64,000 nucleotides of DNA from the NCBI GenBank assembly GCA_965248355.1, contig OZ252098.1:288001-352000 (forward strand), in the 5' to 3' direction. The notes under the pieces were generated by a model. The model was not told the origin of the DNA and made no database searches. It was given only the letters and a program-made list of their open reading frames with translations. How positions within the stretch are numbered: position 1 is the first letter of the stretch; every line of letters starts with the position of its first letter. Below are positions 1 to 64,000 of the stretch, piece after piece. The position numbers were made by a program, and so were the translations under genes. The stretch is from Candidatus Latescibacterota bacterium (GTDB lineage Bacteria > Latescibacterota > UBA2968 > UBA8231).

Positions 1-432
1 CTCACCGACCGCCTGGGACGCGCACCGTTCATCATCGCCGCGTTGCTGGCGTCCGCCGTGATTCCCCTGTACCTCCTGGCGGGCTCTTTCGGGTACGTCC
101 TGGCGATCCGCTGTGTGATCGCCGTGGCGGCCGCCTTTTTCAGCCCCGCCATGGGCGCTCTGCTGGCCGACACCGTGCCCAGCGGCACTCGCGGACGGGT
201 GATGGCCGCCATCGGCCGGGGATCCGTGGCCATCGGCGCCGCCGCCGGGGGCATGGGCGGCCCTGGGACCGGGTTCCTGACCACCCTGCCGTTGATGGCG
301 GCGGCTCTCTGCGGCGGCCTCCTCTACGCCTGGACCCCGGCGAGCCCGTTTCTGCTCGTCTTCGGACTGACCGTTGCCGCCCTGCTCGTCTCGGCCCTGT
401 TCCTGCGGGATCCGGAGCGGGCGGAACGGTAG
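1..432 (+). CDS. MFS transporter, C-terminal part (5' end outside window)
   Basis: Open frame from base 1 reads LTDRLGRAPFII (MFS motif-A-like DRxGR), then hydrophobic helices and ALLADTVPSGTRGRVMA. Confidence 0.8.
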   Translation, partial: LTDRLGRAPFIIAALLASAVIPLYLLAGSFGYVLAIRCVIAVAAAFFSPAMGALLADTVPSGTRGRVMAAIGRGSVAIGAAAGGMGGPGTGFLTTLPLMAAALCGGLLYAWTPASPFLLVFGLTVAALLVSALFLRDPERAER

Positions 433-455
433 GGAGGGACGGGCCGCCCCAGGTG

Positions 456-845
456 TCAGCGGTCCTCGCCCTCGCCCTCCTCCTCCTCGGCCTCGTCGCC
501 GCGGCGGCGCTCGACGAACTCCCTGACCTTGGATACGGCCTCGGGCACGAGCGCGATCAATTGCGCCCAGCTGACCTCCTTCTCCTTCAGGGACAGCACC
601 TGCACCTTGCCCCTGGCGTCGATGACGACGAACCCGACGGGCTCCACCGAGGCGCCCCCGCCGGTGCCGCTTTGTCCCCGGTCCTCCCGGCCGCCGCCGG
701 CGCCGAATCCGAAGGAGATCCTGGACAGCGGAATCAGGGTCACGTCGCCGGCGGTCAGGGGCTCGCCGACGACGGTGCGCGTCTGGACGATGGTGTGCAG
801 CTCTCCCAGGACTCGCTCGATCAGGGCCTCCACCGAGGATTTCAT
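456..845 (-). CDS. YtfJ/GerW family protein
   Basis: MKSSVEALIERV...TRTVVGEPL..GDVTLIPLSRISFGFGAGGG..GTGGGASVEPVGFVVI matches the family signature; ATG at 845 overlaps the upstream stop. Confidence 0.85.
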   Translation of the reverse strand: MKSSVEALIERVLGELHTIVQTRTVVGEPLTAGDVTLIPLSRISFGFGAGGGREDRGQSGTGGGASVEPVGFVVIDARGKVQVLSLKEKEVSWAQLIALVPEAVSKVREFVERRRGDEAEEEEGEGEDR

Positions 846-1576
846 CGGCTTCCTTTCTCTCCGGCGAGCCTCGCGCGCCGGGCCGTCCACCAGGAACGGG
901 ACCGGGCCGCCGCCCGGGACCACGCCGTGGCGAGGCCGAACCGTCCTGCCAGATACAGCAGTCGGGCCGGGCGGAGGTGCAGACGCACCTCCGCCTCGCC
1001 CCGGAGGCCCGGGTTCGTGAAGTCGGGGGTGAGGGACAGGGCCACCCTCTCCGGGGCGGCCGGCGCGAGGGCGTGGACCAGACCGAAGAACCGGCCCGTG
1101 GCCCCCGGGTCCCCCAGGCCGACGATTGCGTTCAGGCGCAGCCGGCGCAGGCGGAAGGCGGAGGGCAGGGCGCGGACCACGCGCAGCAGGGGCCTGGCCA
1201 GGGGTCCGAGCGAATGCAGACGCTCCCGGAGCCCGGCCGCTCCGAGTCGCGGCTCTCGCTCCCGGCCGTCCTCCGGCCTCGCCCGGCCTGGATCCGCCGC
1301 CGGCCGGGGCTCTCGCTCGTCCCCGCCGAGCCGCATCCTCGGACCCAGCGCTCGTCCGGCCAGGGTCGGTACCAGCTCCCACGCGGGGCCCCCCCGCCGG
1401 CGCAGCCTCACGCCCAGCAGTCCCGCCCAGACCGCCGCCTGGGCGCTGATGTCGAAGCCGCCGTCGTCGTCCCATCGGGCGCCGCTGAAGGCGAGCACGA
1501 CCGGCAACAAGAGAACGGCGGCCCCGGCCATGGCCAGAGCGGCCGCCAGCAGTATCAGGAGATCGGACCAGATCAC
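842..1576 (-). CDS. DUF2953 (YtfI-like) membrane-anchored protein
   Basis: N-terminal TM helix, GLGDPGATG..G motif and LTPDF; translationally coupled to the ytfJ-like gene, its usual partner. Confidence 0.65.
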   Translation of the reverse strand: MIWSDLLILLAAALAMAGAAVLLLPVVLAFSGARWDDDGGFDISAQAAVWAGLLGVRLRRRGGPAWELVPTLAGRALGPRMRLGGDEREPRPAADPGRARPEDGREREPRLGAAGLRERLHSLGPLARPLLRVVRALPSAFRLRRLRLNAIVGLGDPGATGRFFGLVHALAPAAPERVALSLTPDFTNPGLRGEAEVRLHLRPARLLYLAGRFGLATAWSRAAARSRSWWTARRARLAGEKGSR

Positions 1577-1604
1577 AGCTCACCTCCGTGAATCCTCATG
1601 CGAG

Positions 1605-1685
1605 AAGCTACCCCGCCCCGGTGGAGCGTCAAGGCGGTCCCGAGGTGGACGCGGCTTGACAGCCGGCGACCGGGCCCGCTACCCT
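1605..1685. promoter_or_regulatory. Divergent sigma70-like promoters
   Basis: Minus strand TTGACG-N16-TAGCTT (1632-1605); plus strand TTGACA-N18-TACCCT (1656-1685); located between divergent genes. Confidence 0.5.
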
Positions 1686-1720
1686 AAGAATCGCCCGCAA
1701 GTACAAGCAGGGAAAGCAGA

Positions 1721-3433
1721 TTGGGCCAATTGCACACAATCGAACCCGGCCCCTTCGGGGAGATTCGGAAAGCCTTCGAGGTCGTCCTCTCGATCTCCCT
1801 CGCCCTGGCCTTGACGGCTTCCGCCGCCATGGCTCGATCGACCCTGACGGCGAGGTTCTCGGCCCCCGTGGCCGGCCCCGGCATCGAGCAGAAGGCGGAG
1901 CTGGTGCTCGATCTGTTCCCCGGCGACGGGGAGGCCGTGCTTGGAGCGACCGTCTCCTTTGCCGACGACGGCGTGCAGATCGAGTCCGCCGCCTGCGCCC
2001 TGGGCGGCGCCGAGGTCGCGGGCCGGCGCGTCGACCTCGACTACACGGAGCATCCCCTCGGGGAGCGCGCCACCGACACCCTCACCGTGGTCCTGCGCGC
2101 CGCCTCCGCGGGGACGGTCCCGGTGGACGTGACCCTGCTCGCCAACGTAGACACCCCCGGCATGGAGCCCCATCGGGCGCGGGTCCTGCTCGACGTCGAG
2201 CCGCCTCTGCGTCTGCGCGCCGCCCTGAGTCCGAGGGAGGCCTACCCCGGCGAGGCGGTGGAGCTGACCCTGTCCGTGACCAACGAGGACGATCGGGGTG
2301 TCGATGCGGTCGCCGTGGAATGGCCTGCCGGGATCACCGCCGACGAAGCGCCCACCGAGTCGCCCATCGCCGCGGGGGAGACCTCGGAGCATCGCTGGCC
2401 GGTCCGCCTGGAGCCGCAAGCCGCCGGCGATCTCCTCCTGATGGTCCGCGCCGAGGGCGGCGGGCTGCGGGCCTCCCCGGTGGCCGTGGCGCGCCTGCGG
2501 GTGAGGCCGTTGCCCGCCTTCGGGGCGCGGGTGACCTCCGGCGAGGCGGTTCGCGGAGAACCCCTGCGTCTGGCGCTGCTGTGGTCGAATCCGGGCGCCG
2601 AGGCGATTCCCTACGAGGAGCTCAGCGCCCGGGTCTCGGCCGGGTTCGAGGCCGCGGCCCCGGCCGGAGAGGTCTCCGGCGGGGTGGAGACCGACTTCGA
2701 GGGAGACGCCGTGGAGGTACGGCTGAACGGCCCCGGCGAGCTGGGCCCGGGGGAGGACCGGTCGGTGGAGCTGGACCTGACGCCCACCGGCACCGGCCCC
2801 TTCGCCTGGACGGGGGGGTTCCGGCCGCCGGGGCGCGAGAGCTCCCTCGATCTCGGCCTCTCCGTGGTGCGCGTCGTGGCCCCGGCCGGCGGGCCTCAGG
2901 CCGAGCTGGCGGCCGCGGTGACGGACCTGGAGCTGGTCAGCCAGGGCCTGCGGGCCGAGTTGGAGACCGCTCTCGACGCCATTCCCCTGTCCCGGGGCGC
3001 CACGGTGAGCCTGGCCACCGGGGAGGAGGACGATGCCAACTGGGTCGTGGAGGGCCTCCTGACCCGGGGCCTCCTGAGCCGGGGCGTCCGGGTGCTGGCC
3101 GACAGCGCCCTTCACGTGCTGCGTTACCGCGTCGCCGATGCCCGCGTCGTGTACAGCTCCGCGGAGTCGTCTTTCGGCCCCTTCGGCGGCGCCCGGCGGC
3201 GCGAGGGCCGCGGCGTGGTCTATCTGCGTCTGGAGGACGCCGGGCAACGGGTGCTGTGGGTTCGCAGGCTGGACGGCCGCCAGGAAGACCCGGACGTCTC
3301 CCGGCCCGCGGGCTGGCTGAGCGCCGGCGAGGGATTTCCCCAGTCACGGATCGAGCCGGATCGGCGGTTCCTGGAACTCGGCCTGTCGGGGGCCATCGTG
3401 GGCGGTCTGCTCTTCATTTTCTTCGCTCCCTGA
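1721..3433 (+). CDS. Hypothetical exported protein with tandem Ig-like domains and C-terminal TM anchor
   Basis: Signal-peptide-like N-terminus; repeated PGE.VELTLSVTN / LALLWSNPG / LGPGEDRSVEL beta-sandwich motifs; hydrophobic C-terminal LELGLSGAIVGGLLFIFF. Confidence 0.6.
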   Translation: MGQLHTIEPGPFGEIRKAFEVVLSISLALALTASAAMARSTLTARFSAPVAGPGIEQKAELVLDLFPGDGEAVLGATVSFADDGVQIESAACALGGAEVAGRRVDLDYTEHPLGERATDTLTVVLRAASAGTVPVDVTLLANVDTPGMEPHRARVLLDVEPPLRLRAALSPREAYPGEAVELTLSVTNEDDRGVDAVAVEWPAGITADEAPTESPIAAGETSEHRWPVRLEPQAAGDLLLMVRAEGGGLRASPVAVARLRVRPLPAFGARVTSGEAVRGEPLRLALLWSNPGAEAIPYEELSARVSAGFEAAAPAGEVSGGVETDFEGDAVEVRLNGPGELGPGEDRSVELDLTPTGTGPFAWTGGFRPPGRESSLDLGLSVVRVVAPAGGPQAELAAAVTDLELVSQGLRAELETALDAIPLSRGATVSLATGEEDDANWVVEGLLTRGLLSRGVRVLADSALHVLRYRVADARVVYSSAESSFGPFGGARRREGRGVVYLRLEDAGQRVLWVRRLDGRQEDPDVSRPAGWLSAGEGFPQSRIEPDRRFLELGLSGAIVGGLLFIFFAP

Positions 3434-3452
3434 TCCCGCGCCGGGCGCAGGA

Positions 3453-5558
3453 TCAGAACCGCCGCCGCCGCCGTCCGCCGGAGTCGTCGACGCCGTGCAG
3501 GGGGCACGTCTCCGGCATGGCGCCCCCGCGGATGAAGATCTCCTCCGACTGGTTCGGGCAGTAGCGCGTGGCCAGACTGTGGGTGTCCTCGCACACGGGG
3601 CGGTACTCCACCAGGTCCTCCGGGTATTCAAACGAGTCGCGGCGCTGCCGGCGGTAGGGCTCGACCTCGTCGTAGACCTGCTTCATGAAGCGCGCCCAAA
3701 GGGGCAGGGCGGCGGCGCCGCCGGGCTGTGAGGCCAGGCCGATGCGGGGGTCGTCGACGCCGACCCACACGCCGGCCACCAGGTGGGGGGTGAAGCCGAG
3801 GAACCAGGCGTCACGGTAGTCGTTGGTGGTGCCCGTCTTGCCGGCCGCGGCCCAGCGGAAGCCGTGACGGAAGCGCGCCGAGCGGCCGGTGCCGCCGACC
3901 TCGTCCATGACCGAGCGCATCAGATCGGTCATGACCACGGCCACGGCCGGGCGCAGCACCGAGCGCCTCACCGGGGTGGACCGGAAGATGACGTTGCCCT
4001 CGGCGTCCTCGATCCGGGAGACGGGCACCGGCTCGACGTAGATCCCCCGGTTGGGAAACACCGAGTAGGCCGCCACCATATCCAGGAGCCGCACCTCGCT
4101 CGAGCCGATGCCGATGGCGTAGACCTCGTTGATCCGATCGCGGATGCCCATGGCCCGGGCGTACTGGGCCACCCGGGCGGGGCCGAGGTCCTGGGCCAGC
4201 TTCAGAGCGATGATGTTGCGCGACTCCCTGAGTCCCTGACGCAGGGTCATGGGACCCTTGAACTTGTGATCGTAGTTCTCCGGGGTCCAGATGGTGCCGT
4301 CCGCCTCCTCGACGACGATGGAGTTGTCGTCGTAGACATCGATGGGGAAGCGGTTGTTGTCGATGGCCGCAGTGTAGACGAAGGGCTTGAAGGAAGAGCC
4401 GGCCTGGCGCAGGGCCTGCCAGGCCCGGTTGAACTTGCTCTCCCCGAAGTCCCGGCCTCCGATCATGGCCAGGATGTCGCCGTTGGCCGGGTCCATGGCC
4501 ACGAAGGCGCCCTGGACCACGGCCCGGTCGCCGTCGGGACGGTCGGCGGGGGCCTGGCGGGCGACCCAGGCGTCGACCTTGGCCTGGACCGCGGCGATCT
4601 GCGTGGCGAAGTGTTCCTCGGCGATGCGCTGCAGGGTGGCGTCGAGGGTGGTGTGCACGGAGTAGCCATCACGGTAGAGCTTGGAGCCGTGTTCGGCGTC
4701 GAGCTGCTGGCGCACGTACTCGACGAAGTAGGGGGCCAGGCCGTAGGTCTCGGACTGGCGCCCCCGGCGGATGCGCGCCGGCTCCCGGGAGAGGCGCTCG
4801 GCCTCGGCGGCCTCCAGTTTCCCGGCTCTGACCATCTCCTCCAGCACGAGGTTGCGGCGGCTGACGGCCTTCTCCGGGTTGTTGAAGGGGCTGTAGGTGT
4901 TCGGCGCCTTCAACAACCCCGCGAGCAGGGCGCACTCCTCCACCTGCAGGTCCGCGGCCTCCTTGTCGAAGTAGAGTCGTGCCGCCGACTTCAGCCCGTA
5001 GGCGTCGTAGCCGAAGAACACGGTGTTGAGGTACATCACCAGGATCTCGCGCTTGGTGTAGAGCCTCTCCACGTGGACGGCCGTGATCTGCTCGCGGATC
5101 TTGCGGGCGTAGGTGGCCAGCACGTCCCCCAGGGAGTCGGAGGAGCGCTGGGTGCCGACCTTCCGGTAGAGGTTGCGGGCCAGCTGCTGCGTGAGGGTGC
5201 TGGCCCCCTGGGCGGTGGGGTCCCGGCGCTTCACGTTCTCCAGGACGGCCCCGAGGATGCGGCGCAGGTCGATCCCCCAATGGCTGAAGAAGCGGCGGTC
5301 CTCCACCGAGATCAGGGCGTCCCTCATCGCCTGGGGGATCTCTTCGAAGCTGCGGATCAGCTCCCGGTTCTCGAGCTTGAAGTCGTAGAGGTGGCTGCCG
5401 TCCGCGGAGTAGACCCTGGTGACCCGCTTGGGCTGGAAGGTCTCCAGCTCGTCGATGTCCGGGAGGTTGTCGCTGACCAGGGCGTAGACCACGCCCAGGA
5501 CCAGCGCGTAGAAGCACAGGCAGGCGAGGGAGTACGCGGCGATTCTCCGGGCGGTCAA
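3453..5558 (-). CDS. mrcA: Penicillin-binding protein 1A family (bifunctional transglycosylase/transpeptidase)
   Basis: EDRRFFSHWG, GASTLTQQLARN and RKIRE glycosyltransferase motifs; SSFK, SRN and KTGT transpeptidase motifs. Confidence 0.93.
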   Translation of the reverse strand: MTARRIAAYSLACLCFYALVLGVVYALVSDNLPDIDELETFQPKRVTRVYSADGSHLYDFKLENRELIRSFEEIPQAMRDALISVEDRRFFSHWGIDLRRILGAVLENVKRRDPTAQGASTLTQQLARNLYRKVGTQRSSDSLGDVLATYARKIREQITAVHVERLYTKREILVMYLNTVFFGYDAYGLKSAARLYFDKEAADLQVEECALLAGLLKAPNTYSPFNNPEKAVSRRNLVLEEMVRAGKLEAAEAERLSREPARIRRGRQSETYGLAPYFVEYVRQQLDAEHGSKLYRDGYSVHTTLDATLQRIAEEHFATQIAAVQAKVDAWVARQAPADRPDGDRAVVQGAFVAMDPANGDILAMIGGRDFGESKFNRAWQALRQAGSSFKPFVYTAAIDNNRFPIDVYDDNSIVVEEADGTIWTPENYDHKFKGPMTLRQGLRESRNIIALKLAQDLGPARVAQYARAMGIRDRINEVYAIGIGSSEVRLLDMVAAYSVFPNRGIYVEPVPVSRIEDAEGNVIFRSTPVRRSVLRPAVAVVMTDLMRSVMDEVGGTGRSARFRHGFRWAAAGKTGTTNDYRDAWFLGFTPHLVAGVWVGVDDPRIGLASQPGGAAALPLWARFMKQVYDEVEPYRRQRRDSFEYPEDLVEYRPVCEDTHSLATRYCPNQSEEIFIRGGAMPETCPLHGVDDSGGRRRRRF

Positions 5559-5616
5559 GGATGACCTCGGAAACCCCGCCGCGCCTCGCCGCAGGCCCGG
5601 GCTCTCCAGAGCCCTC

Positions 5617-8600
5617 TTACCGGTAGTAGCCCTTCACCCATCTCGTGTTGTAGTCGAGCACGTAGCGCACGTGCTCCGGCGTTGCGGGGTAGGTCTCGCC
5701 CGGGCCGTAGGGGTAGCGGGACATGCCGTGGAAGGGAAGGGGCTCGACGGTCAGGGAGTGGGCGGAGTGGAAGTCCATGTCCTTTCCGAATCCGTCGGCG
5801 TAGAACAGGAAGGTCCGCTCCCAGCCCTCGGGCACCGGCGGGAAGCCGCCGGCCTCGACCTCCAGTGTCAGCTCGTCGCCGTGGCGCAGGATGGCGAAGC
5901 GGTCGTCCACGGCGGCCACCAGCTCGGTCACCTCCCCGTGACGGGTGAAGGCGCCGGCGTGGGTACCCCAGGGGGCCTCGGTGCGCAGGCGGTCGTAGTG
6001 GTAGCGGAAGGCGAACGTGCCCCCGATCGACTCGTGGACGGGGTAGCCGCGCCAGTGCAGGTCGGCCCGGAACCGGCGCCGGTGGACGCTGCGCGGCGCC
6101 TGGGGCTCCGACCGCCCGAGGAGGAAGCGGTCCCAGTAGACGCAGGCGCGGGTGGTGATGCGCAGGCGCGCCCTCTCGGCATCGGCCGGGAAGAGGCCCT
6201 CCAGGTCGACGAGCATGGTCTTCGGCAGGCCGGCGGGGGTGCCCATGTCGGCGGTCACCAGGCGCCAGCCCTCGCCGTGGTCGGCTTCGAGCCGCGGCGG
6301 CGACAGGTCCAGCCCGCGTTGGGCCGCGGCCCAGTTGCTGCTGGAGTGGGCATAGTCGACCCATCCGTGGGCCAGCAGGACCGGGTGCGGCCATCCCCTC
6401 AGGTCGCCGAGGTCCAGGACCAGGGTGGACTCCCCGGCGTAGCCGTGGATGTCGCTGCGCGGGAATCCCTCGTACCAGATGTCGTCGACGTGGGCCAGCT
6501 CCGCGCTCACGTCGCGGCCCTCCCCGTCGCGGGCGTTGCGCAGAGCGCGGGTCTCCGCCAGGGCATGGGTGCGGAAGGGGGGGTAGGGAGGCGCCGACAG
6601 CAGGCGTTCCTCCGGCTCGATTCGCAGGTGGGCGGGATGGTCCACGGCGACCAGCTCCGCGGCGTCGAGGTAGACGATCTCCTCCAGCTGGTTGGCCACC
6701 TGGAGCACGTAGCGTCCGTCCCGCGCTTCCAGGTCGCGCAGGGGGAGATACTCGTCCGTGTCGGGCGTGTAGTATTGGCCCGGGCCGGTCAGGTAGCCGA
6801 TGATGGCACCGCCGAGGAAATCGGAGACGAAGCGGAAGCCGCCGCCGTCCCAGGCATAGAGGATGGGGCAGGAGGTGCCCTTGCGATCGAGCTCCGTCAG
6901 AGCCAGCCTCCGGCCGGCGGCGCTGGCCAGCTCGGTCTGGCGCACGCCGCTGGGCCAGAGGACGCTCACGAACTCCACCGAGTCGGCTCCGGCCAGGCCG
7001 AAGTGCAGGACCGGCGGGTCGGAGGGCCCGCCGCGCAGCTCCCGCTTCTGCTGTCCCCCCGCGGTGGCCACCACCACCTTGGCGCCGAAGCCGTCCGGAT
7101 TGCTGTTGCGCCCCGACAGGTCGACGGCGAGCCAGCCTCCGGCCTCGCTGTGGTTGCGCCACACCCGCCGGCCGGCGAGCACGTCGAGGCGGCCGTCGCC
7201 GTCGACGTCGAGAATGGCCCACGGGCCCGGTCCGAGAGCCGGCCCGGCCGGGCGGAAGTCGGGGCCGTCGTGGACGGCCGCCCGGGCGCCCTCCGGTCCC
7301 GTCCACAAGAGGTCGAGGTCGCCGTCGTTGTCGAAGTCGGCGGGCAGGGCCTGCCGGGCGCCGGACGGGGCGGCAACCGGGCTCGCCTCGAAGGTCCGGC
7401 CCCCGTTGGCGTGCAGGCGGGCGCCGCCGGCGGTCACGGTCAGGACGTCCATGCGTCCGTCCGGCACGAGGTCGGCCACGACGAGGCCGGTGACGCCGCC
7501 GGCCTCCAGGCCCCGCCGGCCGGCCACGTCGGTGAAGGTGCCGTCGCGGTTGTTGCTGTGAAGGGCCAGGGTCCGCCCGCCGGCGACGACGTCGACGTCG
7601 CGGTCGTCGTCGAGGTCGGACAGCACCACCGCCTCGATGCCGGGTCCCCCGAGGCGGGAGACTTCGGTGGCATCGGCGAAGGCTCCGGTGCCGTCGTTGG
7701 CCCACAGGGCCAGCCCGGGGCCGGCGGTGAGCAGATCGACGTCGCCGTCGTGATCGACGTCGCCGAACAGGGTGGTCCCCGGCGCCGGCGCCAGGGCGCC
7801 GCCGAGACGGAACCGCCCGCCTTCCTCCTGCAGCGCCAGGCGCAGGCCGTCGCCGGACCAGGCCGCGTCGGGGTCGCCGTCGTCGTCCACGTCGGCGAAG
7901 ACCAGGCCCCGAGGCGGCGGGGCGTCTTCGAAAGCCCAGGCCGCCCCCATCCGCAGTCCCGCGCCGGTGTTGGTCAGCAGCAGCGGCCCCCGGCCCGTTC
8001 CGGCCACCACATCCGCATCCCCGTCCCCGTCGGCGTCGACGGGGGTGAGGAAGAGCAACGGTCCCTCGGCGCCGGCCAGCTCCAGCTCCTCCTCCTCTTC
8101 GAAGCGCAGGTCCTGGCCGCGGTCGGCGCCGCCGCCGAACCCGCCTTCGGCGAGGGCCTCGGCGTACTGGCCCTGCCCCTGGTACGAGGAGGAGACGCCC
8201 TCCACGCCGGCCTGGCTCAACTGGTCGAACCGCTCCAGGGTCCGCCGCCAGGCCTCCAGGTCGCCCTGCTGCCTCAGCTCCTGGGCCAGGGCGTAGTGGG
8301 CGGACAGGTGGGTGGGGTTCAGGGCGATGGCGCGCTGGTAGGCGGCCACCGCGGAGTCGGCGTGCCCCACCTTGGCATGGGTCCGGCCGAGATAGTACCA
8401 GACGAGGGGATCCTCGCCGTCCCGGGCCGCGACCCTTCGGAAGCGCTCCAGGGCGGCGTCGTAGTCGCGTCCCTGGGCGTGATCGATCAGACCCAGGGTG
8501 TAGAGCGCGTGCAGGTGGCCGCCGTCGCGCTCGAGGGCTGCGTCCAGGGCCACGCGGGCGCTGTCGTACTTGCCCAGGCTGTAGAGGGCGATGCCGAGGT

Positions 8601-8817
8601 TGGCGCGGGCCGTGGGGTAGTGCGGGGCCAGCCTCGCCGCCTCTTCGAAGTGCTCGCGGCCCCGGACGTAGTTGTGCTGGTCCATGTAGACGACGCCCTG
8701 GTTGTTGTGCCAGCGCGCCTCCCCAGGCAATCCGCCTCCCGCCTCCGGGCCGCAGCCGAGCCCCGCGGTGAGGGCGATCCAGGCCGCGCCGGCGGCCTTG
8801 ACGCTCTTTTTTGCCAC
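5617..8817 (-). CDS. TPR + FG-GAP repeat + ASPIC/UnbV (CRTAC1-like) lipoprotein
   Basis: Lipobox-like GLGC, N-terminal TPRs, repeated DxDxDGDxD motifs, LHFGL...VLWPSG (ASPIC/UnbV), then SCPILYAWDG domain. Confidence 0.85.
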   Translation of the reverse strand: MAKKSVKAAGAAWIALTAGLGCGPEAGGGLPGEARWHNNQGVVYMDQHNYVRGREHFEEAARLAPHYPTARANLGIALYSLGKYDSARVALDAALERDGGHLHALYTLGLIDHAQGRDYDAALERFRRVAARDGEDPLVWYYLGRTHAKVGHADSAVAAYQRAIALNPTHLSAHYALAQELRQQGDLEAWRRTLERFDQLSQAGVEGVSSSYQGQGQYAEALAEGGFGGGADRGQDLRFEEEEELELAGAEGPLLFLTPVDADGDGDADVVAGTGRGPLLLTNTGAGLRMGAAWAFEDAPPPRGLVFADVDDDGDPDAAWSGDGLRLALQEEGGRFRLGGALAPAPGTTLFGDVDHDGDVDLLTAGPGLALWANDGTGAFADATEVSRLGGPGIEAVVLSDLDDDRDVDVVAGGRTLALHSNNRDGTFTDVAGRRGLEAGGVTGLVVADLVPDGRMDVLTVTAGGARLHANGGRTFEASPVAAPSGARQALPADFDNDGDLDLLWTGPEGARAAVHDGPDFRPAGPALGPGPWAILDVDGDGRLDVLAGRRVWRNHSEAGGWLAVDLSGRNSNPDGFGAKVVVATAGGQQKRELRGGPSDPPVLHFGLAGADSVEFVSVLWPSGVRQTELASAAGRRLALTELDRKGTSCPILYAWDGGGFRFVSDFLGGAIIGYLTGPGQYYTPDTDEYLPLRDLEARDGRYVLQVANQLEEIVYLDAAELVAVDHPAHLRIEPEERLLSAPPYPPFRTHALAETRALRNARDGEGRDVSAELAHVDDIWYEGFPRSDIHGYAGESTLVLDLGDLRGWPHPVLLAHGWVDYAHSSSNWAAAQRGLDLSPPRLEADHGEGWRLVTADMGTPAGLPKTMLVDLEGLFPADAERARLRITTRACVYWDRFLLGRSEPQAPRSVHRRRFRADLHWRGYPVHESIGGTFAFRYHYDRLRTEAPWGTHAGAFTRHGEVTELVAAVDDRFAILRHGDELTLEVEAGGFPPVPEGWERTFLFYADGFGKDMDFHSAHSLTVEPLPFHGMSRYPYGPGETYPATPEHVRYVLDYNTRWVKGYYR

Positions 8818-8827
8818 TCTCTATATT
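8798..8827 (+). promoter_or_regulatory. sigma70-like promoter of tRNA-Gly
   Basis: TTGACG-N18-TATATT ending 13 nt before the tRNA 5' end. Confidence 0.65.
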
Positions 8828-8840
8828 CCTCCTCCCGATC

Positions 8841-8916
8841 GCGGGAGTAGCTCAGTTGGTAGAGCCCCACGTTGCCAACGTGGTTGTCGCGAGTTCGAGT
8901 CTCGTCTCCCGCTCCA
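8841..8916 (+). tRNA. tRNA-Gly (GCC)
   Basis: GCGGGAG/CTCCCGC acceptor stem, D arm, anticodon arm CCACG-TTGCCAA-CGTGG, GTTCGAG T loop, encoded CCA; 76 nt. Confidence 0.97.
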
Positions 8917-8921
8917 CCGAA

Positions 8922-11345
8922 TCAGCGGCCCGCCGCCGGAGGCAGCCCAGCCTTCCCGCGGCGGGCCGTTTTTCTTTGCCCCTCGCGCAGCTGCAGCAGC
9001 GCCGGCAGCAGGGTGACGGCGGAGAGGAAGCAGGACCCCAGACCCAGTAGCGTGACCGTGCCGACCCAGTAGAGGGCCGGGTGATGGGCGGGCACGAGGC
9101 CGGCGAAGCCGACCATGGTCGTCAGCGTCGTGGCCAGCAGGACCGTCCCCGTGGTGCGCAGCACCAGGCGCATCGATCCGGGGCCGGCCTCGCGGTAGCG
9201 GTGGAACATGTGCACGGCGTTGTCGATCCCCATGCCGATGATCGTGGGGAAGGCGACCATGTTGTAGATGTTGACCTTGAAGTCGAAGATGTACATCAAC
9301 CCCGTGACCCAGGCCAGCGCCGTGAGCAGGGGCGTGAGGACGAGGAGGGTGCCGGTGAGACTGCGCAGATCGACCAGCAGCACGAGGGTCACGGCGATCA
9401 GGGTCACGATCACGGCCTTGACGGCGTCGTCGAGCATCAGTTCCAGCATCTCGGCGAAGATGATGTGGGCGCTCGAGGGGTGGAAGGTGCCGCCGTCCGG
9501 CGTGCGGATCTCCTTGATCTGGCGGGCGAAGGCGATGGCGTTGCGCCCGTCGCGCAGGGGCACGGCGGCGTTGATCTGCACGAAGCTGAGGATCTCGCCC
9601 TCCTTGCCGGAGAAGCTCTTGGTCATCTCCCCGGGCAGGTCCTCCAGCCGCAGCCGCGAGACGTCCAGGTAGAGGCGCAGCGAGTCGGCGCGGGCCCGGT
9701 CGTCGTCCTCGAGCAGGCCCTCGTTCTCCTCCAGGGTCCGCCGCAGGCCGGCGAGGATGGCCAGCTTCTCCTCCTGGTCCGCCGGCAGCAGGGAGTAGAC
9801 GCTGCGCACCGAGCGGATGGTGGAGCTGTCCCCGAGGGCCGAGCGCCGCCGCTCCACCTCGGCCACCACGGCCATGGCCTGCGCCTCGTTCTCGGTGAGG
9901 ACGATGGCAGGGGCCCGGGTCTCCTTCAGCTCGTCGGGGAGGCTCGCCTTCGGCCCCCCGGAGGAGGTGTCCGGCCGCAGCTTCTTGAAGTCGTACTCGA
10001 ACCGCAGGTCGGAGAGGTGCAGGACCGAGTAGGCCGTGGCCACGACGGCCAGGAGGAGGGTGAGGTGAGGGACGGGGTACCGGCCGCGGCGCAGCAGGTG
10101 GTCCGGCACCTCCCTCTGGCCCAGGCGGATCAGCCCCAGTCTCTCGGCCAGGACGATGAAGGCCGGGCTGATGACGACCATGGCCACCAGGGAGAACAGG
10201 ATCCCGGCGCCGACGATGAAGCCGAACTCGCTGAACCCCTTGAAGTCGGAGAACAGGAGGGAGAAGAACGCCACGGCCGTGGTCACCGCCGTCGTGGTCA
10301 GGGCCCTTCCCGTCTGGCAGACCGTCTCCACGAGGGCGGCTTCGGTCTCCAGCCCCCGGCGGCGGGCCTCGCGGAAGCGCGCGAAGATGTGGATCCCGAA
10401 ATCGATCCCCAGGCCGAAGAGGATGGCGAAGAGGCAGACCGTGATCTGGTTGAGATTGCCGATCACCAGCCAGGTGAGGGCGAAGGTCCACGACAGGCCC
10501 ATGAGCAGGGGGACGACGATGAACAGCGGCGACAGGACCTGGCGGAAGTAGAGGGAGATGAGCACGAGGACGCCGAGGAAGGCGTAGAGCGCCGTCGAGC
10601 GCAGGTCCTGCAGGATCACCTCGTACTGGTTGAAGGCGTTGTTGAAGCTCCCCGAGAAGGCGACCTCCAGACCGGGGTGGAAGCTCCGGGGGTCGATCTC
10701 CTCGATGGTCGACCGGATGCCCGCCAGCAGGCGCCGGCTGAAGGTCATGTCGGTGATGACCCCGGAGGGGTAGACCCGCAGGATGACGCCGTTGCCCTCC
10801 TTGGTCAGGTAGTAGTCGCGGTCGAGGCCGGTGCGCCGGTCGGCGTAGCGGGCCTCCAGATCGTCCAGGTCGAGGGGGTCCTCCTCCTCCTCGAGGCCGA
10901 CGTAGAGGGGCGATCGATGCAGCTTCTCCAGCTCGACCTTGTCCTCCACCCGGCGCTGCAGCTCCCGCAGGTCGGCCAGGTCCATGTAGAGGAGCCGGTT
11001 GCGGCCGAGGAACTCGGTCTGGGCCATGCGCCCGCGCACGACGGAGCTCAGCATGGGACTGCGCTCGAGGGAGTCGGCCAGGACGTGCACGAAATCAACG
11101 CAGGCCGCCAGATCCTCGCCGGTGACGATGACCATGAGCGGCGCGATGCCGCCGACGCGCTCCTTGATGCGGTTCAGCTCGCGGACGCTCACGTAGTCGT
11201 CCGGCAGGAGGTCGGCCGAGTCCGCCTTGATCTTCAGGCGGACGGCCAGGGAAGCGGCGAGGGCGGAGACCACCAGGGAGACGAGGATGATCCCCAGGTG
11301 GTGGTGGAAGACGTAGTGGACTATGCGCTCGTAGCTGATGCGCAT
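8922..11345 (-). CDS. MMPL/RND family lipid transporter (HpnN-like)
   Basis: Two RND repeats with GLGIDFGIH and GMGIDNAVH TM4/TM10 motifs and two large periplasmic loops. Confidence 0.9.
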   Translation of the reverse strand: MRISYERIVHYVFHHHLGIILVSLVVSALAASLAVRLKIKADSADLLPDDYVSVRELNRIKERVGGIAPLMVIVTGEDLAACVDFVHVLADSLERSPMLSSVVRGRMAQTEFLGRNRLLYMDLADLRELQRRVEDKVELEKLHRSPLYVGLEEEEDPLDLDDLEARYADRRTGLDRDYYLTKEGNGVILRVYPSGVITDMTFSRRLLAGIRSTIEEIDPRSFHPGLEVAFSGSFNNAFNQYEVILQDLRSTALYAFLGVLVLISLYFRQVLSPLFIVVPLLMGLSWTFALTWLVIGNLNQITVCLFAILFGLGIDFGIHIFARFREARRRGLETEAALVETVCQTGRALTTTAVTTAVAFFSLLFSDFKGFSEFGFIVGAGILFSLVAMVVISPAFIVLAERLGLIRLGQREVPDHLLRRGRYPVPHLTLLLAVVATAYSVLHLSDLRFEYDFKKLRPDTSSGGPKASLPDELKETRAPAIVLTENEAQAMAVVAEVERRRSALGDSSTIRSVRSVYSLLPADQEEKLAILAGLRRTLEENEGLLEDDDRARADSLRLYLDVSRLRLEDLPGEMTKSFSGKEGEILSFVQINAAVPLRDGRNAIAFARQIKEIRTPDGGTFHPSSAHIIFAEMLELMLDDAVKAVIVTLIAVTLVLLVDLRSLTGTLLVLTPLLTALAWVTGLMYIFDFKVNIYNMVAFPTIIGMGIDNAVHMFHRYREAGPGSMRLVLRTTGTVLLATTLTTMVGFAGLVPAHHPALYWVGTVTLLGLGSCFLSAVTLLPALLQLREGQRKTARRGKAGLPPAAGR
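8925..8977 (+). terminator. Intrinsic terminator after tRNA-Gly
   Basis: CGGCCCGCCGC...GCGGCGGGCCG stem followed by TTTTTCTTT; overlaps the last codons of the convergent MMPL gene. Confidence 0.75.
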
Positions 11346-11366
11346 GCGGCGCCCGGCGGCCCCGGC

Positions 11367-11984
11367 TCAGCCCTGCCCTTCGAGCCGGTCCAGCTTCCGG
11401 CGCAGGGCGTCGAGGAGCTCGGGGTACGAGCGGCGGCCGATGTAGCGGGTGTAGCTGCGGCGGTTGGCCTCCGCCGTGCCGGCGCCGTCCACGGCGAGAT
11501 CGTAGATGCGCCAGGCGCCCTCGCCGCCGGCCGGCCCCGGCCGGTGGAGGAAGTAGGCGATCTGCTTGGTCTCCTGTTTCAGCGGCACCTCGGCGCGCAC
11601 CACCGCCCGGCCCTCCTCGTCGAGCTCCTCGGAGGTGTAGGTGATCCGGCCCTCCCGGTGGTAGCGCACGAAGAGGTCGAAGTTCTGCCTCTCGATGATG
11701 CCGCGGAAGATCCCCACGAACTCGTCGCGCTCCTCGCCGGTGCGTTCCTGCCAGTGGTCTCCCAGGGACAGGCGCGCCAGCTCCCGGAAGTCGAAGGCCT
11801 CGTTGATCAGGGCCTGCACCCGGCTCCGGTTCTCGCTGGACAGGCTGTCCGGGTGGGCGAGCACGATCGCGCGCACGCGCTCGTCGTGGTCCTGGAGGAA
11901 GTCGGTGGCCGTGCCGGCGGGCGCCGACTCGGCGAGCAGGCCGAGGGGGAGCTGGCCGATGAGCAGGCAGAGGGCGGTCTTCAT
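11367..11984 (-). CDS. MlaC/Ttg2D (HpnM-like) periplasmic lipid-binding protein
   Basis: Signal peptide; FDFRELARLSLGDHW...ERDEFVGIF...WRIYDLAVDG....NRRSY pattern. Confidence 0.85.
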   Translation of the reverse strand: MKTALCLLIGQLPLGLLAESAPAGTATDFLQDHDERVRAIVLAHPDSLSSENRSRVQALINEAFDFRELARLSLGDHWQERTGEERDEFVGIFRGIIERQNFDLFVRYHREGRITYTSEELDEEGRAVVRAEVPLKQETKQIAYFLHRPGPAGGEGAWRIYDLAVDGAGTAEANRRSYTRYIGRRSYPELLDALRRKLDRLEGQG

Positions 11985-13255
11985 GGCGTGATCCCCTGGG
12001 AGGTGGAGCCGGTGAGGATGCCGGGCTCCCGGAAGCCGCCGCAGTGGTCGACGACGCGGCCCTGCTCCCAGGCCTCGCGCGTCCAGGCGCGCAGGTCGGC
12101 GTAGCAGGCCTCGGCGCGGGTCCCGGTGTTGTTGGCGTCGGTCAGCAGGCCGAGCCCCTGGGTCCGGTTCTTCGGGCGGCCGCCGTAGGTGCGCTCGTAG
12201 TCGCGCTCGAGGTCGACGGCCTCGAAGGTCCACCGGCCCAGGTTCTCCTCACCGCTCTCGGCGACGATGAACCAGGGGCGGAAGATGCGGTTTCGCCGCC
12301 CCACGGTACCGAGGGGCAGGGTGGTGCTCCACACGTACTTGACGTGCCGGGGGGCGCCCAGCCAGGTCTGCGAGAAGAACACGTACAGGCCCGCGGCGCT
12401 GTCGTTCGCGGGCCCCAAGCGCTCGTCGCCGCCGGTTGGCAGCACGTCGGCCCGCCAGCACCACGTCAGGATCGGAAACTCCCGCGGGTTCCACTGGGCG
12501 AGGCGTCCGATGAGGACCGAGGCCTCCGAGACCCGGGCCTCGAGGAAGGATCCCCGGTCGTGCCGGCGCACCTGGTAGGGCTTGGCCGCTTCCTCGTCGC
12601 GGTCCCGCCAGCCCCAGCCCGGAGGCAGGTCGCCCGGCTCCGAGAAGGAGAAGTCCTCGAGGACGATGTACTCGCGGCCGGCGAGCCGGGCCTCGAGGAC
12701 GGCGGGGGAGTCGCGGCGGTCCAGGACGTCCTCGTACCGCCCCCGGTAGATCCGGCTCAGGCGGCGGTCCTGGAGGCGCAGGTCCCGCAGGCGCCAGCCG
12801 TCCTCGGTGCGCCGCAGGTGGCAGAGGATCGGCCCTCCCCCCGGGAGAGCCACCTCGGCGCGGCCGCTGCCGCCGTCGAAGTGGGAGGCCAGGACCTCCA
12901 GGCCCGGTGGCCCGCCGGACAGCCGGGGCGCCAGATCGGCGGCCAGCCGCTGCCGCAACGCCGTCCGGAGGCGCGCGCGGTGCGCCTCGACATGGGCCCG
13001 GAACCCGGCGCGGGTCATGTGGTCCTCGACCTCGGCCAGGCTGTCCTCCACGTAGTCGCCGAAGCAGAGCTCGGCGAAGGCGGGCAGGTCGACGGCGCGG
13101 TCGACGAAGGCGGCCGCCGTCACCTCGGGGGAGCCCCGGCGCCCCGCGTTGAGGCGGTCCACCTCGGCCGCCAGCCACGCCTCGGGCCCGGCCGCCTCGG
13201 CGGCGGCGGCACCGGCCAGCCAGACCAGGCCCGCGGCGATTCCCCGGGCCTTCAA
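11981..13255 (-). CDS. Exported MlaC-like + DUF3047 fusion protein
   Basis: TTG start overlaps the TolC stop (TTGA). N-half VDLPAFAELCFGDY...GWRLRDLRL...YRGRY is MlaC-like; C-half PILTWCWR..LP.GGDE...DSAAGLYVFF..KYVWS...LLTDANNT is DUF3047-like. Confidence 0.7.
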   Translation of the reverse strand: MKARGIAAGLVWLAGAAAAEAAGPEAWLAAEVDRLNAGRRGSPEVTAAAFVDRAVDLPAFAELCFGDYVEDSLAEVEDHMTRAGFRAHVEAHRARLRTALRQRLAADLAPRLSGGPPGLEVLASHFDGGSGRAEVALPGGGPILCHLRRTEDGWRLRDLRLQDRRLSRIYRGRYEDVLDRRDSPAVLEARLAGREYIVLEDFSFSEPGDLPPGWGWRDRDEEAAKPYQVRRHDRGSFLEARVSEASVLIGRLAQWNPREFPILTWCWRADVLPTGGDERLGPANDSAAGLYVFFSQTWLGAPRHVKYVWSTTLPLGTVGRRNRIFRPWFIVAESGEENLGRWTFEAVDLERDYERTYGGRPKNRTQGLGLLTDANNTGTRAEACYADLRAWTREAWEQGRVVDHCGGFREPGILTGSTSQGITP

Positions 13256-14616
13256 TCCGGGTTCTCCGGGCGGAGAGAGGTGCCCGCCACGCGCTCGAGC
13301 GCGGCCAGCGTGAGGTTGGTCTCGTACACGGCTTCGAGGTAGGCCTGCTCGGAGAGGGCAAAGGTCTCGAAGGCGCTCACCAGATCCTTGATCCGGGCCG
13401 GATCGAGATCGTACTCGTCGCGGGCGATGCGCAGCCATTCCCGCGTCAGATTGCGGCCGCGCAGGGCCGAGCTCAGCCCCCGGCGGGCGCCTTCGTACTC
13501 CTTCCGGGCCTGATCGATCTCCAGGCGGATGCCCTGGGCGCCGCTGCGCTCCCGGGCCTCGAGCTGGAGGCGCCGCGCCCGGGCCCGGTCCACCTCGGCG
13601 CCGATCAGTCCGATCTCGAAGGACTGGCGCAGCCCCAGCACGATGGCTCCGCTGAACAGGTTGAACTCGTCCTTGACGAAGGGGTTGTGCTGATCCGTCC
13701 GTCCCGGCGCCGCGGCGTGGCGCAGGCCCCCGGCGAGGAAGACCTGGGGATACCAGGCGCTGCGCGCGGCCTGCTCCTGGGCGCGGCGGGCGGCCACGCC
13801 GGCGCGCAGACGGCGCCAGTCCGGCCGGTGCCGCAGCGCCCGGCGCACCAGTTCCTCGAGGGGGGGGACCTCGGCGGCCTTCGGTTCGAGCCGGGCGTCG
13901 GCCAGCTCGAAGGGCGCGTTCTCCGGGAGTCCGGCCTTCCAGGCCAGGGCGGACCGGGCGAGCTGGAGCTGGTCCTCGAGCTGGCCTTCGCGGTCCCGGA
14001 GCTCCAGCAGGGCCAGCTGCAGGCGGTAGGGGACGCCCAGGGGGATGTCGGGGTCATCGGGGTCCACCTCCCCTTCCCGCTCCTCGAGCTCCTGCCGCAG
14101 ACGCCGGGCGAGGGACGACAGGTCCCGGGCCAGGAGCATCCCGTAGTAGAGCTCCCTGATCTCGAATACGAGCCCCTGGCGCGTCTCCTCGAGGGCGGCC
14201 CTCTCGACCTCGACAGCCTGCTCGGCCGCGGTCCGCAGGCTGGAGAGCCGGCCGAAGGTGTACAGGGGCTGGGTGAACTCGAGCTCGGTGCGCACGAAGG
14301 GGCCCAGGGGGCGCACGCCGGAGGTGTCTTCCGGAGGATGGAAGATGTCCCCCCGGGCGTCCGGCACCATGCCGCCGAAGCTCTCGAGCCGGAGGCGTGG
14401 CAGCAGGCGGGCGGCGCGGGCCTGGCGCAGCTGGGCGCGGGCGTCCTGCAGGCGCCAGCGGGTCGTGGCCACCTCGGGGCCGTTCTCCCGGGCCATGGCC
14501 ACCAGCTGGTCGAGGCCATAGACGGGGATGCCTTCCGACCCGGCGGTCCGGGGGCGGGCCGGCTGCGGAAGCAGGAAGAGGCTGCCCACGACGGCCAGGC
14601 ACAGGGTCCGCGTCAT
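13252..14616 (-). CDS. TolC family outer membrane efflux protein
   Basis: Signal peptide; QPLYTFG, ARSAWYPQV and terminal LAALERVAG OEP-repeat motifs. Confidence 0.88.
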   Translation of the reverse strand: MTRTLCLAVVGSLFLLPQPARPRTAGSEGIPVYGLDQLVAMARENGPEVATTRWRLQDARAQLRQARAARLLPRLRLESFGGMVPDARGDIFHPPEDTSGVRPLGPFVRTELEFTQPLYTFGRLSSLRTAAEQAVEVERAALEETRQGLVFEIRELYYGMLLARDLSSLARRLRQELEEREGEVDPDDPDIPLGVPYRLQLALLELRDREGQLEDQLQLARSALAWKAGLPENAPFELADARLEPKAAEVPPLEELVRRALRHRPDWRRLRAGVAARRAQEQAARSAWYPQVFLAGGLRHAAAPGRTDQHNPFVKDEFNLFSGAIVLGLRQSFEIGLIGAEVDRARARRLQLEARERSGAQGIRLEIDQARKEYEGARRGLSSALRGRNLTREWLRIARDEYDLDPARIKDLVSAFETFALSEQAYLEAVYETNLTLAALERVAGTSLRPENPD

Positions 14617-14618
14617 GC

Positions 14619-15680
14619 TCAACGGAAGGCGCTCTGGTGAAGGGGCCGCTCCTCGGCCGGCCCGGCCGAGGCCGGTGCCGGTTCGCTCCCGAGGCCCGCG
14701 GTGCGGCCCAGGGAGCGGCTCAGGTGGGTGAGGAACATCCAGCCCACCGAGATCCACAGGAGCTTGCGCATGCGCTTGACGATGCCGAGGGACAGACCCA
14801 TGGCCGGGTCGAGTCCAAGGGTGAGGAACAGGAAGACCTGACCTCCTTCGAGGACGCCGATGTTGGAGGGCATGAAGAAGAACAGGCCGTTGATGGCCAC
14901 CGTCAGGGAGGCGATGAGAAAGGCGATCTCGAAGTCGATGCCGGCGCCGAGGGCGCGGAGGATGACGAAGGTCTCGCAGGCGCCCAGGAGCCACCCGCAC
15001 GCGTGGAACAGCAGGACGAGGCCGAAGCGCCCCTTGTGCCGCCGGAAGAAGCGGGAGATGTGGCGATCGATATCCGCCGCCCGGGCCCGGAGGCGCTCGA
15101 TCACCTCGAGACCGAGTCCACAGCGGCGGGCGAAGCCCAGGAGCGAGGAGAAGATGCGCCGCTGCCTGCGGTAGGCCACCCAGAGCAGGAGAACGGCGAG
15201 GGCGAGGAGCAGGGCCATGCCGCCGCGGACCGTGGCGGGCAGGGCCAGGGGCAGCTCCCAGTAGAGGATGACCAGGCCCAGCCCGACCGCGGTGAAGGAC
15301 AGTCCGGTGAAGACCTGGGCCGCCTTGTTGACGACCACCGAGGCCAACCCCCGCGAGATCGGCGACTGGTGGCGCAGCAGGAAGGCCTTGAGGGGCTCGC
15401 CGCCGAGGTTGGCCAGGGGCGTCAGCTGGTTGACGGCCTCGCCCGCGAGCTTGCACATGAACAGGGACGACAGGCGCGGGCGAAAGCCGTCGGCGGGAAA
15501 GGCGAAGCTCCAGGCCACCGAGTTGGTCACGTGCCACGCGAAGGCCAGCAGGACCACCAGCAGGAAGGTCCACCGCATCACCGCCAGGTTGTGGAGGATG
15601 TCCGCCAGACCGAGGGTGCCGATGAGGTAGCCGAGGAGCAGCAGCCCCAGGCCCGGCAGCAGAACGCGGAAGACCTTCAC
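14619..15680 (-). CDS. Lysylphosphatidylglycerol-synthase TM domain / UPF0104 flippase-like protein
   Basis: AGEAVNQLTPLANLGGEPLKAFLL and PSNIGVLEGG motifs, multiple TM helices; GTG start overlaps the upstream stop. Confidence 0.85.
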   Translation of the reverse strand: MKVFRVLLPGLGLLLLGYLIGTLGLADILHNLAVMRWTFLLVVLLAFAWHVTNSVAWSFAFPADGFRPRLSSLFMCKLAGEAVNQLTPLANLGGEPLKAFLLRHQSPISRGLASVVVNKAAQVFTGLSFTAVGLGLVILYWELPLALPATVRGGMALLLALAVLLLWVAYRRQRRIFSSLLGFARRCGLGLEVIERLRARAADIDRHISRFFRRHKGRFGLVLLFHACGWLLGACETFVILRALGAGIDFEIAFLIASLTVAINGLFFFMPSNIGVLEGGQVFLFLTLGLDPAMGLSLGIVKRMRKLLWISVGWMFLTHLSRSLGRTAGLGSEPAPASAGPAEERPLHQSAFR

Positions 15681-17071
15681 CGGCTGGCGATCCCTCCGGG
15701 CCCCGGGGCCGTCCCAGGGTCGGAAGCGGGCGGGGCCCCCTCGGCCCCGCGCTGGTGGGCGGCCAGCATCTTGCCCTGGGACAACAGGACGCCGAGGGCG
15801 ACCACGTGCAGGCCGCCCACGGTGAACAGGTAGATCAGGTCGAAGGCCCCGAGGAGGGCGAAGAGGAAGTGCACGAAGGAGAAGGAGTCGCGCTTGGCCA
15901 GGAAGGCGTAGCGCTCGAGGGCGCGGTAGAGGGCGCCCTTCTCCGCGTGGGGCACGTGGCGGGCGAAGCCGACGATGTAGTTCTGCAGCGACCCCGACCC
16001 GGTGCGCACCGCGTAGTGGTACATGATCCCCAGGGTGAGGAGCATGGCGGCCACCGCGGACAGGCCGGCGTAGAGGTAGAGGGGCTGTCCGGGGTGCAGC
16101 CCGTGGGCCGCCTTCAGGAAGGCGGCGTAGGCGATCACGTAGGCCAGATTGTCGGTCACCGTGTCGAACCAGGCGCCGAACTTCGACTCGCACAGCTTGA
16201 CCCGGGCGATCTCCCCGTCGCAGCGGTCGAGGACGGCCGCCATCTGCCAGAGGAACCCCGCCAGGGCCAGGCGCCAGTACGGTTCCGGGTGCGAGATCAG
16301 CCAGGCGGCGCCCAGGCCGGTGGTCAGCACGAACAGGATCGTCACCAGGTGCGGCGACAGGCCGGTCTCGATGAGCACCATGCTGATGGGGATCGAGAGA
16401 CGGGAGTTGATGTGGCGGGAGACGGGGCCGCTCGTCTTCTTGGTGACCTGTCCGAAGAGCATGGCCTTGGCCTGTCGGGCGCTGCGGCGGTCCACGACGC
16501 GGCGCCACAGGGACGGGTCGCCCTCGGCGGTCCGCACCCGGCGGCCGGCGGCGCGGGCGCAGAGCGACTCGAGGACGGGGCCGCCGCCGGCGACGACCTC
16601 GTGCGGGCGAATGGCCCCGTCGCACAACAGCGCCCCCGTGCCGACCGGCGGCCGGGCGCCGCCGGGCCGCAGAACCCCGGTGAGGGCGAGAAAGGAGAGC
16701 CGCCCCTGGTCTGGCGGCGGCGAGACCTGGGCCACCAGCCCGTCGCCGGGAACCCCGCCATCGACCAGGGCCGTGAGCGAGGTGTGGTGATGGACGTGGT
16801 CCCCGAGGAGGACCAGCACCCGTTCGCCGGCGCCGAAGGTGGTGCGCGGCGAATCCCCCCACGCCACGATCTCGATATCGAGATCGTGGCGGCGGACGAG
16901 GCGCCCGGGAGAGGGGGAGAGCCCCCCGGGGACGGCCACCACGAGGCGGCCCACGCCGGCGCGGGCCATGGTGAGGATCCCGCGGTCGAGGGTCGTGAGG
17001 CCGCCGAAACGGCGCCCGGCGATCCAGGCGCCCCGGGGGCTGTCCTCGAACACCAGCAGGCCGCCGGTCAT
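15677..17071 (-). CDS. CDP-alcohol phosphotransferase with degenerate N-terminal NTP-transferase-like domain (IPCT/DIPPS-like)
   Basis: DRCDGEIAR...GAWFDTVTD signature and GPVSRHINSRLSIPIS segment; the N-domain lacks the LAAG.G.R motif. Confidence 0.85.
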   Translation of the reverse strand: MTGGLLVFEDSPRGAWIAGRRFGGLTTLDRGILTMARAGVGRLVVAVPGGLSPSPGRLVRRHDLDIEIVAWGDSPRTTFGAGERVLVLLGDHVHHHTSLTALVDGGVPGDGLVAQVSPPPDQGRLSFLALTGVLRPGGARPPVGTGALLCDGAIRPHEVVAGGGPVLESLCARAAGRRVRTAEGDPSLWRRVVDRRSARQAKAMLFGQVTKKTSGPVSRHINSRLSIPISMVLIETGLSPHLVTILFVLTTGLGAAWLISHPEPYWRLALAGFLWQMAAVLDRCDGEIARVKLCESKFGAWFDTVTDNLAYVIAYAAFLKAAHGLHPGQPLYLYAGLSAVAAMLLTLGIMYHYAVRTGSGSLQNYIVGFARHVPHAEKGALYRALERYAFLAKRDSFSFVHFLFALLGAFDLIYLFTVGGLHVVALGVLLSQGKMLAAHQRGAEGAPPASDPGTAPGPGGIASR

Positions 17072-17832
17072 GCGGGCTCTCGCAGCGATGGGGTCGCCAG
17101 GGCGCCGGCCTCGTACTCCTCGACGCGAAGGCGCACATCGAGCAGATCCTCGGCCGTGTCGATGTCCGAACAGGGCAGGTCGCCGATGTCGAGGCAGCGG
17201 ACGGGGCAACCGGCCTCAGCCATCCGCCGGACGCCGTCCAGATAGAAGCCGTGCAGGGCCTCCTCTTCCTCCACCGCCTCCTCGAGGACGCGGCGCAGCA
17301 GACGACTGCCGTCGCCGGTGACCCGCATGATGCCGACCGACTCGGCCTGCGCCCGGGCGGGATGGAGACCCTTGCCGATCCTGGCGAGGCGCCCGCCCTG
17401 GATCTCCACCTTCATGTCGTCCTCGTCGTAGGCGGCCTTGCGGTGCACCAGCAGGGTGCAGGGCCCGGGCTCCCCGTCGAGCAGAGGTCGCAGGACCTGG
17501 GGGTGGAAGACGTTGTCGCCGTTGAGCACGAGCAGGTCGTCGCCGATCTCGGAGCGCGCCGACCACAGGCTGATGAGGTTGTCGGAGATGGCGAAGAAGG
17601 GATTGTAGACGACGCGGACGGCCACGGGGGCCGAGGCTTCCACCTGGCGCCGCACCGCCTCGGCGCCGAAACCGGCGACGATGGTCACGCCTTCCACGCC
17701 CGCTGCGGCGAGGCGCTCCAACTGGTGCTCGAGAATCGTGCGCGGACCCACCGGCAACAGGCACTTGGGGCGCTCCGATGTGTACGGCAGGAGGCGGCGG
17801 CCACGGCCGGCGGCCAGGATCAGTGCGTTCAA
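17068..17832 (-). CDS. Phosphocholine/sugar-phosphate cytidylyltransferase family NTP-transferase
   Basis: ALILAAGRGRRL...PKCLL, NGD, EDDMKV, ESVG, DIDT..DL; probable TTG start at 17832. Confidence 0.88.
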   Translation of the reverse strand: MNALILAAGRGRRLLPYTSERPKCLLPVGPRTILEHQLERLAAAGVEGVTIVAGFGAEAVRRQVEASAPVAVRVVYNPFFAISDNLISLWSARSEIGDDLLVLNGDNVFHPQVLRPLLDGEPGPCTLLVHRKAAYDEDDMKVEIQGGRLARIGKGLHPARAQAESVGIMRVTGDGSRLLRRVLEEAVEEEEALHGFYLDGVRRMAEAGCPVRCLDIGDLPCSDIDTAEDLLDVRLRVEEYEAGALATPSLREPA

Positions 17833-18079
17833 CGGTATCGGCGTGCGGGGCGAAGGGAGACGTCGGGGCGCCTGCCCACGGACGAAGGCAGAGCGCCTCC
17901 GGTGAGTGCGCGCCCTCGGAGGCGGCGGGAACCCCGGTTCGGGGGCCGGATCAGCTTGGTGAAAAGTAGCCATAAACCTCGGTCCGCGGCAACGATATGG
18001 GGTCATTCCCTCCGCCGTATATTGACGTTTCGGCACCGGGCCGTATCCCGGACCCCTTCTCCGGCACGGAGGTTCCCGA

Positions 18080-18802
18080 CTGCGCGCCATCATCCTCGCC
18101 GCCGGGGCCGGTACCCGGCTCCGCCCGCTCACGGAGAGCCGGCCGAAGTGCCTGGTCCCGGTGGCGGGACGGGCTCTGATCGACCGCCAGCTGGACGGGC
18201 TCACCGGCATCGGGGTGCGGGACGTGGTCGTGGTCACAGGATTCGAGGCCGGCCAGGTACGCTCCCATCTCGGCGGCCGGGCTCGCTGCGTCGTCAACGA
18301 CGACTGGCCGACGACGAACAGCATCGAATCGCTGCACCGGGCACGCCGCTACCTGGAGGGGGACACCTTCCTGCTCAACTGCGATATCCTGTTTGAACGG
18401 GCCGCCGTGGAGCGCCTCGGGACAGCTGCGGGCAGCAGCATCGCCGTCGACTCCCGGGCGGTCCGGGAAGCCGGGGAGATGAACGTGCGGATCGGCCCGT
18501 CGGGCCGGGTTGCGGAGATCGGCAAGCACCTGGACCCGGCCCGGTCGCAGGCGGTGAGCGCGCAGCTGGTCCGCTTCGACGCCGCCGGGTCGGAGTTGGT
18601 TCGGCGGGAGGTCGAACGCCTGGTGCGCGGGGGAGGAGGCGGGGCCTTTCCCCCCTCGGCGTACGGACCGCTGATCCGGTCCGGAGGGCTGCGCCCCGTG
18701 GAGACCGGGGATCTCCCCTGGTTCGAGATCGACTCCCTGGAGGACTATCGGCGAGCCTCCCGGCAGCTGGCCCGGCGGCGGCCCGGTGGCGGCCTGCCAT
18801 GA
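18080..18802 (+). CDS. Second phosphocholine cytidylyltransferase-family NTP-transferase (CTG start)
   Basis: CTG-RAIILAAGAGTRLRPLTESRPKCL...WFEIDSLEDY; GGAGG 7 nt upstream of CTG; in-frame TGA at 18023 excludes an earlier start. Confidence 0.85.
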   Translation: MRAIILAAGAGTRLRPLTESRPKCLVPVAGRALIDRQLDGLTGIGVRDVVVVTGFEAGQVRSHLGGRARCVVNDDWPTTNSIESLHRARRYLEGDTFLLNCDILFERAAVERLGTAAGSSIAVDSRAVREAGEMNVRIGPSGRVAEIGKHLDPARSQAVSAQLVRFDAAGSELVRREVERLVRGGGGGAFPPSAYGPLIRSGGLRPVETGDLPWFEIDSLEDYRRASRQLARRRPGGGLP

Positions 18803-21588
18803 GGGATCGAATCGAGATCCGCGGGGCCCGCGAGCACAACCTGCAGGCCGTGGACCTGGACCTTCCCCACGGCCGGCTCATCGTCCTCACCGGCGTCTCC
18901 GGCTCGGGCAAGTCGAGCCTGGCCTTCGACACCATCTACGCCGAGGCCCGGCGGCGTTTCCTGCTGACGGCCGAAGGGGGAGCCGCCGCCTTCGCCCAGC
19001 GGCTGCAGCCGCCGCGGGTGCAGCGCATCGACGGGCTGCGGCCGGCCCTGGCCATCGCCCAGGCGCGCCATCGTCCGTCGTCGCGCTCGACGGCGGCCAC
19101 GATCACCGGGCTGGCGGACTACCTGCGGCTGTTGTGGGCCCGGGTCGGCCGGCCCCGCTGCCTGGAATGCGGCGAGCCGGTGGCCGCCCACGCCTTCGAG
19201 GAGGTCCTGGAGCGGGCCTCGGGCCGGCCCGAGGGCAGCCGGCTGGTGGTGACGGCTCCCCTGCCGCCGCCGGCCACGGCGGACGGGGCCCGGGAGCTGA
19301 TCGCCGAGGTCGAGCGCAGCGGCTACCGGCGGCTCCGCTGCGGCCCCGAGACCCTGGTGCTGGAGGATGTGGAGCCCTCCCGGATCGTCGGCCGTCCCCT
19401 GGAGGTGGTCGTCGACCGGGTCAAGGTCAAGACGGACACCCGGCGGCGGTTGCGGGGCTCCCTGCAGGCGGCGGTCCAGCTCGGCCGCGGGCGCGTCGGC
19501 CTCGTCGATCCGGCCACCGGCGCCGAGGAGCGCTACAGCGTGCGGCCCGCCTGCGCCGGTTGCGGGGCCGCCTTCCCGGACATCTCCGCCGCGCTGTTCA
19601 GCTTCAACAGCCCGGCCGGCGCCTGCCCGGACTGCCACGGCACCGGACGCTCCGCGGGCAGCTCCTTCGAGCGGCTGCTGTCGGCGGGCGAGCCTCCGGC
19701 GGCGTCCCTGGCGGTGCTGTGGGAGCGCTTCGGCCATCGCCGTCTCCAGCGGGAGGTGGACGGATTCTGCCGGCGCGCCCGGGTCGACCCGTCGGAGCCC
19801 CTCTCGGAGTGGCCGGAGGAGGTGGTCCGCGCCCTGTGGGAGGGCGAACGGCCCCGGCCCCGCGGCAAGCCCTTCCCCGGGCTGCGGCGCTGGCTCGATG
19901 CGAGAGCCGGGGCGGCGGACGACCGCGAGGAGCGCGCCTGGCTGGAGGAGGTGCAGGAGAGCGGGGCCGGGGAGTCGCCCTGCGGCGGGTGCGGGGGCCG
20001 CCGCTTGTCGGCCGCCGCCCTGGCCGTCCGCATCGACGGGGAGAGCATCGCCGATCTGCTGGGCCGCACCCTCTCCGAAGCCGCCGAATGGCTCCAAGGG
20101 GTCGCCATCGCCCCCGAGCAGCGGGCCCTGGCCGACCACATCCTCGACGTCGTCCGCCAGGGAGTGGCGGTGATGCTCGACCTCGGACTGGGATACCTCA
20201 CCCTGGACCGGCGGGCGCCGACGCTGTCGGCCGGGGAGCTGCAGCGCCTGCAACTTGTGGCCGCCCTCGGCTCGGGTCTGTCCCAGGTCCTCTACGTCCT
20301 CGACGAACCCAGCGCCGGCCTGCACGGGCGGGACACCCGCCGCCTGGGGGCCGCCCTCGAGCGGCTCCGGGACCGGGGCAACTCCGTGCTGGTCGTCGAG
20401 CACGATCTGGACCTGGTCAGGGCCGCCGACCTGCTCGTGGAGCTCGGACCCGGCGCCGGCGACCAGGGCGGACGCCTGCTCTTTCGGGGGCCGCCCCGGG
20501 AAGCCGGGACCGCCGGCACCGCCACCGGCCAGGCCCTGGCCGGGGACGGACCGGCGCGGCGCAATCGCACCCCGGGCGCCGGCGGCTGGCTGGAGCTTCT
20601 GGGCGCCCGCGGTCACAACCTGCAGGGCGTCGACCTGTCCCTCCCCCTCGGCTGCCTGGTGAGCGTCACGGGCGTCTCCGGCTCGGGCAAGAGCAGTCTC
20701 GTCCATCACACCCTGCACGCCGCCCTCGCCGCCCGCCTGCAGGGCGCCGGACGCCGGCCCCTGCCCTTCGACGAGTTGCGGGGATCCGAGGCCCTGGAGC
20801 GGGTGGTCGCCGTGGATCAGTCTCCCATCGGCCGCACGGCGCGCTCGAACGCGGCCACCTACACCGGGCTCATGGCCGTCCTGCGACAGCTGTTCGCCGA
20901 GTTGCCCGAGTCCCGGCTGCGCGGCTACCACGCCGGCCACTTCAGCTTCAACAGCGCCGGCGCCTGCAGCCGCTGCGGCGGCACCGGCCGCGAGCCGGAG
21001 GCGGCCGTCGACCTGGAGGATCTGCCCCTGCCCTGCGGGCGCTGCGCGGGCACCCGCTACCGGCGGGAGGTCCTGGAGATCCGCTTCCGCGGCCTGTCGA
21101 TCGCGGAAGCGCTGGAGCTGAGCGTGGCCGAGGCGGGGCTCCGGTTCGCCAACGTGCCCGAGGCCGCCCGGCGCCTGGGGCTGCTCACCGATCTCGGACT
21201 GGGGTACCTGCGTCTCGGTCAGCCGGCGAGTCACCTCAGCGGCGGCGAGGCCCAGCGGGTGAAGCTGTCGGCCGAGCTCGGCCGGCCGGCGGTGGAGCGC
21301 ACCCTCTATCTCCTGGACGAGCCCACCTCCGGGCTGCACCGCCGCGACGCGGCCTTCCTCGTGGAGCTGCTTCAGCGTCTGGTCGACCGCGGCCACACGG
21401 TGCTCGTGGTCGAGCACGACCCGTACGTGATCGCCGCCTCCGACCACGTCGTCGACCTCGGTCCCGAGGCCGGAGGCGATGGGGGGCGGGTGGTGGTGAC
21501 GGGCACGCCGGACGAGGTCGCCGCCTGCGAGGCCTCGCACACCGGCCGGGTTCTCCGGGCGGCCTTTCCCGCGGTCCCGGGGGTTTGA
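18799..21588 (+). CDS. uvrA: UvrA-family ABC ATPase (divergent)
   Basis: GAREHNL, two GVSGSGKSSL Walker A motifs, FSFNS..GAC Zn motifs, LSGGEAQRVKL, LDEP. Confidence 0.85.
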   Translation: MRDRIEIRGAREHNLQAVDLDLPHGRLIVLTGVSGSGKSSLAFDTIYAEARRRFLLTAEGGAAAFAQRLQPPRVQRIDGLRPALAIAQARHRPSSRSTAATITGLADYLRLLWARVGRPRCLECGEPVAAHAFEEVLERASGRPEGSRLVVTAPLPPPATADGARELIAEVERSGYRRLRCGPETLVLEDVEPSRIVGRPLEVVVDRVKVKTDTRRRLRGSLQAAVQLGRGRVGLVDPATGAEERYSVRPACAGCGAAFPDISAALFSFNSPAGACPDCHGTGRSAGSSFERLLSAGEPPAASLAVLWERFGHRRLQREVDGFCRRARVDPSEPLSEWPEEVVRALWEGERPRPRGKPFPGLRRWLDARAGAADDREERAWLEEVQESGAGESPCGGCGGRRLSAAALAVRIDGESIADLLGRTLSEAAEWLQGVAIAPEQRALADHILDVVRQGVAVMLDLGLGYLTLDRRAPTLSAGELQRLQLVAALGSGLSQVLYVLDEPSAGLHGRDTRRLGAALERLRDRGNSVLVVEHDLDLVRAADLLVELGPGAGDQGGRLLFRGPPREAGTAGTATGQALAGDGPARRNRTPGAGGWLELLGARGHNLQGVDLSLPLGCLVSVTGVSGSGKSSLVHHTLHAALAARLQGAGRRPLPFDELRGSEALERVVAVDQSPIGRTARSNAATYTGLMAVLRQLFAELPESRLRGYHAGHFSFNSAGACSRCGGTGREPEAAVDLEDLPLPCGRCAGTRYRREVLEIRFRGLSIAEALELSVAEAGLRFANVPEAARRLGLLTDLGLGYLRLGQPASHLSGGEAQRVKLSAELGRPAVERTLYLLDEPTSGLHRRDAAFLVELLQRLVDRGHTVLVVEHDPYVIAASDHVVDLGPEAGGDGGRVVVTGTPDEVAACEASHTGRVLRAAFPAVPGV

Positions 21589-23553
<1,965 letters not shown>

Positions 23554-23569
23554 CCCGGCTCCGGACCGG

Positions 23570-23598
23570 TTGAGAGGGCGCGGGGGCACGGGTATATT
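23570..23598 (+). promoter_or_regulatory. sigma70-like promoter
   Basis: TTGAGA-N17-TATATT upstream of the AAGGAG RBS of the Gfo/Idh/MocA gene. Confidence 0.55.
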
Positions 23599-23621
23599 GG
23601 CCCGCCCCAAACAAGGAGCGG

Positions 23622-24626
23622 ATGATGGCGGGACCGATCCGGGTCGGATTCATCGGTTGCGGCGGGAATGCCTCGGGCCACATAGGGCAGGTTCTGCAGA
23701 TCCCCGAGGCCGAGGTGGCGGCCCTGTGCGACCCCAGCCAGGCGAGCCTGGACCGGGCCTTGGAGCGCAACGAGGGGGCCCGGCACGCCGGGCTGTTCTC
23801 CGACCACCCGCGGATGCTCGACGAGGTCGAGCTCGACGCGGTGGAGATCTCGACGCCCCATACCCTGCATTTCCAGCAGATCATGGACAGCCTCGACAGG
23901 GGCTGCCACGTCCTCACCGAGAAGCCCATGGTCTGCACCGTCGATCACGCGCACCAGGTGATCCGCCGGGCCCGGGAGACGGAGCGGATCCTGATGGTCT
24001 CCTACCAGCGGCATCTGGAGCCCGTGTACCGGTTCGTGCGCAACCAGGTCCAGGCCGGCGAGCTGGGTCAGGTGCAGTTCGTCTCCGCCCTGCAGGACCA
24101 GGGCTGGTACCGCGCCCAGCAGGGCCAGTGGCGCCAGGATCCGGCCCTGTCGGGCGGCGGTCAGCTCAACGACTCGGGCAGTCACCTCCTCGACATCGTG
24201 CTGTGGATGACCGGCCTGGCCGTCGAGGAGGTGCAGGCGTGGATGGACAGCTTCGACACCGAGGTGGACGTCAACTCGGCCATGAGCCTGCGCTTCCGTG
24301 GCGGGGCCCTGGGCAACCTGTCGGTGGTCGGCAACGCCCCCACCGGCGGCATCTGGGAGGACATCACCATCTGGGGCTCGAAGGCCGCCGTCTACATCCG
24401 CAACGGCAGGCTGACCTACAAGAGAGCCGGCCACGGCGACGCCTGGGAGCCCAGCGGCCTGCCGGGCGCCGGGTCCCCCGACCGCAACTTCTTCGACGCC
24501 ATCCTCGGACGCGACGAGGTGCAGGTGCCTCCCGAGTGCGGCCTGCGGGTCATCGAGCTGACCGAGGCGGCCTGGGAGTCGGCGCGCACGGGCGCACCGG
24601 TGAAGGTCGCCGCCACCGCCGACTGA
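23622..24626 (+). CDS. Gfo/Idh/MocA family oxidoreductase
   Basis: GFIGCGG, HVLTEKPM, GGGQLNDSGSHLLD. Confidence 0.92.
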   Translation: MMAGPIRVGFIGCGGNASGHIGQVLQIPEAEVAALCDPSQASLDRALERNEGARHAGLFSDHPRMLDEVELDAVEISTPHTLHFQQIMDSLDRGCHVLTEKPMVCTVDHAHQVIRRARETERILMVSYQRHLEPVYRFVRNQVQAGELGQVQFVSALQDQGWYRAQQGQWRQDPALSGGGQLNDSGSHLLDIVLWMTGLAVEEVQAWMDSFDTEVDVNSAMSLRFRGGALGNLSVVGNAPTGGIWEDITIWGSKAAVYIRNGRLTYKRAGHGDAWEPSGLPGAGSPDRNFFDAILGRDEVQVPPECGLRVIELTEAAWESARTGAPVKVAATAD

Positions 24627-24639
24627 CGAGGAGGACGAC

Positions 24640-25221
24640 GTGAGCTGGACGGAGTTGTTCAACGGCCGGGACCTGAGCGGCTGGGCCGCCACCGGAGACG
24701 AGGGCGGCTGGGACGTGGACGACGGCTGCATTCGCTGCCGGGCCGAGAACGGCGGCTACCTGTACACCCTGGACCGGTTCGAGGACTTCGAGCTGGCCCT
24801 GGAGTACCGCACCGAGCCGCGGTGCAACAGCGGCGTGTTCTTCCGCTGGTCCGACCTGCGGGATCCGGTGAACACGGGACTGGAGATCCAGATCCTGGAC
24901 ACCTTGGGCCAGGAGCAGGACCGGTACTCCTCCGGGGCGCTCTACGATCTGGTCGCCCCGGCGCGGGACGTGGCCCGGCCGGCCGGGGAGTGGAACCGGA
25001 TGCTGCTCACCTGCCGGGGTCCGCGCATGCGGCTGGAGCAGAACGGCCTGCGCGCCTGGGACGTCGACGTCGACGCCTACGACACCCCCGGACGATGCCC
25101 CGACGGCACTCCGAACAAGTACCGCTACGCCTGGAAGGGGATGCCCCGCCTCGGCCACATCGGCCTGCAGGACCACGGCGGCGTCTGCTGGTTCCGCAAC
25201 CTGCGCTTGAGGACGGGATGA
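24640..25221 (+). CDS. DUF1080 / 3-keto-disaccharide hydrolase family protein
   Basis: LFNGRDLSGW, NSGVFFR, EIQILD, GEWN, GHIGLQDHG, FRNL. Confidence 0.9.
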   Translation: MSWTELFNGRDLSGWAATGDEGGWDVDDGCIRCRAENGGYLYTLDRFEDFELALEYRTEPRCNSGVFFRWSDLRDPVNTGLEIQILDTLGQEQDRYSSGALYDLVAPARDVARPAGEWNRMLLTCRGPRMRLEQNGLRAWDVDVDAYDTPGRCPDGTPNKYRYAWKGMPRLGHIGLQDHGGVCWFRNLRLRTG

Positions 25222-25282
25222 TGACGCTTCCCATGGTGTCCCGGCCATCCCGAACCTGCCGCCCGCGAGCGGCCGAGGGCTG

Positions 25283-25984
25283 ATGGCGACCTTCGAGCGG
25301 CTCTTCCGGGCTCCCTACGGCGTACCCAACGCCCTGCAGCGCACCGATGCCGGGCTGTGGATCGCCGACCAGATCTCCGATCGCCTGGCCCTCGTGGAGG
25401 TCGCCCCGCCCGGCGACTACGGCGTCACCTTCCGCCCCCGGGAGATCCCCACGGACGGCTCCAACATCAGCGGCATGGCGGCCGGGGAGGGCGGCCTGTG
25501 GATCGCCTCCAACGGCGACGGCTCCCTGTGGCGCCGGGTGCGCCCCACCGACGCGGCCTCCGGTGCCGGCGAAGTCCTGAAGGTCGACCCGGCCAGCGGC
25601 CGGACCGAGTTGCGCCGGCCGGTACCCGGCGGCGGCGGCGTCCACGGCATCGAGTACGACCACGTCGACCCCGGCCACTTGTGGATCACCACTCTGCGCG
25701 AGCAGACCCTGAGCAAGGTGCGCATCGCCGACTGGCAGGTGGTCCACGCCATCCCGCTGCCCTACCAGCGCGCCCACGGCGTGGTGCGGATCGGGCGGGG
25801 CGTCTGGGTCGTGCACACCAGCGACCGGCTGATCGTGCATCTGGACGTGGACGACGGCGGCGAGCTCGGCCGCGTGGCCGTTCCCGAGGAGGAGCCCCAG
25901 CCCCACGGCCTGTCGGCCTGGGAAGGGGAGGACCTCGCCTACTGCGACGCCACCTCGGGATGGGTCGTGCGCGTCGCCCTTTGA
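25283..25984 (+). CDS. Hypothetical beta-propeller protein (Vgb-like)
   Basis: Repeated HG-hydrophobic / LWI blade motifs (PNAL..GLWI, SGMA..GLWI, HGIE..HLWI, PHGLS). Confidence 0.6.
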   Translation: MATFERLFRAPYGVPNALQRTDAGLWIADQISDRLALVEVAPPGDYGVTFRPREIPTDGSNISGMAAGEGGLWIASNGDGSLWRRVRPTDAASGAGEVLKVDPASGRTELRRPVPGGGGVHGIEYDHVDPGHLWITTLREQTLSKVRIADWQVVHAIPLPYQRAHGVVRIGRGVWVVHTSDRLIVHLDVDDGGELGRVAVPEEEPQPHGLSAWEGEDLAYCDATSGWVVRVAL

Positions 25985-26048
25985 CGTGATGATGAGGGGC
26001 CTCAAGTCGATGTTCTTCGGCGGCGAGGGGCTGCACCTGGCGACCCTT
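25983..26048 (+). pseudogene. Fragment of an AIM24/TIGR00266 family gene
   Basis: Translates to DVMMRGLKSMFFGGEGLHLATL, which matches the family's FGGEGLFLA motif; no full gene is present. Confidence 0.55.
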
Positions 26049-26298
26049 GGGGTCGAGCCGGCGTACGTGTTCCGGTTCGTGGTCGGGGAGTTGCGGGACG
26101 GTCAGGTCAGGCCGGTCCGAACCGCCAGGTCGGGGGGGCGTGCTCTTACTCCAGTCCCGCGAAGAGCGGATACCCTGTGTAAGATGGACGAACGCAGGCC
26201 TGGAAGAAGGTCATGGGTCAGACAACGAACGGGGCAATAGTCGAAATCGCTTGGCGGAAGGACTTCGACGTGGGCGATCCGTTGAGGGCGAGGACGCC

Positions 26299-26812
26299 AT
26301 GAGCGAAATGGAAAGGATGCGCCATGAGGCGGACGGCAACTTGCCGAAGGTACGCCGGGGTCTAGCTGCGGAGTACCGGGAGGATGCGAAGTTCGTGCTC
26401 AAGATCCTGCCGGACATGGATCGCAACAAAGCGCATGTCGACAAGCGCATCGCCGCGAAGATCGGGGAGAAGCGTAGGAAGAAATGGATGAGTCGGCAGG
26501 ACTTCCTGGAGCAGGGGAGACACACATTCGGGAAGTGGCGCTACTTCGAAACGAACGTGGGCGAAGAGGCAATGCCGGCGATGGTCAACTACCCAAGGGC
26601 GTTTGCGCTGGCCAAGGCGGCGCGGGTGATCGTCGACGAGGGCGAGATCGCGGGGTTAGGGTGCGAAGTCGACGTGGAGACGGAGGGCACCGTGGAGACG
26701 GACGAGGGCGATGCCAACTACACAAGAACAGGTGGGTCTGCACGTGACCGGTTGGGAGGCCTCAATCCCATGGGACTTGCTGCTGAAGACTGGATGGGGC
26801 AAACGGCCGTAG
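26299..26812 (+). pseudogene. Degraded hypothetical gene, possibly HEPN-like
   Basis: Lower-GC stretch with FLEQGRHTFGKWRYFE; an apparent frameshift near 26730 gives a plausible end VGLHVTGWEASIPWDLLLKTGWGKRP*. Confidence 0.35.
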
Positions 26813-26854
26813 AAGGGCACGAGGCAACCGGGAGCCCGTCAAGGAGACAACATC

Positions 26855-28336
26855 ATGGCCAAGGAAGAGCCGCTGGGTTACGTATCCGAGCCACAGAAGC
26901 AGGTGCCCATCGCCTGCGACGTGGATGTGGCCGTCGTCGGCGGCGGTCTCTCCGGCATGTTCTCGGCCATCGCGGCTGGACGCCTGGGAGCGAAGACCCT
27001 GCTCCTTGACCGTTTCGCCTCCCTGGGCGGCAACCTCGGCCCGGCGATGATCGTCGGGGGCAGTGTCGCCGGCGAGGCCCCCGTCACGCTGCCCGGCGGG
27101 CTGGCCGGCATCCCCAGGGAGCTGAACGACCGGATGGAGGCGCTTCGCGTCGAAACCGGTCACCGCTACGCCGATACCACCAACATCATTTCGCACCTCG
27201 CGGCTCAGATGGCCCTCGACGCCGGCGTCGAAATCCTCGTGCCCGTGTGGGTCGGCGATCCCATCATCGCAGGCAACTGCGTCACCGGCCTCTTTGTGGA
27301 AGGCAAGTCCGGCCGTGTCGCCGTCAAGGCCAAGGTCGTCATCGACGCCTCCGCCGACGCGGACGTGTGCCGGCGCGCCGGAGTCCCTGTCATTACCGAT
27401 ATGCCTCCCGACCCGTCCTGGCCGCCCGTCATCCGCGAGGAGTTCCGGCGCCCCGAGTTCGTGCCCTGGAACGACACGGCCATCTACTTCGTGATGGCCG
27501 ACGTGGACTTCCCCCGCTTCGAGCAGTTCCTCGCCAGCGACGTCACCCTCACCGCCGGGGACGAGGCGTGGCTGGCCGAGCGCCAGCGGTTTCCGTTTGC
27601 CCGACAAGCGTTCGAAGACCCCATGATCCCGCTGCTCCGGCATTCGTGGGAAACGGGCGAGTACTACTTCCTCAAGACCGTCGAGCCGCACGTCCACATC
27701 AACACGCCGAACCTCTGGAAAGGCCCGTATGAGAACGGGCTGGTCGGCAGCCGGATCAATATGGGTGGCGCCATTCGCCGCGACGACATGAAGCAGCACG
27801 CCCGCCTCGAAACCGCCATCCGCATGCACGTCTTCGAAACCGTGCAGTTCTTCCGCAAGTACGTCCCTGGCTTCGACCGCGCCTACCTGCTCATCGTCGC
27901 CCCGTACTTCGGCTCGCGGGGCGGCCCACACATTGACGGCGAGTACACCATCACCCCGGAGGACGCCTTCAACGGCGCCAAATTCGACGACGTGCTCTAC
28001 CGCAACACGCACGCCGCTCAGCCCCACTACGGCGGCGAAGCATCCGGCTTCGATACCCCTTACCGTTCGCTGCTGCCCAAGGGCATGGACGGCCTGCTCG
28101 CCACCGGCCGCGCCTCCGCCTACATCCGCCGCGGCCACGACCCCGGCGCCACTCGCGCCCGCCCGGCGCTCATGCAACTGGGCGAGGCCGCCGGCGCCGC
28201 TGCCGCCCTGGCCGTGCAGGATGGCGTCGCCCCCCGCCACCTCGATGTCAAGAGGCTCCAGCGCCACCTCCTGCAACAAGGCTTCTGGCTCGGCGAGCCG
28301 ACTCGCCTCGTGCAGCTCGGCCTCCCCGACTCCTGA
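26855..28336 (+). CDS. FAD-dependent oxidoreductase (PF12831-type)
   Basis: DVAVVGGGLSG, VIDASADAD, PYRSLLPKG..GLLATGR, GEAAGAAAALA; AAGGAG RBS. Confidence 0.9.
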   Translation: MAKEEPLGYVSEPQKQVPIACDVDVAVVGGGLSGMFSAIAAGRLGAKTLLLDRFASLGGNLGPAMIVGGSVAGEAPVTLPGGLAGIPRELNDRMEALRVETGHRYADTTNIISHLAAQMALDAGVEILVPVWVGDPIIAGNCVTGLFVEGKSGRVAVKAKVVIDASADADVCRRAGVPVITDMPPDPSWPPVIREEFRRPEFVPWNDTAIYFVMADVDFPRFEQFLASDVTLTAGDEAWLAERQRFPFARQAFEDPMIPLLRHSWETGEYYFLKTVEPHVHINTPNLWKGPYENGLVGSRINMGGAIRRDDMKQHARLETAIRMHVFETVQFFRKYVPGFDRAYLLIVAPYFGSRGGPHIDGEYTITPEDAFNGAKFDDVLYRNTHAAQPHYGGEASGFDTPYRSLLPKGMDGLLATGRASAYIRRGHDPGATRARPALMQLGEAAGAAAALAVQDGVAPRHLDVKRLQRHLLQQGFWLGEPTRLVQLGLPDS

Positions 28337-28548
28337 GCATGTGACTTCATATGTTGACCGCCCTCGTATACATGAGCTCCCACGACTCTGGCCATTCGGC
28401 CTCCCGACGCGGACCTGAAGGCTCAGACCGAAGACAGATGCCGATGGCGAGCCCTACACTGCGCCATGACCTGCCCGCTTTCGAGTGAGCCTCGGGGGTT
28501 GGCCTCAAGCTCACGGAAGTCCACCTGCCCGGCGCGGAGAGTGATCAG

Positions 28549-29868
28549 ATGGAGCGAACCGCACTGCAGCAGAGTCTGATCGAGCTGTCCGAGCGCGTCC
28601 TGGTGGGCGGCTGCTTCGGCATGTTCCGGCTGCCCGACGAGGTCGCCGCCGTCTTCCACCGGGGCGAGGGCAGCCGCATCTGGGACGTGGCCGGCAAGGA
28701 GTACGTCGACTACGTCCTCGGCTCGGGGCCGCTGATCCTCGGGCACGCCCACCCGGCCGTGGTCGCCGCGGTGCGCGAGCAGGCCGGTCTGGGTTCGACC
28801 TTCTACGGCCTCAACGAGCCCGCCCTGCGCCTGGCCCGGCGCGTCACCGAGGCCGTTCCGTGCGGCGGGCTGCTGCGCTACGGCAGCTCCGGAACGGAGG
28901 GGACCTTCACCGCCCTGCGCCTGGCCCGGGCCTTCACGGGCCGGGAGAAGGTCCTCAAGTTCGAAGGCGGATGGCACGGGGCCCACGACTACGCCATGCA
29001 GAGCGCGGCCCCCTCCGGCCCTGCGGAGTACCCGACCCCCGTCCCCGACTCCTCGGGCATTCCGGGGGCCGCCTCGAGGACCGTTCTCGTCTCTCCCTTC
29101 AACGATCCCGACGCCGCGGCTCAGCTGGTGGCGGAGCACGCGGGGGAGCTGGCCGCCGTCATCGTGGAGCCCCTGCAGCGGGCGGTCCGCCCGGAGCCCG
29201 GCTTCCTGGAGAGGTTGCGGGAGGTGACGCGGGCCCACGGCGTGCTGCTGGTCTTCGACGAGATCGTCACCGGCTTCCGCCTCGCCTGGGGCGGCGCCCA
29301 GGAGCGCTACGGCGTGGTCCCGGACCTGGCCGTGTACGGCAAGACGATCAGCGGCGGCTATCCCCTCGCCGCGGTCTGCGGCCGCGAGGAGGTCATGGCC
29401 CTGGCCGACCCCCGGCGCAGGGCGGAGAGCGACTACGTCTTCGCCAGCGGCACCATGAACGGCAATCCCGTGGGCTGCGCGGCGGGACTGGCGACCCTGG
29501 ACGAGCTGGAGAAGGAGGGGGTCTACCCCCGGCTGCACGAGACCTCCGAGCGTTTGCGCCAGGGCCTGGAGGAGTCCGGCCGGCGCCTGGGGCTTCCCCT
29601 CCAGGTCATCGGCGACGGCCCGGTGCTGCAGCCGGTCTTCACCGAGGCGCCGATCCGCAACCACACCGACGGTCTGCGGGCCGACGCCGGGGCCGCCCGC
29701 CGCTTCGGCGTGGAGATGATCCGCCGCGGCGTCCTGGTCACGCCGGGAGGCAAGCTCTACCTGTCGCTGGCCCACACCGCCGGCGACGTGGACCGCACGC
29801 TGCAGGCGGCGGAGGAATCGCTGCAGGTCGTGAAGGGCACGCTCCGGGATCCGGCCTCCGGAAGCTGA
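28549..29868 (+). CDS. Class III PLP aminotransferase (glutamate-1-semialdehyde aminomutase-like)
   Basis: LGHAHP, SSGTEG, FDEIVTGFR, YGKTISGGYP, SGTMNGNP. Confidence 0.9.
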   Translation: MERTALQQSLIELSERVLVGGCFGMFRLPDEVAAVFHRGEGSRIWDVAGKEYVDYVLGSGPLILGHAHPAVVAAVREQAGLGSTFYGLNEPALRLARRVTEAVPCGGLLRYGSSGTEGTFTALRLARAFTGREKVLKFEGGWHGAHDYAMQSAAPSGPAEYPTPVPDSSGIPGAASRTVLVSPFNDPDAAAQLVAEHAGELAAVIVEPLQRAVRPEPGFLERLREVTRAHGVLLVFDEIVTGFRLAWGGAQERYGVVPDLAVYGKTISGGYPLAAVCGREEVMALADPRRRAESDYVFASGTMNGNPVGCAAGLATLDELEKEGVYPRLHETSERLRQGLEESGRRLGLPLQVIGDGPVLQPVFTEAPIRNHTDGLRADAGAARRFGVEMIRRGVLVTPGGKLYLSLAHTAGDVDRTLQAAEESLQVVKGTLRDPASGS

Positions 29869-29905
29869 GGAATCGGAAGAACCCCCACGAGGAGACTTCA
29901 AGGGC

Positions 29906-30877
29906 ATGGAACCGGATCTCTTTCTCGACAAGTCGGCTGTCGTCGGAGGCGGCCTCATGGGCAGCCAGATCGCCCTGGTGCTGGCCCTCGGCAGCCGGGA
30001 GACGGTGCTGATGAGCCGGCGCCAGGAGACCCTGGACCAGGCCCTGGACAACATCCGGCGGGGCGCCGGGGACCTGCAGCGGCACGACCTGCTGAAGGGC
30101 GAGACGGCCGAGGCCGTTACCGGCCGCATCCGCGCCACCACGGAGCTGGAGGAAGCCGTCGACTCCACGGAGTTCGTCGTCGAATCGATCACCGAGAACC
30201 TCGAGGCCAAGCAGGAGGTCTTCCGGCGCATGGACGCGGCGGCCCCTCGCGACACGGTGCTGGCGAGCAACACCTCCGGCCTGCCCATCACCCAGCTCGG
30301 CGAGGGCATGGCCCATCCGGACCGCATCGGCGGCTCCCACTTCTTCCAGCCCGCCCACATCGTCCCCGTCCTGGAGGTCATCCGCGGGCAGCACACCTCG
30401 GACGCGGCCATGGACCGCTCCTGCGAGATCTGGCGGCGGCTGGACAAGATCCCCCTGCGGGTGGAGAAGGACGTCCCCGGCTTCCTGTGCAACCGCCTGC
30501 AGCACGCCGTGATCTGCGAGGCCGTGAACCTGCTCGTGTCGGGCGTGGCCGACGCCGAGTCCATCGACCTGGCCGTCGAGCTGGGCCTGGCCCCCCGGTT
30601 CACCACCGCCGGCCCTCTCAAGCAGCGCGACATCAACGGCCTCGAGATGCACGTGCGCGTCGCCGACCACTTGTGGCGGCACCTCGGGGGCTGGGAGGAA
30701 CCGCTGGCCTACCTGCGGGCCATGGTCGAGCGCGGCGAGACGGGGCTGAAGTCGGGGAATGGCTACTACGACTGGTCCGGAATGGATCCCACCGCCGTGC
30801 GCGGCGAGAAGGACGAGCACCTCCTGCGCCGCACCGAGCAGGTCATGTCCGACTACCGCGCCCGCAAGGTCCACTGA
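29906..30877 (+). CDS. 3-hydroxyacyl-CoA dehydrogenase family protein
   Basis: VGGGLMGSQIA, LASNTSG, HFFQP, PGFLCNRLQ, GLKSGNGYYDW. Confidence 0.9.
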   Translation: MEPDLFLDKSAVVGGGLMGSQIALVLALGSRETVLMSRRQETLDQALDNIRRGAGDLQRHDLLKGETAEAVTGRIRATTELEEAVDSTEFVVESITENLEAKQEVFRRMDAAAPRDTVLASNTSGLPITQLGEGMAHPDRIGGSHFFQPAHIVPVLEVIRGQHTSDAAMDRSCEIWRRLDKIPLRVEKDVPGFLCNRLQHAVICEAVNLLVSGVADAESIDLAVELGLAPRFTTAGPLKQRDINGLEMHVRVADHLWRHLGGWEEPLAYLRAMVERGETGLKSGNGYYDWSGMDPTAVRGEKDEHLLRRTEQVMSDYRARKVH

Positions 30878-30891
30878 GTTATCAGGCGACA

Positions 30892-31387
30892 ATGAGAATA
30901 GCGGACGTAGACTTCCCGGGGCCGATTCTGGAGGCCTTGCGGGAGGACAAGCTGGTCATTTTTGCAGGTGCCGGCGTTTCGATGGGAGAAGCAGCAATGC
31001 TCCCGGGCTTCGAAAAACTGGCAATGGCGATCGCGCAGGGCACTGGTGAAACGCGAGGGGATCGGGAGCCTGTGGATCAGTTTCTGGGCAGGCTTCAGAG
31101 CAAGGGTGTGGAGGTGCATGCGCTTGCCGCGGAGAAGCTCGGAGAGAAATCGCTGCGGGGAGATCCCGAAGCCGACTGCCCTGCATCGCAATCTGCTGAG
31201 GCTCTTTGCGGAAGCAGCATCGGCGCGCATTGTCACCACCAATTTCGACTTGCTCTTCGAGCAGGCGGCGAAGGAGGTATTCGAATCGCAGCCTGAGATC
31301 TTCAGGGCGCCAGCTCTGCCCTTGGGAAGGGAGTTCAACGGGATCATCCATGTTCACGGGGATGTCCAAGTGCCCCCCGGCTATTAG
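30892..31387 (+). pseudogene. SIR2-family (defence-type sirtuin) gene, frameshifted and truncated
   Basis: LVIFAGAGVSMG in one frame; IVTTNFDLLFE...HVHG in the +1 frame after about 31150; stops 8 codons after HVHG. Confidence 0.8.
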
Positions 31388-31399
31388 GAGGACAGGAGT

Positions 31400-32500
31400 A
31401 TGGATAAACTGAAGAGTATCCAAATCAAGGGGTTTCGGTCCATCAAGGAGATGACGCTGGAACTACGGCCGCTCAATATTCTGATCGGTGCCAATGGGGC
31501 AGGCAAGAGTAACCTCATTGCCTTCTTCAAACTGGTGAATGAAATGATGGGTGGACGCCTTCAGCAACATATCGGGGCGACCGGTAGGGCCACGGGCAAT
31601 CTGTACTTCGGCCCTAGGGTAACCCCTCAAATGGAAGCGGAGATTGCCTTCGAGGCGCCGAACGGAACCAATGCCTATCAAATGAGACTGTTTTACGCCG
31701 CGGGTGACTCGCTGATGTTCGCTGACGAGACGCTGTCCTTTCACAGGACAAACTATCCGCATCCACAAGTCGTGCAACTCGGGGCTGGTCATCAAGAAAC
31801 CCGGATTGGGGACAAGGCCGGAGAGGATGACCCCGTGGCGAAAATACTCAGGTTTCTATTGAATGATTGTCGAGTCTATCACTTTCACGATACATCTCCA
31901 ACTTCGAGAGTACGGCAGTCCTGCTACACTGGCGATGACCGCTGGCTCATGCCCGATGCCGCAAACTTGGCAGCGGTACTGCATAAGCTGAAGTCTCGGA
32001 AGGAAACCGTGTATCGCCGGATTGTGGGGACCATTCAACAGGTGGCGCCGTTCTTTGAAGACTTCGAATTGGAGCCGACCGAATCCAGGGACATCATTCT
32101 CAACTGGCGGCATCGCGCCTCGGATCTCGTGTTCGGTCCCCATCAACTCTCGGACGGTACGCTGCGGGCCATCTGCCTGATCTCGCTGTTGTTGCAGCCC
32201 AAGGACGACCTTTCGATACTCGTAGTAGTGGATGAACCGGAACTCGGGTTGCATCCGTACGCGCTCAATGTGATAGCCTCGCTGTTTCAAGCTGCCAGTC
32301 ACCATACGCAGGTTCTCGTCAGCACCCAGTCCAGTGCCTTCCTCGACAGGTTCGAGCCCGGGGACATCGTAGTGGTCGAACGGAACGATCAGGCCACAGA
32401 CTTCTGTAGGCCCGACCCTGAAGAGCTGGAGACATGGCTGGAGGACTACTCGCTGGGCGAGATCTGGGAGAAGAATATCCTCGGCGGGGGGCCGCATTGA
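31400..32500 (+). CDS. AAA_21/ABC-type ATPase
   Basis: GFRSI, GANGAGKSN Walker A, LSDGTLR signature, DEPELGLHP Walker B, STQS. Confidence 0.9.
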   Translation: MDKLKSIQIKGFRSIKEMTLELRPLNILIGANGAGKSNLIAFFKLVNEMMGGRLQQHIGATGRATGNLYFGPRVTPQMEAEIAFEAPNGTNAYQMRLFYAAGDSLMFADETLSFHRTNYPHPQVVQLGAGHQETRIGDKAGEDDPVAKILRFLLNDCRVYHFHDTSPTSRVRQSCYTGDDRWLMPDAANLAAVLHKLKSRKETVYRRIVGTIQQVAPFFEDFELEPTESRDIILNWRHRASDLVFGPHQLSDGTLRAICLISLLLQPKDDLSILVVVDEPELGLHPYALNVIASLFQAASHHTQVLVSTQSSAFLDRFEPGDIVVVERNDQATDFCRPDPEELETWLEDYSLGEIWEKNILGGGPH

Positions 32501-33189
32501 TGGTTCGACTCCATCTCTTCGCCGAAGGTCGGACAGAGCAGACCTTTGCCGATACGGTTCTGAAGCCTCATCTTGCGAGCTTGGGCGTCTACATGCAGAG
32601 ACCATCTCTGATTGCCCATGCTCGAAAGAAGCGGAGGACCCACCGGGGAGGAGGCAGGAACTACCAGGCCATGCAGAATGACATAGAGCGCCGGCGCAGA
32701 CAGGAATCAGGGCGGGGCGTGTATTTCACCACGATGATCGATCTATACGCTCTGCATGCGCATTTTCCTGGCGCTGAAGAAGCTGACAAGTGCAGCGATC
32801 CGTACCGGCGCGTAGAGGTTCTCGAGAACTCATGGTTCGATGCCACGGGGGACAATCGCTTCATCCCGTTCATCCAGCTGCATGAATTCGAGGCGTATCT
32901 GTTCTGCGATGTATCCCGGTTCAGTCTCTTCTTCGAGAACGCAGACTCGCGGATCTCCACTCTGCAGAGGGTTGTTGATGATTTCGGGTCTCCAGAACTA
33001 ATCGACGATGGACAACATACGACTCCGTCCAAGCGCATCGTCGCCCAATTCCCAGAATACCAGAAGACGACGGTTGGTTCACAGATGGCCGGATTTATCG
33101 GCTTGGAGGCCATCAGGTGTAGATGCCCCCACTTCAGGGCGTGGATCGAAGGACTTGAGAGACTTGGAACTCTGCCGGAGAAGGCATGA
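32500..33189 (+). CDS. DUF4276 family (TOPRIM-like) protein
   Basis: AEGRTEQTF, TTMIDLY, HEFEAYLFCD, PELIDDG..TPSKRI, CPHFRAWI; TGATG coupling to the ATPase. Confidence 0.85.
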   Translation: MVRLHLFAEGRTEQTFADTVLKPHLASLGVYMQRPSLIAHARKKRRTHRGGGRNYQAMQNDIERRRRQESGRGVYFTTMIDLYALHAHFPGAEEADKCSDPYRRVEVLENSWFDATGDNRFIPFIQLHEFEAYLFCDVSRFSLFFENADSRISTLQRVVDDFGSPELIDDGQHTTPSKRIVAQFPEYQKTTVGSQMAGFIGLEAIRCRCPHFRAWIEGLERLGTLPEKA

Positions 33190-33233
33190 GGACCGGGCAG
33201 AGAACCACGGCATTCCTTGAAGAAGGGAAGTCC

Positions 33234-34253
33234 TCACCCTCGCGGGTGGAAGGTGCGGTGCAGCTCCCGCAGGCGCTGTTCGTCGGTGCGCGCGTAGATC
33301 ATGGTCGTGGAGATGTCGGAGTGGCCCAGCAGGTGCTGCACGTCGCTCAGATCGCCTCCCCCCTCGAGGAGGTGGGAGGCGAAGGTGTGGCGCAGGGTCT
33401 GGGGGTTCACGGGACGCTCGAGGCCGGCGCCGCGGGCAGCGGCGCGAATGATCTTCCAGACGTTCATGCGCGACATGGCGCGGCCCCGGGCGCCGAGGAA
33501 GAGGGTGTCCTCCGAATCGGCGCCGGCCAGCCGGGGACGCCCGCGCCGCCCGTAGCGTTCGGCCGCCTCGGCCGCCGGCCGGCCGAGAGGCACCACCCGC
33601 TCGCGGGCTCCGCGGCCGTGGACCCGGACCAGGCCGTTGTCGAGGAGCAGGTCCCCCGTCCGCAGCGCCGTCAGCTCCGAGACCCTCATCCCCGTGGCGT
33701 AGAGGACCTCCAGCACGGCCCGGTCCCTCAACTCGAGGGGCTCGTCGCCGCCGACGGCGCTCACGAGGCGCTCCGCTTCCTCCACGGTGAGGGGATCCGG
33801 CTCCCGGCGGGAGACCCGCGGCGGCCTCAGTCCGGCCGTCGGGTCTTCGAGGCAGCGGCCGGTGATCCGCAGGAACTCGTGGAACCGCCGCATGGAGGAG
33901 ACCGTTCGCGCCACCGTGGCGGGGGAGCGCCCGGCCTCGACGAGACCGTCCACGTGGCCGCCCGCCGCCTCCGCGGTGAGCTCCGACAGCCGGCGGACCC
34001 CGCGGCCCGAGGCGTGTCCGAGGTAGCCCCGCAGATCACGGCCGTACGAGGACCGCGTATTCTCCGACAGTCCGCTCTCCCGCTCGAGGCTGTCGAGGAA
34101 CTCGCCGAGGGCCTCGAGCAGGTCGGCGGGCAGCTCGGCGGGGCCCTGGCCCGCCCCGTCGGCGGTCATCCCGGGGGGAGGCGCCGGTCCCCGGGGGGGG
34201 CCGCCTCCGTCCTCCGGGGACCGCCCCGGGGCCGGGGTTCGCGCCGCCGCCAT
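33234..34253 (-). CDS. xerD: Tyrosine recombinase XerD-like (start 34253 or 34169)
   Basis: LSENTRSSYGRDL, RDRAVLEVLYATGMRVSEL, LRHTFASHLL, LLGHSDISTT.IY, FHPRG end. Confidence 0.85.
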   Translation of the reverse strand: MAAARTPAPGRSPEDGGGPPRGPAPPPGMTADGAGQGPAELPADLLEALGEFLDSLERESGLSENTRSSYGRDLRGYLGHASGRGVRRLSELTAEAAGGHVDGLVEAGRSPATVARTVSSMRRFHEFLRITGRCLEDPTAGLRPPRVSRREPDPLTVEEAERLVSAVGGDEPLELRDRAVLEVLYATGMRVSELTALRTGDLLLDNGLVRVHGRGARERVVPLGRPAAEAAERYGRRGRPRLAGADSEDTLFLGARGRAMSRMNVWKIIRAAARGAGLERPVNPQTLRHTFASHLLEGGGDLSDVQHLLGHSDISTTMIYARTDEQRLRELHRTFHPRG

Positions 34254-34257
34254 CGCC

Positions 34258-36120
34258 TCAGGACCGGCCCTCTTCCGGGTCGGCGCGGCCGGGCTCCAGG
34301 TGGCTCTTCAACTCGCGGGCGAGCTTGAGGCTGAATCCCTTGACGCTGGCGATCTCGCCCACGTCGGCCTCGCGCAGCCGGCGCACCGACCCGAAGGCCT
34401 GCAGCAGCGCCTGCCGCCGGCTGGGCCCGATGCCGGGTACGCCGTCCAGGCCGGACCCCAGGGTGCGACGGGCGCGCAGCTTGCGGTGGTAGCTCACGGC
34501 GAAGCGGTGGGCCTCGTCGCGCAGGACCTGCAGCATGCGCAGGCTCGCCGAGGTCCGCGGCAGGACCACGGGGTCCATCCGCCCCGGCAGGAAGAGCTCT
34601 TCGAGCCTCTTGGCCAGACCGACCACGGCCAGCCCGTCCACGCCCCGGGCCTCCAGGGCCTCCATGGCGCTGGACAGCTGGCCCTTGCCGCCATCGATCA
34701 TCAGCAGATCGGGATAAGGCTCCCCCCGCTCCGAGAGCCCGCGGAAGCGCCGTTCCACGACCTCGCGGATGGCGGCGAAGTCGTCGGGCCGACCCTCGCC
34801 GCCGCGGATGCGGAAGTGGCGGTACTCGCTGCGCTTCGGCTTGCCGTCGACCATGACCACCACGGAGCCGACGGAATCGCTGCCCTGGAAGGTGGAGATG
34901 TCGACGCCTTCGATGCGCCGTGGCAGCCGGTCCAGGGTCAGGTCCCTGTGCAGGGCCTGCACCGACTGGGGGACGCGGTCGCGCCGGGCCTCCCGCTTGA
35001 GCCTCCGCTCCTCCATCAGGTGGGCGGCGTTGCTGTCGGCCATGTCCTGGGTGCGCGCCTTGAGGCCCCTCTGGTAGGCGGCGACCTCGACCCGGCGTCC
35101 GTCCCCCTTGCCGGTGAGCCACGCGGAGATGGGGCCGGCGTCCTCCAGCTCGTGGCTGACGTGGATCTGACGGGGGATGAAGTCCGTGTGCAGGTAGAAC
35201 TGGCGCAGGAAGGCGGACAGCACCTCGCTGTCGGCGGCCTCCATGACCCCGCTCAGGAAGTGGTGCTTCTCGTCGATCAGGCGGCCTTCCCGGATCTCCA
35301 GAACGGCGCAGCAGGCCTCGTCGTCGTGCCGCGCCAGGCCGACCACGTCCCGGTCGACCTTCTCCTCGAGCACGACCTTCTGCCGCGACTGATACAGCTC
35401 GAGGGCGCGGATCTGGTCCCGGTGGCGGGCGGCCTGCTCGAACCGCTGCCGGGCCGCGGCCTCCTCCATCCGCGCCTTGAGCTCGCGGATGACGCTGGTC
35501 TTGTCGCCCCTCAGGAAACGCGTGGCCTGGCTGACGGTGGTGCGGTACTGCTCCCGGCTCACGAGATCCTCGCAGGGCCCCTCGCAGCGGCGGATCTGGT
35601 ATTCCATGCACAGCTTGACCTTGGGGTCGGGCAGGTCGTAGCGGCAGCTGCGCACGGGGAAGACCTTGTGCATCACGTCCAGCATGGTGCGCATGTGCCG
35701 GGCGTTGCTGTAGGGCCCGAGGTAGCGGGACCCGTCGCGCACGAGGTCCCGGGTCCAGAAGATGCGCGGGTAGGCCTCGTCGGTGATGCAGATGAAGGGG
35801 TACTTCTTGTCGTCCTTGAGGTTGATGTTGTAGCGCGGGTGGTGGGCCTTGATCTGCGAGGCCTCGAGGATCAGCGCCTCCCCTTCGGTCTCGGTGACGA
35901 TGCAGTCCACGTCGGAGACCCGGGCCACCAAGGCCTCGATGCGCACACCCCTCTCGGCCACCCCCGACTCCTGGAAGTAGGACCGCACCCGGTTGCGCAG
36001 GCTCTTGGCCTTGCCCACGTACAGGACCTTCCCGGCCTCGTCCTTCATGCGGTAGACCCCGGGCCCGGTGGGCAGGGCCTCGAGTTTCAGTCGCAGGGTG
36101 TCGCTGAGCGGCCCCTTCAC
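34258..36120 (-). CDS. uvrC: Excinuclease ABC subunit C
   Basis: PGVY..LYVGKAKSLRNRVRSYF, DDKKYP, DGGKGQL, RDEAHRFA, HhH GIGP. Confidence 0.96.
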   Translation of the reverse strand: MKGPLSDTLRLKLEALPTGPGVYRMKDEAGKVLYVGKAKSLRNRVRSYFQESGVAERGVRIEALVARVSDVDCIVTETEGEALILEASQIKAHHPRYNINLKDDKKYPFICITDEAYPRIFWTRDLVRDGSRYLGPYSNARHMRTMLDVMHKVFPVRSCRYDLPDPKVKLCMEYQIRRCEGPCEDLVSREQYRTTVSQATRFLRGDKTSVIRELKARMEEAAARQRFEQAARHRDQIRALELYQSRQKVVLEEKVDRDVVGLARHDDEACCAVLEIREGRLIDEKHHFLSGVMEAADSEVLSAFLRQFYLHTDFIPRQIHVSHELEDAGPISAWLTGKGDGRRVEVAAYQRGLKARTQDMADSNAAHLMEERRLKREARRDRVPQSVQALHRDLTLDRLPRRIEGVDISTFQGSDSVGSVVVMVDGKPKRSEYRHFRIRGGEGRPDDFAAIREVVERRFRGLSERGEPYPDLLMIDGGKGQLSSAMEALEARGVDGLAVVGLAKRLEELFLPGRMDPVVLPRTSASLRMLQVLRDEAHRFAVSYHRKLRARRTLGSGLDGVPGIGPSRRQALLQAFGSVRRLREADVGEIASVKGFSLKLARELKSHLEPGRADPEEGRS

Positions 36121-36238
36121 GGCGCAGACGCTCCTGCGGTTCGGTGGATCGGCGGGCCCCGGCTCACGGCGCGGGACACGGTGCAGGCAATGGATAGGAA
36201 ATCGCGCGGCCGGTCCACAACCGGCCCCGGGCGGATCG

Positions 36239-37438
36239 TCACCCGCGGTCGACCCGGACCAGGGCCGAGGTGAGGTAGCGCCCTTCGGGGAAGGCCGGGT
36301 CGACGACGTGGTCGGCGGGGTGATGGGTGCGGGCCACGATGCGGGCGTCGACGCGGGCCCCGGAGGCGGCGCGGCGCACGATCTGGAAGAAGTCCTCCTC
36401 CGTGACCCGGGTGGAGCAGGAGGAGGTGAGCAGGTAGCCGCCGTCCTCGACGAGGCGGAAGCCGTTGCGGTTGAGCTTGGTGTAGACGCCCATGGCGTGC
36501 TTGAGGTCGCGCCCCTTGCGCACCAGGGAAGGCGGATCGAGGACGACGAGGCCGAAGCGCGTGCCCCTGTCGGCGAGATGGTCGAGGCAGGCGAAGGCCT
36601 CGGCCGCCAGCGACCGGTGAGGTCCGGAGCCCAGGCCGGCGGCGATGCGCCGGCCCAGGCGCAGGGCCCTGGGGGAGAGATCGAGGTCGAGGCTGCTGAC
36701 GGCGCCGCCATGGCGCGCGTGGGCGGTGAATCCGCCCGTGTAGGCGAAGGCGTTGAGCAGGGAGCGTCCGGAGGCGACCCGGGCCAGCAGCTGCCGGTTG
36801 TCCCGCTGGTCGAGGAAGAACCCCGTCTTCTGTCCACGGCGCACGTCCACGGCCAGGGGCACCTCCCCTTCGCGGAACTCGATCAGCTCGGGCGGTTCGT
36901 CGCCGGCGACCTGACCCGTGGGCCGGTCCCGGAGGCCCTCGGCTCGGCGCGTGCCCACGTCGCTGCGCTCGTACAGGCCGCGGGGGGAGATCACCTCGCG
37001 GAGGGCGGCCACGATCCACTCGCGCATGGCCTCCATCCCGGCGGTGTGGATCTGGAAGACGACCCAGCCGGCGTAGTCGTCCACCACCAGCCCCGGCAGG
37101 CCGTCGCTCTCGCCGTGCACGAGGCGGACCGCCTCGACTCCCGCCAGCATCGGGTTGCCGCGGCGCAGCTGCACGGCGCGCTCGACCCGGCCCCGGAGGA
37201 AGTCGGCATCGATCCTGCGGTCGGGACGGCGCGTGAGGATGCGGACGACGATCTCGGCGCCGGGGTTGGCCGTGCCCCGGCCGATGAAGCGTCCGCGGTC
37301 GTTGACCACGTCCACGATCGATCCGCGGCGGGTGTCGGCGTGGCGGGAGGCGACGGCGCCGCTGAACACCCAGGGATGTCCCTTGATCAACAGGCGCTCG
37401 GCATTCGGACGCAGCCGCAGTTCGGGGTAGCCGTTCAC
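36239..37438 (-). CDS. rlmI: RlmI-family 23S rRNA m5C methyltransferase
   Basis: GHPWVFS, GESDGLPGLVVD, GQKTGFFLDQRDNR, LDPP, SSCS, ADH..FPEGRYL. Confidence 0.88.
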   Translation of the reverse strand: MNGYPELRLRPNAERLLIKGHPWVFSGAVASRHADTRRGSIVDVVNDRGRFIGRGTANPGAEIVVRILTRRPDRRIDADFLRGRVERAVQLRRGNPMLAGVEAVRLVHGESDGLPGLVVDDYAGWVVFQIHTAGMEAMREWIVAALREVISPRGLYERSDVGTRRAEGLRDRPTGQVAGDEPPELIEFREGEVPLAVDVRRGQKTGFFLDQRDNRQLLARVASGRSLLNAFAYTGGFTAHARHGGAVSSLDLDLSPRALRLGRRIAAGLGSGPHRSLAAEAFACLDHLADRGTRFGLVVLDPPSLVRKGRDLKHAMGVYTKLNRNGFRLVEDGGYLLTSSCSTRVTEEDFFQIVRRAASGARVDARIVARTHHPADHVVDPAFPEGRYLTSALVRVDRG

Positions 37439-37469
37439 TAGGAAATCCCGGATTCGGAGGAGAGGGGTT

Positions 37470-38825
37470 TCAGGCGCTGCCGCGGAGATGGCCCTTCGCC
37501 TGCTCGGAGGCCAGCGACAGAAGCTCGGCGTCGGCCACGCAGAACACGCGGAAGATCCGGGCCTGGTCCTCGAAGTTGTCGACCAGCGATTCCCGCAGGC
37601 GGGAGACCTCGGGATCGTCGAAGCTCAGAGGCTGCGGTTTGTCGGAGGGTACGGCGGCGCCGTAGAAGACCCTGAGGTCGACCTGGGGCGTCTTGTGGAA
37701 GCTCGGGATGTCGATGAGGATCTCGTGGCCCGTGATCCCGCGGCCGAGCTGCTCGCCGAAATTCCGGCTCAGGGCGATCTCCTTGAGGCGCCGCCGGTCC
37801 GGGTGCTGGTACAGGTCGTGGAGGTAGTGGAGCAGGCCCTGCTTGCGCTCCCCGGGAAAGACGTAAGCCGCCAGCTTGTGCAGACGCCGGTGCACGACCC
37901 CGTCGAGGAGCGCCCGGGCGCCTTCCAGGCCGAGCCGCTCCTGCTCGCTGCGCAGGGCCATGAGCAGCTCTCCCTCGGTGACCCGGTGGAAGTCGGTGAC
38001 CTGGATCGACCTGTCGGGGTGCTGCAGGACATCCTGCACCGAGCGCTTGAACATGGCCGTGGCCGAACGCACGGCGTGATGCCAGTAGACGTTGCGGTAC
38101 ATGAGGTAGTTGGTGAAGACCAGGGATTCCACGGCCGACACCCCCTTGCTGCGGATGGCCAGCTGACGGCGCCGGGCGTCGTAGGCGATGGCGGCGATCA
38201 GCCGGTCGCGGTTGACGCTCTCGCCGAAGGGGACCCCGCAGAACAGGGAGTCGCGCAGCAGGTAGTCGATCTTGTCCGGGTCGAGGGTGCCGCTCAGGAT
38301 GCGGGCCAGCATCAGGTCGCGCTGCGGGATCTCGCGATCCTTGGCGGCGTAGTCGATGACGTTGGCCACCCGCACCGGGTCGATGCCGAGCTCGCCGCGC
38401 AGAACGCGGCCGATCTCCCCGGAGGGCTCTTCGAGGAGCCGACGGGCCCGCTGCTCGTGGCTGACGAAGAAGGGGGTCAACTCCTCGAGGGTGTGGGAGA
38501 AGGGGTAGTGGCCGACGTCGTGGAGCAAGGTGGCGGCCAGGAAGACGCGCACGTCCTGGTCGTCGAGGACCAGGGGTGGATCGGACCGCAGCAGCCGGAC
38601 CAGGAACTGCTTGGCCAGGTGGTAGACGCCGAGGGAATGCTCGAAGCGGGAGTGGCGGGCGCCGGGGTAGACGAGGTGGACGAAGCCGAGCTGGCTGATG
38701 GTGCGCAGCCGCTGGAAGTCCTGGGTGTCGACGAGGGCCAGCAACGGGCCCGGCACGTGGACGTAGCCCCAAACCGGATCCCGGATGGCCTTGCCATCCT
38801 CCTCGAGAAGGGGGTGGAGGGGCAT
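37470..38825 (-). CDS. HD-domain phosphohydrolase (SAMHD1/dNTPase-like)
   Basis: IRDPVWG, FQRLR.I.QLG, HSRFEHSLG, LHDVGHYPFSH, DKIDYLLRD, MYRNVYWH. Confidence 0.9.
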   Translation of the reverse strand: MPLHPLLEEDGKAIRDPVWGYVHVPGPLLALVDTQDFQRLRTISQLGFVHLVYPGARHSRFEHSLGVYHLAKQFLVRLLRSDPPLVLDDQDVRVFLAATLLHDVGHYPFSHTLEELTPFFVSHEQRARRLLEEPSGEIGRVLRGELGIDPVRVANVIDYAAKDREIPQRDLMLARILSGTLDPDKIDYLLRDSLFCGVPFGESVNRDRLIAAIAYDARRRQLAIRSKGVSAVESLVFTNYLMYRNVYWHHAVRSATAMFKRSVQDVLQHPDRSIQVTDFHRVTEGELLMALRSEQERLGLEGARALLDGVVHRRLHKLAAYVFPGERKQGLLHYLHDLYQHPDRRRLKEIALSRNFGEQLGRGITGHEILIDIPSFHKTPQVDLRVFYGAAVPSDKPQPLSFDDPEVSRLRESLVDNFEDQARIFRVFCVADAELLSLASEQAKGHLRGSA

Positions 38826-38834
38826 CTCGGCGGC

Positions 38835-38910
38835 AATCTACCCAGGCCGAAAAACCCTGTCAAGCAGCCTCCGCGACCGCGTTGACAGTTGTCCTAATGG
38901 TCCCTAAATT
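38835..38910. promoter_or_regulatory. Back-to-back sigma70 promoters (HD gene / ndk operon)
   Basis: Minus strand TTGACA-N17-TAGATT (38863-38835); plus strand TTGACA-N17-TAAATT (38882-38910). Confidence 0.7.
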
Positions 38911-38983
38911 CATGCACTTATGCCAGGCCGGAGCGGTCTCCGCTCCGGCCCTTTTTCGCCGATTCTCAGCGGGGTGATCGCAG

Positions 38984-39385
38984 GTGGAGACGGAGCGCAC
39001 GCTCCTGATCATCAAGCCCGACGCGGTAGCCAGGAAGGCCGTCGGACTGATCCTGGCGCGCCTCGAAGCGGAGGGTTTTCTGTTGCGCGAGGTGCGCATG
39101 GAGCGGCTCACTTCCCGGCGGGCACGGGCGTTCTACGAGGTCCACAGGGAGCGGCCTTTCTACGACGACCTGGTGGCCTTCATGACATCCGGACCCGTGG
39201 TGCCCGCGGTCTTGGAGGGCCCCGACGCCATCGCCCATCTGCGCCGGTTCATCGGCGAGACAGACAGCACCAAGGCGGCGCCGGGCACGATCCGGGCGGA
39301 GTTCGGCACCGACGTGCAGTGCAACGCCGTCCACGCCTCCGACTCTCCGGAGAACGCGGTCCGCGAGATCGGGTTCTTCTTCTGA
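38984..39385 (+). CDS. ndk: Nucleoside diphosphate kinase
   Basis: ERTLLIIKPDAV, FMTSGP, PGTIRA, NAVHASDS. Confidence 0.96.
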   Translation: METERTLLIIKPDAVARKAVGLILARLEAEGFLLREVRMERLTSRRARAFYEVHRERPFYDDLVAFMTSGPVVPAVLEGPDAIAHLRRFIGETDSTKAAPGTIRAEFGTDVQCNAVHASDSPENAVREIGFFF

Positions 39386-39386
39386 G

Positions 39387-39965
39387 GTGGAGCCGCTCTT
39401 GTCCGCCTTGCCGAGCCGTCACGGGCGGCCGACGACGATCCTCCTCGACGAGTTCGAAGAGGGCCGGAGCGAGGGCCGCTTCGAACTCGATCCGGAGCAC
39501 CTCGACCTGGCGGACGCCGACTTCGAGTTCATCGGCCCCGTCGGGGTGACCCTGCGGGTGGTCCGCAGCCTGCAGATGTTCTCGGTGAACGCCTCGCTCC
39601 TCGCCGCGCTGCGCGGCGAGTGCTGCCGCTGCCTGGCCTCGGCCCGGGCACCGGTGGAGGCGCAGATCCAGTTCCTCCTGCAGCGCAAGGAGGCCACCGA
39701 GGACGAGGCGGCGGCCCTGGAGGAGGAGGAGGAGGTCGACATCGTCGATCCCGGGGTCAAGGAGGTCGACCTCGCCGACCGCCTGCACGACGCTCTGGTG
39801 CTGGAGATGCCCTTGCGGATCTATTGCAAGCCAGACTGCCTGGGCTTGTGCCCCCACTGCGGGGGGGACCGAAACCACGTCACCTGCTCCTGCGTCGACG
39901 AGGTCTCCGATTCCCGGTGGGAGGTCCTTGCCCAACTGAAGCCGCAGCCGAGCCAAAGAAGCTGA
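39387..39965 (+). CDS. yceD: DUF177 / YceD family protein
   Basis: CCRCL, CKPDCLGLCPHCG..N...CSC, D.RW..L; upstream of rpmF. Confidence 0.9.
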   Translation: MEPLLSALPSRHGRPTTILLDEFEEGRSEGRFELDPEHLDLADADFEFIGPVGVTLRVVRSLQMFSVNASLLAALRGECCRCLASARAPVEAQIQFLLQRKEATEDEAAALEEEEEVDIVDPGVKEVDLADRLHDALVLEMPLRIYCKPDCLGLCPHCGGDRNHVTCSCVDEVSDSRWEVLAQLKPQPSQRS

Positions 39966-39975
39966 GGGAGAGAAG

Positions 39976-40158
39976 ATGGCCGCCGTACCGAAGCGCAGGA
40001 TCTCACGGAGCCGCCGCGACAGGCGCCGCACCCACTGGAAGCTGAGGGCCGTCTCCGTCACCACATGTTCCAACTGCGGCCAGCCGGCGCGTCCCCATCG
40101 CGTCTGCAAGAGCTGCGGGCACTACCGGGGCCGCGCCTACCTCGAACCCGCCGACTAG
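39976..40158 (+). CDS. rpmF: 50S ribosomal protein L32
   Basis: AVPKRRISRSRRDRRR, CSNCG..PHRVCKSCGHY. Confidence 0.97.
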   Translation: MAAVPKRRISRSRRDRRRTHWKLRAVSVTTCSNCGQPARPHRVCKSCGHYRGRAYLEPAD

Positions 40159-40299
40159 TGGTTCATCCAGGTAACAATGCTGGATAGAGGCGGTGCAGCT
40201 TGATGCGCGCCTTCTCGGTGGTGAATCGCCATTTGACCGGGGCTTGGCTGTTCTCGCGTTGCGACAGCCAAGCCTGGACCTGTTGGCTCAGTTGCTGAA

Positions 40300-41723
40300 G
40301 GGCAAGTCCCATTTTCAGTTGAAACGTAGCCCAGGCTCGAGTGGATGAGTCAGCCCGTCATCGCGAGCTGCTGGATGCCGAGCTCGGCTTGGAGCGCTTG
40401 CCGGAGCATCGGCAGGTGGTGGTAGCCGTTGACCCGGCGGAGGCGAGGTTCGATGTCAAGCAACGCCGTGGCGACCCAGCGGTGACGCTGCGACGAGTTC
40501 GTCCAGCGCCGCACGTTGTGCGTCAACTGCTCCAGGAGACTGTTGACGTTCTCGATACAGTTGGTGGTACGGAAGGAGGCCTTCAGCATCGGCATCAGGC
40601 CCAGGCGGTGGAGCGTGAGGGTTTCTTGCTGGCCTTCCTCCAAGCTGCGCAGGGCCGACTGGTTCATCAACTGCAACCCCGGTTTCAGCGCCTCCAGGGC
40701 GGCTTGGGCCTCCTCGTACGTCGAGTGCCCATACGCCGCTTCCAGCTTTCGACGAAGGCCGGCCTGCTCGCTCTTGGGCAGGTACGAGACCACGTTCTGG
40801 CGCTTGTGATACTGGCATCGCTGCACGCAGGCATGGCCTTGAAGCACCGACCGCACCGCCTTGTACAGGCCCTTGCCTCCATCGATCACCACGAGCAGCC
40901 CGGCTTCGTATTGCAGGCCCCGCTCGACCAGCTCCGCCAGGAAGCGGCGACAGACGCGCTCGTTCTCGGTGGCCGCCTGCACGAAGCCCAAGGGCACCTT
41001 CTGGCCCTCCAGAGTCACACCCAGGGCGATGAGGATCTCCTCGTCGGCGAAGCTCTTGCCGTCCAGAAACAGCGCCACCAGGTCGTAGCCTTCCAGGGAT
41101 CGCTGCTGGAATTCGGCCAGCTTGCGCGCCGTGCCTTTCACGTACCGGCGAGAGACCGAGGAACGGGACAGACCGAAGGCTTGCGGGACGGTCTCGGCGC
41201 AGGCCTCGTAGTTGCGCGTGGCCAAGCCCTTCAGCACCCGCAACAACAGCCCCTGGTCCATCTGCCTCGGCGTCTGCAGGGCCTGATAGGCCTCCAGCGG
41301 GACCTCGGTGCCGCGGACCACATCGCGCACGCGCGGCACCTCGACCGGCAGTTTCTGATCGCCCAGGTACACCGACCCGGCCTGCGCCCCCCAGCGGCGC
41401 AACGCCTGATCCGGACCCTTGCGCTGATACCGAGGTCCGGCCAAGGCCTCGACCGACTGCTGCAGCTCCTCCGAGACCGCCTGCAGACCCAAAGGGATCA
41501 GCAGCTGGATGACCTCGATGCGAGTCTCCAGATCGTCCATCGACGCGGTGGCTTGGCGGTTCACGGGGCCGATGGCCACGGTCCGTTTGACGCCCTTCTT
41601 CCGTGCTTGTAGCTTGCTCATGGCAGGCTCCTTGGGTTACCGATACGAGGCTTCTTGGGGATTTCTCGTATCAAACGTAACGATGGGAGCCTGTGCTATT
41701 TCAACTAAGATCGGGACAATGCC
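40300..41723 (-). mobile_element. IS256-family insertion sequence
   Basis: IRs GGGCAAGTCCCATTTTCAGTTGAAA and (reverse complement) GGCATTGTCCCGATCTTAGTTGAAA; 8-bp flanks TTGCTGAA / TAGTTGAA. Confidence 0.88.
40350..41621 (-). CDS. IS256 family transposase
   Basis: LFLDG, VIDGGKGL, QRCQYHK, RTTNCIE DDE motifs; intact 423-aa ORF. Confidence 0.93.
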   Translation of the reverse strand: MSKLQARKKGVKRTVAIGPVNRQATASMDDLETRIEVIQLLIPLGLQAVSEELQQSVEALAGPRYQRKGPDQALRRWGAQAGSVYLGDQKLPVEVPRVRDVVRGTEVPLEAYQALQTPRQMDQGLLLRVLKGLATRNYEACAETVPQAFGLSRSSVSRRYVKGTARKLAEFQQRSLEGYDLVALFLDGKSFADEEILIALGVTLEGQKVPLGFVQAATENERVCRRFLAELVERGLQYEAGLLVVIDGGKGLYKAVRSVLQGHACVQRCQYHKRQNVVSYLPKSEQAGLRRKLEAAYGHSTYEEAQAALEALKPGLQLMNQSALRSLEEGQQETLTLHRLGLMPMLKASFRTTNCIENVNSLLEQLTHNVRRWTNSSQRHRWVATALLDIEPRLRRVNGYHHLPMLRQALQAELGIQQLAMTG

Positions 41724-42835
41724 TAGTTGAATCGTTGCGATGCGTCGGTCCAGACACTGCCGGGACAGCATCTTCAACCCGATTTCGGCCATGTTGAGCC
41801 AACTGCCCCGTTTCGGGGTGAAATGAATGTCGATCTTGTCGGCGATGCGTTTGGCCTCGGCCGGCGCAAAGACATCGTACAACGCCGCCTTCTGGTGCGA
41901 ACTCAGGTTGTCCATGACCAAGGTCAGGCGCTCGGCCTCCGGGTAGTAGCGGTCGACCAGGTCTTTCATCACCCGAGCCCAATCTTTCTTGGTGCGCTGC
42001 TGCGTGACCTGGACGTGGCAGCGGCCGGTGAGCGGTTCCAGCATCATGAAGACGTTGGCCACGCCCTGGCGGACATAATGATGATCATACCGGGCCGGAT
42101 GGCCCGGAATCGCCGGCCGAGGGGCCTGCACCTCGCCCACCAGTTGTTTGCTGGTCTCGTCCAGGCAGACCGTGGGATGTTGGGGACGGTTTCCGGGCTG
42201 ACCCGGTCGACCACTTCCAAGGCCACCAGGCGGTCGGCCAGCAATCGGAGGGTCCAGCCCTTTCTCCCCTCCGGCGGCGGACTGCAGGCCAGCGCGACGA
42301 GACGAGCCTCGCCTTCCCCGTCGATCTTCTTGGCCCGGCGATTCTTCTGCTCCTTGCGCTGCAGGGCGGCCTCCAGGCCTTCTTCGACGAATCGCCTGCG
42401 TAGACGCTCGACCGTGCTGGGATGGACCTCGAGCGCCGGCCCGATCCGTTCGTCGGTCCAGCCCTCTCCCTGCGGTCCTTGATCCGTCTTCAGGAGAAGG
42501 CGCGCATGCCGCTGCTTGAAAGCCGCCGCTTTCCCCTTGGAGATCAGATCGCGCAACCCGGTGCGCTCCTCGGCTGTGAGAGTGACGATGTATCTCTTCT
42601 TGGGCAACGCCGTACTCCTTTTCCAACAAAGGGGATGGGGAAAAAGGATACGGCTGCCACTCTTGTTCCGCAATTCTAAGTGGATTGACCACTAGGGTCC
42701 CGTTGCCCAGGCCCGCCGGGGCTCGTCCGAGCGAGGTGCTCGAAGGACGCTTGGCGGCACGGTCTCTCGTCCGCCGGACGGCCCTCCCCGTCTACGGACC
42801 TCGGTCCTGACCCGGCCGGCGCCGGAGAGTTCCCC

Positions 42836-43843
42836 GTGCCCGATGCGCATTCCGCCGTCCCGACGATTACGGCGGTGGAGCGCGCTCTGCCCGACAAGAT
42901 CGTCACCAACCTCGATCTCGAGCGCCTCGTGGACAGCTCCGATGCCTGGATCCGCGAGCGAACCGGCATCCGCGAGCGCAGGATTCTGGAGGACTCCGGA
43001 ACCTCTGCCCTGGCCACCCAGGTCGCCGAAGGCTTGCTCCGGCGCACCCGGACGGCCGCCGACGAGGTCGACCTGATCATCGTGGCGACCATGACGCCCG
43101 ACATGCTCCTGCCGTCCACGGCCTGTCTCGTGCAAGCGGCCATCGGCGCCACCGGCGCCTGGGCCTTCGATCTGCAGGCCGCCTGCTCGGGGTTCGTGTA
43201 CGCCCTGGTCTCCGGTGCCCAGTTCATCGCCACCGGGGCGCACCGGAAGGTGATGGTCATCGGCGCCGACAAGATGAGCGCCGTGGTGGATCCCACCGAC
43301 CGCGCCACCTGCGTCCTCTTCGGCGACGGGGCCGGAGGGGTCCTGCTCGAGCCGGCGCCGCGGGAGGGCGAGGGCCTCCTGGACTTCGAGCTTCATGCCG
43401 ACGGCCGGGGGGGCGGCGACCTGTTCATCCACGCCGGCGGCAGTCTGCACCCCGCCACCGAAGAGACGGTGGCGGCCAGGCAGCACTTCCTGCACCAGGA
43501 GGGGCGGGCGGTCTTCCGGTTCGCCATTCAGCGGATGGCGGAGGTCTCGCTGTCGCTGCTGGAGCGCAACGGACTGACCCCGAAAGACCTGAAGCTGTTC
43601 GTCCCGCACCAGGCGAACCAGCGGATCATCAACGCCACCGCCGAGCGCATGGGGTTGGAACCGGAGCGTGTTTTCAGCAACATCGAGCGCTACGCCAACA
43701 CCACGGCGGGGACCGTGCCCATCGCCCTCTCCGAGGCGGCGGAGGAGGGCCGTCTGGCGCCCGGCGACCTCGTGCAGCTGACGGCGGTCGGCGCCGGCCT
43801 CACCTGGGGCAGCGTTCTGCTGCGCTGGGGGCGGGTCTCGTGA
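42836..43843 (+). CDS. fabH: 3-oxoacyl-ACP synthase III
   Basis: WIRERTGIRERR, ACSGF, LFGDGAG, PHQAN, YANT, GAGLTWG. Confidence 0.95.
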   Translation: MPDAHSAVPTITAVERALPDKIVTNLDLERLVDSSDAWIRERTGIRERRILEDSGTSALATQVAEGLLRRTRTAADEVDLIIVATMTPDMLLPSTACLVQAAIGATGAWAFDLQAACSGFVYALVSGAQFIATGAHRKVMVIGADKMSAVVDPTDRATCVLFGDGAGGVLLEPAPREGEGLLDFELHADGRGGGDLFIHAGGSLHPATEETVAARQHFLHQEGRAVFRFAIQRMAEVSLSLLERNGLTPKDLKLFVPHQANQRIINATAERMGLEPERVFSNIERYANTTAGTVPIALSEAAEEGRLAPGDLVQLTAVGAGLTWGSVLLRWGRVS

Positions 43844-44766
43844 ACGGCGAGCGGGCCTTTCTCTTTCCCGGCCAGGCCTCCCAGTTCGTGGGCATGGGGG
43901 CCGATCTCCGGGAGCGTTTCCCCGAGGTCCGGGAGCTCTACGAGGAGGCCGACGGGATCCTCGGTTTCGAGCTGTCCAGAGTCTGCTTCCAGGGGCCCAT
44001 GGAACGGCTCAGCCAGACCGAGATCACGCAGCCGGCCGTCTACGTGCACAGCGTCGCCGCCGCCCGCCTGCTGGCCGCCCGCGGCATCCACCCGGACGCG
44101 GTGGCCGGCCACAGCCTGGGCGAGTACTCCGCCCTGACCGCCGCCGGCGTGCTGGAATTCCCGGAGGGCCTGGCCCTGGTGCAGACCCGGGGGCGCCTGA
44201 TGCAGGCCGCCGGCGTCGAGCGGCCGGGCCGGATGGCCGCCGTGATCGGCCTCGACGATGCCGTCGTGACCGGCCTGTGCGAGGAAATCGGCCCGCAGGT
44301 GGTGCCCGCCAATTTCAACGCCCCGGGCCAGGTGGTTCTGTCCGGAGAGGCCGACGCGGTGGCCGGGGCGATGGCCGCCGCCGAGGAGGCGGGCGCCCGG
44401 CGCGTCATCGAGTTGCCGGTGAGCGGTGCCTTCCATTCCCCCCTCATGGGGTCCGCCGCCGAAGGACTGGCGCCGCGACTGGCGGCGACCCGGTTCCGCC
44501 CGCCGTCGGTGCCGGTGGTGACCAACGTGACCGCCGCGCCCGAGACCGACCCACAGGCCCTCAGGCGGCGGCTGCTCGAGCAGATGACGGCGCCCGTGCG
44601 CTGGACTGAGTCGGTGCGGGCCCTGTCGTCCATGGGGGTGGACAGGGCCTTCGAGGTGGGTCCCGGCAGCGTGCTGAAGAGCTTGGTGCGCCGCATCCTT
44701 CGCGACCTGAAGGTGGAGACCGCCGGAACGGCCGAGGAGATGGGCGGCCTCGAAAGCGGTGTCTGA
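43840..44766 (+). CDS. fabD: Malonyl-CoA:ACP transacylase
   Basis: FPGQ, GHSLGEY, VSGAFHS, PVRW, EVGPG. Confidence 0.95.
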   Translation: MNGERAFLFPGQASQFVGMGADLRERFPEVRELYEEADGILGFELSRVCFQGPMERLSQTEITQPAVYVHSVAAARLLAARGIHPDAVAGHSLGEYSALTAAGVLEFPEGLALVQTRGRLMQAAGVERPGRMAAVIGLDDAVVTGLCEEIGPQVVPANFNAPGQVVLSGEADAVAGAMAAAEEAGARRVIELPVSGAFHSPLMGSAAEGLAPRLAATRFRPPSVPVVTNVTAAPETDPQALRRRLLEQMTAPVRWTESVRALSSMGVDRAFEVGPGSVLKSLVRRILRDLKVETAGTAEEMGGLESGV

Positions 44767-44781
44767 GAAAGGAAGGGACCC

Positions 44782-45528
44782 ATGGCAGGTCTCGACGGCA
44801 AAGTAGCCTTGGTCACCGGCGGATCCCGCGGCATCGGGCGGGCGATCGCCCTGCGGCTGGCGGCCGACGGCGCCGCCGTGGCCGTGTGCGCGCGCACGGA
44901 GTCGGCGGCGGCGGCCACGGCCGGGGAGATCGCCGCCCTGGGTGTGCGGGCGCTGGCCTGCACGGCGGACGTCTCCGACGGCGACCAGGCCGCCGCCACG
45001 GTCAAGCGGACGATCGCCGAGCTGGGAGGCATCCACATCCTCGTCAACAACGCCGGCATCCGGCGGGACAATCTGCTGATCCGCATGAAGGAGGAGGATT
45101 GGGATGCGGTGCTGGCGACCAATCTCAGGGGCGCCTTTCACTGCACCAAGGCGGCGGCCCGGCCGATGATGAGGGCCCGGGGTGGACGGATCATCTCCAT
45201 CTCCTCCGTGGCGGGCCTCGTGGGCAACGCCGGGCAGTCCAACTACGCGGCCTCGAAGGCGGGATTGATCGGGTTCACCAAGAGTCTGGCCCGGGAGATG
45301 GCTTCCCGCGGCGTCACGGTGAACGTCGTGGCGCCCGGATACGTGCCGGACACGGGCATGACGACCGATCTGCCGGAGGAGGCCGTCCAGCACCTGATGT
45401 CCCATGTGCCCCTGGGCCGGGCGGGCGCGCCGGAGGAGGTGGCCGACGCCGTGGCTTTTCTCGCCTCGGAGCGGGCCTCCTATATCACCGGCCAGGTGCT
45501 GGCCGTCGACGGCGGGATGACGATGTAG
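44782..45528 (+). CDS. fabG: 3-oxoacyl-ACP reductase
   Basis: TGGSRGIG, NNAGI, GQSNYAASK, YITGQVL.VDGGM. Confidence 0.95.
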   Translation: MAGLDGKVALVTGGSRGIGRAIALRLAADGAAVAVCARTESAAAATAGEIAALGVRALACTADVSDGDQAAATVKRTIAELGGIHILVNNAGIRRDNLLIRMKEEDWDAVLATNLRGAFHCTKAAARPMMRARGGRIISISSVAGLVGNAGQSNYAASKAGLIGFTKSLAREMASRGVTVNVVAPGYVPDTGMTTDLPEEAVQHLMSHVPLGRAGAPEEVADAVAFLASERASYITGQVLAVDGGMTM

Positions 45529-45621
45529 CCGCGCCCTCCGCGCAGGCCGGATCTTCCCGGTTGCGCCGCGTCAGACCCCTGCATATATAGGTGAGCCGCC
45601 CAGACAAAGGAGGAGACCTGA

Positions 45622-45861
45622 ATGGCAACCATCGAAGAGCGGGTGCGCGACCTGATCGTCGAACAACTCGGTGTCAACTCCGAGCAGGTGACCAAGGAAG
45701 CGTCCTTCATCGATGACCTCGGAGCCGATTCGCTCGACACGGTCGAGCTGGTCATGGCCTTCGAGGAGGCGTTCGGGATCGATATCCCCGACGAGGACGC
45801 CGAGAAGATCGCCTCCGTCACCGACGCGATTCAGTACCTCGAAGAGAACGCCAAGACCTGA
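45622..45861 (+). CDS. acpP: Acyl carrier protein
   Basis: [28 protein letters not shown]. Confidence 0.97.
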
Positions 45862-45874
45862 GGCGGCACTCGAC

Positions 45875-47116
45875 ATGGCGCGGCGGAGAGCGGTGGTCAC
45901 CGGCTTGGGCGTGCTGGCCCCCAACGGCAACGATCCCGTCGCCTTCTGGGACGCCCTGACCAACGGTCGTTCCGGCATCGGGCCGATCACGCGCTTCGAC
46001 ACCTCCGGTCAAAAGGTCACAATCGCCGGGGAGGTCAAGGGATTTGACCCCGAGGCTTCCCTCGGCCGCAAGGAGGTTCGCCGCAACGATCCCTTCGTCC
46101 ACTACGGTGTGCACGCGGCCACCCAGGCCTTTGCCAACTCCGGCCTCGACATGGACCGCCTCCGGCCCGAGCGCGTCGGGGTCATCTTCGGCTCCGGCAT
46201 CGGCGGCATCTCGACCTTGGAGGATCAGCATACCGTACTCACCGAGCGCGGTCCGGGGCGCCTGAGCCCCTTCTTCGTTCCCATGATCATCAGCGACATG
46301 GCGGCGGGGATGATCTCCATCAAGCTCGGCGCCCGGGGCCCGAACTACACCACCGTGTCGGCCTGCGCCTCGGCGGCCCACGCCATCGGCGAGGCGGGGC
46401 GCAAGATCCAGTACGGCGACGCCGACGTGATGGTCACCGGCGGCTCCGAGGCCGCCGTCACCCCCCTGTCCGTGGCCGGCTTCGCCGCGGCGCGAGCCTT
46501 GGCCTCGCGCAACGGCGAGCCGGAGCGGGCGAGCCGGCCCTTCGACGCCGACCGCAACGGCTTCGTTCTCGGCGAGGGGGCGGGAGCCCTGGTCCTGGAG
46601 GAGTACGAGCATGCCCGCCGCCGCGGCGCCGAGATCTACGGGGTGTTCCGCGGACTCGGATTCACCGCCGACGCCTACCACATCACCGAGATGGCGCCCG
46701 GAGGAGAGGGCGGCGCCAGGGCCATGCGCCTGGCCCTGGAGGACGCCCGCCTGGAGCCGGGGGCCATCGGCTACGTCAACGCCCACGGCACCTCGACCGT
46801 TGTCGGGGACCCGCAGGAGACGGCGGCCCTGAAGACGGTCTTCGGCGACCGGGTGCGGGGCCTGGCCGTGAGCTCCACGAAGTCCATGACCGGCCATCTC
46901 CTAGGCGCCGCGGGCGCCATCGAGAGCATCGCCTGCCTGCTGGCCATCAGGCACGGCGTGCTGCCGCCGACGATCAACTACGACACCCCCGACCCGGCCT
47001 GCGACCTCGACTACGTAGCCAACGAGGCGCGCGAGGTCCGGGTGGACGGCGTCATGAGCAACTCCTTCGGTTTCGGCGGCCACAACGCGGCCCTCGTCTT
47101 CAGCCGCGCCGCCTGA
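45875..47116 (+). CDS. fabF: 3-oxoacyl-ACP synthase II
   Basis: VVTGLG, SACA, NAHGTST, TGHLLGAAG, NSFGFGGHN. Confidence 0.96.
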   Translation: MARRRAVVTGLGVLAPNGNDPVAFWDALTNGRSGIGPITRFDTSGQKVTIAGEVKGFDPEASLGRKEVRRNDPFVHYGVHAATQAFANSGLDMDRLRPERVGVIFGSGIGGISTLEDQHTVLTERGPGRLSPFFVPMIISDMAAGMISIKLGARGPNYTTVSACASAAHAIGEAGRKIQYGDADVMVTGGSEAAVTPLSVAGFAAARALASRNGEPERASRPFDADRNGFVLGEGAGALVLEEYEHARRRGAEIYGVFRGLGFTADAYHITEMAPGGEGGARAMRLALEDARLEPGAIGYVNAHGTSTVVGDPQETAALKTVFGDRVRGLAVSSTKSMTGHLLGAAGAIESIACLLAIRHGVLPPTINYDTPDPACDLDYVANEAREVRVDGVMSNSFGFGGHNAALVFSRAA

Positions 47117-47151
47117 GGTCCCCCTTGTACCCGGATCCTCCCCGCCCGCGG

Positions 47152-47907
47152 ATGGGTTGGATTCGCGCCGCCCTCGGCCGGCTCGCGCCGAGGCCACCGG
47201 TGGCCGAGTTCCCGAGGTCGGGGATCCGCGCTCTCGAGGGCCGGCTCGGGTACCGCTTCCGCGATCCGCGCCGGCTCGCCCACGCCCTCAAGCACCGTTC
47301 CTTCGTGTACGCCAACCAGGGTGAGGGGGTCGATGCCAACGAGCGACTGGAATACCTCGGCGACGCCGTGCTCGACCTGGTGGTGGCCGACTACCTCTTC
47401 CGACGCTACGAGGACCGGCGCGAGGGGGATCTGACCCAGATGAAGTCCCTGGTCGTGAGCCGCGCCGTGCTCGCCCGCCGGGCGCGCACTATCGATCTCG
47501 GCCGCCACATCCTGCTCAGTCCCGAGGAGCGCGCCGCCGGGGGTGCTGACCAGGATTCCATCCTGAGCGACGCCTTCGAGGCCGTCATCGGCGCCCTCTA
47601 CCTCGATGGCGGGCTGCGGCCGGCGCGAGGGTTCGTCGAGACCGTCGTCCTCCACGACATCGAGTCCCTGGTCCTTCGGGAGGATTCGGTCAACTTCAAG
47701 AGCAGGCTCCTCGAGCACGTGCAGGGCCTGGGTGAAGGGCATCCGCGGTACCAGGTGCAGGACGAGCGGGGGCCCGACCACGAGAAGGTCTTCAGTGTCG
47801 ATGTGAGCGTCACCGGTCAGACCATCGGCCGGGGGCATGGGCGCTCCAAGAAGGAGGCTCAGCAGATGGCCGCCCGCGACGCGCTGCAGAGTCTCGGGCA
47901 GATCTGA
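47152..47907 (+). CDS. rnc: Ribonuclease III
   Basis: NERLEYLGDAVL, DAFEAVIGA, dsRBD GPDH..G.SKKEAQQ.AA; start may be 47125. Confidence 0.95.
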   Translation: MGWIRAALGRLAPRPPVAEFPRSGIRALEGRLGYRFRDPRRLAHALKHRSFVYANQGEGVDANERLEYLGDAVLDLVVADYLFRRYEDRREGDLTQMKSLVVSRAVLARRARTIDLGRHILLSPEERAAGGADQDSILSDAFEAVIGALYLDGGLRPARGFVETVVLHDIESLVLREDSVNFKSRLLEHVQGLGEGHPRYQVQDERGPDHEKVFSVDVSVTGQTIGRGHGRSKKEAQQMAARDALQSLGQI

Positions 47908-48725
47908 TGTCCCTGCGTTTCCTGGACACGGGGGAGCTGCCCGGGGCGCTGAACATGGCCGTGGACGACGTGCTCCTCGACGAGGCCCGCGCCGGCGGCG
48001 GGCCGATCCTGCGCACCTACGGATGGAGTCCACCGGCGGTCAGCCTCGGTTTCGGACAGCGCGCCCTCGAGGCCGTCGACGTCGGCCGCTGCCGCGATCT
48101 CGGCATCGACGTGGTGCGCCGTCCCACCGGCGGCCGGGCCGTCCTCCACTGGAACGAGATCACCTACAGCTTTCACTGCTCCGAGGGCGAGGGCCCGGCG
48201 GCCCATCCCCTGCCGGAGGCCTGCCGCATCCTCGGCGAGTGCCTGGCCGAGGGCTTGCGGCGCGGCGGTGTCGAGGCGGAGCTGGCGCCCGGGGGGCGGG
48301 CCGGCGGAAGGCACGGAGCTTGCTTTGCCAGCGCCTCCCGTTGGGAGTTGACCTGCGGTGGCCGCAAGCTGGTGGGCAGCGCCCAGCGCCGTACGCGGGG
48401 AGCCCTGCTGCAGCACGGCTCCCTGCTCGCCGGCCCCGAGCACCTGCGCCTGGCGGAGTTGATTCCTCCCCCGGCGCGCGCAGACCCTTCCCTGGAGGCC
48501 TCGAGCACGCACTTGGCCGAGTGCGCGGAGAAGCCGCTGGACAGGGAGTTCCTGGTGGACTGCCTGGCCGCCGGCTTCGGTGAGGTCCTCGGCCTGCCGG
48601 TGCGCGAGGAGCCGCTGACCCCCATGGAGCGGCAGCGGGCCGAGATCCTGGCCCGGGAGACCTACGGCACGGCCGGGCACGCCCTGCGGTCGACGGCCCC
48701 CCTTCGGCGGCAGGCACCTCGGTGA
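47907..48725 (+). CDS. Lipoate-protein ligase A / LipM-like octanoyltransferase
   Basis: [33 protein letters not shown]. Confidence 0.88.
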
Positions 48726-49699
48726 GCGACGGGCCGGTCCTGGAGATTCGCGGTCTGCGCACCTGGTTCCGCACCGAAGCCGGCGTCGGACGGGCTGTCG
48801 ACGGCCTCTCCTTGCACCTTGGCCGGGGCGAGACCCTGGGGCTGGTGGGGGAGAGCGGCTGCGGCAAGAGCCTCGCCGCCCTGTCCGTGCTGCGCCTGGT
48901 GGCTCCGCCGGGGCGAATCGAGGGCGGTCGCGTCCGGCTCCGGGGACGCGATCTGCTCGGCCTGGACGAGGAGGAGATGCGCGGCGTCCGGGGCAACGAG
49001 ATCGCCATGATCTTCCAGGAGCCGATGACCAGCCTCAACCCCGTTCTGACCTGCGGCGACCAGATCGCCGAGGCCGTCCGGCGGCACCAGGATGTGGGCC
49101 GCCAGGAGGCCCGGGAGCGAGCCGTCGACATGATGCGGAGAGTCGGCATCCCGGCGCCGGAGCAGCGCGTCGACGAGTACCCGCACCAGCTCAGCGGCGG
49201 TATGCGGCAGCGGGTCATGATCGCCATGGCCCTGTCCTGCAACCCGGACGTGCTCATCGCCGACGAGCCGACCACGGCCCTCGACGTGACCACCCAGGCC
49301 CAGATCCTCGACCTGCTGCAGCGGCTGCAGGCCGAGTTCCGCATGGCCGTCCTGCTCATCACGCACGACCTCGGGGTCGTGGCCGAGGTCGCCGACCGGG
49401 TGGCCGTCATGTACGCGGGCCGCATCGTGGAGACGGCGGAGACGGCGCGTCTCTTCGCCAGTCCCCGCCATCCCTACACGAGAGGGTTGCTGCGCTCGGT
49501 CCCTCAGCTCGAAGGCCCGCTGCGCCGGCTGGAGGTCATCCCCGGCCGCGTCCCGGAGGCCACCGACTTTCCCGGGGGTTGCCGGTTTCATCCGCGCTGT
49601 CCGCTGGCGGAGGACCGCTGTCGCAGTCAGGCTCCGGTCCTCGAGGAGGTCGCCCCGGGGCACGGGACGGCGTGCTGGAGATGGGATGCCACCGGCTGA
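48722..49699 (+). CDS. oppD: Oligopeptide/dipeptide ABC ATPase (OppD/DppD)
   Basis: [42 protein letters not shown]. Confidence 0.9.
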
Positions 49700-50711
49700 G
49701 GCCGTGGGACCCCTCGTGGAGACCCGCGACCTGAGCAAGCGCTTCCCGGTCCGCCGGGGGGCCTGGGGGCGGGTGCGCGGCTGGGTGCGCGCCGTGGACG
49801 GCGTCTCCCTCCAGGTCTGGCCCGGGGAAACCCTCGGCGTCGTCGGCGAGAGCGGCTGCGGCAAGACGACCCTGGGCCGGCTGATCCTCCGCCTCCTCGA
49901 CGCCACCTCGGGGGCGGCGTACTTTCAGGGCCGGAATCTGGGGGAGCTCGAAGGCCGGGAGCTGCGGTCCCTGCGGCGGCACATGCAGATCGTGTTCCAG
50001 GATCCGTACAGCTCCCTGAATCCGAGGATGCGTGTCCGCACCCTCCTCGGGGAAGGGCTCCGGATCCACGGAATCGCCCGAGGCCCGAGGATGTCCGAAC
50101 GGGTGGCCGAGCTTCTGGACATGGTCGGCCTTCCGGCCGGTGCGGCGGCCCGGTATCCCCACGAGTTCAGCGGGGGACAGCGGCAACGGATCGGCATCGC
50201 CCGGGCGCTGGCCGTGAATCCGGCCTTCATCGTGGCCGATGAGCCGGTCTCCGCCCTTGATGTCTCCGTGCAGGGGCAGATCGTGAATCTGCTCCAGGAC
50301 ATCCAGCGCGATCTCGGGCTCACGTACCTCTTCATCGCCCACGATCTCGGCGTGATCCGTCACGTCGCCGACCGCGTGGCCGTGATGTACCTGGGGCGTA
50401 TCGTGGAGATTGCCACCCGGGACCAGTTGTTCGCTTCGCCCAGCCATCCCTACACGCGGGCGCTGATGGCCGCCGTGCCGGTTCCGGATCCGGCGGCCAG
50501 CCGCCGGCGGGTGGTGCTGGGCGGGGATGTCCCGAGCCCCGCCCGCGTGCCGCCGGGATGCCCCTTCCACCCCCGCTGCCCCGAGGCCCGCGACCGCTGC
50601 CGCCGGGAGGTGCCCGGTCTCGTCGATCCGGGAGACGGACGGCGCGTGGCGTGCCTTCTGAGAGACCCAGCGTCAGGCCCGGGCAGGGCGGGCGCGACAC
50701 AGGAAAGCTGA
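49686..50711 (+). CDS. oppF: Oligopeptide/dipeptide ABC ATPase (OppF/DppF)
   Basis: [39 protein letters not shown]. Confidence 0.9.
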
Positions 50712-50718
50712 CGCACTT

Positions 50719-52536
50719 ATGATGACGAAACTGCGCGAGCGCACGGCCATCATCATGTGGATCGTGATCCTCGCCTTTGTTGGCCTGATCGTCGTGGAAT
50801 GGGGAGCCGACTACTCCGGCACGTCCGGCGGGCGGGAGACGGACATGGTCGGCTCGATCAACGGGGAGCAGGTCTCCTACCGACTCTTCCAGCAGGCGTT
50901 GCAGAACGCCGTGCGCATGCGCCGGCAGGAAGACGGGGAGACCGATCAGCTGGTGCGCGAGGTCTGGCAGGCCCTGGTCTCGGAAGTGCTTCTCCGGCAG
51001 GAGGTCGAGCGCCTGGGGATCGAGATCACCGATGAGGAGCTCGCCTTCTACGCGATGAACGCGCCGCCGGAGGTCGTCAGGCAGCTGTCCGCCTTCCAGC
51101 GCGACGGCGAGTTCGACCTCCAGCTCTATCAGCAGATCTTCAGCGACGAGGGCACGGTGCGCGAGCAGCGCGCCTTCATCGCCCAGGTGGAGAGGATGAT
51201 CCACCAGCAGCTGATCGGCCAGCGTCTGCAGGGCCTGCTGACCGAGACGGTCCGGGTCACCCCCCAGGAGGTCCGCCGGCACTATGCGGACCGCAAGGAG
51301 AAGGCCACCGTGGAGTACGCCTTCGTCCCGGTGTCGATGGTTCCGGCGGCGGAGGTGACCGTCACCGAGGAGGACCTCCTGGCGCAGTACGAAGAGCGGA
51401 GGTCCGACTATCGGCACTCCGAGCAGATCCAGGTCGTCTACGTGCTGCTTCCCCGCCAGCCGAGCGCCGCGGACTCGGCCGAGGTGGCCGAGGAGATCGC
51501 CCGCCTGCGACGCGAGATCGTCGAGGCGGGAGCCGACTTCGCCGACATGGCCTCGGCCATGTCGGACGACGAGGGCACGGCCGCCAACGGCGGGGACCTT
51601 GGCGTCTTCGGCCCCGGCGCCATGGTCCCCGAGTTCGAGGCCGCGGCCTTCGCCCTGGCCGCCGGGGAAGTCTCGCAGCCCGTGCAGACCACCTACGGCT
51701 GGCATCTCATCAAGGTCGAGGAGCGCCTTCCGCCCGAGTCCGGCGAGGGAGAGCGGGTCCGGGCCCGCCACATTCTGCTGAAGCACCGGGCCTCCCCACA
51801 GACGGAGGACGAGATCCTCGCCCGGGCCGAGGCCCTGGCGGCCCAGGCGGGAGAGCGCGGGCTGCGCCAGGCGGCGGCTGCGGAGGAGCTCCAGGTGCGC
51901 GACGCCGGCTGGATCGGCCGAGGGGGGGGCCTGCCGGGCGTAACGGGCGGCGCCACGGGGTGGGTCGTGGGCCGGCTCTTCGACAGCGAGGTCGGCGAGC
52001 AGTGCCCCGTGGGCAGCACCGAGGCGGGGTATTTCGTCGCCGAGCTGGCCGGCCGCCGGCCGGAGGGGGTGCTGCCTCTCGAGGAGGTCCGGCCGCGGCT
52101 GGAGTCGGCGGTGAGCCGCCGCAAGCGCTCCGAGCGCGCCGGCGAGAAGCTGCTTGGGGTGAAGGAGGCGGTCGAGGCCGGGCAGGGGTTCGCCACCGCC
52201 GTGGCCTCCGCCGGACTCGAGGTGCGCACCGGAGGCCCCTTCGCGAGAACGGATTACGTCCCCGGTGTCGGCCGGGGCAGCGAGTTCGTCGGCGCCGCCT
52301 TCGCCCTGGAGAGCGGCGAGGTGAGCGGCCTGGTGGTGCAGGGCAACGGCGCCTACCTGCTGCACCTGACGGGCAAGAGCGCCATCGACGAGGCCGCCTT
52401 CGAGGAGGAGCGCGCCACGGTCGAGGCGGAGCTGCTGCAGGCGCGCCGCGCCGAGTCCCTGCAGGTGTGGTACGCCCAGATCTACGAGAACGCCGACATC
52501 GAGGACAACCGGCACCTGTTCTACTCGAACTTCTGA
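50719..52536 (+). CDS. PpiD/SurA-like membrane-anchored peptidyl-prolyl isomerase
   Basis: N-terminal TM, SurA_N-like region, parvulin motifs GGDLG.F...MVPEFE.AAF, YGWHLIK, RHIL. Confidence 0.87.
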   Translation: MMTKLRERTAIIMWIVILAFVGLIVVEWGADYSGTSGGRETDMVGSINGEQVSYRLFQQALQNAVRMRRQEDGETDQLVREVWQALVSEVLLRQEVERLGIEITDEELAFYAMNAPPEVVRQLSAFQRDGEFDLQLYQQIFSDEGTVREQRAFIAQVERMIHQQLIGQRLQGLLTETVRVTPQEVRRHYADRKEKATVEYAFVPVSMVPAAEVTVTEEDLLAQYEERRSDYRHSEQIQVVYVLLPRQPSAADSAEVAEEIARLRREIVEAGADFADMASAMSDDEGTAANGGDLGVFGPGAMVPEFEAAAFALAAGEVSQPVQTTYGWHLIKVEERLPPESGEGERVRARHILLKHRASPQTEDEILARAEALAAQAGERGLRQAAAAEELQVRDAGWIGRGGGLPGVTGGATGWVVGRLFDSEVGEQCPVGSTEAGYFVAELAGRRPEGVLPLEEVRPRLESAVSRRKRSERAGEKLLGVKEAVEAGQGFATAVASAGLEVRTGGPFARTDYVPGVGRGSEFVGAAFALESGEVSGLVVQGNGAYLLHLTGKSAIDEAAFEEERATVEAELLQARRAESLQVWYAQIYENADIEDNRHLFYSNF

Positions 52537-52554
52537 CCCCGGGAGCACATCGTC

Positions 52555-53466
52555 ATGCCAGCCACACCCGCAGAGACACCCATCGGATTCGTCGGGCTCG
52601 GGATCATGGGCTCCCCCATGGCCCTGAACCTCATGAAGGCCGGGTTCTCCCTGAAGGTCTACAACCGCTCCGACCGCCCCGGCGTGCAGGAGGTGGTCGA
52701 GGCCGGCGCCACCCGCGCGGCCTCTCCGAGAGAGGCGGCCGAAGGCAGCGACGTGATCGTCACCATGGTCACCGACACGCCCGACGTGGAGGCCGTGATC
52801 CTCGGCGAGGAGGGTGTGGTCCACGGCGCCCGCAGAGGGGCCACGGTCATCGACATGAGCACCATCTCGCCGCGCGTCACCCGCCAAGTCGCCGCGCGCC
52901 TGGAGGAGTCGGGAGTGCACATGCTCGACGCGCCGGTGAGCGGCGGCGACGTGGGCGCCCAGCAGGGGACGCTGTCGATCATGGTGGGGGGCGAGCAGGC
53001 CGTCTTCGACGAGTGCCTGCCGGTCTTCGAGGCCATGGGCCGCAACATCAACCTCATCGGCGGCCACGGCGCCGGACAGACGACCAAGGCCTGCAACCAG
53101 ATCGCCGTGGCCTGCACCAACCTGGCCATGGCCGAGGCCCTGATGCTGGCGGCGGCCTCCGACATGGACGTGCAGAAGGTCCTCGACGCCATCTCCGGGG
53201 GCGCCGCCGGCTCCTGGCAGATGACCAACCTGGGGCCTCGCATCCTCAAGGGGGACTTCGCCCCCGGGTTCATGGTGCGGCTGCAGCAGAAGGACCTCAA
53301 GCTCGTCCTCGAGGCGGCCAACGACGTCAAGCTGGCCCTGCCGGGCACGAGCATCGCCCACCAGTACTTCAACATCGTCGAACGCCTCGGCGGCGCCGAC
53401 GACGGCACCCAGGCCCTGATCAAGGCCTACGAGTCCCAGGCCGGCACCGAGGCGCGTGCCGAATAG
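52555..53466 (+). CDS. Beta-hydroxyacid dehydrogenase (tartronate semialdehyde reductase-like)
   Basis: GFVGLGIMG, DAPVSGG, KACNQ, KDL. Confidence 0.9.
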   Translation: MPATPAETPIGFVGLGIMGSPMALNLMKAGFSLKVYNRSDRPGVQEVVEAGATRAASPREAAEGSDVIVTMVTDTPDVEAVILGEEGVVHGARRGATVIDMSTISPRVTRQVAARLEESGVHMLDAPVSGGDVGAQQGTLSIMVGGEQAVFDECLPVFEAMGRNINLIGGHGAGQTTKACNQIAVACTNLAMAEALMLAAASDMDVQKVLDAISGGAAGSWQMTNLGPRILKGDFAPGFMVRLQQKDLKLVLEAANDVKLALPGTSIAHQYFNIVERLGGADDGTQALIKAYESQAGTEARAE

Positions 53467-54274
53467 GACGAGGCCGGCCGTGAGGCCCGCTCTGCGCAAG
53501 ATCGGCGCTCTTCTGCGCGACGAGGGACAGCCCTTTCCCCTCGAGGAGATGCGCCGCCTTCTGGACGGGCACGGCATCGAGCTGTGCGTTCTGGAGGACG
53601 GCACGCCGCCGCCCGAAGACCTCGACCTGGTGATGGCCATGGGCGGGGACGGCACCGTCCTGCGCGCCCTGGACCTGTGTCCGCAGGCTCCGGTGCTGGC
53701 CATCAACTACGGAACGGTGGGCTTCCTGACGGCCGGGGACCGCTCCGATCTGGACAGCATCCTCGGCCGGCTGGTGACCGGAGACTACATCCTCAGCGAG
53801 CGGCTCGCCCTCACCTGTCGCTATCCCGGCGGCGAGGTGCGCGCCGTGAACGAGGTGATGGTGCGCAGCAGCAACCGGCTCGTGTTCATCGACGTCTTCG
53901 TGGACGGGTCCAAGATCCGGACGATCTGCGGTGACGGCGTGGTCGTGGGCACCCCCACGGGCAGCACCGGCTTCCTGCTGGCCGCTGGAGCCCCGATCGT
54001 CATGCCGGAGGTCCGCTGTCTCGTGCTCGACGGGATCAACGAGTACAATTTCACTTCCCGTTCGCTGATCCTGCGCCCCGAGGCCCGGGTGCGGCTGAAC
54101 GTGAGCCCGGAGACCCGGGAACCCCAGGTCTGGCTGACCGCTGATGGCCGCCGCATGGGGGAGCTCGCCCCGGGAGACGACGTGGAGATCGGCTCCTCCG
54201 AGCGCACGGCCCGGCTGGTCTATTTCGAGCCGAGCTACTTCTTCCACAACCTGACCTCCAAGCTCTCATGGTAA
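53456..54274 (+). CDS. NAD(+) kinase family protein
   Basis: GGDGT, GFLT, NE, DG...TPTGST; start may be GTG 53480. Confidence 0.85.
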   Translation: MPNRTRPAVRPALRKIGALLRDEGQPFPLEEMRRLLDGHGIELCVLEDGTPPPEDLDLVMAMGGDGTVLRALDLCPQAPVLAINYGTVGFLTAGDRSDLDSILGRLVTGDYILSERLALTCRYPGGEVRAVNEVMVRSSNRLVFIDVFVDGSKIRTICGDGVVVGTPTGSTGFLLAAGAPIVMPEVRCLVLDGINEYNFTSRSLILRPEARVRLNVSPETREPQVWLTADGRRMGELAPGDDVEIGSSERTARLVYFEPSYFFHNLTSKLSW

Positions 54275-54922
54275 CCGCACCCGTCGCCGTCACCGGAGCC
54301 GACCAGGCCCTGGGGGCCGCCCTGTGCCGGGGGCTGTCCGCCGGAGGCGAGGTGGTCGCCATCGGCGAGGCCCCCGGTCCCCGGAAGGATCTCGGCGGCG
54401 CGGTGGAACCGGAGCGCCGATCTGCGCCTGCCCGGCGAGGCCCGCCAGGCCCTGAGCGGCGCCGGCCTCGTCGTCCACGCCCAGCCCCACGACGCGCCGC
54501 CGGGCGAAGGGGCCGAGGGGGAGGCGCGGCTCCTCGACGTCGTCAGCCGCGGCACCTACGTCCTCGTCCAGGCCGCCCGCGAGGCCGGCATCGGCCGCAT
54601 CGTGCTCGTGAGTCCCATCTCGCTGATGCAGGACTACCTCGCGGACTACGTCGTAGAACCGTGGTGGCGGCCCCGGCCCCGGCCCGACGGCGAGGGGCTG
54701 GCGCCCTACCTGGCGGAACTCGTCGGCCGGTAGATCGCGCGCACCGGCGCCATCGAGGTGCGGTGCCTGCGCATGGGGCCCCTCGACGATCCTCAGGGCA
54801 CGTCCTCCGAGGACGCGGTGGCGGCCGTCGCAGCGGCCCTGCGGAGCGAAGCCGCTACCGACGGGTACTGCTGGCAGGTGGACCACGTCCTCTCCGGCGG
54901 ATCCTCCGCCGGCGGGAGCTAG
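54268..54922 (+). pseudogene. NAD-dependent epimerase/dehydratase pseudogene
   Basis: VAVTGAD..LG N-terminus; frameshift near 54410; ADLR...GTYVLVQAAREAGIGRIVLVS; in-frame TAG at 54731. Confidence 0.7.
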
Positions 54923-54925
54923 CGC

Positions 54926-55182
54926 ATGGCCACGGTCGACAGCGGGCGGGTGGTGATCTTCGGCGCCGGCGGCCCCGTGGGCGCGGTGACGATGGAGGCC
55001 CTGAAGGACCACTACACCCTGCGCTGCACCGACGTCACCCCGCTGGAGCAGATCGTGGCGGAGGAGCGGCGCCAGAGTGCGCGCGCGCCCCTGCCCCCGC
55101 TTCTCCCGGCGCCCCACGAGCCCGGCGGCTGCTGGACTGGGAGGCCGCCGACACCTGGGAGGAGATGCTGCGCCGGAGCTGA
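54926..55182 (+). pseudogene. Second epimerase-family gene with a large internal deletion
   Basis: VVIFGAGGPVG N-terminus of about 65 aa joined near 55120 to a C-terminal ARRLLDWEAADTWEEMLRRS* in another frame. Confidence 0.65.
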
Positions 55183-55193
55183 TCCCCCCCGGC

Positions 55194-56708
55194 TCAGGCC
55201 AGGATCCCGACGCGCTCCGCCTCGCCCTCCTCCCCTCCTGCCTGCAGGGTGAGGTTGAGCCGGCGCACCTCCTCCGGCTTCAGGTCGGGCAGGCGCGCCA
55301 CCCGCCCGAGGAAGCGGTCCATCTCCTCCGGGTCGACGAGGCCCTCTGTCAGCGATCGCAGCTTGCCCATGTAGTCCCGGCGCCGGAAGGGCCGGGCTCC
55401 CAGGGAGTGGGCGTTGGGGTTGTCGAGGCGCTCCACCACCTCGGAGCCGTCCCGCATGCGCACCACCACCTCGGCGCCGAACTTCCGGCGCCGGAAGTCG
55501 GACCCGTGGTAGGCCCGGGTCCACTCCTCCACCTCCTCGGTGCGCACCTTGTGCCAGAGGGCCACCGTCGAAGGGCGGTTCGCCCGTTCGGGGGTGTACG
55601 AGTCGACGTGGTGCCAGCGGCCGTCCTCCCAGGCCACGGCGAGGATGTACATGGCGCTGTGATCGAGCGTCTCCCGGGAGGCGCCGGGATCCATCTTCTC
55701 CGGGTCTCCGGCCCCCGTGCCGATGACGAAGTGGGTGTGGTGGCTGGTGCGCACCACCACCTCCCGCACCGCTTCCAGGTCGAGGCCGCGTTCGTGGAGG
55801 GCGAAGCCGATGTCGATCAGGGCCTGGGCCTGGTACTCGGCGGAGTGCTCCTTGGTGTAGGAATCGAGGATCGCCCGCAGGGGCTCTCCCGGCTGGGGCA
55901 AAGAGACCTCGTACACGGCTTCCGGCCCCGACAGGAGCCAGGCGATGACCCCGTCGCGCCCTTCGTAGATCGGCGACGGGGCTCGCTCCCCGAGCAGGCA
56001 CCGGCCCACCGCTTCCAGGGCGGTCTTGCCCGACTGGGCCGGGGCGTAAGCCTTCCAGCTGGTGATGTCGCCCTTGCGCGACTGCCGGGTCGAGCACCCC
56101 AGGTGAACGGCCTGGTTCACGGCCTGGAAGATCGTCTCCACCGGCAGCCGCAGCAGGGCGCCGACGCCGGCGGCGACGGCCGGGGCGAGGTGGGCCACGT
56201 GGTCGATCTTGTGCTCGTGCAGGCAGATGCCCCGGACCAGGGAGATCTGCGTCTCGTAGGCCACCAGGAGGCCGCGCACCAGGTCGGCCCCGCCGCGGCC
56301 CGTCTGCTGGGCCGCCGCCAGCACGCCGGGGATCGTATCCGCGGGATGGGAGTAGTCGGCGGCCAGGAAGCAGTCGTGGTAGTCCAGCTCGCGCACGGCC
56401 ACGCCGTTGGCCAGGGCCGCCCACTCGCAGTGGAAGGTGCGTTCCGCCGGCAGGCCGTAGAGGCAGGCCCCCCGGCCCTTGGGATGGGGATAGCCGAGGG
56501 CGAGGAGGCGGGCGCGGCGCACGGGGTCGCGGTCGAAGGCGGCGGCGGCCACGGCGGCGTTGTCGATGATCCGGTTGCCGACCATCTCGGCGGCGTCCTC
56601 CGGGCCCGCCGGTGCGGCGGCGGCCATGGCGGCGATCTTCCAGGCCAGCTGCTCCTGCGGCGGCAGGATCCGGCCTTCGGGGTGCGTCCGCACCCGGTGA
56701 GTGACCAT
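55194..56708 (-). CDS. prpD: MmgE/PrpD family 2-methylcitrate dehydratase
   Basis: VRELDYHD, SHPAD, IDHVAH, RQSRKG.I.SWK, KEHSAEYQAQ, RETLDHS, AHSLGARPF. Confidence 0.9.
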   Translation of the reverse strand: MVTHRVRTHPEGRILPPQEQLAWKIAAMAAAAPAGPEDAAEMVGNRIIDNAAVAAAAFDRDPVRRARLLALGYPHPKGRGACLYGLPAERTFHCEWAALANGVAVRELDYHDCFLAADYSHPADTIPGVLAAAQQTGRGGADLVRGLLVAYETQISLVRGICLHEHKIDHVAHLAPAVAAGVGALLRLPVETIFQAVNQAVHLGCSTRQSRKGDITSWKAYAPAQSGKTALEAVGRCLLGERAPSPIYEGRDGVIAWLLSGPEAVYEVSLPQPGEPLRAILDSYTKEHSAEYQAQALIDIGFALHERGLDLEAVREVVVRTSHHTHFVIGTGAGDPEKMDPGASRETLDHSAMYILAVAWEDGRWHHVDSYTPERANRPSTVALWHKVRTEEVEEWTRAYHGSDFRRRKFGAEVVVRMRDGSEVVERLDNPNAHSLGARPFRRRDYMGKLRSLTEGLVDPEEMDRFLGRVARLPDLKPEEVRRLNLTLQAGGEEGEAERVGILA

Positions 56709-56763
56709 GGGAGCTCCAGGATGAGGGTGAAGGGTTGCCGGGGCGCGATTCCCAGTGGCGGCG

Positions 56764-58560
56764 TCACCGGCGCCGGCCGGGGGCCGCCGGGGACTGCAGG
56801 CGGGCGAAGATGTGCAGCAGCCTGTCGCGCTCGCCGGGGCGGTGCTCGAGGGCTTCGTCCAGGACCTGCCGCGCCGCGTCCGGGTCGCCGCGCTGGAGGT
56901 GCAGCTGCATGAGCTCGGCGTAGAGGGCCGGCAGGTGGCCGCTGGCGGCCAGGGCCCGCTCGTACGCCGGGACGGCCTCTTCGTCCCGCCCCAGGGCCCG
57001 GTAGCAGTGGGCGAGGTTGACCCACGGTTCGGGGCGGTCGGGCCGGGCCCCGGTGACGCGCTCGAAGATGGCGGCGGCCCCGGCGGCGTCCCCCTGCTGG
57101 GCCTGAATCGAGCCCAGGTCGTTCCAGGCCTGCCAGTAGGTGGAGTCCAGCTCAACGGCCCGGGTGAGGGCCTCCCCGGCCTCGGCGGCGCGACCCTGAC
57201 GGGCGTGGGCCTGGCCGATGTTGTAGTGGATGGCGGCGTCCCCTGCCATGTCCATGGGGCCGGCGCCGAGATTGCCGACCAGCCCGACGACGGCCACGGC
57301 CGCCGCGGCGGGAACCGCGGGGCGGTAGCGCCCCGCGCGGAAGCGGTCCCACAGCCACCACCCGGCGTGGGCCGCCAGCACCAGCAGGACGGGCAGCATG
57401 GGCGCCCGGTAGCGGGAGCTGGGGAAGAAGGCGACGACGCCCGCCGCGTAGGCGAGAACGAAGAGCGTCGCCGGATCCAGCCCGCGGCGATGGATGGCCA
57501 GGGCCAGGCCAAGGAGGGCGAGAGGGGCGACGAGGCCGAAGGGGAAGGCGACGACCCGCTTCCAGAGGGTGGCCGCCAGGACCGGGGAATAGCGGCGCCA
57601 GTAGTAGATGCCCTGGTTGCGGCCCTCCTCGTGGCCGTTGAGGAGCCGCAGGCTCTTGCGCGCCTGCAGGGCCAGGTAGTCCAGGGGCTCCTCCCGCATG
57701 TACTCCAGGGCTTGGTTCCAGAAGTAGTCGGAGCGGTCGGAGCGGCGCTCGATGCCGGCCTCCACCGGCTCGGCCACGAGGTCGTCCCACTCCCACCCGG
57801 GCCGGATCCTCACCAGGCGCTCGTGGTCGGCGCTGTTGCCGATATGGAAGTTGACGCCCGAGTTGTAGGAGATGAGGACCGCGTCGCCGCCGATGGCGTG
57901 GTTGCGCCAGGCCACGGGCAGGACCGCCGCGGCGATGCCGAGGAGGAAGATGGCGGCGCCCGGCCGCGAGCGTCCCTTCCAGGCGATCCAGACCGCCGCC
58001 GGGAGGCAGAAGCCGAGGACCGTCGGCACCGCCAGGGCCGCGAGGCCGCAGACGAGACCCGCCGGGAGGAAGGCGGACGGCGTTCCCCGCCGCAGGGCGC
58101 GCAGCAGCAGCAGCAGGCCCGACAGGCCGAGGACCGTGGCCAGGCTGGCCGGCAGGATCTCCCCGTCGAAGTAGATCAGGGGGCCGCAGAGGCTGGCCGC
58201 CAGGCCGGCGGCGAGACCCACCCTCGGGCCGAACAGGCGCGTTCCCAGCAGGTAGGCGAGGGCGCAGGCCAGGGCGCCCCACAGGGCCTGGAGCCAGCGT
58301 ATGGCGTGGAAGAACGAATCGGGGAAGGCGGTCTTCACCAGGCCCAGCACGTAGGGGTAGAGGGGCGGCTGCCAGAAGGCGGGCCGGTCGCGGCCCAGCC
58401 AGTCGCCGGCGGCCAGCGCCTCGGCGTGGGCCACGTAGGTCATGCCGTCCACCGCCGGCTCGTCGTAGAGCGGGCTCGAGGCCATCTGCCACGCGTGCAG
58501 GGCGCGAAGGAGCAGGGCCAGGAGCAGGATCCCGAGGCAGGCCCTCAATTCAGGCCTCAC
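56764..58560 (-). CDS. GT39/ArnT-like membrane glycosyltransferase with C-terminal TPRs
   Basis: D...Y...A...PPLYPY motif, many TM helices, NFHIGN, RYRAP, TPR repeats; start uncertain. Confidence 0.8.
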   Translation of the reverse strand: MRPELRACLGILLLALLLRALHAWQMASSPLYDEPAVDGMTYVAHAEALAAGDWLGRDRPAFWQPPLYPYVLGLVKTAFPDSFFHAIRWLQALWGALACALAYLLGTRLFGPRVGLAAGLAASLCGPLIYFDGEILPASLATVLGLSGLLLLLRALRRGTPSAFLPAGLVCGLAALAVPTVLGFCLPAAVWIAWKGRSRPGAAIFLLGIAAAVLPVAWRNHAIGGDAVLISYNSGVNFHIGNSADHERLVRIRPGWEWDDLVAEPVEAGIERRSDRSDYFWNQALEYMREEPLDYLALQARKSLRLLNGHEEGRNQGIYYWRRYSPVLAATLWKRVVAFPFGLVAPLALLGLALAIHRRGLDPATLFVLAYAAGVVAFFPSSRYRAPMLPVLLVLAAHAGWWLWDRFRAGRYRPAVPAAAAVAVVGLVGNLGAGPMDMAGDAAIHYNIGQAHARQGRAAEAGEALTRAVELDSTYWQAWNDLGSIQAQQGDAAGAAAIFERVTGARPDRPEPWVNLAHCYRALGRDEEAVPAYERALAASGHLPALYAELMQLHLQRGDPDAARQVLDEALEHRPGERDRLLHIFARLQSPAAPGRRR

Positions 58561-58636
58561 CCCCGGGCTCCAGCCGCGGATTCGGGCTATATTCACCCGC
58601 TTCGAGAGATCCCCGAGGGAGCCGACCGCACGTCCC

Positions 58637-60589
58637 ATGCCGAAGCAGCCTGAACGCATCTTCACCCTGCGCGCCCTGCTCGTCGGCTCCATCGGCGCCT
58701 TCGTCGTCTCGGCGGGCACGGCGTACGGGGCCCTCTACCTGAAGGGCTCCCTCATGGCCACGGGCACGAGCATGCCCGGCGCCGTCTTCGTGCTCTTCCT
58801 CATCACCCTGCTGGTGAACCCCGCTCTCAAGCTGATCTCGCCGCGGGCGGGGCTGCGGCGGGGCGAGCTGCTGCTCGTCTACGTCATGCTCGTCATGGCC
58901 TCGCCGCTGCCGCGCCTCTTCGTGTGGAAGTACCTCTGCTCCCTGACCTACCCCTTCTACTACGCCACGCCGGAGAACGACTGGCGCCACCTGGTCCTGC
59001 CGCACCTGCCCGACTGGATCGTGCCCCATTCGCCCGAGCTGGCGCAGCTCTTCTTCGAAGGCGTCGCCCAGGGCCAGGGGATCCCGTGGGCTCCCTGGCT
59101 GCGCGTCTTCGCCGCCTGGATGCCCTTCCTGTGGGCCCTGTTCCTGGTGATGATCGCCTCCATGGTGATCATGCGGCGCCAGTGGGTGGAGAACGAGCGC
59201 CTCATCTTTCCCCTCCTGCAGGTGCCCCTGGCCATGGTCGGCGAGGACGGCGAGAAGGGGAGAATCGGAAGGTTCTACAAGGACCCGGTCATGTGGGCGG
59301 GCTTCGCCGTGCCGGCTCTCTACGGGACCCTCCACGGTCTCTACAACTACTTCCCCGGCATCGTCGCCGTGGCCACCCGGGTCGATCCCATCCACTTCAC
59401 CCTTCCCATCTTCGACGGCGTCCACGATCTCTTCTTCCTCCTGCGCTTCAACATCCTGGGCTTCTTCTACTTCCTCAAGACCGACATCGCCTTCAGCATC
59501 TGGTTCTTCAACCTTCTCTCCTTCGTGGCCCGGGGTGTCTTCGCCCGCCTCGGCATCTCGATCACGGAGACGGGCATGGTGGCCACCGAGGACATAGGCC
59601 ACGCCGTTCCCAACCTGATCCTCGCCTACCAGGCCATGGGCGGCATGCTGGCCCTGTTCTTCGGAGGCCTGTGGATGGGGCGGTCCCACCTCAAGGCCGT
59701 CTTCCGCAAGGCCCTCTACGGCGATCCCGGCGTCGACGACAGCGACGAGATCCTCTCCTACCGGGCCGCCGTGATCATCCTCGTGACGGGCTGCCTGGTC
59801 ATGGTCGGCTGGCTGGCCATCGCCGGCCTGCCCGTCATCTACGGAGTTGCGCTCATCTTCCTCGTGGGGGTTCTGCTCGTCGGTTATTCCCGCATCGTGG
59901 CCGAGGGAGGGCTCTCCGACGGCGCGCCTCCCGTGGTCCCCGCCGGGATCCTGGCCTCCACCATCGGCTCGGTGAAGCTGGGGGAGCCGAGCATGGTGAT
60001 CCTCGGCCTCTGCATCTGGTGGTCGGAGGGGCGCAACTTCGTGATGACCTCGGCAGCCCAGTCGCTGCGCCTCAGCGACGATATGGAGCCGGCGTCGAAG
60101 CGGCCCTTGTTCTGGATCATGGTGGTGGCCGTGGCCATCGCCTTTTTCGGGGCGGTGTGGACGATCATGAAGCTAGGCCACGACTCGGGGGCCATCAATC
60201 TGTACCGGGCCTACGGCGGCGGCTACGACTTCGCGGAGCGCATGATCCGCACGCCCACGGGGCCGCAGCTGCTCACTTGGATCCACATCGGCGCGGGCGG
60301 CCTCATCATGGGCGGCCTCATGCTGGCCCGGGCCGTGTTCCTGTGGTGGCCCCTGCACCCCATCGGCTACGTCGTCGGGCCGGTGTGGATCCTGGACCAC
60401 CTGTGGTTCAACATGTTCCTCGCCTGGTTGGTGAAGGTGATCGTCCTGAGGTACGGCGGCGTGCGCCTCTACCTGCGGACCCGGCCCTTCTTCCTCGGCA
60501 TCATCCTCGGCTTCGTGGTGCCGGGCGGGGTCTTCCTGATTATCGACCACTTCACGGGCATGGTGGGCAACATCATCTTCTACGGCTAG
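58637..60589 (+). CDS. DUF6785/DUF6784-type polytopic membrane protein (putative transporter)
   Basis: RRQWVENERLIFP, RIVAEGG, WWPLHPIGY...LRYGG..LY...PFFLGIILG. Confidence 0.7.
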   Translation: MPKQPERIFTLRALLVGSIGAFVVSAGTAYGALYLKGSLMATGTSMPGAVFVLFLITLLVNPALKLISPRAGLRRGELLLVYVMLVMASPLPRLFVWKYLCSLTYPFYYATPENDWRHLVLPHLPDWIVPHSPELAQLFFEGVAQGQGIPWAPWLRVFAAWMPFLWALFLVMIASMVIMRRQWVENERLIFPLLQVPLAMVGEDGEKGRIGRFYKDPVMWAGFAVPALYGTLHGLYNYFPGIVAVATRVDPIHFTLPIFDGVHDLFFLLRFNILGFFYFLKTDIAFSIWFFNLLSFVARGVFARLGISITETGMVATEDIGHAVPNLILAYQAMGGMLALFFGGLWMGRSHLKAVFRKALYGDPGVDDSDEILSYRAAVIILVTGCLVMVGWLAIAGLPVIYGVALIFLVGVLLVGYSRIVAEGGLSDGAPPVVPAGILASTIGSVKLGEPSMVILGLCIWWSEGRNFVMTSAAQSLRLSDDMEPASKRPLFWIMVVAVAIAFFGAVWTIMKLGHDSGAINLYRAYGGGYDFAERMIRTPTGPQLLTWIHIGAGGLIMGGLMLARAVFLWWPLHPIGYVVGPVWILDHLWFNMFLAWLVKVIVLRYGGVRLYLRTRPFFLGIILGFVVPGGVFLIIDHFTGMVGNIIFYG

Positions 60590-60598
60590 CGCGGGGCT

Positions 60599-60620
60599 CC
60601 CCCTCCCGGCGGGAGGGGAG
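60599..60620. terminator. GC hairpin between convergent genes (possible terminator)
   Basis: CCCCTCCC-GGC-GGGAGGGG inverted repeat; no U-tract. Confidence 0.35.
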
Positions 60621-60648
60621 GGACGCGTCCAGGCCCCCGTCGAGTGCG

Positions 60649-62178
60649 CTAGCCGTCGATGAAGCGGAAGCTGTAGAGCCCGGCGTTGCGCAGGTGGAAT
60701 CGCAGGAAGGCGGGCTTGCCCACGAGGGCGCCGAGGTCGTCTCCGCCGCGCCAGCGCACCCGCAGGGCGGCGCTCGTCATCCCCATGGGCAGGCAGTCCT
60801 CGAGGGCGAATCCCTCGTGGTAGCCGGCGTCGCGGTGGTCGCCGGCGGCCCCCGTCCGGCGCGCCAGCCCGACCCGGATCTCGCAGGGCGGCCGGCCGTC
60901 CCGGTCGATGACGCGCTCGCAGTGGATCTCCAGGTGGCGGCCCCCAACGAGCAGCTCCCGGGTGAGCAGGAAGCCGTCGTCGTCGCCGGCGAAGCGGCCG
61001 ATGAGGCGCCCCCTGGGGACGACGGCGGCGCCCACGGCGGTGAGCGAGAAGGAGTGGGCGTGGCGCAGCTCGGGCTGCCGCTGCCCGATGTAGTAGATCA
61101 GCCAGTTGTCGCCGAGCTCCACCGGCGGACAGGCGGGCACCGCGGCGTGCTCGTCCCAGCTGCCTTCCGGACCGGGCTCGAGCCAGCCCGGCCGGTCCGG
61201 AAGGCGGCTCCAGCGGTAGCCGTCGGCGCTGAAGGCCAGCTGGGTCTGCCAGCGGCCGGAGCCGTGGTGGTCGGAGATCGGCACGAAGGAGAAGAAGTGG
61301 CTTCCACACTTGAAGGCCGCCGCCGATCCCTCCACGCAGAAGGTGCTGATGTCGAGCTCGTCGGGCACGATGGCGCTCCGCGGAAAGGACCAGGAGCGCA
61401 GGTCGGGGCTGGTCATGACGGCCATGCGTCGGCGGGTGTTGCCCCGGGACGGGCGCGGCGTGGCCGCCGCGTCGAAAGCCATCACCTTGGGGCGGCAGAA
61501 GCAGAACCACCGCTCCGTCGCCGGATCCCAGCAGACCGGGTTTTGACCGTCGCTGCCGCCGCGGGTGACGGGGTTGCCCTCGTCCGCCGTCCAGTGGATG
61601 CCGTCAGGGGACCAGGCGAGACAGCGCCCGTCGCGCTGGCCGGGGCCCGGATAGCCGATGGTGTCCCGGTAGAGCATCACCAGGCGGCGCTGCTCGTCGC
61701 CTTGGTCCGGATTCCACACCACCTCCGGCGACTGGGCACGGGTGTCGCCGGGGAAGACGACATTCGTCCGGGGGTAGTCCCTCCAGGCGAACCCCTCGAG
61801 GTCCGGTTTCTCCCAGTGCAGCCCGTCTTCGCTCCGGGCGTAGCAGACGAACTTCGGCGTGCCGTGGGCGGCGCGGTCCCACGGATGGGGCTGCAGGCCG
61901 AAGTAGTTCATGTAGCGCTGGTAGGCCTCCACGTTGACCGACTGGTAGAGCATGTGGTACACGCCCTCCCGCTCGTCCCGCAGGACGTTGCAGGTGCGGA
62001 TGCCGTCCTCCCAAGGCCGGTCGCAGAGGAGCACCGGGCCCACGGGGTGGCGCAGGGGCTGGTGCAGGCAGCGGCGCAGGTCCCAGGTGTCCTCCACCAC
62101 GTGGTCGTCCACGAGCATCTGCTCGACGCGGCCCACATCGAGGGGGTCTCCCTCCCCGTAGCTTGTGCGATCTGCCAT
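60649..62178 (-). CDS. Hypothetical beta-propeller glycoside hydrolase-like protein
   Basis: Repeated Asp-box motifs SEDGLHW, SPDGIHW, SPDLRSW, SADGYRW; C-terminal LRFHLRNAGLYSF. Confidence 0.7.
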   Translation of the reverse strand: MADRTSYGEGDPLDVGRVEQMLVDDHVVEDTWDLRRCLHQPLRHPVGPVLLCDRPWEDGIRTCNVLRDEREGVYHMLYQSVNVEAYQRYMNYFGLQPHPWDRAAHGTPKFVCYARSEDGLHWEKPDLEGFAWRDYPRTNVVFPGDTRAQSPEVVWNPDQGDEQRRLVMLYRDTIGYPGPGQRDGRCLAWSPDGIHWTADEGNPVTRGGSDGQNPVCWDPATERWFCFCRPKVMAFDAAATPRPSRGNTRRRMAVMTSPDLRSWSFPRSAIVPDELDISTFCVEGSAAAFKCGSHFFSFVPISDHHGSGRWQTQLAFSADGYRWSRLPDRPGWLEPGPEGSWDEHAAVPACPPVELGDNWLIYYIGQRQPELRHAHSFSLTAVGAAVVPRGRLIGRFAGDDDGFLLTRELLVGGRHLEIHCERVIDRDGRPPCEIRVGLARRTGAAGDHRDAGYHEGFALEDCLPMGMTSAALRVRWRGGDDLGALVGKPAFLRFHLRNAGLYSFRFIDG

Positions 62179-63149
62179 CACCACTCCCTGACCGGCGGCT
62201 CGCCGTGGATCAGGTGCCGCACGGCGGGGCCGCCCTCTTCGAGGAAGCCGCGCTCCGTCATGGGCAGGCCCGGCTGCAGATCGACGTTCCCCCAGGTCGT
62301 GTCCACCTCGACGTTGCGGTGGCTCAGGCGTCCATCCTCCACGGTGACGACGCGGAAGTGGGGAGCCATGGTGGTGGGGATCAGGACCTGAACGTCCCCG
62401 TCCGCCCACTGGTTTCCGGTGGAGCGCAGGCCGAGGACGGGCACGCCTTTCACCTCGCGCTCCTTGGTGGCGTGGATGTGGCCGTGCAGGAGGGCCAGCA
62501 CCTTCCGGCCTTGCAGCAGTTCCCAGACCCGGTCCATGTCCTCGGGCATCTCCCCCTCGACCCAGGGCATCTCGGCCACGGGAGCGGCGGGCAGATGCAT
62601 GGCGATGATGATGGGCGTCTCCCGCGGCAGGCGGGCGCACTCCCGCTCCAGCAGCCGCATGGACGAGGCGGGCATGCGGTCCCGCCGGGGCGGGGGGATC
62701 GGACGGTTGACGAATCGCGGCGTGTCGAGGCACAGGAAGCGCACGCCCTTGTGGGTGAAGGCGAAGTCGAGGGAGCCGGGGGCCGGCGACCCGGGGAAGA
62801 GGTGGCGCAGGAAGGGCCCGTCCTGATCGTGGTTGCCCGGGACGAAGTAGATGGGCATCCCCTCCATCCCCGGGAAGTCCAGGCGCTGCGGCCCGGGGAA
62901 GGCGGCGCCCGGCCGCAGGTGGATGGCGCCGGCGAAGCACTGGTAGGGCCGGTCCAGGGGAAAGCTGACGTAGTCCCCGGTGCCGAGGATGAAGTCCGCC
63001 CCGGCGGCTTCGTGTCGGGCGATGTGCTGCAGCACCCGCTGCAGGGTGAAGTGCAGGCAGAGCCCCCGGAGCAGGCTGCCCGGCGTGTCCAGCAGGTGGC
63101 AGTCGGTGATCTGGATGAAGGAGAAGCGCTCGCCCGGCTCGCAGGTCAA
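62178..63149 (-). CDS. Metallophosphoesterase (CpdA/Icc-like)
   Basis: TDCH, TGD, PGNHD, MH, HGHIH motifs. Confidence 0.88.
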   Translation of the reverse strand: MTCEPGERFSFIQITDCHLLDTPGSLLRGLCLHFTLQRVLQHIARHEAAGADFILGTGDYVSFPLDRPYQCFAGAIHLRPGAAFPGPQRLDFPGMEGMPIYFVPGNHDQDGPFLRHLFPGSPAPGSLDFAFTHKGVRFLCLDTPRFVNRPIPPPRRDRMPASSMRLLERECARLPRETPIIIAMHLPAAPVAEMPWVEGEMPEDMDRVWELLQGRKVLALLHGHIHATKEREVKGVPVLGLRSTGNQWADGDVQVLIPTTMAPHFRVVTVEDGRLSHRNVEVDTTWGNVDLQPGLPMTERGFLEEGGPAVRHLIHGEPPVREW

Positions 63150-64000
63150 GTCAACCCTCCAGCAGGGCGGTCCGGCGGCGTCAGGCCGATCTCCCGCAGC
63201 CGCTCCGGCGGCGCGATGTGGTGCCCGGCGGCCAGCAGCGTCTCCTGCAGGAGACGGACATCCAGGTCCCGGGGGGAGACGCCCTCGCGGGCGGCCAGGG
63301 CCGCCGCCGTGCCGGCCACCTGCCCCATCTGCTGGGCGCTGTAGCGCTGGCGGAACTGGGGTCCGCGCTTCATGGCGCTGCGTCCGGAGGCGATCAGGCC
63401 GTCCACCCCCCTGGGGATCAGCATGCGGTAGGGGACGTCGACGCCGCCCTCCACGTAGCGCTTGTCGTCATAATAGGTGTAGATCACGTCGTCGAAGCGG
63501 GCCCCGGCGGCAACATCCTCGAGGGTCAGGGCGCGCTCGCTCTCGATGCTCTTGCCGCCGCGGGCCTGGAAGTACGGGGAGACGACGTAGAGGTAGGCCT
63601 CCTCGTACCCAGGGACGTAGCGGTTCATGAACTCGACGAACTCGTAGATGAAGCACCACTGCTGCTGCTGGATGCGGGAGAGGGCGAGCCCGTCGCCCGG
63701 ATGGAACCGCCCGTTGACCCGGGTCCGGCAGTTGACCGACGGCGGATCGCCTTGCGGCTCCCTGAGGGTGATCTCGAGGGTGGCGAAGCCGTCCACGATC
63801 TGGGTGATCCGGAAGCCCCCTGCCTCCCAGGCCTGGCGCGCCCAGGGCATCAGCTGCGGCGGCGCCGGGTACCTCTCCAGCCAGGCTTCGTCCTCCGCCG
63901 TGAGGGCGGGGCGTCCGTCCCGGGCGCGCGCCCACCGCTCGGCGTCGACCCCCATGATGCCGAAGTAGACGCCCATGGAGGGATTCTCCTCCAGCTCGAC
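63146..64000 (-). CDS. FAD-dependent oxidoreductase (PF12831-type), 5' end outside window
   Basis: PYRMLIPRGVDGLIASGR, GQVAGTAAALA..GVSPRDLDV; paralogous to 26855-28336. Confidence 0.85.
   Translation of the reverse strand, partial: VELEENPSMGVYFGIMGVDAERWARARDGRPALTAEDEAWLERYPAPPQLMPWARQAWEAGGFRITQIVDGFATLEITLREPQGDPPSVNCRTRVNGRFHPGDGLALSRIQQQQWCFIYEFVEFMNRYVPGYEEAYLYVVSPYFQARGGKSIESERALTLEDVAAGARFDDVIYTYYDDKRYVEGGVDVPYRMLIPRGVDGLIASGRSAMKRGPQFRQRYSAQQMGQVAGTAAALAAREGVSPRDLDVRLLQETLLAAGHHIAPPERLREIGLTPPDRPAGGLT

Follow-up and report, generated by a model that had tools for sequence, protein, structure and literature searches.

Among the closest described counterparts of the export genes considered here is the hopanoid shuttle route HpnN-HpnM(-HpnS/HpnT), which is predicted in PMC12324291 and whose transporter, HpnN, has been solved (PDB code: 5khn). 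Sterol transport by BstABC of Methylococcus capsulatus likewise involves an MmpL-family protein with periplasmic and outer-membrane partners, encoded beside biosynthetic genes (PMC11713862). HpnN and BstA are the nearest transporters that have been characterised, and both are described as carrying lipids toward the outer membrane (PMC12324291, PMC11713862). In E. coli, the Mla pathway to which MlaC belongs is retrograde (PMC10665443). On the biosynthetic side, IPCT/DIPPS and AF2299 of Archaeoglobus fulgidus (PDB codes: 4mnd, 2xme, 4o6m) offer the combination of a cytidylyltransferase with a CDP-alcohol phosphotransferase (CDP-AP). Six-helix CDP-APs have been described with soluble acceptors, AF2299 and DIPPS use soluble donors, and the DIPPS product is soluble (PMC4634129). 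A lipid-directed version is found in Caulobacter: CpgD makes CDP-glycerate, which the PgsA-domain protein CpgA then attaches to the head group of a lipid. The resulting anionic ceramide diphosphoglycerate (CPG2) supports life without lipid A (PMC12275187, PMC9393093). A UPF0104-type neighbour is common to the locus below and to clusters of Bacteroidetes that putatively serve an alternative route to inositol lipids (PMC9246714).

The window analysed is a stretch of 64,000 nucleotides from the genome of an uncultured Latescibacterota bacterium (G000, 95.7% complete), in which an operon and one divergent gene occupy positions 8922-18802. The first-pass annotation had described seven co-oriented genes for head-group lipid synthesis and export, and all seven were confirmed on the minus strand with the families as named. 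Pfam matched all of these families but one, the MlaC domain at the N-terminus of the DUF3047 fusion, which was established by structure comparison (Z 16.0) and by PF05494 matches on many orthologues. The four 4-bp start/stop overlaps lie where that annotation placed them and read ATGA (17068-17071), GTGA (15677-15680), TTGA (13252-13255) and ATGA (11981-11984), the remaining gaps being 2 and 21 nt, as claimed. Genome-wide, 502 of 2938 co-oriented junctions are of this type (17%; gene calls made in this analysis), and finding it at 4 of 6 operon junctions has a binomial p of about 0.01. A scan of positions 17700-18200 found no promoter or terminator. There is no sign of an island inserted at the tRNA-Gly, as the GC content is similar to that elsewhere in the window and members of the family carry the cluster at a conserved position.

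The last gene of the operon (8922-11345, minus strand) encodes an 807-residue MMPL/RND inner-membrane transporter of the HpnN/BstA-like subfamily (PF03176, E 9e-43). Its nearest solved structure is that of HpnN (5khn, E 5e-71) and its best NCBIfam model is also HpnN (TIGR03480), at 303.6 bits, under the cut-off of 751.85. The BstA model NF045600 gives 187.2 bits against a cut-off of 1400, with no BstB/BstC neighbours of the kind that accompany BstA, and the AcrD/HAE1 models give about 20 bits or less. D315, H319, D708 and H712 are invariant in 48 of 48 orthologues; D315 and D708 are the presumed proton-relay residues. The adjoining gene (11367-11984, minus strand) encodes a 205-residue MlaC/HpnM-like periplasmic shuttle (PF05494, E 3e-24), with 58.5 bits to the HpnM model TIGR03481 (cut-off 160.1) and 38 positions that are hydrophobic in >90% of 48 orthologues. 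The two genes show the arrangement expected of an HpnN/HpnM-type pair, in which a transporter of RND/MMPL fold, its membrane aspartates conserved, adjoins a shuttle of MlaC fold. A predicted MMPL-MlaC complex, with a score of 0.38 against 0.00 for the best control, contact agreement of at least 94% between runs and partner pLDDT of at least 77, lends weak support to an interaction; of 157 solved complexes, 116 attain the mark used, as do 2 of 215 mismatched pairs, but with scores of 0.60 or below only 18 of the 157 do so, along with both mismatches. Fusions among 20 long MMPL relatives scanned involve the lipid phosphatase PgpA (four), Wzi (two), TolC (one) and BacA (one), the PgpA fusions pointing to a phospholipid. 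We propose that MMPL acts as a lipid extractor.

Next to the shuttle gene is a fusion gene with a TTG start (11981-13255, minus strand), whose product was modelled with AlphaFold (pLDDT 90.3, alignment of 133 sequences). The N-terminal domain (approximately residues 19-195) matches MlaC/Ttg2D with Z 14.7-16.0 and, at the highest of these, an rmsd of 2.5 Å over 154 residues. The DUF3047 domain (approximately residues 192-396) is a beta-sandwich that, in structure comparisons including Foldseek, resembles the sandwich of glucuronyl C5-epimerase (Z 13.4), a hyaluronan-binding module (Z 11.4) and CBM11, CBM30 and CBM16 (Z about 10), and it has conserved Trp, Tyr and Asp residues. In the model, DUF3047 is therefore a sandwich like that of carbohydrate-binding modules (CBMs) joined to an MlaC fold, and the fusion is proposed to read a polar head group. 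The TolC-family outer-membrane protein (13252-14616, minus strand; PF02321, E 4e-36, two repeats) belongs to a distinct subfamily with its best solved relative only at E 5e-12. None of the seven operon genes encodes a periplasmic adaptor or an AcrB-type transporter as in tripartite drug efflux (AcrAB-TolC type). The UPF0104/LPG_synthase_TM (HpnL/AglD-like) membrane protein (14619-15680, minus strand; PF03706, E 9e-29) scores 150 bits with the HpnL model TIGR03476 (cut-off 195.65). Its gene remains beside the CDP-AP gene where the cluster splits in genus g14, and it is possibly a flippase or a lipid-modifying partner.

Two enzymes complete the operon. The CDP-AP (CDP-AP1; 15677-17071, minus strand; PF01066) carries a degenerate N-terminal IPCT-like domain. 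Its signature DxxDGxxAR...GxxxDxxxD is conserved, with D282, D285, G286, A289, G299, D303 and D307 invariant in 25 of 25 sequences and Arg or Lys at the remaining position in 24. AF2299 and IPCT/DIPPS are its best solved relatives. The GxGxR motif has been lost from the IPCT-like domain, and G000 has no IPCT-signature NTP-transferase; fused orthologues in other families keep an intact IPCT domain and are most like Archaeoglobus IPCT/DIPPS (E 2e-53). The model NF041135 gives 81.5 bits in the window protein and 236-291 in five fused relatives (cut-off 580). At the acceptor site, the first Arg of RxxR is kept in 24 of 25 members of the CDP-AP1 clade and the second in none (Phe in 22 of 25); the TM6 Arg is also absent from all 25, in a segment that aligns to 4mnd at just 7.9 bits. 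These losses suggest that the acceptor may be other than free inositol phosphate. NTP-transferase 1 (17068-17832, minus strand; 254 residues, TTG start, PF12804) is cytidylyltransferase-like and matches LicC (1jyk, E 7e-21, first 121 positions only), 4jd0 (E 6e-15) and 6pd1 (E 1e-14). It forms a clade of its own, apart from IPCT-signature domains, and is proposed to make the CDP-activated head group.

The divergent NTP-transferase 2 (18080-18802, plus strand; 240 residues, CTG start, PF12804) has LicC as its best profile match (1jyk, E 4e-31), and its gene shares 4 bp with a uvrA paralogue. In relatives its partners are a second CDP-AP (CDP-AP2) and a Wzx-like flippase; the G000 genes for these two are found away from the operon, at C1:2909324-2913327. 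Among 22 rows of NTP-transferase 2 loci, some of them from the same genome, CDP-AP2 is within 3.5 kb in 12 and a Wzx-like gene occurs in 8. CDP-AP2 was found in 42 of 151 phylum genomes and keeps the TM6 Arg and the second RxxR Arg in 11 of 11 sequences. This partial distribution of CDP-AP2, together with the absence of DUF3047 at most f2 loci, implies that the cargo varies.

The first-pass annotation had coupled synthesis to transport, and the two halves do co-occur across genomes. Among the 151 phylum genomes, MMPL is found in 126, the TolC-like protein in 124 and CDP-AP1 in 124. All three occur in six families and are missing together from seven, with one further family having a weak MMPL match only. 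MMPL and CDP-AP are both present in 121 genomes, both absent in 22 and discordant in 8. CDP-AP1 lies within 12 kb of MMPL in 79 of the 121 genomes with both, against about 2% by chance. The halves are also linked in other phyla (L109, L118, L125, L128, L140), including Gemmatimonadota- and Calditrichaceae-titled loci. After de-duplication at 60% identity, 22 loci remain, with both halves at 8, neither at 9 and one only at 5 (Fisher p 0.03, with kin not independent). In genus g14, across all 27 genomes, and in families f3 and f8 this linkage is absent; a Wzx, GT4, UPF0104 or DUF3047 gene is near the CDP-AP in 6 of 8 unlinked loci examined.

Several cargoes can be set aside. The absence of hopanoid and sterol genes first seen in the window holds genome-wide: there is no PF13243 match (squalene-hopene cyclase) in G000, no genome of the 151 exceeds the TIGR01507 cut-off, and no sterol pathway was found, which rules out hopanoid or sterol cargo. 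A diacylglycerol or ceramide acceptor had been suggested, of which the ceramide part is unlikely in this phylum, as serine palmitoyltransferase (SPT)-like genes occur in 3 of 151 genomes and in none of the MMPL-bearing families; the best match in G000 is a glycine C-acetyltransferase (335 versus 640 bits). An SPT-like gene adjoins MMPL at three gammaproteobacterial loci (522-538 bits for the two scored, cut-off 640), and ceramide may be the acceptor there and in 4 of 5 outside genomes, where an SPT-like gene is present. The proposed choline and phosphonate head groups are narrowed, since no G000 protein passes the cut-off for choline kinase or for PEP mutase, though either compound may be taken up from outside. 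As reported before, MlaF/E/D/B and MlaA are not among the operon genes; a single MlaE occurs elsewhere, at C1:1810986, in a separate MlaE-MCE operon. The gene ino1 is uninformative as a pathway marker, being present in 145 of 151 phylum genomes, cluster-less ones included, and can be explained by a separate PIP-synthase-like gene, which with ino1 lies elsewhere in this genome.

The surface of these bacteria differs in another respect. Neither lpxC nor lpxB was found in any of the 123 genomes of this class, versus 28 and 26 of 28 in other classes, and bamA-skp-fabZ is retained in this genome without lpx genes. The literature matches listed for Latescibacter and lipid A contain no mention of Latescibacter, and an earlier report of the loss may exist. 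The cluster is not exclusive to lipid-A-less genomes: it accompanies lpxC in 6 phylum genomes (MMPL match; f5, f8, f14) and in 16 of 28 genomes of other groups. It follows that the cluster predates lipid A loss and at most permitted it. TamB, present in G000 and in 131 of 151 genomes, has not been replaced by the cluster. It is conceivable, if doubtful, that the cluster's lipid substitutes for LPS. Equally tentative is the fuller picture of class-wide lipid A loss with an outer leaflet of anionic inositol-phosphate-type glycophospholipid, delivered via MMPL, MlaC, an MlaC-lectin sorting receptor and an adaptor-less TolC-like lipid dock; besides the lpxC-keeping carriers of the cluster, the retained Lpt limits this picture.

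Taking these observations together, we consider it moderately probable that the cluster makes a phosphodiester-decorated polar glycerolipid and exports it from MMPL to MlaC, to MlaC-DUF3047 and to the TolC-like protein, with cargo and direction inferred. The NTP-transferases would convert small phosphorylated alcohols into CDP derivatives (CDP-inositol in the intact-IPCT relatives), which CDP-AP1, joined by CDP-AP2 in most genera of this family, would transfer onto a lipid head group, probably that of phosphatidylinositol or of a glycosyl-diacylglycerol; GT4 enzymes would add sugar. After crossing the inner membrane via the Wzx-like flippase and/or the UPF0104 protein, the product would be extracted by MMPL and passed to MlaC. 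In the fusion, the MlaC fold would hold the acyl chains and the CBM-like domain would read the sugar or inositol head; the TolC-like protein is a candidate outer-membrane dock in place of MlaA/HpnS of the predicted hopanoid route. Such a route would be proton-driven and would need no ABC transporter. Several observations count against this reading: the soluble acceptors of six-helix CDP-APs and soluble substrates of the nearest solved relatives, the separable halves, the varying cargo, the missing IPCT signature in G000, the phylum-wide ino1, and other possible carriers (LptF/G, TamB, MlaE) in the genome.

Compared with HpnN-HpnM, the locus has in common the RND/MMPL transporter, MlaC-like shuttle and HpnL-like UPF0104 protein beside cargo-synthesis genes. 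It differs in lacking a hopene cyclase, in scores far under the HpnN/HpnM cut-offs, in a TolC-like rather than an MlaA-like or lipocalin outer-membrane partner, in a second MlaC fold fused to a CBM-like domain and in CDP-head-group transferases as the linked enzymes. In BstABC the partners are PhnD-like (BstB) and TatT-like (BstC), where MlaC, DUF3047 and TolC families stand here. Relative to IPCT/DIPPS, whose signature persists in the fused orthologues, the IPCT domain is degenerate, two other NTP-transferases lie beside it, the acceptor-site arginines appear changed and an export block is attached. The CPG2 system also pairs a CDP-donor nucleotidyltransferase with a CDP-AP acting on a lipid head group; here no sphingolipid genes were found in the class, the cluster has its own MMPL-MlaC-TolC block, and lipid A genes are naturally missing throughout the class.

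Other readings of the same genes were weighed. The enzymes might assemble a surface glycan or phospho-polymer on a lipid anchor, as in a capsule or lipoglycan, with Wzx flipping repeat units, CDP-polyols serving as substituents or linkers and MMPL-MlaC-TolC handling the anchor or carrier lipid. Within 10 kb, 7 of the 22 de-duplicated loci have a Wzx-like flippase and 4 a GT4; at the Rhodothermia-titled L141, a TagF-like glycerophosphotransferase, ino1 and an IPCT-type gene adjoin MMPL; and the Wzi and BacA fusions and the CBM-like DUF3047 point the same way. However, MlaC folds take whole lipids, the PgpA fusions indicate a phospholipid, and no Wzy polymerase, Wzc/Wzz or Wza recurs in the annotated common neighbour clusters (many singletons being unannotated), so that we regard a glycan as quite unlikely. 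The solute reading, in which NTP-transferase and CDP-AP make a compatible solute of the di-myo-inositol phosphate or glycerophosphoinositol type beside transport genes that are mere neighbours, appears the least likely. The likeness of fused orthologues to Archaeoglobus IPCT/DIPPS, the six-helix architecture suited to soluble acceptors and the separable halves in g14, f3 and f8 all count for it, but the acceptor-site arginines appear unlike those of DIPPS, and CDP-AP is distributed as MMPL and the TolC-like protein are even where unlinked, with the Wzx, GT4, UPF0104 or DUF3047 neighbours at 6 of 8 unlinked loci noted above.

The direction of transport is a separate matter. MMPL-MlaC-TolC could work inward, in retrieval or recycling for outer-membrane asymmetry, or move bulk phospholipid while the special lipid travels via the retained Lpt. 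The genome retains LptF and LptG though lipid A genes are missing, the Mla pathway is retrograde in E. coli as noted above, and LptF/G, TamB or MlaE, all present, could carry the product instead. Against this, HpnN and BstA are described as outer-membrane-directed, the transport block is coupled to biosynthetic genes and the MlaE-MCE operon is separate; we consider inward or bulk movement unlikely, and outward export of a polar glycerolipid is preferred.

The initial interpretation is partly supported, by co-occurrence of the halves, the MlaC folds and the absence of hopanoid and sterol genes, and narrowed in that ceramide is unlikely and choline and phosphonate supply genes were not found in this genome. 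It had not included the second CDP-AP, the partner genes of GT4 and Wzx-like type, the CBM-like fold of DUF3047 or the absence of lipid A genes across the class. The term 'BEPIPS' was not found in a literature search. Two open questions are addressed, namely how non-LPS lipids are delivered to the outer membrane and how bacteria live with two membranes without lipid A, and the cluster is a small, expressible candidate set for both. If the export reading is true, a phospholipid or glycolipid would join hopanoids, sterols and mycolates as cargo of RND/MMPL lipid export, a TolC-family protein would serve as a lipid dock, and reading the head group would be the first role given to DUF3047 on the basis of its fold. 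An unknown surface lipid is predicted for these Latescibacterota, as no genome of the class gave an lpxC or lpxB match.

All eight genes, seven on the minus strand and one divergent, lie where the first-pass annotation had placed them, with the overlaps and gaps it gave, and its family names are borne out by Pfam, which returned MMPL, MlaC, DUF3047, OEP (TolC), LPG_synthase_TM (the UPF0104 gene), CDP-OH_P_transf and two copies of NTP_transf_3. The top named NCBIfam models are HpnN, HpnM, HpnL and IPCT/DIPPS, every one scoring under its cut-off. The operon, in the stretch 8922-18802, is closed by a tRNA-Gly gene (window 8841-8916), beyond which lie a TPR/FG-GAP/ASPIC-UnbV gene (5617-8817), constant in position across the family, and a PBP1A-like gene (3453-5558). 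A uvrA paralogue (18799-21588), which most family members keep close to the locus, overlaps the divergent NTP-transferase gene (NTP-transferase 2) by 4 bp. The source genome, G000, is a single 5.5 Mb contig (C1), 95.7% complete.

The whole block is intact in 10 of 12 same-family loci; one of the others is without the CDP-alcohol phosphotransferase (CDP-AP) and one without the synthesis half. Families f2 and f4 contribute five loci that retain TolC, MlaC and MMPL (MMPL identity ~42%) together with a fused NTP-transferase/CDP-AP, and two loci of family f3 retain MMPL alone. Co-distribution was counted in a phylum sample of 151 genomes, each at least 80% complete; because related genomes are not independent, the counts are read as patterns, not statistics. 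The MMPL subfamily is present in 126 genomes, the TolC-like subfamily in 124 and the operon's CDP-AP (CDP-AP1) in 124. MMPL and CDP-AP1 are both found in 121 genomes and neither in 22, with MMPL only in five and CDP-AP only in three, so that the synthesis and transport halves do co-occur in other genomes, as the coupling proposed in the first-pass annotation implied. The two genes are within 12 kb of each other in 79 of the 121 genomes having both; the chance of a random position being within 12 kb of any CDP-AP gene is about 2%. Such proximity is seen in 0/27 genomes of genus g14 and in 79/94 others. In the split cluster of g14, DUF3047 stays with CDP-AP, UPF0104 and GT4.

A contig scan for the wider survey gave at least 601 stretches, at least 588 of them confirmed, and at least 77 loci were kept. 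De-duplication at 60% MMPL identity left 29 loci among the matches listed, 22 of them with at least 5 kb upstream; here both halves occur in eight, transport only in two, CDP-AP only in three and neither in nine. Outside the phylum, linked halves were found, among the matches listed, in four Gemmatimonadota-titled loci (L118, L125, L128, L140) and one Calditrichaceae-titled locus (L109). The Rhodothermia-titled locus L141 carries TolC, MlaC, two GT4, Wzx-like, TagF-like, ino1 and IPCT-type genes beside MMPL, with no CDP-AP within it.

G000 itself encodes one more member of the operon's MMPL subfamily (L052, C1:4433001-4449000) with a stand-alone DUF3047, GT2, three GT4, a PAP2-like protein, a Wzx-like flippase, a methyltransferase and a myo-inositol oxygenase, and this locus resembles the Balneolaceae-titled L142. 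At three gammaproteobacterial loci (L129:6422-12382, L133:5054-12550 and L138:1247-9158), MMPL is preceded by an SPT-like gene and a secreted-looking protein of 355-392 aa, for which Pfam scans of two members gave no match; CDP-APs are near, and neither MlaC nor TolC is present. A sphingolipid version with a new carrier is possible for this set. A conserved trio, namely a GMC oxidoreductase, a Gfo/Idh/MocA oxidoreductase and a membrane protein unmatched in Pfam (L058:5140-8422; G000 C1:97140-100422), adjoins MMPL in f2/f4, L112 and L140, and may serve head-group modification or supply. Five distant loci (L109, L118, L128, L129, L138) have a radical SAM/SPASM protein next to the cluster.

The solved structure nearest to MMPL is HpnN (E 5e-71), and residues D315, H319, D708 and H712 are retained in 48/48 orthologues. 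Among 20 long MMPL relatives, fusions to PgpA (four: P0078, P0087, P0125, P0144), glutaredoxin (four), Wzi (two: P0076, P0079), TolC (one: P0023) and BacA (one: L050:10866-14081) were found, the remainder being uninformative. The TolC and Wzi fusions place inner-membrane and outer-membrane domains in one chain, which is topologically odd. At two f3 loci (L049:5900-6604 and L050:10188-10853), a protein with a VTT/DedA domain, a family linked to lipid scrambling, replaces MlaC immediately upstream of MMPL. Complex prediction lends weak support to an MMPL-MlaC contact, with a score of 0.38 (best control 0.00), at least 94% contact agreement between runs and a partner pLDDT of at least 77; the mark is reached by 116/157 solved pairs versus 2/215 mismatched pairs, and at 0.60 or under by only 18/157 solved pairs but by both of those mismatches. 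The TolC-like protein is remote from solved TolCs (best E 5e-12), and no periplasmic adaptor gene accompanies it.

The AlphaFold model of the MlaC-DUF3047 protein (pLDDT 90.3, pTM 0.88, 133 sequences) has two domains. The MlaC part named in the first-pass annotation is corroborated, since modelled residues 19-195 match the phospholipid-binding proteins MlaC/Ttg2D (Z 14.7-16.0, rmsd ~2.5 Å). Residues 192-396, the DUF3047 part, match beta-sandwiches in the model, that of glucuronyl C5-epimerase being top (Z 13.4), with axonemal proteins next (Z 12-13), then a hyaluronan-binding module (Z 11.4) and finally, at Z about 10, CBM11, CBM30 and CBM16. The conserved residues W214, W255, W309, W342, D285 and D373 are consistent with a putative glycan-binding surface, a common fold alone proving no function.

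The fused f4 orthologue resembles Archaeoglobus IPCT/DIPPS (E 2e-53). Because the fused domains group with the Rhodothermia gene adjoining ino1 in a single clade that bears the IPCT sequence signature, the ancestral donor was very likely CDP-inositol. In the family of the window the IPCT-like domain is degenerate, two NTP-transferases of other clades lie upstream, and G000 has no IPCT-signature gene. Profiles of NTP-transferases 1 (the operon gene) and 2 match LicC first, then 4jd0 and 6pd1, which we take to be Thermotoga IPCT and an aminoethylphosphonate cytidylyltransferase. The catalytic signature of CDP-AP1 is intact and two acceptor-side arginines of DIPPS are missing; a second enzyme encoded elsewhere in G000, CDP-AP2, has the TM6 Arg in 11/11, the TM6 comparison resting on a weak alignment segment. 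CDP-AP2 lies within 3.5 kb of NTP-transferase 2 in 12, and a Wzx-like gene nearby in 8, of 22 locus rows (repeats included). In G000 it is found together with GT4 and a Wzx-like gene (C1:2909324-2913327). A 934-residue IPCT/CDP-AP1/CDP-AP2 fusion in f3 (L164:6254-9058), with a Wzx-like gene near, indicates that the two CDP-APs act in one pathway, to which CDP-AP2, present in 42/151 genomes, is an add-on. The ino1 gene of G000 (C1:2606124-2608492) and a separate PIP-synthase-like gene could be the source of phosphatidylinositol as acceptor. This ino1 is 63% identical to that within L141, and in three families (G000; L171, L176, L177) ino1 has one and the same LysR-like regulator as its neighbour. 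No hopene cyclase, SPT or choline kinase was found in G000, nor any PEP mutase match above cut-off.

We consider it probable that the cluster makes a phosphodiester-decorated glycerolipid, which would leave by MMPL, then MlaC, MlaC-DUF3047 and the TolC-like protein. The strongest argument against this is that, according to the available part of PMC4634129, six-helix CDP-APs use soluble acceptors. Caulobacter CpgA, which has a PgsA domain, is a counter-example: by the genetic evidence in the available parts of PMC9393093 and PMC12275187, it transfers phosphoglycerate from CDP-glycerate onto a lipid head group, and the resulting anionic lipid sustains growth in the absence of lipid A. A soluble solute as product is the least likely of the rivals. 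Inward or bulk transport by the block, with Lpt as the exporter, is improbable as well; LptF/G and TamB are retained in G000. A lipid-anchored polymer, though unlikely, ranks ahead of these two.

As a probable glycerolipid exporter, the operon resembles the predicted HpnN-HpnM route and BstABC, as described in the available parts of PMC12324291 and PMC11713862, and falls outside both by their membership tests; TolC has 0 mentions in the text of PMC12324291. Its enzyme pair is similar to IPCT/DIPPS and to that of an unconfirmed alternative inositol-lipid cluster of Bacteroidetes, as partly described in PMC9246714. In Veillonella a homologue of tolC comes after the mla genes, with no role ascribed in the available part of PMC10665443. 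No description of the operon's block was found in the literature, mostly open-access main texts, and the operon is probably a new form of RND/MMPL lipid trafficking.

Matches to LpxC are found in 0/123 genomes of the class of G000 versus 28/28 in other classes of the phylum sample, and to LpxB in 0/123 versus 26/28; WaaA and LpxK have no match in G000. The lpxC/lpxB presence in other classes agrees with the LPS genes reported in other Latescibacteria by an early paper (PMC4454575, seen in part). The locus order of relatives is bamA-skp-lpxD-lpxC/fabZ-lpxA-lpxB. In G000 it is bamA-skp-fabZ (C1:4093643-4096929), with a 4-bp overlap and zero N, so the missing lpx genes are no assembly gap. The cluster is not confined to lipid-A-less genomes, since families f8 and f14 have both lpxC and the cluster, and lpxC is found in 16/28 outside genomes with MMPL (incomplete MAGs). 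That the cluster product substitutes for LPS is a tentative, rather doubtful reading, and the class of G000 is likely a naturally lipid-A-less diderm lineage.
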